From positions 4,363,950 through 4,427,949 of the forward strand of contig NC_134026.1 of assembly GCF_964204645.1 (NCBI RefSeq): 64,000 nucleotides of DNA, read 5' to 3'. Of the stretch, positions 1 through 64,000 are shown piece by piece; position 1 is the stretch's first letter, and each line of letters opens with the position of its first letter. The position numbers were made by a program, and so were the translations under genes. The stretch comes from Tubulanus polymorphus (taxonomy: Eukaryota; Animalia; Nemertea). The notes beneath the pieces were generated by a model. That model ran no database searches. It was not told the origin of the DNA and saw only the letters and a list, made by a program, of their open reading frames with translations.

Positions 1-397
1 ATTGGACGAGTTATGACGTGGTATTGTTCTCTCCGCTATTGCCTGAAGGCCATTTCACGCCGATATCATATAAAACATCTTTACCTTAGACGAGGGAAGG
101 AGGAAGGGAATGATGGAGAGAAGGAGATTTCTGCTCTTATATCTAAGTTATAATCAATAGTCTTTATCATTCCGAGTATACGGTCTTGATGATAATGGAA
201 ATGAGTAGTAAGCATTAAGTAGGCATAAAAGACTTCATATAAAACTAGTCGATAGTCTGCTTATATAGAACTTAATGACACGTAAATCGTCGTTTTATGT
301 CCTATCATTGAAAGTTTATTTCCTGGTTGTTATTTTACAGCTTTGATACGAATGACAAATCTAGATCGAAATGAGTCACCTTTTCTGTCACCTAGAG

Positions 398-525
398 CTG
401 GTTCCATAGTCCAGACTTTAGCAAAAGTGGTTTTAATTCTTCGGACTGGTATTAAATTGTTAAATTGGCTATCCAGATGATCTTAGACTGGTCTCAAGTC
501 TAAGCCGTGACTATAAAACCGGTCC
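398..525. mobile_element. Degenerate MITE-like element with imperfect terminal inverted repeats
   Basis: ctggttccatagtc near 398 and gactataaaaccgg near 525 are imperfect inverted repeats that resemble the ends of the element at 54711-54819; no coding capacity. Confidence 0.35.
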
Positions 526-2603
526 TAAACTACGTTTTGCGCTATTATTTAGGTTTCTCATATAGGTTTTTCTCAAGACTTTTTGATTGATTTTGTCAAA
601 TGATCCAATAACAGGTTTAAATGAAACTTGGACGTATCGATATATCTGATCGGTGTATAGAGTCAGGATGAATTCTAGTATTTTTTGTATGATCTTCCTT
701 TCTTATCCATTCATCCGTTTTTCTTATCGAATGAAAATGAAAATGAAATTTCCACTTGATTGTCGCTGTGCCTGTATATCGGGTGTAGATGATGAAAAAT
801 AGCGTGGTGTCGTAAAGTTCTTTGATAGAAGTCGTAAATAAAGGTATGCGAGGAGACTAGAGCCGTAGATAATGGTATCATCAATAGTGACTTTATCAGA
901 TAATCGCCCATCAGAACTAATATGAATAATCATTACATTAATTGTCGTGATTAATTGTAAGAACAGTCTCTCTTACCCTCGTGTAGCACTACGTGTGCTT
1001 GAGATAAATGTTTGGTAAGCAGGATAAATGATCGAAACAATAAATTATCTATACCAGCGAAATACGACTAACTAATTACTATAATCGAACTCCATGGACC
1101 AGGAAAATGATATCCAAAATCATGGTATATTCTTCTGTTTCAAATGAGACGGAAAGGTTAGAACAAACAATAGGCCTATTGAATGACCGGTTTTTAGACG
1201 TAACTTGAAAGTTAGGGCCATCGAACGAAGTTGGGGCCATACATACATCTGCCAAAAATATTTTCACGAGCGGTATCCAGCCACCCAGCGATTTCTCTCT
1301 ACTTTAGGATCCTATATTGAAATGCTTATTTATTTTGGTACACAATGAAATAAAAGGTTTGATACGTCTTCCAAAATAGAAATGTTTTGCAACCGCAGAG
1401 ATAATTATAGAAAAATACATACCAATAAGAAAAACTCAAGAACATCGTCCATTATCATCAATCCGTCGTTATAACCCCTGAATTTGACCAGTCGTTGCTT
1501 CGGCATAAGATTTCTAAAAGCTGGGCAGATTTAACGCGATAGCTGTGACAAAACCCGTTTTAACGATTGAGAACATTTGACTTGAGCTGCGCTCGCAGCG
1601 AATCCTTTCAATAATCTGCTGAAACATTAAACTACTGCCGCGGAGTTCTCAGTTTTTATCCTTAAGAATGACGCATGAATAAAATAGCGCACAACGAATC
1701 ACGCAAGGCCAATGCAGTCTCCCATACCGAGTACCATTGTCATTCAAGTTAGAATTTAATTAAAAAATAATTCGATTTCTTATCTTGGGATTGAAATTTT
1801 GGTTCGTCGGTGATAAAACGGACGAGTGTACCCATATAAGTGGGCTTAGATTTATAACACTGTTTCTGGTTTGAGGTAAGGCTCGAAGATGCCAGGCATC
1901 CATTATCCACTACTATACCTGATCGTGCGATATTATCATAGAAAATGACATTTTAATGTTTTTTTCTGTTGAATTATCATCGCGATTGGCAACGCTAGCT
2001 GCGCTGTATTCTAACGTAATCGTGGGTGAAATTACAATGCAACTGCGAGTCATCAAAAAATCATCAGTCAAAATACATTTTAATTCTGTGCACCATGAGT
2101 GATGAGTACGCACTGCGGCAATTCATACGAATTTAAATGGGAACTAAATCAGGCAATAACTACAGGTTCAAAGAAACTGTTCACTTTATTGATATGATTC
2201 ATTAAAATGTGATAAGCTAGAATTAGATACAATAGAAATAGAAATACTAGTGAAGGCGATAGTAATATGGTTGAGACAAGTCACAATGAGTATGATCGTT
2301 TTGCGGTTATATACTATTAGACCTTGAAGCCCACCAAACTGTTTATTAGGTGTGCTTTTTTATTTGAACCAGAAATGGAATTTCCGATTGAAATATTGTA
2401 GAATGCCAGTAGTGCATGTCGATGAGCTCGTGTGGATCACGAGTGGATTCTAGAGTAGAAATATTGTATTTGATTGGAATGCATTGAAGAAAAATTAAAA
2501 ACCACATTTAACGCATTAAAATGGTATTGGTTCGATGAACTCAGATTTGTATTTTTCTGTTGCTCCCCATCCACCATTATACCGCTGAGCTGGAACACTG
2601 ACC

Positions 2604-2645
<42 letters not shown>

Positions 2646-2766
2646 CAGTCCAAATTCTGTAAAATTTCTTCCCAGCGATTTCTGATAAATAGAAACGAGT
2701 AGCAAGGACGTAGCATTGTTGGCTTTAAGCCTAACTCAAAATTTAGCGGTCAGCTGTCGACCTGGG

Positions 2767-2790
2767 CGCTCTTATTGGACAATAAGAGCG
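2767..2790. repeat. Perfect 11-bp inverted repeat (cgctcttattg-ga-caataagagcg), also at 11957-11980 and 21312-21335
   Basis: Read directly from the sequence; lies about 0.8 kb upstream of each ATG. Confidence 0.8.
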
Positions 2791-3273
2791 TTCCTTACCC
2801 TTTTGTTTTACCCTTAACGTTGAATTGCTACATTACGACATAACACGTGCTAAATATCTAACTTTGAGATATGAATATATTTGTGATTTTTCAGTAAAAT
2901 ACGCTTTTCATAATCTGTAAAACATTTCTACAAAACATATATTTGTTTATCCGATAAACAACTTATCTTCGATGGGATTTTTTCTTAGTGTTGCGACTCG
3001 ATTGATACCGACACAACTGGGATTTCGGCAACTGGTGAGAACTGGTGGTTTACGGTTTGCCACCAGTTGCCTTTATATCCGCTCAAAATAATATAACGAA
3101 TACATACATCATATTCGAATGATTATCAATCGGGAAGTTATGCAAATATCCGGCAACGATTTTTATATGAATTTGTTTTCATTTGTTTTCTCAATAAATA
3201 TTAAATTGTGTGCATACTTACAATACAAAGCGTCAGATTTTAGGGGATGGTTTCAGCTCAAACTTCCTCCTAC

Positions 3274-3469
<196 letters not shown>

Positions 3470-3547
3470 CGCATCTGCGCATTGGCGCATTGTAGCTGTT
3501 TAGACGCTGAACTGGTGGGACACGAACTGGGTGCGTCCGATAACAGA

Positions 3548-6500
3548 ATGAAGTCTAGTTCGTTAGGATTTCTGATTTTTTTGACATTCGCCGTTCGAAC
3601 CACTGTAACAAGTAAGCTATGCCAGACCAATATGGAAAGCCAGAAAAAGCATTGAAATAATATTTCGCACTAAGATGATATTGAAGCAAAATTTCAATGC
3701 CTTATAAGAATATTTCTTCGTGCCCACGAGCTATGTTTACAATATTACAATAGGCATTATGGGCTTTCGAAGATTAGTGCATATCTATGAATTGGGATAA
3801 TACTTCAACATATTTCTAAACATGTAATTGGAAAGTTTTATTTGCTAATTCTAAGTATAAATAGATAATCAATACGTTAGTATTTTGTTAACTGACTATT
3901 TTGCTAGATGTTTGCGAAGACAATGCGTTCGGTCCAAACTGTCAAACAGAATGTCACTGCAAAAATGCCTCTAAGTGCGGAGAAAATCTGGCATGCGTAT
4001 GCAAAGACAAATGGAGTGGACCGAGATGTCAAATCAGTAAGAGTAACCTTCTAGAAAAAATCATTAACACGCGACAAGTTTTTACCGAGCTTTAAATTGG
4101 CATTTTCTTATGAAACGTTATCGAATTCTGACATTCGTATCGTTGAATTTTGCAGAGAATGTAGCATTTAAAAAAGAGGTGAATTCATCTCCGATGTATT
4201 CAGTGTACACGCGAGGAATGTTAGTCGATGGAAAAGTCAATGAAAAACATAATATTTTTCACACAATAGACGTCCTCAAAGCTTGGGCTGTAATTGATCT
4301 ACTAGAACCACACGTCGTTTCTAGAGTCATTGTTCATGACAGACCTGATGCTCATTTTACCGATGAGAATGCACCATCACCAGAAGGAGATGAATGGAGT
4401 ATGTTTGAAAATATCTGGATTCTTAAACAAAGCGTTTACTTCAATAATAATTCTGATATTATGTGTTTGCTTTATTTATCAGAAAATAGGTCTCGTGAAT
4501 TAGATATACGAGTTGGTAATACTAGCGCTATCTCTGCGAGCAGTTCACGATGTTTCTACATCAAAGAACCGTTATTTGGAAAATCCACAAATAACGGGAC
4601 CTGTATGAATGGTCCGATTGTAGGGAGATACGTGAGTGTGCAACACAATCTCGAACAACCAGAATACATGAATTTGGCAGAAGTTGAAGTTTTTGGCTAT
4701 CCATTCACTCGTATGTATAATTTTGCTTCACGTTTATCGTGGCATTCCTTGATTATAATATTAAAAGTAGTCGTGAAAATCATACTTTTTAATTCATCTT
4801 TGACTAGCAAATTGTTCTGTAAAGAACACTTACGGCTGCTTAGCGAAATGTAACTGTTTGGGGAATTCTACATGTGATTATTTGACTGGCAGTTGCCAAA
4901 AAGGTTGTGCAAACAGCCACATCGGAAAGAATTGCTTTTCAGGTATGTTATATTTAGAAGTACTCACTGGATAGTTTCATTATCTTTCAATCAATTAACC
5001 AAGATTTGTCAAACAGATTTCAGAGTACCTGGGCTCCCACGTTTGGTGAATAAAACGGAGACCTCGTTGAGCATCGAATGGAATAATTACAACGGACCTA
5101 GAGACGACTCCGGCCGCGGTGAAATAAGAAATCTGAAATATAGAGTGAAAATAAGATCATCTGACGGAATGAAGCCATCAGTCGAACTGAACGCGATAGG
5201 CTACACATTTAAAGGGCTGAATCATTCGACAAAATATAACATTTCAATGTCGATTGTGGCAGATATAGGTGATAGTACCAAAGAAGGGCCAGACGGACCG
5301 GAAGTACCTTTCGTGACAGTCTGCCAACGAAAGTGTGAGTGAAGTAAATGCTAACATTTGAACGAAATAATCTATAATATGCTATTATTTCTGATTATTT
5401 CCATCCAAAGCGGTGCCTTTTCAGCCAAAGGTGAAGGAAAAAAATGCATCGACAATCCTATTGGAATGGAAGGTACATCTATAGATTTCGATTTTTTTTT
5501 ATTTGGAGACATAAACTGTATTGTATTTTATTCCATTGTTTAGGTGGTTAGTTGTTCAATTCTGACTCATCAATTCCAATCTGTTTATAGGACAACGGTT
5601 GCCAATATGAATATCTAGTCAGCTACCGAAAAGAATCCGAAAACACTTGGACAAATGTCTCGATTTCCCACAACGATTCCAAGATGATCTTACCGAAACC
5701 AGTCCCTTATACTTACTACACAATAAAGGTGATAGGAATATTGAATTACAATGATGTATGAAAAATTCAATTAACTTGCCTTGTTTCTGACGTTTTAATA
5801 CAAAATGAAGGCCGATAATTAGAAAATTTCCAATTAAGTACTTCGATTAAGATTTAAAAAAATTCTTTTAATACGATACAAATCATCCAACTCAACTGTA
5901 CGTCGACATCCTTCGACTTCAAAATAATCGGGTTTGTAAGGGACACCAAATCAAATCTTTCAATCAAATACGCAAATAAGAGAAAATAGGCTTAATAGTA
6001 ATACACGAATGGCTGTATATAGTAGTCTAAGTAATTTACCGTTTTGCAGGTGACGTCTGTAGGAAAGAAAGGTCGAGGTCGACCGAGCAATAAAGCTGTT
6101 TTCACCACTGAAGTCGGATGTAGGCATCAAATATCGTCTAACGAAATATCTGTATAGGCCGTCTTCTCTAATTTCTACAGCCATCATTCTATTTATATAC
6201 GTATCATTTCAGTTCCCAGTGAGGTGGTCAATTTCACAAAAAGCGTCGATTCAAACCATCCCATCCGGCTTGAGTGGTCACCGCCAACGCGGCCGAATGG
6301 AAGGATAGAGGGTTACCACGTGAGATGATGAATTCTGAATGATCCGTATACTTGAATCCGGCTATATCAATTTATAAACGTTAATTCATTAACAAATTCA
6401 GCTGACGTGCACATGGTTGAAAACACTATTTTCCGATAGTTCAAACAAAAAGCACCAAAAAGTGACTAAGTCTACGTTGGAAAGGAAGATGATTTTACCA

Positions 6501-7643
6501 GAGCTCGAGCCATCTACATGTTATGAGTGTACAATCAAAGCTAATACTAGCGTTGGTTACGGGCAAGAAATCACTCGACGATTTTGGACGTACCCGCATA
6601 GTGAGTGTCATTAACTTGAGTATAGATGATAATTCTGTTCATCCTATTAATGCAATATCTCAGGTAACGAACATCATTCTTATCATTACCCTTGCAGAAC
6701 CACAACTATTTGGCAAACCTAAAATCCGCTCGGAAGATACAAGTGACATCAGTGTAACGCTAAGTTTGCAAGAAATCGAAATCAGGGCTGGAAACATAAG
6801 GTAAGTAATCCATTGTCGATTCAGACTACTTTTCTGAAAGCCTTATTTCAATATCAGAAATGATTTGTATTTTGTAATTCTATACATGCAGTGAATACCA
6901 GATCGTAGTGCAGCATGTACAAGGTGGCCAGACTGGCATCAATGCGAGTGTCAACAGGAAGGACGTGAAATGTGCCCGCGAAAGTCCCCATTTCTATTTG
7001 GCTGCAAGTTTCATCAATAAGTTACCGGAAACATTCACAGTCGGAGATGGAAGCGAACATGGACCATGTCCCAATAGACAGCTCAAAAAGGGCGAGACCT
7101 ATGTTATTTGTATCCGGGCAATCAACGAGATCGATAGGGTATGGATTTGAAACATACTGATAACTTGCAAAAATGCTAGAATAATTTCCGACATTTCTAG
7201 CCCTATCCAACATGAATTCACCATGAGATTGCACTATTTCAATCTTAAAATATTGTGAAATATTTTTCGTTTAGAACAAAGAAATCAATGCGATCTGTAC
7301 AGATAAAGTTACCGGTAAGCCGAGATCAATTCAGGGAAATAAATGACTTATAATCTGAAGGGTCATGGTAAAAAAAATCAAGATTGTCAAAAATTAAAAG
7401 AGACATTCCAATACATTTCATATTTCGTTCATCATTTCGTGTTTACAAAACTCAAAAAGATTTTCGAGTCTTGTAACCAAAGAAGCCACGCTTATTATTT
7501 CGTAAACGAGTCGATAGCGCGTGTTGGATAACATTTTACATTTCTAGTGAAGAAACATGAATCGTATCTTCTGGTTATCATTGTTGCACTTGGATTTACT
7601 TTGATCATACTTGTTATCATCATCGTTGGCGTTTACAGGTATA

Positions 7644-7678
<35 letters not shown>

Positions 7679-8674
7679 ATATATATATATATAATATCGT
7701 AATACGATTCGATAAAAACTAGTTCGATATTCATCGATGATTTCTTTGAATTCAGGTACATTAAACGTCGTTCCCAGCAAGAAGGTTCGGGTTCTCATGC
7801 AGGTACAATCTTTCTTTATTTGTCACGGTTCTTTTATACGGTACATCATTGTAATAATTTGGCACTTAATGATATTCTCGATATATTATTGATTTTTCAA
7901 CAAATAGAATATATTCCAGAGAGTATCTAAGAAGTGGAGACGATCGGGATTATTTCAGGATCAGAGAGCTCTTTTAGTATAAATCCACGTAATATTCTTA
8001 TATCGAGTGTATTTTTTGATTGTTTAGCTAACAGCACGGCCCATCCCGGGGAAATTTACCTTCAGGTTTGTAAATATAAATACATCTTATTTTTTTGAAT
8101 ATTTAGATTTGTGAATCTTAACTACCTGTAGTTTTTTAATTATCTATAGCCTACACCTGCTGATCATGGTGACAGAATCTATTCTACGCAAGAGGATGTA
8201 TACGAAGACATAGATGACCACGATGACGTAGATATCGTAGATGTCGTCGATGTGGCAGATGTCACGAACGCTACAGTCCCAGAGGAAGACGTTGATATCA
8301 GGAACCCCACAGAAGATGACTACGTTAATACAAATATCAGAAAAGCTACCGAAGATACCTACGTAGTAGCAGATGTCATGAACCCCACGGAAGATGACTA
8401 CGTTAATACAAATATCAGAAAAGCTACCGAAGATACCTACATAGTAGCAGATGTCATGAACCCCACAGAAGATGACTACGTTAATACAAATATCAGAAAA
8501 GCTACCGAAGATACCTACGTAGTAGCAGATGTCATGAACCCCACAGAAGATGACTACGTTAATACAAATATCAGAAAAGCTACCGAAGATACCTACGTAG
8601 TAGCAGATGTCATGAACCCCACAGAAGATGACTACGTTAATATAAATATCACAAAAGCTAACTATAAAAGATAA
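3548..8674 (+). CDS. Receptor copy 1: SP-EGF-F-type lectin-EGF-3xFN3-RPTP-like juxtamembrane domain-TM-Tyr-repeat tail (~927 aa, 18 exons)
   Basis: Hand-built GT-AG exons: 3548-3611, 3908-4036, 4156-4398, 4483-4710, 4808-4942, 5017-5334, 5411-5472, 5591-5728, 6050-6119, 6213-6319, 6402-6600, 6698-6800, 6892-7138, 7275-7314, 7548-7638, 7756-7802, 8028-8065, 8150-8674. They sum to 2784 nt with consistent phases. Motifs: signal [21 protein letters not shown]; EGF-like [17 protein letters not shown]; F-lectin [33 protein letters not shown]; FN3 [16 protein letters not shown]; FTVGDG; [25 protein letters not shown] followed by RYIKRR. Confidence 0.88.
7640..7693. repeat. (TATC)n/(TA)n microsatellite at the start of the intron after the TM exon, copy 1
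   Basis: Seen directly; longer versions at 16847-17034 and 27648-27738. Confidence 0.95.
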
Positions 8675-8710
8675 CTACGTAGTAGCAGATATCAGGAACC
8701 CTACCGAGGT
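8303..8710 (+). repeat. Coding minisatellite, 78-bp unit (two related 39-bp halves) encoding [26 protein letters not shown], copy 1
   Basis: About 4.5 units in frame, plus a degenerate out-of-frame half unit beyond the stop codon. Confidence 0.97.
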
Positions 8711-8738
8711 TACCGCCGCTGCTGATTTTAAATAAATT

Positions 8739-8807
8739 CCTACTCTTCATCCGAGTAGGGTTTTATACAAATAATCTGTATAAAATTCTGCTTGGATGAA
8801 GAGTAGG
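8739..8807 (+). other. 31-bp stem, 7-nt loop hairpin in the predicted 3' UTR of copy 1 (also 18080-18148 and 28756-28824)
   Basis: cctactcttcatccgagtagggttttataca pairs with tgtataaaattctgcttggatgaagagtagg; the 4 non-Watson-Crick positions are all G-U on the + strand. Confidence 0.75.
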
Positions 8808-9464
8808 TCGATGATTTGTTTTAAGATTCAATTTTAAAAGAATTTTATCATTTTTTAGATGATGATAATTGTAAATAAGTATTGACTTGTTAGACTGCTA
8901 TTTGTATGTTTAATGTATTGAGTCCAAACGAGAATTCCAGGATCCACTTTCGCTTTCCCAGGTTGATTTTTGAAAATAAACTTCAAACGTCTAATTCAAT
9001 TCTCAGAATAGACCCACTATGGAACTGGATACATATTTTTATCATGGCAACTACGTGTTTAGAAAGATAGAATTTTTCATTCATATAATGTATAAACAAA
9101 AGGACATATAACAGAATTTAAATATAACAATTAAACAGTCGTTTGTGTTGATGATGTTTGGTATACCTCGCAGTCTAACTCGGTGATGGCCAACTCAAGC
9201 TTTCCTGTAAATAAGAACTCAAAAACTTAACATCTTCGGCTGAAACTATCGTGGGACTTCTTTCGTAATCACTGCGAATTCAAAATTCGAATCAAACTGC
9301 ACGTCTTGGTCCCCTCCACTCCACTCCCCAAGTACGATGACTCGCTAGATTCCGGATACATCCTCGCCTGCCAGGGCTCGGTTGCCTCCTCTGTAGTTCA
9401 CTACAGCAGTCAGTTCTCTAAATAAGAGTTCGTCCATATTTTAGAATATAGGCATCAAGACTAC

Positions 9465-9590
9465 TCAGTGTAAGTAATTACTGGGTTCGAACCCGGGACA
9501 CCTACCCTGTACATCCTTTATTCAGCCCCAGGAGCACTCGGAATCAGTGTCAGAAATTACTGGGTTCGAATATCGGACTCCCAACATTAG
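9465..9590 (+). mobile_element. Two short direct repeats with tRNA B-box-like cores (probable SINE remnants), present in all three units
   Basis: tcagtgt..aattactgggttcgaacccgg and tcagtgt..aattactgggttcgaatatcgg; no full cloverleaf is visible. Confidence 0.4.
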
Positions 9591-12475
9591 ACACACATTC
9601 TTCTTTCTTCCGCACCTGGGTGTTAATAGAATATTCCGGTAGATGGCTCTCATGCTTATTCTCTACTTAACGTTATGTTTGACGTAAATACTTCTTGATG
9701 TCCCTCAATCTCTCGTTTTGGTGATGAGTGTAAATAAATTTCATTTCAATTTCAATTTCATTGTACCGGTATCAACAATCCATGGCTTACCCTAACAAAC
9801 ACTTTATACGTCCATCAGCATCAGGGTCACTCTGAGTTCGAGTCAGTTACTTACAGCTACTACTGTACTTTCGAGAAAGCCATAACTCGAGGAAGAAGAT
9901 CTCGCCGTGGACTTACACCCGCTACGACGAGTTGGCGACATCGATACCCTTTACATAAATATTAGAATGTTATTTTATGAAGAAGATTCCGACGATTCTT
10001 CACATGTGTATATCGCAAATATTCCAAAATTGGTGGGATCGACAATGGTCAAAGCGAAGTATTTATTACTGGTCTCAATGTTGTTCCCGGAAATTTTCTG
10101 CGGAGTTCAATTATCAATCAATATTGACATTTCCATTAAATTTTTCAGAAGGTTATTTCGTTTCAATCGGAATAATCATTCTACTTAATTAAAACGGCAC
10201 GAACGAGACGATACACGACTGATAGACAAACGCCGATGGCGGAACGCGTAGACCAACAGGGTCGTTCAATAGCAGATCAATTCGATTTATAGAATTTCTT
10301 AAACATCCGATATTATAGTATCGATAATATACATAAACGATAAGGGGAAAGATCACTTAAATTGAATGGCAAGAACAGGGAGAAATGTTCCGTAAAAATG
10401 AATATCTCGTGAAAAATGAATATCTTGTTTTTAGACGAAACTTGAAAGTTGGGGCCATCGAACGAAGTTGGGGCCATACATACATCTGCCAAAAATATTT
10501 TCACGAGCGGTATCCAGCCACCCAGCGATTTCTCTCTACTTTAGGATCCTATATCGAAATGCTTATTTATTTTGGTACACAATGAAATAAAAGGTTTGAT
10601 ACGTCTTCCAAAATAGAAATGTTTTGCAACCGCAGAAATAATTATAGAAAAATACATACCAATAAGAAAAACTCAATAACATCGTCCATTATCATCAATC
10701 CGTCGTTATAACTCCTGAATTTGACCAGTCGTTGCTTCGGCATAAGATTTCTAAAAGCTGAGCAGATTTAACGCGATAGCTGTGACAAAACCCGTTTTAA
10801 CGATTGAGAACATTTGACTTGAGCTGCGCTCGCAGCAAATCCTTTCAATAATCTGCTGAAACATTAAACTACTGCCGCGGAGTTCTCAGTTTTTATCCTT
10901 AAGAATGACGCATGAATAAAATAGCGCCCAACGAATCACGCAAGGCCAATGCAGTCTCCCATACCGAGTACCATTGTCATTCAAGTTAGAATTTAATTAA
11001 AAAATAATTCGATTTCTTATCTTGGGATTGAAATTTCGGTTCGTCGGTGATAAAAAGGACGAGTGTACCCATATAAGTGGGCTTAGATTTATGACACTGT
11101 TTCTGGTTTGAGGTAAGGCTCGAAGATGCCAGGCATCCATTATCCACTACTATACCTGATCGTGCGATATTATCATAGAAAATGACATTTTAATGTTTTT
11201 TTCTGTTGAATTATCATCGCGATTGGCAACGCTAGTCGGCTGTATTCTAACGTAATCGTGGGTGAAATTACAATGCAACTGCGAGTCATCAAAAAATCAT
11301 CAGTCAAAATACATTTTAATTCTGTGCACCATGAGTGATGAGTACACACTGCGGCAATTCATACGAATTTAAATGGAAACTAAATCAGGCAATAACTACA
11401 GGTCCAAAGAAACTGTTCACTTTATTGATATGATTCATTAAAATGTGATAAGCTAGAATTAGATACAATAGAAATAGAAATACTAGTGAAGGCGATAGTA
11501 ATATGGTTGAGACAATTCATTAATGAGTATGATCGTTTTGCGGTTATATACTATTAGACCTTGAAGCCCACCAAACTGTTTATTAGGTGTGCTTTTTTAT
11601 TTGAACCAGAAATGGAATTTCCGATTGAAATATTGTAGAATGCCAGTATTGAGTAGTGCATGTCGATGAGCTCGTGTGGATCATGAGTGGATGCAGAAAA
11701 ATTAAAAACCACATTTAACGCATTAAATGGTATTGGTTCGGTGAACTCAGATTTGTTGTTTTCTGTTGCTCCCCATCCACCATTATACCGCTGAGCTGGA
11801 ACACTGACCTGTGTGTATATATATATATATATGCCCAGTCCAAATTCTGTAAAATTTCTTCCCAGCGATTTCTGATAAATAGCAACGAGTAGCAAGGACG
11901 TAGCATTGTTGGCTTTAAACCTAACTCAAAATTTAGCGGTCAGCTGTCGACCTGGGCGCTCTTATTGGACAATAAGAGCGTTCCTTACCCTTTTGTTTTA
12001 CCCTTAACGTTGAATTGCTACATTACGACATAACACGTGCTAAATATCTAACTTTGAGATATGAATATATTTGTGATTTTTGAGTAAAATACGCTTTTCA
12101 TAATCTGTAAAACATTTCTACAAAACATATATTTGTTTATCCGAGAAACAACTTATCTTTGATGGGATTTTTTCTAAAAGTGTTGCGACTCGATGGATAC
12201 CGACACAACTGGGATTTCGGCAACTGGTGAGAACTGGTAGTTTACGGTTTGCCACCAGTTACCTTTATATCCGCTCAAAATAATATAACGAAACTATATA
12301 TAATACATACATCACATTCGAATGATTATCAATCGGGAAGTTATACAAATATCCGGCAACGATTTTTATATGAATTTGTTTTCATTTGTTTTCTCAATAA
12401 ATATTAAATTGTGCATACTTACAATACAAAGCATCAGATTTTAGGGGATGGTTTCAGCTCAAACTTCCTCCTACG

Positions 12476-12710
<235 letters not shown>

Positions 12711-12763
12711 CGCATCTGCGCATTGGCGCATTGGGACACGAACTGGGTGCGTCCGATAACAGA

Positions 12764-18015
<5,252 letters not shown>

Positions 18016-21000
18016 CTACGTAGTCGCAGATATCAGGAACCCTACCGAGGTTACCGCCGCTGCTGATTTTAAATAAATTCCTACTCTTCATCCGAGTAGG
18101 GTTTTATACAAATAATCTGTATAAAATTCTGCTTGGATGAAGAGTTGGTCGATGATTTGTTTTAAGATTCAATTTTAAAAGAATTTTATCATTTTTTAGA
18201 TGATGATAATTGTAAATAAGTATTGACTTGTTAGACTGCTATTTGTATGTTTAATGTATTGAGTCCAAACGAGAATTCAAGGATCCACTTTCGCTTTCCC
18301 AGGTTGATTTTTGAAAATAAACTTCAAACGTCTAATTCAATTCTCAGAATAGACCCACTATGGAACTGGATACATATTTTTATCATGGCAACTACGTGTT
18401 TAGAAAGATAGAATTTTTCATTCATATAATGTATAAACAAAAGGACATAAAAAAACAGAATTTAAATATAACAATTAAACAGTCGTTTGTGTTGATGATG
18501 TTTGGTATACCTCGCAGTCTAACTCGGTGATGGCCAACTCAAGCTTTCCTGTAAATAAGAACTCAAAAACTTAACATCTTCGGCTGAAACTATCGTGGGA
18601 CTTCTTTCGTAATCACTGCGAATTCAAAATTCGAATCAAACTGCACGTCCTGGTCCCCTCCACTCCACTCCCCAAGTACGATGACTCGCTAGATTCTGGA
18701 TACATCCTCGCCTGCCAGGGCTCGGTTGCCTCCTCTGTAGTTCACTACAGCAGTCAGTTCTCTAAATAAGAGTTCGTCCATATTTTAGAATATAGGCATC
18801 AAGACTACTCAGTGTAAGTAATTACTGGGTTCGAACCCGGGACACCTACCCTGTACATCCTTTATTCAGCCCCAGGAGCACTCGGAATCAGTGTCAGAAA
18901 TTACTGGGTTCGAATATCGGACTCCCAACATTAGACACACATTCTTCTTTCTTCCGCACCTGGGTGTTAATAGAATATTCCGGTAGATGGCTCTCATGCT
19001 TATTCTCTACTTACCGTTATGTTTGACGTAAATACTTCTTGATGTCCCTCAATCTCTCGTTTTGGTGATGAGTGTAAATAAATTTCATTTCAATTTCAAT
19101 TTCATTGTACCGGTATCAACAATCCATGGCTTACCCTAACAAACACTTTATACGTCCATCAGCATCAGGGTCACTCTGAGTTCGAGTCAGTTACTTACAG
19201 CTACTACTGTACTTTCGAGAAAGCCATAACTCGAGGAAGAAGATCTCGCCGTGGACTTACACCCGCTACGAAGAGTTGGCGACATCGATACCCTTTACAT
19301 AAATATTAGAATGTTATTTTATGAAGAAGATTCCGACGATTCTTCACATGTGTATATCGCAAATATTCCAAAATTGGTGGGATCGACAATGGTCAAAGCG
19401 AAGTATTTATTACTGGTCTCAATGTTGTTCCCGGAAATTTTCTGCGGAGTTCAATTATCAATCAATATTGACATTTCCATTAAATTTTTCAGAAGGTTAT
19501 TTCGTTTCAATCGGAATAATCATTCTACTTAATTAAAACGGCACGAACGAGACGATACACGACTGATAGACAAACGCCGATGGCGGAACGCGTAGACCAA
19601 CAGGGCCGTTCAATAGCAGATCAATTCGATTTATAGAATTTCTTAAACATCCGATATTATAGTATCGATAATATACATAAACGATAAGGGGAAAGATCAC
19701 TTAAATTGAATGGCAAGAACAGGGAGAAATGTTCCGTAAAAATGAATATCTCGTGAAAAATGAATATCTTGTTTTTAGACGAAACTTGAAAGTTGGGGCC
19801 ATCGAACGAAGTTGGGGCCATACATACATCTGCCAAAAATATTTTCACGAGCGGTATCCAGCCACCCAGCGATTTCTCTCTACTTTAGGATCCTATATCG
19901 AAATGCTTATTTATTTTGGTACACAATGAAATAAAAGGTTTGATACGTCTTCCAAAATAGAAATGTTTTGCAACCGCAGAAATAATTATAGAAAAATACA
20001 TACCAATAAGAAAAACTCAATAACATCGTCCATTATCATCAATCCGTCGTTATAACTCCTGAATTTGACCAGTCGTTGCTTCGGCATAAGATTTCTAAAA
20101 GCTGAGCAGATTTAACGCGATAGCTGTGACAAAACCCGTTTTAACGATTGAGAACATTTGACTTGAGCTGCGCTCGCAGCAAATCCTTTCAATAATCTGC
20201 TGAAACATTAAACTACTGCCGCGGAGTTCTCAGTTTTTATCCTTAAGAATGACGCATGAATAAAATAGCGCCCAACGAATCACGCAAGGCCAATGCAGTC
20301 TCCCATACCGAGTACCATTGTCATTCAAGTTAGAATTTAATTAAAAAATAATTCGATTTCTTATCTTGGGATTGAAATTTCGGTTCGTCGGTGATAAAAA
20401 GGACGAGTGTACCCATATAAGTGGGCTTAGATTTATGACACTGTTTCTGGTTTGAGGTAAGGCTCGAAGATGCCAGGCATCCATTATCCACTACTCTACC
20501 TGATCGTGCGATATTATCATAGAAAATGACATTTTAATGTTTTTTTCTGTTGAATTATCATCGCGATTGGCAACGCTAGTCGGCTGTATTCTAACGTAAT
20601 CGTGGGTGAAATTACAATGCAACTGCGAGTCATCAAAAAATCATCAGTCAAAATACATTTTAATTCTGTGCACCATGAGTGATGAGTACACACTGCGGCA
20701 ATTCATACGAATTTAAATGGAAACTAAATCAGGCAATAACTACAGGTCCAAAGAAACTGTTCACTGATATGGTTCATTAAAATGTGATAAGCTAGAATTA
20801 GATACAATAGAAATAGAAATACTAGTGAAGGCGATAGTAATATGGTTGAGACAAGTCATTAATGAGTATGATCGTTTTGCGGTTATATACTATTAGACCT
20901 TGAAGCCCACCAAACTGTTTATTACGTGTGCTTTTTTATTTGAACCAGAAATGGAATTTCCGATTGAAATATTGTAGAATGCCAGTACTGAGTAGTGCAT

Positions 21001-21148
21001 GTCGATGAGCTCGTGTGGATCATGAGTGGATGCAGAAAAATTAAAAACCACATTTAACGCATTAAATGGTATTGGTTCGGTGAACTCAGATTTGTTGTTT
21101 TCTGTTGCTCCCCATCCACCATTATACCGCAGAGCTGGAACACTGACC

Positions 21149-21190
<42 letters not shown>

Positions 21191-21831
21191 CAGTCCAAAT
21201 TCTGTAAAATTTCTTCCCAGCGATTTCTGATAAATAGCAACGAGTAGCAAGGACGTAGCATTGTTGGCTTTAAGCCTAACTCAAAATTTAGCGGTCAGCT
21301 GTCGACCTGGGCGCTCTTATTGGACAATAAGAGCGTTCCTTACCCTTTTGTTTTACCCTTAACGTTGAATTGCTACATTACGACATAACACGTGCTAAAT
21401 ATCTAACTTTGAGATATGAATATATTTGTGATTTTTGAGTAAAATACGCTTTTCATAATCTGTAAAACATTTCTACAAAACATATATTTGTTTATCCGAG
21501 AAACAACTTATCTTTGATGGGATTTTTTCTAAAAGTGTTGCGACTCGATGGATACCGACACAACTGGGATTTCGGCAACTGGTGAGAACTGGTAGTTTAC
21601 GGTTTGCCACCAGTTGCCTTTATATCCGCTCAAAATAATATAACGAAACTATATATAATACATACATCACATTCGAATGATTATCAATCGGGAAGTTATA
21701 CAAATATCCGGCAACGATTGTTATATGAATTTGTTTTCATTTGTTTTCTCAATAAATATTAAATTGTGTGCATACTTACAATACAAAGCATCAGATTTTA
21801 GGGGATGGTTTCAGCTCAAACTTCCTCCTAC

Positions 21832-22028
<197 letters not shown>

Positions 22029-22113
22029 TTTTTGTCGCATCTGCGCATTGGCGCATTGTAGCTGTTTAGACGCTGAACTGGTGGGACACGAACTGGGTGC
22101 GTCCGATAACAGA

Positions 22114-25100
22114 ATGAAGTCTAGTTCGTTAGGATTTCTGATCTTTTTGACATTTGCCGTTCGAACCACTGTAACAAGTAAGCTATGCCAGACCAATATG
22201 GAAAGCCAGAAAAAGCATTGAAATAATATTTCGCACTAAGATGATATTGAAGCAAAATTTCAATGCCTTTTAAGAATATTTCCTCGTGCCCACGAGCTAT
22301 GTTTACAATATTACAATAGGCATTATGGGCTTTCGAAGATTAGTGCATTTTTGTAAATTGGGATAATACTTTAACATATTTCTAAACATGTAATTGGAAA
22401 GTTTTATTTGCTAATTCTAAGAATAAATAGATAATCAATACGTTAGTATTTTGTTAACTGACTATTTTGCTAGGTGTTTGCGATGACAATGCGTTCGGTC
22501 CAAACTGTCGAACAGAATGTCACTGCAAAAATGCCTCTAAGTGCGGAGAAAATCTGGCATGCGTATGCAAAGACAAATGGAGTGGACCGAGATGTCAAAT
22601 CAGTAAGAGTAACCTTCTAGAAAAAATCATTAACACGCGACAAGTTTTTACCAAGCTTTAAATTGGCATTTTCTTATGAAACGTTATCGAATTCTGACAT
22701 TCGTATCGTTGAATTTTGCAGAGAATGTAGCATTACATAGGACGGTACATACAAGTAAAATCTGGAGCACAATGACGGGAGAAAAGTTGGTAGATGGAGT
22801 CAAGAATAATTATTTTAACACGGACAAAGTCCCTAATGCTTCGGCTGTAATTGATCTACAAAAACCATACGTCGTTTCTAGAGTCATTGTTCATGACAGA
22901 CCTGATGCTCGTGTTACCGATGAGAATGCACCATTGCCAGAAGGAGCTAAATGGAGTATGTTTGAAAATATCCGGATTCTTAAAAAAAGCGTTTACTTCA
23001 ATAATAATTCTGATATTATGTGTTTGCTTTATTTATCAGAAAATAGGTCTCGTGAATTAGATATACGAGTTGGTAATACTAGCGCTATCCCTGGGAGCAG
23101 TTCACGATGTTTCTACATCAAAAAACCGTTATTTGGAAAATCCACAAACGGGACCTGTATGAATGGTCCGATTATAGGGAGATACGTGAGTGTGCAACAC
23201 AATCTCAAACAACCCGAATACATGAATTTGGCAGAAGTTGAAGTTTTTGGCTATCCATTCACTCGTATGTATAATTTTGCTTCACGTTTATCGTGGCATT
23301 CCTTGATTATAATATTAAAAGTAGTCGTGAAAATCATACTTTTTAATTCATCTTTGACTAGGAAATTGTTCTGTAAAGAACACTTACGGCTGCTTAGCGA
23401 AATGTAACTGTTTGAGGAATTCTACATGTGATTATTTGACTGGCAGTTGTCAAAAAGGTTGTGCAAACAGCCACATCGGAAAGAATTGCTTTTCAGGTAT
23501 GTTATATTTATAAGTACTCACTGGATAGTTTCATTATCTTTTAATCAATTAACCAAGATTTGTCGAACAGATTTCAGAGTACCTGGGCTCCCACGCTTGG
23601 TGAATAAAACGGAGACCTCGTTGAGCATTGAATGGAATAATTACAACGGACCTAGAGACGACTCCGGCCGCGGTGAAATAAGAAATCTGAAATATAGAGT
23701 GAAAATAAGATCATCTGACGGAATGAAGCCATCAGTCGAACTGAACGCGATTAAAGGGCTGAAACATTCGACAAAATATAACATTTCAATGTCGATTGTG
23801 GCAGATATAGGTGATAGTACCAAAGAAGGGCCATACGGACCGGAAGTATCTTTCGTGACGGTCTGCCAACGTAAGTGTGAATGAAGTAAATGCTAACATT
23901 TGAACGAAAATATCTATAATGCTATTATTTCTGATTATTTCCATCCAAAGCGGTGCCTGTTCAGCCAAATGTGAAGGAAGACAATGCAACGACAATCCTA
24001 TTGGCATGGAAGGTATCATATAGATTTTATATTCCTGACAATTGTGCTTATTTGAAATCTTTTTCTTGTAAACATAAACACGTTTGTATTTTATTCCATA
24101 TATTAAGGCGATTAGTTTTCTTGATGAAGCTGCTGTGCATTTTCGGGTTCATTGTTGTCATTAAGTAATTATGTCTTTACTCGTCAATCTCAATCTGCTT
24201 ATAGGACAACGGTTGTCAATATGAATACCTAGTCCGCTATCGAAGAAAATCCGAAAACCCTTGGAGAAATATCTCAACTCGCGCTTCGGAGGTGATTTTA
24301 CAAAATCTAGTCCCTTATACTGACTACATGATAAAGGTATTGACATGGAATGGGTCAGAATGGGCACTCATGGATAAAGAATTAGAATATAGAACCGCTG
24401 AAGGAGGTAATAACCATTCAACCACTTATATAGCGGGCAGTAGCTCACGGCTCAAAAAAAAAGTTAAACCCCACATCACTTCGTCTTTTTCCAATCTGAT
24501 TTTATGATACACATCCGTTTCAGTTCCGGCGAAGGTTCAAAATCTTACAGTTACGTTTTCAAACGCAACCTCTTTGGAACTTTCATGGAAACCGCCAACT
24601 ACCGCGAATGGGATACTATCAGGATACATTATTTCGAAGAAATTGATACGTTATCAGGCATGTTCTGGGAATAGTGCCGAAAATAGTACGACTTCTCATT
24701 TGAATAGAACAAACAGTAGACTAGGTAACTTGCAGCCGTTTGCTGAATACAATATCACGGTACAAGCAAAAACTAAAGTTGGACCGGGCGAAAACGTGCA
24801 TCTTAGCCACTCAACAAATGAAACAAGTTAGTACAAATAAACCGAAACTCGGCTACGGGATAAACACTATAAAGGTGAATTAAAATGATGACCAATAACA
24901 TTCTTGAATTTTCATATATTTTCAGCGCCACACCCGACAACACGCCCGCCTGTGGTAAATATTAACGCCGGGGAAATGGTGTTCAGCAACATAAGTTGTA
25001 AAAAGATGAATGGACATTGGGAAAACTTCGTACTCAAATATAAGAATCTTTGGAACAACACCGAAATTGGGCCTATACCAATGAATCGGTCAAGATACGC

Positions 25101-27656
25101 AATCTCGATGCTTGGTTTGGAACCTAACATGCTCTATGAGATACGGTATGCGTGGAAAAACGGTTTTGGTAGCAGTGAATTTTCGGATCCTTTGATCTAT
25201 CTAACAGAAGAAACGGGTAATCACGTTTGTAATTTTTTCCAGTCGTAAATATCATTGAGTGAAAACCCTGAAATAATTCAAACAACTGCTATTGTTTGTT
25301 TCCTTACGTTTCGGGTGGAAGCATCGTCAGAGTTTATTTGAAAATGAACATTTTCCGGGTATTTACTCTCAAGGGTAATCACATTTCTATTTCATTTTCG
25401 TATCAATCTATTTAATTAATTTACAATCTGATGGTTGTACGTTATTTCGTGGCTATCAACCTACTAAGATAGCTACACAAGTATTAATGTCGTCTTCTTC
25501 CTCGTGATTTAAGGACTAATTAAGCATTTAACTCAATTTAAAGCACCCTATCTTGTTTTTTTTCCTTCCAAATCTCAGTTCCAGATGCGCCTATCTTATC
25601 CAGCGAGACGTCCGTAGACTCGTCGTCGATAAAAGTCAACTGGACACAACCAGTGCCGCCACGCGGAAACGTCACCGCTTACACAATCAGTTGTACAGCA
25701 ACCGATGTAAAAGAAACTATAGAGACTTTGAATGTCAGCTCCCTGGAATTTACTCCGGCAAAAAAGCCCGGCGGCAAATGGTTCAAATATCGAATGCGAA
25801 ATCTTACTTCACATGTCAACTACACTTGCCAAGTATGCATTTGAGGAATTAATGGAGATAAAGAACCCTACGTTTTTTCCCGGTTATTTACAAATCAAAT
25901 GCAATATTCGATTAACCGTATTCGAAATTGTTTGTGACGTTTTAATAGAGGATGAGCTCTGCAGCGATAATCTGAGTTTATGTGAGAAACGGAACCGAAA
26001 TTTCCAATAATGTACTTCGATTTAGATAAAGTAGAAATAATACGAGAGAAAAATAGGCTGATGTCGAAGAATTTATATATGATGAATGGCTATATATGGT
26101 TTAAAAACAAGTTACCGTTTTGCAGGTGATTGCTAAAGGAAAGAAAGGACAAAGTCGACCGAGCAATACAGCTGTTTTTATCACTAAAGTCGGATGTAGG
26201 CATCAAATATCGTCTAACGGAATATCTGTATAGGCCGTCGTGTCTAATATCTACAGCCATCATTCTATTTATATACGTATCATTTCAGTTCCCAGTGAGG
26301 TGGTCAATTTCACAAAAAGCGTCGATTCAAACCATCCCATCCAGCTTCAGTGGTCACCGCCAACGCGGCCGAATGGAAAGATAGAGGGTTACCACGTGAG
26401 ATGATGAATTCTGAATGATCCGTATACTTGAATCCGGCTATATCAATTTATAAACGTTAATTCATTAACAAATTCAGCTGACGTGCACATGGAAGGAAAC
26501 ATTTTCCGATAGTTCAAACAAAAAGCTTCAAAAAGTGACTAAGTCTACGTTGGAAAGGAAGATGATTTTACCAGAGCTCGAGCCATCTACATGTTATGAG
26601 TGTACAATCAAAGCTAATACTAGCATTGGTTACGGGCAAGAAATCACTCGGCGATTTTGGACGTACCCGCATAGTGAGTGTCATTTACTTGAGTATAGAT
26701 GATAATTCTGTTCATCCTATTAATACAATATCTCAGGTAACGAATTTCATTCTTATCATTACCCTTGCAGAACCACAACTATTTGGCAAACCTAAAATCC
26801 GCTCGGAAGATACAAGTGACATCAGTGTAACGCTAAGTTTGCAAGAAATCGAAATCAGGGTTGGAAACATAAGGTAAGTAATCCATTGTTGATTCAGACT
26901 ACTTTTCTGAAAGTCTTATTTCAATATCATAAATGATTTGTATTTTGTAATTCTATACATGCAGTGAATACCAGATCGTAGTGCAGCATGTACAAGGTGG
27001 CCAGACTGGCATCAATGCGAGTGTCAACAGGAAGGACGTGAAATGTGCCCGCGAAAGTCCCCATTTCTATTTGGCTGCAAGTTTCATCAATAAGTTACCG
27101 GAAACATTCACAGTCGGAGATGGAAGCGAACATGGACCATGTCACAATAGACAGCTCAAAAAGGACGAGACCTATGTTATTTGTATCCGGGCAATCAACG
27201 AGATCGATAGGGTATGGATTTGAAACATACTGATAACTTGCAAAAATGCTAGAATAATTTCCGATATTTCTAGCCCTATCCAACATGAATTCACCATGAG
27301 ATTGCACTATTTCAATCTTAAAATATTGTGAAATATTTTTCGTTTAGAACAAAGAAATCAATGCGATCTGTACAGATAAAGTTACCGGTAAGCCGAGTTC
27401 AATTCAGGGAAATAAATGACTTATAATCTGAAGGGTCATGGTAAAAAAAATCAAGATTGTCAAAAATTAAAAGAGACATTCCAATACATTTCATATTTCG
27501 TTCATCATTTCGTGTTTACATCATTTCGTGTTGGATAACATTTTACATTTCTAGTGAAGAAACATGAATCGTATCTTCTGGTTATCATTGTTGCACTTGG
27601 ATTTACTTTGATCATACTTGTTATCATCATCGTTGGCGTTTACAGGTATATATCTA

Positions 27657-27742
<86 letters not shown>

Positions 27743-28691
27743 TCGATATTCATCGATGATTTCTTTGAATTCAGGTACATTAAACGTCGTTCCCAGCAAG
27801 AAGGTTCAGGTTCTGATGCAGGTACAATCTTTCTTTATTTGTCACGGTTCTTTTATACGGTACATCATTGTAATAATTTGGCACTTAATAATATTCTCGA
27901 TATATTATTGATTTTTCAACAAATAGAATATATTCCAGAGAGTATCTAAGAAGTGGAGACGATCGGGATTATTTCAGGATCAGAGAGCTCTTTTAGTATA
28001 AATCCATGGATTATTCTTATATCGAGTGTATTTTATGATTTTAGCTAACAGCACGGCCCGTCCCGGGGAAATTTACCTTCAGGTTTGTAAATATAAATAC
28101 ATCTTATTTTTTTCAATATTTAGATTTGTGAATCTTTACTACGTGTAGTTTTTTAATTATCTATAGCCTATACCTGCTGTTCATGGTGACAGAATCTGTT
28201 CTACGCAAGAGGATGTATACGAAGACATAGATGACCACGATGACGTAGATATCGTAGATGTCGTCCATGTGGCAGATGTCACGAACGCTACAGTCCCAGA
28301 GGAAGACGTAGATATCAGGAACCCCACAGAAGATGACTACGTTAATACAAATATCAGAAAAGCTACCGAAGATACCTACGTAGTAGCAGATGTCATGAAC
28401 CCCACAGAAGATGACTACGTTAATACAAATATCAGAAAAGCTACCGAAGATACCTACGTAGTAGCAGATGTCATGAACCCCACAGAAGATGACTACGTTA
28501 ATACAAATATCAGAAAAGCTACCGAAGATACCTACATAGTAGCAGATGTCATGAACCCCACAGAAGATGACTACGTTAATACAAATATCAGAAAAGCTAC
28601 CGAAGATACCTACATAGTAGCAGATGTCATGAACCCCACAGAAGATGACTACGTTAATATAAATATCACAAAAGCTAACTATAAAAGATAA
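22114..28691 (+). CDS. Receptor copy 3 (long 6xFN3 form, ~1220 aa, 21 exons) with a third F-type lectin variant
   Basis: Shared exons plus a longer exon 24205-24406 and extra FN3 exons 24524-24826 ([31 protein letters not shown]), 24926-25216 ([11 protein letters not shown]) and 25579-25832 ([16 protein letters not shown]), joined to 26126-26195; GT-AG boundaries with compatible phases. Confidence 0.87.
27648..27738. repeat. (TA)n microsatellite in the post-TM intron, copy 3
   Basis: Seen directly. Confidence 0.95.
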
Positions 28692-28727
28692 CTACGTAGT
28701 AGCAGATATCAGGAACCCTACCGAGGT
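28320..28727 (+). repeat. 78-bp coding minisatellite (Tyr-repeat tail), copy 3
   Basis: ORF 28269-28691. Confidence 0.97.
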
Positions 28728-31700
28728 TACCGCCACTGCTGATTTTAAATAAATTCCTACTCTTCATCCGAGTAGGGTTTTATACAAATAATCTGTATAA
28801 AATTCTGCTTGGATGAAGAGTAGGTCGATGATTTGTTTTAAGATTCAATTTTAAAAGAATTTTATCATTTTTTAGATGATGATAATTGTAAATAAGTATT
28901 GACTTGTTAGACTGCTATTTGTATGTTTAATGTATTGAGTCCAAAACGAGAATTCCAGGATCCACTTTCGCTTTCCCAGGTTGATTTTTGAAAATAAACT
29001 TCAAACGTCTAATTCAATTCTCAGAATAGACCCACTATGGAACTGGATACAGATTTTTATCATGGCAACTACGTGTTTAGAAAGATAGAATTTTTCATTC
29101 ATATAATGTATAAACAAAAGGACATATAACAGAATTTAAATATAACAATTAAACAGTCGTTTGTGTTGATGATGTTTGGTATACCTCGCAGTCTAACTCG
29201 GTGATGGCCAACTCGAGCTTTCTTGTAAAAAGAACTCAAAAACTTAACATCTTCGGCTGAAACTATCGTGGGACTTCTTTCGTAATCGCTGCGAATTACT
29301 TTCGGGGAAATCCAAAATCTGAATCAAACTGCACGTCTTGGTCCCCGCCACTCCACTCCCCAAGTACGATGACTCGCTAGATTCCGGATACATCCTCGCC
29401 TGCCAGGGCTCGGTTGCCTCCTCTGTAGTTCACTACACCAGTCAGTTCTCTAAATAAGAGTTCGTCCATATTTTAGAATATAGGCATCAAGACTACTCAG
29501 TGTAAGTAATTACTGGGTTCGACCCGGGACACCTACCCTGTACATCCTTTATTCAGCCCCAGGAGCACTCGGAATCAGTGTCAGAAATTACTGGGTTCGA
29601 ATATCGGACTCCCAACATTAGACACACATTCTTCTTTCTTCCGCACCTGGGTGTTAATAGAATATTCCGGTAGATGGCTCTCATGCTTATTCTCTACTTA
29701 ACGTTATGTTTGACAATTGTAAATACTTCTTGATGTCCCTCAATCTCTCGTTTTGGTGATGAGTGTAAATAAATTTCATTTCAATTTCAATTTCATTGTA
29801 CCGGTATAAACAATCCATGGCTTACCCTAACAAACACTTTGTACGTCCATCAGCATCAGGGTCACTCTGAGTTCGAGTCAGTTACTTACAGCTACTACTG
29901 TACTTTCGAGAAAGCCATAACTCGAGGAAGAAGATCTCGCCGTGGACTTACACCCGCTACGACGAGTTGGCGACATCGATACCCTTTACATAAATATTAG
30001 AATGTTATTTTATGAAGAAGATTCCGACGATTCTTCACATGTGTATATCGCAAATATTCCAAAATTGGTGGGATCGACAATGGTCAAAGCGAAGTATTTA
30101 TTACTGGTCTCAATGTTGTATCCGGAAATTTTCTGCGGAGTTCAAATATCAATCAATATTGACATTTCCATTAAATTTTTCAGAAGGCTATTTCGTTTCA
30201 ATCGGAATAATCATTCTACTTAATTAAAACGGCACGAACGAGACGATACACGACTGATAGACAAACGCCGATGGCGGAACGCGTAGATCAACAGGGCCGT
30301 TCAATAGCAGATCAATTCGATTTATAGAATTTCTTAAACATCCGATATTGTAGTATCGATAATATACATAAACGATAAGGGGAAAGATCACTAAAATTGA
30401 ATGGCAAGAACAGGGAGAAATGTTCCGTAAAAATGAATATCTCGGACATATTTATATACACACAGCGTGTAATTGAACGTAATGAAAAGCACGTAGTAAC
30501 CCTTCATGTCAATATCGTCTGCATTTATGAAGAGTGGAGACTTTTATCATTCGTAAATTGGATGCTAGGTGCACGCGGGATTCAATTTACCGAGGGGTGA
30601 TCGATACTTTTTTTCCGGAGACTCGACTTTCTTCTGCCTCCGACAGGGATCGGCATTTACATTTAGATTGGGGCTTTCTAACGCATCGAAACTGACACCA
30701 ACTTCCCGTCTATGTCAGCAAAATTATCCCCCCCGTACACGGCGAAGTCGGTGACAGATGCCGGCATTAGAAAGGTTTTACGCTCCGTTTATTCCGTGCC
30801 GGTGGAATTAGAAAACGCCGGTCAACACAAGAAATCGTACGTCGCAAGGAATACCAACGGAGAGCAACCAGGAAACGATTCCATGTATTTTCCGGCAGCG
30901 GTCTACGTGTTCTGACTGCTACTAATAACAAGTGGGCGACGCAAATGAGCTCGAAGTGGAAAGTTGGCCTAATCGGCACATAATGAAATTAGCCACTGAA
31001 TTCGTTTTTGTCCGTCTTACGTATACGGTTAATGGGGTGACTGGAATATCGGTAATCTCTAGGTTACCTCGTCGATTATCCCAAACCTCCGGTCGATAAC
31101 CCAGAGCGGTTTTTGCAGTAAGAAAAGAATTTACTCGGATTTCTAAGCCAACTGCTCGTTGCGTATATACATCTCCTGTCTGCTCGTTTTGCATGTAACA
31201 CACATAACGAGCATTGAACAATTTATTTTGAATCAATCACTCCGCATCCTAAAAGCTAACGTTGCATAATATTCGACTCTGTTAATCTTCTGAACGTCTT
31301 AAATGATTCCAATGATTTCTAGACCCACTAAAACTAACTTAAGATGTAAATAGACGAGCGATTGTTATCAAATCTGTCTACGAGGTGTTAAACAGGGGGG
31401 AAACTAAACCCGCGTATACAACGAACGGATATGCCGAATAGACAGTCGCACCGGTGACACTTTTACAGCGAATTAAGACCTAGGTGTTTAACGTTCAGGA
31501 TTATTTGCAAACTAGATCTGATTTATTCGTAGATTATTCATGATCCTCGCCTGACTTTCGAGCCTCTGCGAACATAACGTATACCCGCAGCGGTAGCGGC
31601 CGGCCGGCGCGAAGATGCATCGGATATTCACAAACTATTAAAACGGCTGCCAATTTCTTCGCCCCGGGTTGGTGATATATGATAAATAGTGGCGCGTTGA

Positions 31701-33534
31701 TACTGTTTAGTATGGATAGGTCCTATCGCGCAATTTTACACTGATCACCGCGTAAGCTCTTATATAAATTGCAGGAATTTTGTCAGATTACACTAGCAAT
31801 GAATATATCCATCATTTACTGGATTCATTGATCGCTGTCACATTCATTTTCTCTTCGTACCCCCGTTCATTTTACCGAGATCCTGGTCGTTTGGTATATC
31901 GTCGCTGATAATTCAATGGGGGTATAGAATTACAAATCTTAACCATTGCTCATCTCCAATAACAAGGCTTTTCTATAATTTGTCTCGGACGTCGTCGTCC
32001 GCATCTAGCCCGTAACACAACACCTATAGCGCAAGTTTTTGATCTTTTGTATTAGACATTACGCTTCCTCGAACGGCAATAGAGACACGGATTACATCAG
32101 TAAGTTTATTGTAATATAACACGTTTTGTCTTTTTTAATATGAATATAAAGTGTGATGTGTAGGCCTAGTAAACAAAGAAGCCCGAGATGATTTTCTTCG
32201 ATGATGTTATTCGTAGCAAATTACAGCACAAAAAAACCATCATACTAGCTAATCGAGATGTACAGGCCCACGTGGTGAACAGGAATAGATGCAGGAACGA
32301 CTGAAATATAATCTAAAGATTCGTTCACTTTACTTTAGTCCGTGCGCCGTATAAATAGCAACCACGTTGAACATATTCTTGTTACATCACGGAGATCACG
32401 TGCTTCGAATATCATTGACAGCAGAGCGCTGATTGAGCGGGAATCATTCGAAATTTCTACCATTTTTCTCGATGACGAGTAGAGAAGCACCCGAAAGATT
32501 TAGATAATATCTTCCCACGTCTTTAGATGTATGTCTGGTTGATGAATTGTCGCTAGTTTGAAAAACAGTAAGAGAATGTGGTTTGGCCGTCAATAGGCAT
32601 ATTATATATCAAATTATCATTAAGATGTGTCAGCAAACCGCGAACTAAGAATGCCTGTTTATAGCCGAATATACTTGACAATCTGATGGTGACAATGATA
32701 GGAGCCTTCTCCGTGTATTTCTACGCGCGAAAAGTAATTGTATCTTCTTAACTAGTATCCGCGTGCAACTTCTGTGTACGACGTGGACAATCAAATTAGT
32801 ACTTATAAAGATTCCATCTCTAATATCGGCAGATGCGGAACTCATAATTAATCGCCGAATATTTGATTACGTTTTCATCGAATACGATTGATTACACGCG
32901 TTGAGATTTCGATCGCCTATTGATTTCTGGTGAACAATCGGAATCCGTGCATGCTATATAGTAGAAAAATGTATCATGTATTATTTGATACCCTGATACT
33001 ATTGCGAGAACAATACACTTAAAGGCGTTACATTTTAAACATTCGCGAGAAAATAAAAGGGAATTTCAGTTCGATAATAGAATGCAGTACTGATGGACAA
33101 ATCGAAATTCTGATATATTTCTATCTCTCTGTTTTGATCCAATCGATTCGATCCACTCGGTGATAACATTCGAGCTAGAAAATTGAGGATTTTATATATA
33201 ATTTGGCATGGTCGTTGTAAGTAAGGTCTTTGAATTACTTACAGAGAACTTGGAGTAATCTGTTGAAGTGTTTAATATGAGGTATTATCCGACGTATAGT
33301 TTAAGTTCGGACACACACAAACAAACCGTTGTCAATATCGTACGCGCGTTGTCAATATAGTTCTATTATAAATAGGGATAGTTTGTCGGTTTTGCTCCAT
33401 CGGGTCATCCCGCGTCCAGACAATCTAGACTTGGTGACTGCACGATCGGAACTAGCGATACAGATATATCGATAAAACGATATCAATGTTTGCTGCATTA
33501 TTTTTTCATCGCTATGAAGTATGTTGGTGGATAT

Positions 33535-33570
33535 TGGGGACTCGAACCCACGCGACGATCTCGCTCCCAC
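33535..33570 (-). mobile_element. tRNA-like fragment (T-arm/B-box), probable SINE or tRNA pseudogene remnant
   Basis: The minus strand reads gggagcgagatcgtcgcgtgggttcgagtccccaa; no complete tRNA structure is evident. Confidence 0.3.
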
Positions 33571-34890
33571 TTTTCTCCTTAAACCTGCAACAGTTTGAAT
33601 ATTACTTTATATATTCTATGCTTTGTAAGGACATTTTTTCCGACAATATTCCCTCCGAAGAGCTCACATAATCGCATATAAAGTAGGCCTATACATCCTT
33701 TCAGAGAACAAGGATGAGGCTTTATCGTATTACTCGTGCTTTATATCCTTCTGCGATGCTTTCCAGTTACGCGTTTATCGTAGGTTCTGCATTAGAAATC
33801 CGACTCCGGCTAAAGCCGGGCTATCAAGGATTACGCTCTTGTGTCTCTGTTTGGCAAATATACACAGATTACGGTGGCAGGTGAACAAGAAATCCTGTTG
33901 AATTCTACGCAGCAAACCAAAATGCCTCATCGATTTCCAAACCCAGTATTTTCTTTAGGAACTGCGGGGTACATGTTATCGATAAACGGTCAAAACGTCT
34001 GATGCCGTAATCTAAACATTCAGGGGCCATTTGGTCGATATCCAACTAGTCAGCGATATCAACCATAAGAACTGCTTGGATTTCTATTTGTTGCATAGTG
34101 GGCCATATCTATCTTAAGCGCGTGATTTTCTTAATTTCCCCGTTTTGCTTTAGTTTGTGTTGCCCGTTGAGTATACCTATATGAAGATCTTTCGACCGGG
34201 TCCTGGAGCAGTATTGGGTTCAATTTCGCGGGATGAAATGTATTCTAATTGTTTTTCTTGGACAGAACGATCCGTGTTATGGATTTCACTCAAGCGTCGA
34301 TATAGCAGACGCTGACACCGTCTACATGTTGATCGAGTAAACATTCCTAATATACCCCTCCGGTATTCGGAACCGGCAAAATAAATGTTACGATTGTGCG
34401 GATCTTTGCTCTGTTCAGACCTTCGGGTCTTGATCAAACTGTCGGTTGTGTACGCGACAATGTCGTGTTTCAACAGCAGCGTTAGTTTGAAGATGGAAAG
34501 TGAAAACCATTGCGGTGATAATCTCCGAGATTCGAATATTATGTATAGATAATTCATATCAAAATCCAACGTTAACACTATTACGTCCATGACAACGTGA
34601 CACAAACCAGAGCCGGATACCAAGTCGGTAATACCGTCGTTTAAGCCTGCAGTGAATTGACATGTAGTTAGTATAGGTTTTTTGTCATCGGATGATACAA
34701 GAAACAGCGAAGGGTTTTGGAAAAAATTTTGAAATTAGATCTACGTATATACGAATGACAGACGTAAGGCAATATAAACGACAGATTAGAGAATTGGATA
34801 GCTGTTTTATGAGTTACGACGACAATGACTATCCAATTACTAAAACGGAATAAAAAGACGGCTGGACGAAATGTTTGTTAAACGTATTGC

Positions 34891-34896
34891 TTTATT
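34891..34896 (-). terminator. Candidate polyadenylation signal of the 5-HT7-like gene
   Basis: AATAAA on the minus strand preceded by tttgtaaa and followed by T-rich sequence; would give a ~4.6 kb AT-rich 3' UTR. Other AATAAA sites exist, so the choice is uncertain. Confidence 0.3.
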
Positions 34897-37344
34897 TTTA
34901 CAAAATATATAGAAAGCAATGTATTTCATACACTATTGCATATTACTTTATAATATAACCACTGATTACATAATAACAAGCTTTCTAAAACAAAACAAGG
35001 ATAAAAAGTCTGTCAGCTTAGCTGTCAGGCATCAATGTTCATAATAAAACTAATTCAGGAACTTTTCGAGTGCGAAAGAATTTGCTAAGATTTCCATTAC
35101 ACGCATGTGTCAAGGGGAGGGGAGCAAAACGTCCTGCACAACATCATTAATACGTGAAGCGCGCAATGTTGGTTTATCCCAGTTGTTACGCCTAACTGGC
35201 CTTGAAAATGTTGCATGAAATATTTCGAGTTACCGCATTCGCGGCTAATATCTGGATCAGCAACTATAACTGAACCTTTCCGTAGAATAGTGCCGGGTAT
35301 AACCCCCCTTTTATAAGCATCAACATCAATATACATTGATTTATACATTTCCAAACATTCCATGTTAAATATCACCTCGGTTTGAACGATGCTTCTTTGC
35401 AATGTTCAGACGTCAATGAGACGCAGTTCAAACCATTTTGGATTTTCCATATGGACACAAATTGTTAACCTTTTAGCACTTCGTTATCCAATCACACGCT
35501 GTCGAAGAGGTAAAATAAATATGGAGAGAAAATTATGAAGTTTAAAGTAAGGATATAAAATGCCAATCAGCGGAATGACTGAAATGACTTGATTTTGACT
35601 TTTGACGAGATCAGAGAAGGTCGCACCATAAAGATTATCTTACCAAACAGGAATGATTTTCTATCAATTGGAATGATGCAAAATCACTGGGATGGTCGAT
35701 TTTATACAAACAAAATATTCTAGATAATTCATCCCTTCAAAATTTGAATATCAAGGATTATGTAAAGGCTAATGCAGCATTTGACTCACAAGTGGTGAAA
35801 GGATGCTCTGCAGGCACAAATTGAAAATTCTTTAAGCAGCCATGCGTGTAATGGAAAATTTTCCGGAATAAATGGATTCGATTGTTGAGCAATATGATAA
35901 CAAGTGCAACCGGGCAGGTTCGGACATAAATAGTAGCGCAGAAAGAAAATGTTCGGGCGGCTAAACGATTTGCTAACATATATGAACTCGTTAAATGTAT
36001 TGAGCTATTTACTAACACGAATTCAAGTAAATACGACGATGTTTTATATAGATAAAATAAATATACGCGGGTGACAAGTTTCTTATGGTTATGAAAGGTC
36101 GGGGTAGATTTGTAATCAACATTTTCGTTTACATTGAACAATGAAATAAATATCGCTGGTCAGCTCTCGCAGTCAGACGTGCGAACGGAAGTTTTGTTAT
36201 CTATGCGTAACAATTTTCTAAAAACGCCTATTATACTTTACGAAGAAACGACTCTACACGAAGGTCTATCGAGTCTATCTATAACCGGTATGCACTGATT
36301 TTTTTTGTGTAGAATTTGGCACTCTAAAAACTTTACGAAACTACGCGTGTATAACAGCGGTGTGTTCAACCGACAGTTGAAGAAACAGTACCAACCGACA
36401 ACGGTAGCTGAAAATAATTCATTCACGATCGTTGTTCGAGCTGGCATACGTAACTTGAAGAACTGTACTAAAAAAATAAAATGGTAAACAAACGTTAAGG
36501 GTCCTTACGTAAAAAATAAATCTATTTTCTAAATATTCCTGGTTGAAGCCCGTATAACATATATAAATGAATGGACGACTGGATAATAACGATGAACTTG
36601 GCACAAGTGGATAGCTAGCCACGTTTAAAATTCGTAAAATGAATTGTCGTAGGTCATAATAAACTTAAAACATATACTATGATTTACTAAAATAACATGG
36701 TACATTTCGAATGGTGCGTATTTAGTGTTGTACATCGTTTGAAATCTGGACAGAAACTGTAAATTCTACGTGTTAGCACGCACCGAATGTTTCGCATGCT
36801 TACTTTATCTTTGACGAAGTCTTGTAAAGAATGAAATTAACGCTCAGAATTTAGAAGGCTATCGAATAAAAGGGCTGATGCTCGAAGCGTATTTTAACCA
36901 GGCCATTTAAGTTTCTTTGTGTTATTTTTCTACTCTCTACAGGATAATGTGGATACTGTAAGAAAATGAATAATGACGATGATGCGATGTATGTTGCTTT
37001 AACGATGTTAAAGGAATGTTTCAAGGACAGGGTATCTCTACAGTTACGCAATGTTCCACTATATTGCGAATCCATTCCCGTTTTACTACGGCTACTAATG
37101 ACGCCCTTTAAAATGATAGGAATCCATTTATTCCGCGTCAGGAATTTGATCAATTGAACACTAAAAATACCCAGTAAATGTACTGCAACGCAATAAAACG
37201 CTTAATCAATTAATTAACAAATAACGTAGTAATTAATTTAACACGCCTAATTCTCGAACCAAAAAACGTCTGCGAACATATATAACTAATGAACATTATG
37301 ACCACTTATTTGGCAGAAACGAAATACGCCTCGAAATACAATTC

Positions 37345-37371
37345 GATATAGATATATATTTATATATATAA

Positions 37372-37422
<51 letters not shown>
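37345..37422. repeat. (TA)n microsatellite
   Basis: Seen directly. Confidence 0.9.
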
Positions 37423-37423
<1 letters not shown>

Positions 37424-39524
37424 CTCTATATTCATATTTATATATTATGACTGTTTTCCCTGACTCAGGTATTTTTCTCGATATTTATTCAAAACATCGT
37501 CCTTGAAAAAGACTCTCCTATAGTAACACGAATAATTAACAGCACATATTTATACATTTAATTAACATTACGTACAACAGTATTTTTGGACAGACTAAAT
37601 TATCATGCCTTGTGTTTTAATTTTCGTTCGGTATAGACGCAGTCTCATTGCCTACACGGGGAATATTATATTTACAATGAAAAGGGCCTCCCCTCGCTAG
37701 GAGCGCCCGCGTCGTTTTAAGAATCCGTTTCGTTGTTCGACTCGTTGTAGAATCAGAATTCGACCAAAATAAGTCATCCGGATATGATTGTCAAAATTTA
37801 CTTTGTTTAGTTGAACGTCAATAGTCTTTGTGCATTTTTTCTTCGGGTGTCGTCTTCAAGGATGATTCGTTGTGTGACTTCATCAAGATTATTGTCTTTG
37901 CACGCCCTCACGCATTCCATTTTATGATAAACATTTGATAGTTTTTTCCTGTACACACGTTCACATAACTATTTACAAAAACTATACACTATTAACATTT
38001 ACACCTTTCGTCATATATCTTTTCTGTACAGTGAATTAATTCAGAGTTAATTAATCGATAATTAATTGTAATTTACATTGGATTGTTTGATAAGAATCAT
38101 GTGCAAACGCTAATTATAACACATTTTTATCTTATAGCACACAGGATTGTTCACGCTCATGTATATCATCCATACATTTTATTTTGTTTTTTTCCTAGGA
38201 AACATGCAGGAGTCATTTTAGCACCACTTGATTCGTACAAATCGCACCAATGACACACATAACGGCAAAGTCACAGACAAAGTAAAACAAGCACGCAAGC
38301 TAATAATGGGATATATTTTTCACTGTTTAGGACCGTGAAACGGACAATTTTATGCGTTCGATATTAACGAAAACCACCGTTACAATATCAAAAAACTTAA
38401 AACAAAATATAACGTGACCGTATAGTCAGAGCGATAGCGCACGATGTTGCGAGGGTTGGGTGTAAATTTGGACGTAGCAGAAACAGATTCTAGTTACGCG
38501 TGTAGTTGAGTTTTTATCGGATATCAGTCCGATGTGGGCCAGCGAGCTGTTATGAAATTAATATTCAATATCGAAGAAATAAGAACCGATAGCGATGCAT
38601 AGGCCGTCCATAAACATATGACATGAATATAATATTTTTTTTCATATGTTCCCCCAGGATACACGTATATGTACAATATCATTAAACATGTTTTTATTAT
38701 AACACGTTGGCCTAGTAAACAGTGGTACAACCCACTTGCCTTCCTTTCATGGCGACTATACTTGAGAGTCGAGTTGTGCAAATAACTAGCGATATGTATT
38801 CCAATGAAACGTTCTTTTTTCATCGTGGAAAGGCTTTCAAACCAAAGATATCGGCTGGCATGCAATGGGCCATCCCGAAATAAGTAGCTGTTCATATGTC
38901 TCGATGTAAAAGATAGGCCTCCTTCGATAACGCTAATAGAAAATATAAACGAAAAATGCATTCGGTGACATCACAAATAAGCATTCAATGTTAAGTATTT
39001 CGAAATGATTTAAAACTCTGAGATAGAGAAACGAACCGATTCGAATGAAGCCGCGTTGAAAATGGCCCAATCGAAATCGTCTCATTTACAGTGATATCGA
39101 TATCGTCACGACGCTTGGTGCGTTTTAAATACATCGTTGCATAAACGAAATAGAAGAAAACAATTAAACTATAGCGAAACCCTATGATTATGCTAATCTG
39201 AATAGTAGAGTTGGCTCACATTGGATTAGCTCATTATGATAGAGCGCACAAAATAATAAGTATTTAAAACAGGTAGAATAAGTATCCATAATGGCTGGGT
39301 GGACATTCCTTTAGGTTTTCCATATACATATATCCATATATCCATGTATATGATTACATATATGATAATATATAAGTATATGAATGAATTGGCACAGATG
39401 AACAATTATTTACAAGCCCTTGTTACGATGGGCATATCGGATCACAACTATGAGCTAGGCAGGAATAAAGCAATAATCGATTGATTTTGATGATGGTTTT
39501 TAGATTAATTGGCTTCTTTCACTG

Positions 39525-41039
39525 CTATACAGTTTCTTCGGTAGCAGTCTGAGGAGTACCGTTACCTAGATGGACTGAAGTCTCTCCTTGGTTATTGCAA
39601 CGCACGACGGACTCGGCAGTGCGGTAATTGTCCCGATTAGCGCTCTCGCGTCTGCCAACCCCCAAGCTGTCTCTTCGTAAACTGTCTCTAAGATGGACCG
39701 GGATACCGTATTGTTCGGCATAGCTTTCCGTGCGCAACCGGCTATTAATACTTTTGCATCTGAATAAGAGGATTTCTTTGAACGGTGTTCGGAATTCTCG
39801 ATTGAATTTAGCATAAATGATTGGGTTCATTAACGAATTGAGGTAACCTAACCACAGTAATAAACTTGTGACCCACGGCGGAATCTCCAACCTCAACGTT
39901 CCCGCGAAAGGTCTTATAATTGCTAGTATAAAAAACGGAAGCCAACACGCTATGAAACAACCCATAATTACTCCGAGCGTTTTAATCGCTTTTGAATCGG
40001 ATGATTTGTTTGATCGACCAAGACCTTTGAACCCAATTTTACGTCTCGATCGCGGTAGCATTTCGATTCTGCTCTCATCGTTCGAGTCCCTGGAGGCGCG
40101 CTTCGCCGAACCGTTTGGGCAGTTGTGGTTTTCTTCTTTCGTGTCCGACGCCTCGCTACTTCGTTTGAATATGTTTAATCTCAATCCGGAACTGCCGCCA
40201 CCGGACGACGAACGCGTGTCATTAACAGGTGGAGGTGCACTAGGGGTATGATCACTGAAACCCCGTGGGTTCGATTTATTTTCAGCTTGGGCTAATCGAG
40301 CTGATATCCTGAATATCCTATAATAAACCACTATCATGACACTTAATGGTATGTAAAAGGCACCTAATGTTGCATAAACTTGATAGCCGATCTCTTGGCT
40401 TACGTTACATTCGTTCGGCCTGTACTCTTGCTTCCAACCAAAAAGTGGAGGGATGCTTATCAACGCCGACATACCCCACACTATTGTGATCATCATCGCC
40501 ATGAGTTTTGGAGTTCTTTTTATAGCGTACTGCAGCGGCCGCGTTATCACGAAATATCGGTCTATACTGATCATACATAAATTCAATATGGAAGCTGTAC
40601 ACAGCAATACGTCCAACGAAACCCAGAAATCGCACACAACCTCACCCAACGTCCAATAACCTTTCATTATTTCCATCATCGCAGCAAACGGCATCACGAA
40701 TACCCCGACTGACATGTCGGCTAAGGCTAACGATACGATCAGTAGATTCGACGGTGTCCGTAGTTTCCGTACTAACGCGACGGCCAACACGACGAGAATG
40801 TTTCCGACAACTGTGCCACCGATTATGCACGACAGGACCAAGCCCGTGAGCGCAGCTTGCCATCCCGTGTACGGTTCCGGACGACTTTCCCCTACTGCCA
40901 GCGTCAGGTTCGTGAAATTGTTGCCGAAGCATTCGGTATCGTTAATAGTACAATTGACTCCGAAAAAAGCTAAATCCGCTGTGGTGCTATCAAATTCATA
41001 ACCAACCGTGGATGTATTCCCGTCATTGATACCTAGCAT
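39525..41039 (-). CDS. HTR7: Serotonin receptor, 5-HT7-like class A GPCR (504 aa, one coding exon)
   Basis: Seven hydrophobic helices; GNILV, SLALAD, amine-binding Asp in SLDVLLCTASILNLC, DRY, KRTP, YQVYATLGAFYIP, CWLPFF, WLGYLNSLMNPIIY; the KLRTPSN and NREFRTPFKEIL..RC motifs recall invertebrate 5-HT7; N-glycosylated N-terminus; ends in EETV. A splice acceptor (tctttttcag) precedes 41068 with the frame open, so the N-terminus may extend into an upstream exon. Confidence 0.9.
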   Translation of the reverse strand: MLGINDGNTSTVGYEFDSTTADLAFFGVNCTINDTECFGNNFTNLTLAVGESRPEPYTGWQAALTGLVLSCIIGGTVVGNILVVLAVALVRKLRTPSNLLIVSLALADMSVGVFVMPFAAMMEIMKGYWTLGEVVCDFWVSLDVLLCTASILNLCMISIDRYFVITRPLQYAIKRTPKLMAMMITIVWGMSALISIPPLFGWKQEYRPNECNVSQEIGYQVYATLGAFYIPLSVMIVVYYRIFRISARLAQAENKSNPRGFSDHTPSAPPPVNDTRSSSGGGSSGLRLNIFKRSSEASDTKEENHNCPNGSAKRASRDSNDESRIEMLPRSRRKIGFKGLGRSNKSSDSKAIKTLGVIMGCFIACWLPFFILAIIRPFAGTLRLEIPPWVTSLLLWLGYLNSLMNPIIYAKFNREFRTPFKEILLFRCKSINSRLRTESYAEQYGIPVHLRDSLRRDSLGVGRRESANRDNYRTAESVVRCNNQGETSVHLGNGTPQTATEETV

Positions 41040-42015
41040 ACTGATATTGGGCTCATTGGTTCTGTATGCTGAAAAAGATAAGAGGATGGTATTTTAGAAT
41101 GACATAAACGAGAGAGGAAGAGAGAGAGAGAGACACGTTGTCCGGGTTAACAAAGGCACGTGTAATGAAATGAAATAAATTCTGAAAGAAAATAATTGCA
41201 CGTAACATGTCAATCGTTAGTCGATAACTAGCTTTTTACGAAAGTGTTCGAATAAGAAGTCATACGTATTTACTAAGAAATGCGGGATATTCCTCTTTGA
41301 TAAACTGAATTTTTTCAGTGCTTCAACAACACCGAAGTTAACAATGCTACTTTACGCAACGACGTTAGTATTTCACTCCTGTTGTAAATGCAAACAAAGC
41401 AAATATACGTTATATCAAATGCGTGGTTAATAGTTCGATGATAAATGCCGGACCATCATCGACAAACGTCGCTGTATTTTCCGCAAATTTGCAGTGCAAT
41501 GCATCATTTCTTTTAACAAATAATTGAACAGCGTTTTGACTGCGATACTCGGAGCGTGGAGCCGCCCGTATCAATCACTCCATATAAAGCTTATTGATAG
41601 CAACTCGACTCGACTCGTTCTAATAACGATACTATTATATACACGTTCTAAAGTAATACACTGATCGTTTCATATTGAGCGTAAATCAAGCATACGATAT
41701 GTATACATTTCGAGCTCTGCATGCGAGGGGTTTTTTTTCTATAGCACGTTTAGCTCGAGCAGCAGCCAGAACAATGTTGGCGGAGATACGAATCGTCGTA
41801 CATAATGTAATGTATCAAATATAATTTATCGACTTATTATATCGGTTTTAACGACCGTTTCAGGTGCGAAGCGTCAATTTTGATGGTAATATGATATAAC
41901 ATTTCTGCTCGGAGCTATCGAACGATATTGAATTTATTTCATCTTTAAACGGTGCATTGACGGAGAAGTGTGTAATAGGTATAACATAGACTACGATTCG
42001 CATTCTTCTCGATAC

Positions 42016-45000
42016 TTGAAGCTTCCTGAGGAATATAAAGGAAGATATACATTAGGCTAAACGCGTGTTTCTTCTTCAAGTTTCAGGGAACTACTTATAT
42101 TCTATCCCTTCTCGATCCCAAGTAATTCGTAAATCACTTTAGCACCAACTGTCAATATTTGCGAAAGGTTGTACATTATGCAAAATAACGTTGTAGATTT
42201 TACTAAATCAATAATTGTCGATTGTTTCCCGTTGTTTGCATTATTCAATATTATATTATGAAGGCAACTCTATCATATCGAATCACATGTCATTTCCAAC
42301 TGCAATAATGCAGTTTCTACACGCTGGAGAATTTTGGAAAAGAAGCAGAAATAGGAACCGATGTTTATACAGTTGCCCTACAACAATATTCTTTTGATAT
42401 AACTCAAGCTACTTTACTAAAACACTGGACGCAGACCCACAGTTGTTGAGTGATAATTGTAAATTCCTAAATTGCCTACAACTAAGGTAAACAAAAATTG
42501 AAACAAAATATACTGAATTTTCAGTATAAGTTTTCGTTTTAAAACTTTCAAACATTGACTATCCCAACGTCAATGCAGGTTTCTGACTTACGTCTCGATG
42601 CGTATTATAATGCGTTTCTTTGCAGTTTATGTCGTCAAGAGCTTTCAGTAATTATAATTTCTATTAACGGGTTAATTCAGGTTAATTCACAAAAGAAGAT
42701 CGGAAAATATACTCAATGTTGTGTAAAAACAAAACGCTGAAATACCGTCCTAGCCAGCTAAAAGGAAATCTCTGGAATCTGCAAAATGCCGCCGTCGCTC
42801 CATCTTAGATTTCACATTATTTACTTAATAAATTCCAGTAATTGAAACTGGTTTTATTCAAAATTGATTTATAAGACAGTTTAGAGTTTTGGATAATCGC
42901 GAACAGAAATAAAACTTTGTTAATTAAATGGTTTATTAGCAGCTGAGGTCGACGCGTCGAACTTACGGCAACTTATCAATTACATTGAAGCTTCCTGTGG
43001 AATATAAAGGAAGATATACATTAGGCTAAACGCGCGTTTCTTCTTCAAGTTTCAGGGAACTACTTATATTCTATCCCTTCTCGATCCCAAGTAATTCGTA
43101 AATCACTTTAGCACCAACTGTCAATATTTGCGAAAGGTTGTACATTATGCAAAATAACGTTGTAGATTTTACTAAATCAATAATTGTCGATTGTTTCCCG
43201 TTGTTTGCATTATTCAATATTATATTATGAAGGCAACTCTATCATATCGAATCACATGTCATTTCCAACTGCAATAATGCAGTTTCTACACGCTGGAGAA
43301 TTTTGGAAAAGAAGCAGAAATAGGAACCGATGTTTATACAGTTGCCCTACAACAATATTCTTTTGATATAACTCAAGCTACTTTACTAAAACACTGGACG
43401 CAGACCCACAGTTGTTGAGTGATAATTGTAAATTCCTAAATTGCCTACAACTAAGGTAAACAAAAATTGAAACAAAATATACTGAATTTTCAGTATAAGT
43501 TTTCGTTTTAAAACTTTCAAACATTGACTATCCCAACGTCTTTGGGACCGGTTCCATTGCACTGAACCGATGGATTTCCCATTCGGAATACTGGACGAGT
43601 TCAGATGAATCAACTTCTTCCACCAGTTCAATACCGCGATAGTGACATTTATTTCATATTTGGTAAAGATAGATAGACTGGCACCATATGCACAGTTTTC
43701 GAATGACACAACAATGGAATCCTTACTGAAACGAGTTCGTGTTAGATAAAATCACCTACGTGAAACATGAAATATTTTTTTTTCGTGTAAGGTATTAGTG
43801 AACTATCGTCGTTAATGTGCAACAATTTTTATGGAAACAAGTATTTCAGCACGCCGTCATTTTCTCGTTTCTTGGTTCGAGTGAGTCACACCAAGTAAAA
43901 ACTATTCCAATTGACATTAATTTATACCATTTAGAATCCTGCGTAGTACAGTTATCATTCGATTATCCGTTTGATATAGTGATTTGCAGTGTCGAATATG
44001 AGGGATGGAAAGCTACTGACAAAGTCTAAAAACGGCTCAACGTCTACTAACATCTTACCATCTGTTTACGATCGACAACTAATTTGCACGATTTATTTCG
44101 AAAAACATATGATATAGAAGTCACTGCTAAATCGACGATATATTTCAAATCTAAACAGGACATTCATACTAGCATGAGAAAGCAATTTAGTATCGGTGTT
44201 CTTAGCGTACGTAGTCTCTCATCGGCTTCCGATTCGACATAAAAGTCTTCAAAAACATATAACGTGTATAATACATACTTGTATCTAATACGCGTATGTA
44301 TACATAGATATCAGATTCCATCGGCGTGAGAAAAAATACGCATTTCATCAATATCAGATGCCCTCCTCCGGTTTCAGAATCATAGATACTTACATATCTG
44401 CCCACAGTTTCCATTCTGTGAAAGCCGCGTATCATCTTAAATATTCGACACAAGAATCATCGTGTATAACATGTATATAATCCGCGGTTATAACTATACG
44501 ACGACAACGACAACGACGACGACGACGAACGGGAACGAAATATGTATAAATATACGAATGATCGTTACAGTACTGTATATCGACAATAGTGGCACGGGGA
44601 GAGGTATTATAATAACTGTGCTGCCGTCGTGCTTCAGTGAGGGGCACTGTAATTCGCTGTAATCTAGTTTATGTAGATTCACTCACCGTATTACGACAAT
44701 AATCGGACGGACGGATTTTCAATGCAATCATGGCTTTGGTCAGGCCGTAATTAAGCCCAATTTTCCCAATCGTTAGATGAATTAGTTATAAGCAAAATGC
44801 TGCAGGTTTCTGACTTACGTCTCGATGCGTATTATAATGCGTTTCTTTGCAGTTTATGTCGTCAAGAGCTTTCAGTAATTATAATTTCTATTAACGGGTT
44901 AATTCACAAAAGAGGATCGGAAAATATACTCAATGTTGTGTAAAAGCAAAACGCTGAAATACCGTCCTAGCCAGCGAAAAGGAAATCTCTGGAATCTGCA

Positions 45001-45202
45001 AAACGCCGCCGCCGCTCCATCTTAGATTACACATTATTTACTTAATAAATTCCAGTAATTGAAACTGGTTTTATTCAAAATTGATTTATAAGACAGTTTA
45101 GAGTTTTGGATAATCGCGAACAGAAATAAAACTTTGTTAATTAAATGGTTTATTAGCAGCTGAGGTCGACGCGTCGAACTTACGGCAACTTATCAATTAC
45201 AT
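42016..45202. repeat. Local duplication A-B-A'-C-B'
   Basis: A 42016-42571 matches A' 42985-43540; B 42574-42984 matches B' 44801-45202; the duplicate 60-aa ORFs at 42215 and 43184 reflect this. Confidence 0.92.
44498..44530. repeat. Short (ACG/ACA)n trinucleotide repeat
   Basis: acgacgacaacgacaacgacgacgacgacg. Confidence 0.85.
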
Positions 45203-48200
45203 CGAGCGCGTTAATCACGATTATTATTCATTAGAAATTACACCCAAACGGGAGATAACTGACTCTGAATTTTTGAAACCTTTGCATACGCCGGATAATT
45301 GAGACAAACATTTTACCGAGAGTCACCGGGGATTTAGTTTACGAAACGAAATTCACGAACGCAATTCGATGATTTAGGTTGTATCATAGACTCTAAAACG
45401 AAGTCCGTGTTTGTATGTTACAAAGAAACGATATCTAAGGCAGTCAAAGTATCAGCAAATAATGCTTCTATCAGAAGCGAGAGGGTACAGGATGACCTCC
45501 TCGTAAGATTATACACTATATTTCGTAATTCGAACATTATCTTAAGACATTCGTCATTCACGGCCTAGACACCTGAAAATAAGGAGTAGTATTCCACTCG
45601 GAATGTTGAGAAGTTACTCCCATGTATGATATGTACATACACCATCTACTTTCTATGGACGAAATATGAATATAAGAACTCATTCGTCTTATCTCTTACC
45701 TGTAGTACACGACGATGAAACTGGTATATACAACGGGGAAAAATGTACAAAGATGTAAACATATTCAAACACGTAGAGACGATTAAAAGGTATTTCAAAC
45801 AACAGCTATCATAAGACATCTATTTCACGAGGCAGAGTTAAGTATTAGAAATAATTCGGTTAGCGATCAAACATATATAGTCACGCTTATCTTGATTATT
45901 TGTTAACAAAATATATAACTCATAAAATTAAACACGTTAACGAAATATAATTAGATCGTGGGAAGGGTCTGTGTGTGTTTGCGTGTATGTATATATGTGT
46001 TAGATGGTGAGGGTATAACACATCGAGTATATAAATATATTCAAAATACAAATGCCGACATTTTAATGAGGTTGATTTCAGATGCGTGTTAAAACTGTTT
46101 ACGGGGAATGTAAAACATGCAACATGCTGCAAGTCGTGACCTCGACAATCCGGAACGCTTGGCTGACTATAAGGCGGTTGGGGGTTTCGTAGAAGGAGAC
46201 TATCAGCGGCGGTATTAGAGCGGATGCGATTCGTTAAAGGCTGGCTCCTTTTTTTTCGAAGTTCGAGGGTAACGTAACATTTTTGTGAAGAAAAGCGTAA
46301 ACGTATATTATGATATAATAAATAACCTAGGAAAGCGATTCGAATCGTAATTACTTACGGGACGTGTCGTCCAGCAGATGCTTTGAGAAATTCAGCAATT
46401 TCTCAAGCTGCGCACATCCGGGACATGGGAGATACATGCTTACAGAGGGTCGTATAGCCTAAAATATACTGCGAAACGTTGTTTCTTGTAGTTTCTTTAA
46501 TAATCGTCCGACTGTTGTGATATGATTAATAGTGAACAGTGGAAGAGGTATTTTAGGCAAAAACCACCCACTTAACGCTTAACGCATCAGAATAATATAT
46601 TACATAAGTTTCATAACCGTACACCACGAGAGTGAAAACAAACTTGCTTTAAAAACGATTATTAACAAATATTTAATTGTCTTACATTTTATTGACTAGG
46701 CAATTCCAATGTTTCTCGTGATTCCTGAACGATCATTGTGCGGTGGTACTTGCAATCTGCAAAGAAAAAAGTACAAAACCTTTTAGGTGAGTTAAAACGA
46801 TTGTAAATGTCGGAGTTTAATTTAAGCTCTATTGATTTTAGGTTTTGCGAAGAAAACCGAAATCTAAACCAACCGAGATACAGCCACACAGTAAAAAGAA
46901 ATAACGGAAGATTGCGAAATGGTAGAAATATTTTTTTTTTCAGTCCAATATCCCGCGATGTTTTTAACGGTGTAAAGCGATTCAAGGCTTGTTGTGCTCT
47001 AAAATCCCAAGGAAGCATTGCAGAAATAGATTTTTCTGCGTTCGCGTTGATAACTAATCATTGTACCAAGAAACGTCTTACGCAAGATAGCTAATACTCG
47101 CAAAAAGGTTTCTTTTCTGCAGAGCGATATAGGTCGGCTTACGGAAACTGTCGTATTTTCGCATTTTCGTAGATGCTTTACACGTGAAATTACCGAAGTC
47201 GAGAGAATATGTGGAAGGTACAGGTGTGAATTGAGAGCTCGAGAAAACAAAAAATCCTTTCACCACTAATCACAACAAAACAACACTGAACGAACGGGCT
47301 ATATTAAAAAGGCTAACGATAAAGCATTCTTGATATACATTGATATGAAGCCGGTGTAAAAATAGAAACCGGCGCTGATGTGAGCAAGATAGGATGGAAA
47401 ACCTGAAATCGTTTGGTAGGCATATTGTACAGGAACATAGAGTACGGCGCATAATAAATATCGATAGCTAACATATGGGTGAATCTGTAAAATGGAAACG
47501 CTCAACCCAGTAATACTGTGTCGAGGGTTTCCAGTTTACACCCATATGTTTAGAATTGATGATAGCCGTATATATATAAACGCCCAAATTCTATCCGGGT
47601 TTTCATTCGAGAAAGGAAAGAATAAAATCTATAACGAATAGGCGTTTATAGGAGACAAGATAGTGTGACAGCGATACCGGTATATCGTACATAATACATT
47701 TACTGGAATCTAAGTCGACTTGTTAGCTTTCGCGAACCGTTCTTAAAAAGATTACGGCTAGAATATGATAAAGAATATCTAATTTCATCGATCGACAGAT
47801 GGAAGGCATGCGTTGTGTGATGTATGTCAAGGCCAATAACTGGGGCACGAAAGCAACACATTTCAATTCCAATATGGCGGGGCCATTTTCTTCGAAACAT
47901 TCTACCTTATTTGCACTTTTGTACTCTTACGTTCGTGTCGGTTTTGACTGCGATAGATCCACCGATGTGTCACCTCTACTGACTATGATGTTTATTCTAC
48001 CCCGAGGCGAATATCATATCAGTGAAATCGATTGGTCTATTGAGAAAATTCGCTTTTGGACAAACGAGGTTAGCGATTGTCTTAACCCGCGGAGGTCTGT
48101 CTTAATAGCGAATGTCGATCGCGACCGAGAGTGACGTCCTCGAATAGTTATATAGTAATGATAGGGTCGCGTTGTTGCTATCATTGTATTCATTATATCG

Positions 48201-50786
48201 TTACTCGGACATGCGATGCGAGAATTAATAAACGAGCGGTCAACGAACAGCTCGAATGTTCACGCCGAGGATTGGGTTATACCAGGCGACTTCATTTCAA
48301 GATTGCGATCAAAAACATCTGGCTTATAGAAACAGAAACAAAAACATAACCGCACATACGAATCGATCGTGCATTGAACGGAGATTAATCCTTGATCGGC
48401 ATTTTCATTCGTTGATGAATTTTATTCGCCTGATATAGAATTTAGATGAATAACCTCCACATTTCTATACGCATACACATCTAACCGTCACGTAAATGGG
48501 TACGCCGCAGTGCTACTGTGGCAATTGAGGATTACACGTATGGCAGGCGAGGATCCGAAAGGTTCGCTAGCAGACGTGGTCGTCCGCGTTCGGCTTTTTC
48601 ATACGTTTCAATCAAATCTGAATGAATTCATCATACCGATATCCGAGTAAAAGAATGAAAGTATTGTATATTTGGTGGGTGCTGTGATGATATAATCGGT
48701 ATTCGGGAGTCTGAAATTCTAGTTCAATGTTCATTGGAAACAACTTTTGACAACGATCAACCTAATGATCATCCCACCATCTGTAGGGATAGCTGGTTTT
48801 TTGGGTTTCCCATTGCAACCAACGGAAAAATTATTGACCTGATTTCCACGGAAAGAAAAGAAAAACCAAAAATATGTTCCAACGCGTAAGGATATATATG
48901 ATTTTCAATCCATCAAATCGCAGTTAAATGATTATATTCAACATTCGATATTTATGCAAATTGCAAAAAGCAGTCATTACCATTAATCAATACCACAAAG
49001 GCATCCGTCAGACCAGCTGAAAATATTATGTACTCCCAAACTACGTACATATTGGATAGTATAATAAACATTTGGAATTAATGAATTTTAATGCTCTTTC
49101 GGAAATAAACAGAGAACATTCAGTCAGTTCATACATCACGTATAATTTGATTATAAGAACAACGAGATGAGATAACAAAATGCCAGTGAAAGTACATATC
49201 GCATGATTTCCCAAAATACTCGCTTTACGTTCAATGTTTGAATGAAACGTTTCGCGAAACAACTGCTGGCCGGCTTAATATCTATCGTCGACAATCGTAA
49301 GAGCAGCAATAAACGATTTTTTAATAACGAAGCAAAGTAAAATAGTAATGAAATCCATGTGACAGCTGGTCGCTGGTAACATCGTATGACATATGGATTT
49401 ATCGCTAAAACTCATATTCTATTTCTAGGAATCAAAGGGACGCGTGTTTTATTACATTCAATGTGTCCACGTTTGAAACTGTTTGATCGAAATATTCGTT
49501 CAATTTCCTGCAAGACCTGTGTATCAATAACAAGCCATAAACCAATTCGCAGAGAACGTACTTACAGTCCTGCACGATACGTGACCAGTTGCCATCATAG
49601 AGCCTTTCGACGTTGTAATTGTATTTGAGCAAACGTTAATTTTGATTCGATCGAGCACCGCATCATAGAAAATCACAGCAGCAGATCCTTTGTAATGATT
49701 ATTCGCTAATATTGAAATCCCAAAACCTATTGAAACGAATCTCGCCAGTAGAGCTACTTACTTACCTGCTGTTTTAAGAAGAGCCAGCCCTATGCGCCTT
49801 ACACAAAGCCGTTGGACTTTAAATATAAGGCAGCGCGTACGTGATTGCAAATTAGGATATGCCGTAATATTCACAACGGAAAACATAAAGTTACAAGATA
49901 AGATTAAACGCTTGTTTTATAGATAGATATTTGGTTTATCAGTTTTTTAGTCGATTATTATATTCTTTGACCTTTGAATTTCGTACTGCGCGTCATTATC
50001 TAAGCCGCTTTGTCTTGTACAGAGAACATGTCTGAAAAACATTTGCAAACTTCTAATTAGTTCCATTCGCCGCCAGTACGTTATAGCATCACAGGTCTTT
50101 GCCGGCGCATTATTTTGTCGTCGTCAAATGCCGATCGATGTCGCAGTATGCGTACGAAACGTCGAAACGAAGCTAGTCAAGTCGAATTCGAAGATTTCCA
50201 TGTAAAATGTAGACACAACGCAAAAGTCATACGCGCAACATTCGATAGAAGCTAATTTTAGATGGAAAATGTCAAGTTATATTTGCATTGCAAAAAATAT
50301 GTAAAGCACCAATCAATACAGTGCACGACTTCGGTTCCTGCGTCCATCCTAGTTGTTGGTGTTCCGTTCACCGGGCTTGTCAACGTATTTATTAGTACCC
50401 CTTAAAGTCGCCGGACACCGCGAATAAACAATGAATCGGAGTAGCTGTTCGCGAGAAATTGTGATGGCAAATTCTACTGTCGCGGGTATAATAATGTCAA
50501 TATAAGTATACGATTTCACGACGTATCAAGCAAATAGGGTCTCAAATCTGATTATCGGAAAATCGAATGTGCATTCGAGAATAGATATACAGATTTTGCC
50601 AATTGCCGATATGTATTTCACTGACGTCTTGGCCAGTTATGTAACTTCATGGCCAATTGTATGACTTAGAGAAAGTTAAATAATATGTGTCACTAGAATC
50701 TGACAGATGCTACATGTATTATGTATATGTATGTATAGTATACTATGTATATTGTATAAATAAAGAGCGAAGCAGAGATAGAGAGT

Positions 50787-50975
<189 letters not shown>

Positions 50976-53900
50976 GGGTAAAGCCAATAGAAATATCTAA
51001 TATACCCGTCACGATCAATATCATCATATTTTTTAAACGCTACACATGAGAACCGAGCTGATGGCGTGAATAAAAAATCATTTCAATTCAAAATCGCGAA
51101 AACCTGGCATGATCGATGACGTCATGTCCGAATATCTGCATGAATTCTCCGACGATCCGACCGGACGTTCAACGGAAAATACAGGCAGTTCAAAATCGAA
51201 CACTGAACAACCTATTGCAGTCAACGGGCTTGTAAGTGTCGTTTGGCTACCTGAGCAAGACTCAGATGAATTCAGATCTTTTACGATCGCTTAGTTAGCA
51301 TTGTACGGTATGTAGCGACTGCATGATTGCATGTAATGAAAAAAAAACATGCAGAGCAAATGAAAATATCAATATACGACATAAGATCACATTTCAGCAT
51401 ATACCCACTGTGCTTCGGATCCACTTAACACTGCCTATATCATTCATAATTCAGCTGTCCTAGGGAATACGTTTGCCGGTTTTACAACGCTCGACTCAAA
51501 TCAACTTGAAATTGTAACGACGTATACGCGTTCATATATTACAGATATGTACATAAAACCGAGACACCTCCTCGGTACTCCACACAATATAATCTGATTA
51601 TCCCAAAAAAGAAACGACGAAGACGCGGCCGCTTTCTGCGATCGGGCCTTTGATCTGATGCCTTCCGTTTACCGTGAATAACTACGCTTGATACCGACGA
51701 AAAAGAGAACACGAAAGCCGCTTTTAGAGAAGTAGCATCTTAAGAAACCAATCCACTTCTCGTATTGTTATTAAGGCCCGTAAGAGTGTGATGGTGGTTT
51801 TTTGTAATTAAAGAAACTTATTGCGTATTCGCCGAGAACAAACAGAAAGTTCACATTTCGGCTTCAAAACGCGTCGTGAAAGCACCCGGCACTCGATTTA
51901 TTTGATATACTGAACGAAGCAGTAGCACCGAACGTTACTCGAGTCGCGAAACATTTGTTTTAAGATTTTTTTTATGACAAATATACAGTTCTCGTTCGAA
52001 AAATTGACAATTGGTATTTACCTTGGTATTTTCACACATGGCTACATCTGAATCAACGATATTTGCCTGACGACGTACCTCTCGACTTTTGACAGTAGCA
52101 TTGTTAATATCTACAGACATTATTTCTTTCAGAAGTCTACGTCAACATCCACATGACATTAATCTAAAAATCATAGCTATCAACAACTGCTATCCATTAG
52201 TGCGTCATTTTGTTTTTCTATTTGCTTTACAATTTACTTATAATGCGCATGCAACAATATATCAATTCCAGCGTAATTTCGTAGAAAAACTTAAAACGAC
52301 AGTAAATGCGGTGATCAATCGGGTTTTTTAAAGTACAATAGGCTTGACCTAGTTCCAGAGTGAGCGGGGTGTTTGCTGACATCTTAAGAATAACAATAAA
52401 ACAGTAGCTTTAGTGAACAAGCAAAGAATTTCTCACCGAAAACCAGCACTTATATATCTAGTGTCCTTCAGTGGAAGGTTTTCTTTTTCATTTGTTGCGT
52501 AAAATGGTAATCAAGGTGTAAATAAGCAACATGTGGAGTCTGCAGCATTCACAAAATACCGTGCGTAATATTTCGATCTGTCTCAGTAAACAGTTTTCTC
52601 GGTCATAAAAATGTGCCAGTTAATGAACTGATAATTTGACAACAAACTATTTGCCTGCGTGCATTAATATAACGGAACCCGAACAAGTCATACGATACGA
52701 ACATTTCTGAAGTACTAGGTAAACCTAGTTAACCCGTTTTTACACGAATATTATATATATAATAAACTATACGCAGCATCAAGGAAGGGGGGAATACATA
52801 ACGTACAATTCCATTGTAAATGATGCAGATACAAGGCCAGATGCTATTTTTGGAATAGTGTGCGGTATCAAAGGAGAGATATGTAATAAGTGCGAATTTG
52901 AAACTTCGCTTCAAGATTTGGGTAGGAGGCGTATACGCAACGAAGTAGATTGTTGACGAAGGCCTTCTTGGTCATCTTTAACTGGATATATAAGCGAAGA
53001 AAAATGTATTTATGTATAGAAATTTAAAGGCGTTTTAATAGTTGTGACTTTAGAGGTTTTTATTGAAAATGATAATAAGATTTCAGCCCCAGTCAAGTTT
53101 CAATCCGCACTTTTTTGGTACAGAATCGTGAATTTAGCATTTTGAATTAACTCCAGGCGTGAGCATTCTCGTATCGGAATTGAAATCCAAAAGCGTCATA
53201 TCAAGAATAGATACGCCGCGGTGCACGCTAAACTCACACATGAAAAAAATCGGCATAACTCTTAAATTAAATTAAAAAGATATCTATGTATAAAACGTTT
53301 AACCCAGATATTCAGTTTGTTGAACATACCGACTATCATTTAGCTACCTTTGCTAGTATTGTTATCATGGCAAATGCCATACGGATGAAATTACAGTGAC
53401 ACGCTACCGGATAATTTGGAACTTTTTGGAAGTTTGTTTGGTTCTTCCATTTTTTCGTAGTTCCCATGTACAAGCGGTGAACTGGGATTTGAGAGCTGCA
53501 GCGAGCTTATGTTATAAGAAGAACGCGACAAAGGTCTTACCATCATCAACTGTGAAAGCAAGCATCACATACATAGTCATAATTGTCAACTGACCCAAAA
53601 TACGAGCTTCAACCTCATATGCATGCGAAACATGTTATTCAGTCATAAGTATCGATAGAATGCTTAGATTTGATAATGTACCGATAACCACTTCGCGAAA
53701 TCAAATGAGGCCATCATATTGCAACAACGACAAACAACTAGGTCACTAGAGTGACACAATATCGTAGAATCTCTTGACATATACTCAGATTTAAGCAGAG
53801 CATTACTAGTCCCAAAAAAGTTATAAATGTTTCGCATACGACACTGAATCCTAAGCGATCCACGTGCGTTTCCAATGTTCAAATATCGTTACGAACGCTG

Positions 53901-54710
53901 TAACGGCCGGGACAGCTGTAGCACCTGGTCTCATATACTCGTGCATACGAATGCATTGTAATACAACGATACAGATATAAAGCTAACTTAACGACCTTAA
54001 CACACAAAAAGTGAAACAATTTATTAGGATCAATGCATATGCAGGCAGCTATAATTTCAATATGCACCTGGAGTGGTCAACGCGGAACGCGCCTCCTCGA
54101 TATTCTGATCATTGATAGCCCCCTAGTTATTCTTCGTAGCCGTTTTACTCGGCATTGCTGCACTCCTAACAAATATTCCGTTTAGCTACGAGAAGGATTG
54201 GTTTAAGTAATAGGTTTCACCATCTCTGTTTCGGGCATCACTTCATCAGAAACGTATTAGCGAACAACGCCTGACGCTTTATCTCACACCGAGGTTAACT
54301 TCCCGGCTGGCATTGCAAATGCCAATGATAATTACCAATTGTTAATGAGGTGCGTTTGATAAACTTCTCCCGCAACGGTACATTTTCAAAGATTTGAACT
54401 CCTTTGCCTGATACAAAGAGCGAATAAGCGTCTTTTATAGACTAGAACTATGACATAAACGTGTTTGAGGAGGGCGCATTTCGGTCGGTCAGAATTTCAA
54501 GTTATAAAGGGCCACCGGATCATGGCCGAGCTATAGTACATACAGATTCGTAGGTGTCATTGGTAATCTGAAATGCAATTAGTTCGTAAATGAGGTGCTT
54601 TGGAGAGGCTTTTGCTCTAATTTCGTGGACTGGCTATCGGCACTGGGAATGTTAATCGGCAATTATCGAAATCAAATGTACGAATCGATTTACAGTACGA
54701 TACCCTGGAT

Positions 54711-54819
54711 CCAGTTCCACAGTAGTTAGTAAGAATCAACTGTGAGTTAAGATTAAAGAAAGTACATTTTCAATGGGTTAAATCAGAGTCAAATCTTTGA
54801 TTCAGAACTGTGGAACTGG
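54711..54819. mobile_element. Small MITE-like element with perfect 13-bp terminal inverted repeats
   Basis: ccagttccacagt (54711-54723) and actgtggaactgg (54807-54819) enclose an AT-rich non-coding spacer. Confidence 0.6.
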
Positions 54820-57149
54820 GCGTCGTCATTCGGGTATTAACGTGAAAAGCACAGGCGTCACGCGTCCCGTTAGTCATGACATTGGTCATGCAGAGGGGTG
54901 GATCCAGGGGCAGACTTTGACAGGAGCACAAAGATTAAAACAGGCATATATACTGATAAAGGGTGAATAAAGTATCCATGCAGCCAAAACAAGGGTTTGG
55001 AACATTTTGAAATTTCAGTGAATTTTCATACAATTTCTAGGCACTTGAGGGACATTAGAGTATTCAATCTAGATCTCATTCTACGGACTGCTGTTGAATT
55101 ATTTCGGGTGGAAAATGTGCCCTGAAAAAAATTGCCATTGTATCTTCAAAGGGCACGGAAGAATTGAAACGGGAGCGCGTGATCCCGCGCTCTTGACTCC
55201 CCACGTTGGTCATCCTGCAAGGACTTCTGCGTTCGTTGTCGGATTACGCTATTCAATCCACCCAGGTCACCTACTTGGTTCCCATTCCAATATCCCAATG
55301 CAATCAAATGAAATCGAAAAAAAATGTTATCAAATAGCGCACGACAAATAAATATCACAGTTTGTGTAACGTGTCCTCGTGTAGTCTGCGTCAATTAGAA
55401 TCTGCTACACCTGCTGAGACGTTTATATCCAGTTCATCGCTTTGTGGCCGTTTATACATTAATCCTTATTTAACACGAAAGCAAGCAATATACGCTTCAA
55501 AAGTAATTCATTAGACCCGGCGGAGTGTTACGTCGACGAATGAGAAATGAGGCCAATTATCAGAATTGATGTTTACATAGTTTTTTTCGGCCCTTATCGC
55601 TTCATCCTCTTCAGGTCCAGTATGAAATCGAATAAACCTAATTGGGCCACTAGTTAGTTTCCCTATGCGTGTCAGCGACAGTGGTTTGGGAATACCGAGA
55701 CCACCACGAGCTGATGATGATAATAACACCAGTTGAAATTACATTAGGTGTGAAGACAATACTGTCTGAAAATATATAGAATTCGCGGAGGTAGGCGGAA
55801 ATCTGAGCTCCCCGTACATGCGCGGCTGAGATAAAGATAAGACGCTTATCTTTTGAAGTCAGGATTACGGATGATCTTCGAAAGTAAAGGTCCTTATTAT
55901 GCGCGACCCAAATATGTTTTTGTTCTTCCAGCTCGCTGTGAATTTCTAAGCCGATCTCACGATTATAGATATCTCGAAAGATTTACGTTTTTTAATCGGC
56001 CGATCATATCGATGGGCGTTTGTCATTGGTTTCTAATTTTTCAAATTATTAATTGATAAAACATATCGTGGCGAAGTGCTTCGCTAAGTCGCAATATCAA
56101 TTCATGGATAATCTGTGTGCATTGTGAATGTGAAGAGTAGCTTTATTAACGACTTGTTATAGCAATAAAATACTAATAAATTCTATCACCCGCAAGTGTG
56201 TTATATTTTCAACACGCAACACACCGAATAGTCACGACAAATAATATGTTTATGGTGTGGTAACATCGCCTGATAACTGTGACATATTCTTCTGAAACAG
56301 ATGGTATCCCATACCAGACCAGAAAAAAATACTCATTAGTTTTACCGGACTCGTCTGTAAGCACATTTGTTCGTTAGCTTCGTTTTGCTGTTAGCTTTGC
56401 GAGACGCGACAGATGAGGTTAAAAACCAGATACCTTTTTCATACACACCTACACCATTCTGCCTACGAAGGTAACTGAAATTATGACTCTTCAAATCGAT
56501 TCCACGGGAAAATCTTCTGTAATTTTTTCTGCCGAAAAGAAGTTCATCCCGTCAACGGTCCAATATCGCGCCCGATCTCAATCGGAAATATCAGTTGGTT
56601 CGTTCGGCCTCTCGCCGCTCTTAATCTAATTGGATTCTTCGAATTTCTCGTCGCGTCATATTATATTAAGATATGTGAGTAACCGACGACGAAATCTTCG
56701 CGGGCTTCGACGGATGCCTCGCCGTCGTCGATCACGTTTTTAAAGCGTTCAGTCGGGTGTTTGCAACGTTCGGGCATCAAATATCCAATAATCCGGCAAA
56801 TATTTCAATTGTTAATGTAAACAATACTCGAGCAAGCTGGAAACGATTGAAAGATGCCCGGATATGACGTGAACATTGATTATGCCAGTATAACGCGTGT
56901 GGGCTGTGTGAATATCAATCGCCGAGGAATTCCTGACTTCAACGCTAAAATCGAAAAAGTCAGACAGATGCGGGAGACGTTCAATTTCGATCGATGGAAG
57001 CTTCTTCGTATGATAAATTCTTCAAAAATAATCGTGACGCAATTTCGATGTTCTGCCCAACGCCACGACGCGAGGAAACACGAAAACATGAGGCAGAAAA
57101 ATGTTTCTGAGCGTTTCCCTAAGTCGTGTACCTTTACGAGAAACACGAG

Positions 57150-57297
57150 AAACAACGTTTCCGAGCTCAGACATGTTTGCTTCCGTATTTCTGTTTCCGT
57201 GCTTCGTGTGCATTTGGGAGCAACGAGAAACGAAAGATATGGTTTCTGGGAAAACAATGTTTCCGAGATCAGACATGTTTAATTTCGTATTTCTGTG
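57150..57297. repeat. Imperfect ~45-bp direct repeat pair
   Basis: aaacaacgtttccgagctcagacatgttt..cgtatttctg and aaacaatgtttccgagatcagacatgttt..cgtatttctg. Confidence 0.6.
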
Positions 57298-60200
57298 TTT
57301 CAATCTTTCCCCAATACATCTTGTGCGTTGAGCTTTAACAACCGACCCCGTGGACGTTTTTATATTAAGTTGTTACACGCATAACAAGAATATACTCAAA
57401 ATAGAATCCTACATAGGCGTGTTCCTAAATACGACTGGGCCGCGTAGGCCTACTCGTGCGCAAAGGGTTTAAATGAAATATGTATCAAGGGTTTTGATGA
57501 ATAACGCACAACAAGCGAACAAGAAAACGAAATCAATTTTCGCGACATCTGTTGTTAGTTCTATATACGAAAGGAAAAGGATGAAATGATGTTAATGACA
57601 GCGTGTGATAGTTCGATATTCTACTTCGAAGAATTTGCCCGAATAATCTATTGTAAATTGTTGTATTTTCATTTCTCTTGGAGCGAAAAGAAATCGTTAT
57701 CCGCGAACATGCCGGGGTATGTGTGCGAACGCGCGTAAGGAATCTGTATGTATGAATAGAATAAAGATGAGGTTACATGATTGTTTAATTAAATCATATA
57801 CCATGTTTCATGAATAAATAGAGGCATAAAATAGAGCAGTATTACATGGTAATGTATAATAGCTGAATGTGGCTTGGCATAGAAATTTCATGCAACGAAT
57901 CACGGAACTTCAATGCGGGAATTCATCAAGAACGCGCAACAAAACCGAATAAGTTATCTTAAACCTGAAAGACCTTTCGTGATGCTATTTCATATTTAAG
58001 TTGTAGTTGTTTAGAAAAGGCGTCGTTACAAAATTGATGATAATGATCCGATGGACGACTGTATAATCCGTTTAGAACCCCGCATGGTTGAGCCTCTCGA
58101 GGTATCTGCGCGGCTCTTAATGAGATGGTTTGATAAGATTTTGTTTTATCAGTTGAATGCGGATAATCAATCATAGTTATCGCACGTCCAGTGTTGATGT
58201 GGCTGTATGTTAAAATGGCACAAGGGGTTAAGAGAGCGGTTGATATTACGGTTGAAGAGGAAATAAACTCGAACGTTAATTAGATAGTCATACCTACGGT
58301 TAGAGATGCAATTACAACAGCGCTCGAGCCGAACCAGAAATCGCGATGTTAGAGCGCGGCTAGTTAATCACTGCGCCTTAATTACAGGATTTACAGGCGG
58401 TGAAATGAGAGATGTTCAACTGCCGGTCAGAAATAGCCCATCAGTATACGGACCGATAGCAAGTGTTCCGCACAGATAACCATCGACCACCGCACTTTCG
58501 GAGTAATTCTATTTTCGTAAACGGTGTATATATTGTTCAAATTAGATTTCAGGGGACTGGCAAACGAGCATGGCCAAGTTCACGTATATAAATATATATA
58601 TACGAATATTGTTCTACCTAGATTTAGCGTTAATTCATGCTAAAATAAGTAATCCGTTAAGGTCATGACTTTTATAGAAATTTCATAGCCTTATAAATTT
58701 AATCTGTTGGCGTGTTTCTAAAAATAAAAGACGATTGCTTCGAATATTGTAATGAGAACATTGTATGTTATAACAAACGTATAAATTCTACGTGTAAAAA
58801 GTTCGCCCAAGCACGACTTCGATAATATGATTACTGATATATGCGTATATGTAACTTCTTAAAAACGGTTGGCCTTATTCTAAGGACAAGTTACTTATCT
58901 AAGTAATATAATATCCTTATGCCTATGCGTCACTATCTCTTATAAGAATTGCACTGGTTGAAAATTCAAATACGTAACAAATGAACATCTTTAGTAAGAT
59001 CCGAATGGAAATATGATTCTATTCAAGACCAGAAGATTTCATTAAGGAATGGTGATTAGAATAGAATTCATAGATATGATTAGAATAGAATTATATGACT
59101 ATGTGATAAAACATGATTATTGTGGAAAATATACATAAAAATTCCTTCATTTGCCATCAATGGTATTTCTAATGATACGTATTTCTTTCATCGATAAGCC
59201 ACCATCATAATGTTAATAGTAAATGATTTAGTTATAGCTGGTTGAATAGTCATTATTGCCACCATCAATAAAGGGCAATGTAACTAGTGCTACGTCTACT
59301 GAACGATTTAAAAAATCGCGTGGTCGGTGATAAACGTATCAACCACTATACTACTATACTGCATATGAATTATCGACAAAACTCATCCAGAATTTTTCAC
59401 ACCAGACTAGTGACTTTTATGCCCCTTATCAAGCTGTCTCGAGGATATGTGGTATGTCTACCACGATGAGACATTTTGTGATGTTTTGAATAATGGAATC
59501 GTTGGTGTCCGTCAGTACGTTGATTAGTGCTGATTATGTATATATCTAAACGAAGCCCATGGGCTTTATCAACTGATCGTTGATGAAAAAATAGTAAGCG
59601 TTACAGGTTTCTGTCTAAGATACCGACGACAAACACGTCACGTCGGTCGGTGGTATAGTAGCTCACAACAGTGAGAAGAAAATATTCCAACCCAAGTTGA
59701 TAAGAGAATGTTGAAAGCATATAGATTTCACTCGATTTCACTAAAAGAGATTTATAAGCTGCCATCGAAGGATAATCAAAAAGGTGATGCTTGTTTGTAC
59801 CAGATATTGGAATCTTCAACAACGCGAGTATTTTGTAACGACGCGGGAGCTAGCAGAATAATATTTGTGAATATGCATTAATATACGCGAGCTCATCGAT
59901 CCGGACTTCTCTCCTCTTGAGAGTCTAGATGATGATATTATTAGATGACTCATGATTTTTTCCCGCTTTTTCTACATGTAATGGATGGGGAACGGAACAA
60001 TGAACACCGAATGGTTACATCAGCGCTGATTGCTGCATGTCATTCGTCGCGTTCCCTCTTGGCACCAGTACTATTCCAGTGTGGCAATTGATAGCATACT
60101 TTCACACAATATTTTCAGAACGAAACCATACAGCTGAAAACTACCACATCGAATATATACTACGTCAATCATAGCACGGAATACCTGAATCGGTAGCAAT

Positions 60201-63200
60201 GAGTGTTGAGAGATGCGAGTGAAATCTCGCCAAGTCGCCATTACGTTTCTTGGAAGACAAAAAACTGCTCAATAGAAGACGTGGTTGCTTCGAAAACCTC
60301 GACCAACTGCAAATGACATTTTGCCATCGGATATTCGATCAAAATGTTGATTATTAATCATTCTCTACGATGAACTGATTATTCTTACAGGTGTAAAAAT
60401 TATGATATAACCACAGATTATCATTACCATTGACGCCAGAAATTTAATGTTATATAGATAGCCCTGAATACCTCGATTGCAATCGATGCCAATCGATAGA
60501 TTTATACGCGATTGTCTCCAGGCGATTAGCACCCGATCCGATATATGCATATATAAATATGGTGCATAAGGCTTTTCCGAGAATTGTTACGGATTAAAAC
60601 GAAAAAACCGATACGATAACTAATGACTAATGTCGGCTGCGTCTAGGTACATCCCAGTTCTGTTCCAAAAGCATATGAATATGTATGATGTACGATCGGT
60701 CGAAATGGTGAACAGCTTGTTCTAAGTATTGTCGCGCTATAGCGTTTTAAATTTATCAAGTTTAACAGTTTCTCTTCTTCCTAGAATATCTAAAGCAAGC
60801 ACGTGTGCTTTGACAAAGATATGTCGAATCTTTCAGTAGGGTGTATCAGGCATCTTTGTTTTCACTTATTGTTAGAAAATGATAGACGCGTACATTTCTG
60901 TACCGCAATCACATTATTACCCTCGCGCTCATTAAACAAAGAAATTATTACCTTACAATACCGAAACTAATTTGAAACATCATATTGAAAAATACAGTTA
61001 ATCTTGATACTTACCGTTTCCTTGCTTGATTTTAATAATTCTATTATGAAAATAGAATCCACTCAAAAAAGAGTATATTATTACAGGAAAAGTATGTATT
61101 CCAAGATTAGTGGCATTGTGATCCCGACAAATAAGATGGAACTATTCTCTTGCGCGTAGGCGATGCGGCATGACCTAGTGATCCGCAAGTTTCTGGAACC
61201 GGACGTTAATCGTGCGTGCGCGCGCGTCTGAGTAGGCCTACTCACAATCAGCGGAATGATGTAAGTTTCTGTAACTCCGGTGAAGGGCGGCTCCTCACAA
61301 GGTTCGCGACACTGTATAGATGTCCTGTGTCTATTCCAAACCGATCTAGAAGACCTATAATTCGCGTGACATCTTTCGAACTACCACCATCATCATAATG
61401 AATGCGAATGTATAACAAACCCGCGCTCGGTTACTATTGAAAAGATAACGTCGCGCGCGTGTGAACGCAGTGGAATATCGGCACCACTGTACGAACCGGC
61501 TCGACTGAGTTATGGCTTCTATTCGTGTCTCCCATTCACGGTACAATGACGCGTCGAAAAAGCTTAACGTATTGATCGAGGGAAACTAGGGAGAGCGCGC
61601 ATTCGTCCTGGCTCGAACGACACAACTAACAAAAAAGCTAAAATTTCCTCTCCATAAATAGAAAGGCCTAATTTTAGATTTACTTGAACTCTACGTGCAT
61701 ATCTAGTTCGTAGTGTTTTCGGTAAAATCCACGCAAATCGCAAATCTATGTCTGCACACAACAACGGTAACCATTAGATCTATACGCTCGGAATGAAAGC
61801 AGCAAGCAGAGTGCGGATTTCAAATCTTTTCAACAAGACTAGAGCATTCCATTCGGCGATTAACCGCTAGCAAGGCGTCATGCAGTGGCTGTATCTGTTG
61901 AATAACCAACACGCTACAAACCATCGGAACTATCGCAAAAAGTTTCCTCCGCAACTCACGCAAAAATATGGAGATAGTCTCGGTCATATTTGGCCGATAT
62001 TCGCCTTCAAGATTTTTGTAATTGGGGACGAAAAGAGAACGCACACGAACGCTCTACTTCTCCAGTCACATTTTCAAAGTGATTGTTTCTCCAACGGGGG
62101 GCTTTTACATTCTGGGAAGATGCAGACCAACTGACAACCACGTTTCACCAACCTATTCATTTCCCCAATAAAGATATGGGGCATTAAGAATTTTGATTGG
62201 ACTCGTGCGGACATTCTGTGACGGCTGTGCGGTGGGAACCGTATCAGCTCTGTCAGATCTGCCTTTTGAAAGCCGGCGAAATCAGCGGTAGAGCCCGATT
62301 TATCCGTCATCAACGCTACGGCATTATTGTCCGCGATCCGCGCTATTATCCATCATAACCACGCCGACAGGATACCCGGCGTCGTTATAATCAAACTGTC
62401 AAACTGCTAAGCTCAACCGCTGCTAATGATACGACCGCCCAAAACATTTCGACGGCTTTCCTCGCGACATAAACAGTCGAAGGAAATCCGGGTAGGGATT
62501 GATCAATATACTGGTACTTGTATGAGATGTAGGCAGAATATTGTTCTATGCGTTGGAGGGCTGAACTTTTTTTCGTTTCCTTGCACTCGCCCACTGCGTG
62601 ATTTTAACTGAATTGGTTTCGCTCTGGTCAGGTTTTATAGTTTCAACCAACACAACTCGTCGTGAAGTGTAAATTTCGAACTGAAATCGAATATGACCGC
62701 AGTGAATGTTGCAAACAACAGCTCTAACTCTTCCCTCTAACAGCGTTAACGCTTTTATTGTTAATACCTTAGCTTCAAATCACACGTGGAGATTACGTAA
62801 GAACCATCAAAACTACGACGACAAATCAACAAAAAAGCGCGTTCCGAGGCGTCATCCAGCGGGGCGTATATAATGAGCGAGACGGCCGTTTCGGGTAAAT
62901 TTCCTGCGAAAGTAAACCGTCGTTTTTTCTGGCCGGAACACTTTGAAGTCAGTGCCACTTTCAAGCGGATGTCTGTAAAAACGACAATTACTTCACTAAA
63001 ATACGTCGTTCTTGGAATAATTCGCGGGATGCCGATGGCTATATCGTAACGATGAATTACGTACCACCGAGTATGCAATAAATAGGTACTAATTCTGATG
63101 CATTTTAGCAAATACTGATGCTATAAAATTATTACACAGATTGCCATCGGCAATAATGTGATAACCACCATGTTCTTATTAAGTTTCCCCAGTCAGGCGA

Positions 63201-64000
63201 CGTCGTTTGATTTCCATTCGCCGACGGACAAAGCCTTTATTACAAAACAATATACACGTGCACATGCACATAAACGTACATAATCTTGTAATTGGTATAA
63301 TAAAAGATTGCATTGCTATACACGACGAACTAAAAGTGGGCAAAATGTTCTATCGAAATTTGGTGAAGTGAACGCACGACGCGATACCACCTGATGATAG
63401 GTAAGAAGTTAAGAAGCTACTAATAAATGTGCACGGACCATTAGCCCGTATGCAAGGCACGGTCTGGTACTGACAGCGTCAGTCTTTGGTACGTGTCTTT
63501 GTTCATCGTAATGAGCCGGCATACAGCAACCCTAACCCAATTTACTTTGCTTTTTGACTGGTTAAGCAGTATTCACTGCACTCGCCAATCAAATCATGCC
63601 AAACGAACTTGCTTATCACGGAGTCGGCCGCTTTTTCAACCCGACTCTGATTGAGGAAGCGAGATGACTTAACAGATATAGAGGGCAAATAATGATATCA
63701 TATCACGCGCTAAAGTTTTTTTTCATTTTGTATGAACAAAATGAATGATTAAGTTAGTACCTAATAGTATTAAAGGTTGTGCCTGTTCGAAAGCGTGGAA
63801 AGTACGGTATCGATAAATGTGTATGAAGTATTCATTTTGCGAAAACGATTGGTACAAGATATTCCGAAGTACAGTAAAGTCTGTTATAATACCAATGTTA
63901 TGGGACCATTAAAAGACATGGCGTTATAACGCATTTGGCGTTATAAAGAATGGTATTTTCATTTGTTCAGGGAAGAATGTTGTCATTAAGTGAGCGGTAG

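Follow-up and report, generated by a model that had tools for sequence, protein, structure and literature searches.

A sharply bounded divergent patch at the predicted sugar-binding face of tandem F-type lectin receptors in the nemertean Tubulanus polymorphus

In a stretch of 64,000 nucleotides from the nemertean Tubulanus polymorphus (the whole of which was analysed and is referred to as the window), we have found a tandem array of three units, each of which carries one receptor gene; the features of the array are collected in Table 1. By their source names, the database proteins that match these genes also come from T. polymorphus. The frames of all three gene models are intact and their splice sites are canonical, and the order of the domains is the same in each copy: a signal peptide, an EGF-like domain, an F-type lectin domain (FTLD) encoded by two exons, a second EGF-like domain, FN3 repeats, a membrane-proximal FN3 domain of the PTPRU type, a TM helix and a Tyr-repeat tail.

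Table 1. Coordinates of the tandem array, its genes and the features discussed in the text (positions in the window).
Feature	Position	Strand	Remarks
Tandem array	1190..30460		three head-to-tail units, each ~9.3 kb; self-comparison
Unit 1	1190..10426
Unit 2	10427..19770
Unit 3	19771..30460
Copy 1 gene	3548..8674	+	18 exons, 927 aa; contained in database protein P0005
Copy 2 gene	12764..18015	+	18 exons, 924 aa; matches P0002 downstream of the signal exon
Copy 3 gene	22114..28691	+	21 exons, 1220 aa; three additional FN3 domains; identical to P0006
FTLD exon a, copy 1	4156..4398	+	carries the patch and an extended CDR4; flanking introns spliced GT..AG in X5 contigs
FTLD exon b, copy 1	4483..4710	+
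Patch, copy 1 (type A)	4167..4286	+	40 codons: first strand, CDR1, Ca helix, CDR2, His strand
Patch, copy 2 (type B)	13383..13499	+	39 codons
Patch, copy 3 (type C)	22733..22843	+	37 codons; Asn in place of the triad His in the assembly
Small variable spot, copy 1	4653..4672	+	ahead of the C-terminal strand; presumed CDR5 side
Second old tract	5411..6119	+	copies 1 and 2 nearly identical, both distant from copy 3; includes an intron (31/117)
Three FN3 exons	24524..25832	+	only in copy 3 and the RPTP paralogue P0004
Last exon, copy 1	8150..8674	+	78-bp repeat x5; acidic Tyr-repeat tail without phosphatase
Last exon, copy 2	17491..18015		counterpart of the copy 1 tail exon
Last exon, copy 3	28167..28691		counterpart of the copy 1 tail exon

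Contigs of run X5 skip both introns that flank FTLD exon a, which shows that the family has members that are transcribed and spliced. The 84-bp intron that lies within the lectin domain (4399-4482) is in frame and free of stop codons in 3/3 copies, and it is spliced out in X5; its retention would add 28 residues to CDR4. A possible 15-nt mini-exon near 7909 has been excluded from the gene models, the frame being unaffected either way, and the reading of the exon after FN3-1 as the start of a discoidin domain with a stop codon has been rejected because it uses the wrong frame; in the correct frame, the exon encodes FN3. The database isoform P0003, which joins the front of copy 2 with the back of copy 3, is probably an annotation chimera, or else a product of read-through splicing. 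Matches to scorpion toxins (E 0.2-2.6) have been set aside as fortuitous. Each start codon is preceded, at a distance of 60-90 bp, by some 200 bp of (TA)n (3275-3465, 12476-12706 and 21833-22027), and downstream of every TM exon there is a (TATC)n/(TA)n tract whose length varies. Adjoining the array is a single-exon class A GPCR gene on the reverse strand (39525-41093), an amine receptor which, by resemblance, we take to be of the serotonin type; local, near-perfect duplications occur at 42016-43540 and 44801-45205 (556 bp at 99.6%, 415 bp at 95.9%).

The cytoplasmic tail consists of 204 residues with 14-15 tyrosines, and contains five acidic YxN and four acidic Y[VI]V motifs at the place where a paralogous database protein, P0004, has phosphatase domains; judged from its motifs, the tail looks like an SH2-docking or phosphatase-substrate array. 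No match to a PTP domain has been found in the 64-kb window, where the genes end in the Tyr-repeat tail, and the tail itself gives no match to the ITAM or ITIM consensus. P0004 is a full receptor tyrosine phosphatase of 1646 aa, encoded on a contig which has the length of the window's own contig (31.9 Mb), with two Y_phosphatase stretches, with the motifs HCSAGAGRT and WPD, and with intact D1 motifs; together with the window genes, it displays the arrangement by which paired receptors are recognised, i.e. a shared ectodomain on differing cytoplasmic parts. Two more distant paralogues of the same architecture, P0024 and P0025, are located on a different contig.

Outside one short patch in FTLD exon a, the genes are 98-99% identical and the non-coding sites of the units differ by 1-2% (66/5450, 99/5398 and 76/5371 mismatches, i.e. 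1.2-1.8%, in a count that leaves out microsatellites and the tract 5335-6212). Inside the patch, the nucleotide mismatches rise to 34/115 (copy 1 vs copy 2), 50/109 (1 vs 3) and 46/109 (2 vs 3), i.e. 30-46%, and the amino-acid identities fall to 19/39, 14/37 and 12/37 in the same order of pairs, while the intron just upstream has 1/119, 1/119 and 0/119 mismatches and the intron just downstream 1/84, 2/84 and 3/84. When the mismatches were permuted (2000 times per pair), the densest 110 columns contained 11-15 of them at most, vs the 34-50 observed. The island begins 11 bp into the exon and stops at the start of the barrel core; a random island of 118 bp would fall entirely within FTLD exon a in 1.4% of placements. 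A preliminary description of this DNA had reported the three variable peptides and their coordinates, the near-identical upstream intron, a smaller variable spot and indels that comprise whole codons only, and all of these are found in the sequence: the codon bounds and the spot are those listed in Table 1, and the indels among the three copies measure 3, 6 and 9 nt. Of the identities given there, 19/40 for copies 1 and 2 has the right count, and 13/40 for copies 1 and 3 is slightly off.

The assignment of the domain to the F-type lectin fold, also part of that description, is supported by the match of an AlphaFold2 model to solved F-type lectins. The model corresponds to the copy 2 frame with the in-frame intron retained (mean pLDDT 81.5, the retained intron folding at low confidence); it matches bass lectin 3cqo (Z 20.3, rmsd 1.6, 135 aligned) and eel agglutinin 1k12 (Z 19.1, rmsd 2.6, 136 aligned, model residues 1-183 onto chain residues 10-156), and F-type lectins account for 10/10 of the ten best structure matches. 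With residues mapped by DSSP and by alignment anchors (Asp38, His52 and Arg79, from the available text of PMC5712786), not by 3D distances, the patch corresponds approximately to residues 13-60 of eel agglutinin, i.e. to a short strand, CDR1, the Ca helix, CDR2, the His strand and the next loop, and its end coincides with the onset of the long barrel strand at model residue 42. The patch is located at the predicted ligand- or sugar-binding face of the FTLD; its earlier equation with the CDR loops around the sugar pocket holds for CDR1, CDR2 and the His position, and has to be widened to the short strand, the Ca helix and the His strand. The 7 patch positions that are invariant in the four paralogues have a conservation of 0.82 across the family, and the 33 positions that vary have 0.41 (p=0.002, from 250 FTLDs).

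The fucose triad, a His with Arg-x-Asp 27 residues on (AAA His52, Arg79 and Asp81), is present in copies 1 and 2 and in P0004; the triad position of copy 3 is occupied by Asn in the assembly and by His in 5 reads of run X6. Neither a basic residue four positions after RxD (AAA Arg86) nor the pair Cys82-Cys83 is present in the domain, and the Cys50-Cys146 pair has been lost; CDR4 contains an insertion of about 14 aa, beyond which an Arg aligns with the Arg column of the family. Fucose binding cannot be taken for granted, given the long CDR4 insertion, the missing Cys-Cys, the loss of one disulfide and the Asn that copy 3 has for His. The statement that the Ca-binding motif is kept is correct for the DG of all three copies, which also retain the Ser49-equivalent (N/S) and Glu147, and incorrect for the strict h2DGx pattern, from which the flanking residues deviate; P0004 has EG.

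Codons that differ while encoding the same amino acid make up 2/18 (copies 1 and 2), 7/14 (1 and 3) and 3/12 (2 and 3) in the patch, 12/44 when pooled, and 9/755, 12/734 and 10/741 elsewhere, 31/2230 when pooled; by counting, the dS of the patch is 0.25-0.68. Since its synonymous sites are so far diverged, the variants of the patch are old. The second old tract adjoins the site at which copies 1 and 2 have lost three FN3 domains, and the divergence of the intron beside this indel (Table 1) indicates that the paralogue lineages themselves are old; from these sequence comparisons, the 1-2% background would reflect homogenisation and not the age of the lineages. In the place of the lost domains (5728-6050 vs 24342-26126), the front of FN3-2 is joined to the last mini-exon of FN3-5, and the hybrid FN3 of copies 1 and 2 arises via a splice donor within former coding sequence. 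In the same two copies (5326-5340 and 14536-14550), the donor that is used by copy 3 is mutated from GT to GA, and an in-frame GTGAGT donor 6 bases downstream replaces it, by which two residues are gained and the frame is rescued. A small variable spot in FN3-6 (6417-6428), with a 3-base indel, distinguishes copy 1 from copies 2 and 3.

The flanks of the patch have evolved in concert, homogenised by conversion or unequal crossing-over: ancestry switches along the unit, and the exons form a mosaic with P0004. Upstream of the gene, copy 2 agrees with copy 3 at 33 sites vs 5, and beyond 7001 it agrees with copy 1 at 51 sites vs 3 (pooled test p=3e-14), with mixed affinities between 3548 and 4710. 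This pattern has the form of an unequal-crossover hybrid; the patch of copy 2, which is neither parent's, probably came from another allele or locus.

Most exons of the P0004 ectodomain are 93-100% identical to those of the window copies: EGF2 is like copies 1 and 2 (45/45), FN3-2a is like copy 3 (21/21), and the patch is like that of copy 1 (32/40). The TM exon agrees at only 20/31 residues, which again indicates old paralogue lineages. Compared with copy 3, the P0004 ectodomain is about 97% identical apart from three spots, located in FN3-2b (50/67, 24205-24406), FN3-4 (87/97, 24926-25216) and the membrane-proximal domain (68/79, 26965-27211). As these spots are divergent, the patch is not the sole island, and they are possible second targets of selection.

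Patch variants in other samples have been collected from runs X1, X2, X5 and X6, i.e. 4 of the 10 listed runs, and the same types recur in samples of three studies. The raw reads of X6, with a depth of about 2-5 over the patch, at which somatic variants may go unseen, contain types A, B and C, the type C with the triad His mentioned above and with a distinct CDR4 variant (5 reads each). In the remaining material, contigs lose rare variants, and contig depths are a rough hint, not copy numbers. The spliced contigs of X5 include a P0004-like (A-like) piece and a B-like piece with 9 changes, 9/9 of which are non-synonymous. Run X1, which may be the assembly's own sample, yields at least 6 patch sequences: copies 1 and 2 at 0 differences, a joint that fits type C, two A-like forms, of which one has 11 differences and the other a 9-base deletion, and a further type, D. 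Type D is also present in X2, where one contig has a 1-base deletion that is either a frameshift or a contig error. Read by hand, type D has its first two residues as in C, a Val and the stretch from CDR1 to the helix as in P0004, and two stretches as in B, the pieces shared with types A, B and C being 2-8 codons long; as it also matches the outgroup P0024 around RxD, part of this mosaic could be retained ancestry. At positions 7 and 17, copies 1 and 2 are grouped against P0004 and D, contrary to the main split, a conflict that needs either short conversion or parallel change.

An elevated dN/dS had been put forward as the check on diversifying selection, and the outcome is divided. Across the whole patch, the ratio by counting is 1.58 (copies 1 and 2), 1.01 (1 and 3) and 1.13 (2 and 3), with Fisher p 0.3-0.6, and by maximum likelihood (M0) it is 1.76 (p=0.14), so that it does not significantly exceed 1. 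The comparison of M2a with M1a on the patch gives 2dL=12.6 (p=0.002), with about 22% of codons positively selected and with top positions 12, 14, 15 and 16, all in CDR1, and p becomes 0.13-0.14 when double-base changes are allowed; these fits, made with analyst-written code, are based on only three sequences, which recombine. An M2a test on the whole FTLD (2dL 52.9) has been discarded as invalid because the patch and its flanks differ in age. Outside the patch, the gene dN/dS is 0.86, and thus constraint is weak throughout. Among the copy 2 exon variants in the reads, 31 non-synonymous changes stand against 3 synonymous ones (p=0.03 if transition bias is ignored, and 0.008 at a kappa of 3). 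These changes were classified by hand after the data had been seen; one ambiguous site was left out, three sites that are shared entered the count a single time, and one change from the loose end of a contig or read was included. Substitutions in the patch comprise 56 transitions and 74 transversions, vs 148 and 109 outside it, and a deaminase-type transition excess has not been found in the patch.

We consider it probable that the patch is an island of old variants, held distinct by diversifying selection against the homogenising effect that unequal crossing-over and gene conversion have on the rest; what is reported here is a known divergence-peak pattern in an unusually sharp form. The proposal of the preliminary description that selection resists homogenisation is thus retained as the best-fitting reading, qualified by the age of the patch and by its patch-wide dN/dS. 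The patch could alternatively be a neutral old tract which conversion happened to miss, pairing having been blocked early on by an indel or a cluster of changes, and which then drifted; this agrees with a dS that is as high as dN in two of the three pairs, with a second old tract that takes in intron DNA beside a large indel, and with selection tests that depend on the model. However, divergence affects the same 120 bp in every pairwise comparison of the four paralogues and the read-derived type D, the frames stay open and the fold residues are kept at up to 46% divergence, the placement of the island between the exon start and the barrel core is improbable by chance, and the read variants show a non-synonymous excess, so that we hold drift for an improbable cause. 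Still less probable is a recent duplication followed by very fast positive selection on point mutations in the loops alone, with no old lineages: the background divergence of merely 1-2%, the dominance of transversions in the patch and the clustering of the top sites in CDR1 speak for it, but synonymous differences at unchanged residues exceed the background 10- to 30-fold, and the TM exon and one intron indicate old lineages.

The sharp and shared boundaries, the short pieces of A, B and C in the hand-read type D, the contradictory sites 7 and 17 and the number of patch sequences in X1 would also suit a system like that of chicken Ig or VLR, in which dedicated donors or pseudo-exons serve as templates from which the variants are copied, be it in the germ line or in somatic cells. 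Yet the 64-kb window contains no such donor, its matches being the other copies and chance 12-16-mers; no short related protein occurs among 4671 candidates; the borders lack signal repeats or RSS-like motifs, their one 9-bp direct repeat being at chance level; and the same types recur across the three studies. For cassette-like conversion from donors elsewhere, as suggested earlier, no dedicated donor is thus seen in the window or among short proteins, and we rate it lower again; such exchange as is evident takes place among the full genes, the phosphatase-bearing paralogue included. Heterozygosity in marine invertebrates includes the range of 1-2%, and two haplotypes wrongly placed in tandem could therefore mimic the background divergence; since X1 and X6 contain at least six patch sequences and at least three types, which is beyond one diploid locus, since copies 1 and 2 are recovered in X1 contigs without a difference, and since the contrast of the patch would hold regardless, we practically dismiss an assembly artefact.

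If old variants are indeed maintained by diversifying selection, conversions that overwrite the patch would be selected against, each type binding a different ligand, and the diverged patch would additionally block its own conversion; occasional short exchanges would shuffle patch segments among the paralogues, and copy 2 would have originated as an unequal-crossover hybrid and taken up a further variant. The putative role of the receptors is likely non-self recognition of a microbe or parasite glycan, and the phosphatase receptor and the tyrosine-tail receptors are predicted to give opposite signals. A more far-reaching reading, which we offer tentatively and regard as rather unlikely, is a paired-receptor chassis that carries an MHC-style patchwork: short conversions and unequal crossing-over would exchange ancient, balanced variants of one 40-residue ligand-binding cassette between a receptor phosphatase (off) and its tyrosine-tail partners (on), with each worm possessing at least six specificities. 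The patch delimits, with codon precision, what is likely the specificity-determining surface in a hitherto unstudied family of invertebrate receptors, the near-identical scaffold around the variants makes ligand tests directly comparable, and the locus would be an especially clear example from nature of selection that withstands gene conversion.

We have found no paper on this locus in the open-access literature, as covered by main texts. The main text of a paper on Lineus immunity (PMC9835746) does not mention F-type lectins or fucolectins. Divergence peaks under gene conversion are described, in the available text of PMC3924837, for exon 5 of the human red/green opsins and for RHCE/RHD, together with the model of Teshima and Innan; as in the worm, exon divergence in these tandem paralogues far exceeds that of the flanking introns, and it is centred on functional sites, which in the worm are predicted ones. 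The worm differs in having at least four deep types instead of two, a divergence of 30-46% over 120 bp, amino-acid variation within a type from sample to sample, and types that look mosaic.

Among F-type lectins, the available text of PMC5712786 reports for Japanese eel eFL-1-7 and Pacific oyster bindin that variation is focused on CDR1 and CDR2, with positive selection around the pocket, with recombination, and with loss of triad residues in some isoforms. The variable CDR1 and CDR2, the recombination and the occasional loss of a triad residue are shared with the worm; the eel and oyster lectins, however, are secreted or acrosomal, whereas the worm has one FTLD within a membrane receptor, and oyster bindin, as described in that text, recombines in a variable intron and splices repeats, whereas the introns of the worm are near-invariant and exchange takes place inside the exon.

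Similar in architecture are the Biomphalaria SudRes1 and LG5R receptors, which, according to the available parts of PMC12297450 and PMC13712769, combine EGF and galactose-binding or fucolectin domains with a TM segment, with or without tandem PTP domains. Like the worm genes, these are lophotrochozoan clusters of paralogous single-pass EGF/fucolectin receptors with extracellular diversity and changes in copy number, and the snail subgroup 1C, with two PTP domains, is to subgroup 1B, with none, as P0004 is to the window genes. The worm receptors add FN3 arrays and the Tyr-repeat tail, the likeness being drawn at the level of architecture, and a 120-bp island against identical introns is not described in those parts of the snail accounts. 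The snail loci, as presented there, are associated with resistance to a parasite (schistosome), and the worm locus has no such association yet; the resemblance to these clusters adds to the relevance of the worm patch.

In the vertebrate paired receptors CEACAM1/3 and Siglec-5/14, as presented in the available text of PMC5112662, gene conversion keeps the ectodomains near-identical while the cytoplasmic parts differ. There, conversion equalises the ligand domain, whereas in the worm the ligand loops are the part that differs; and the vertebrate tails carry ITIM or ITAM, whereas the worm tail has neither consensus and one partner is itself a phosphatase. If the pairing of phosphatase and tyrosine tail is true, the worm family would represent a form of paired receptor that is built without ITAM or ITIM.
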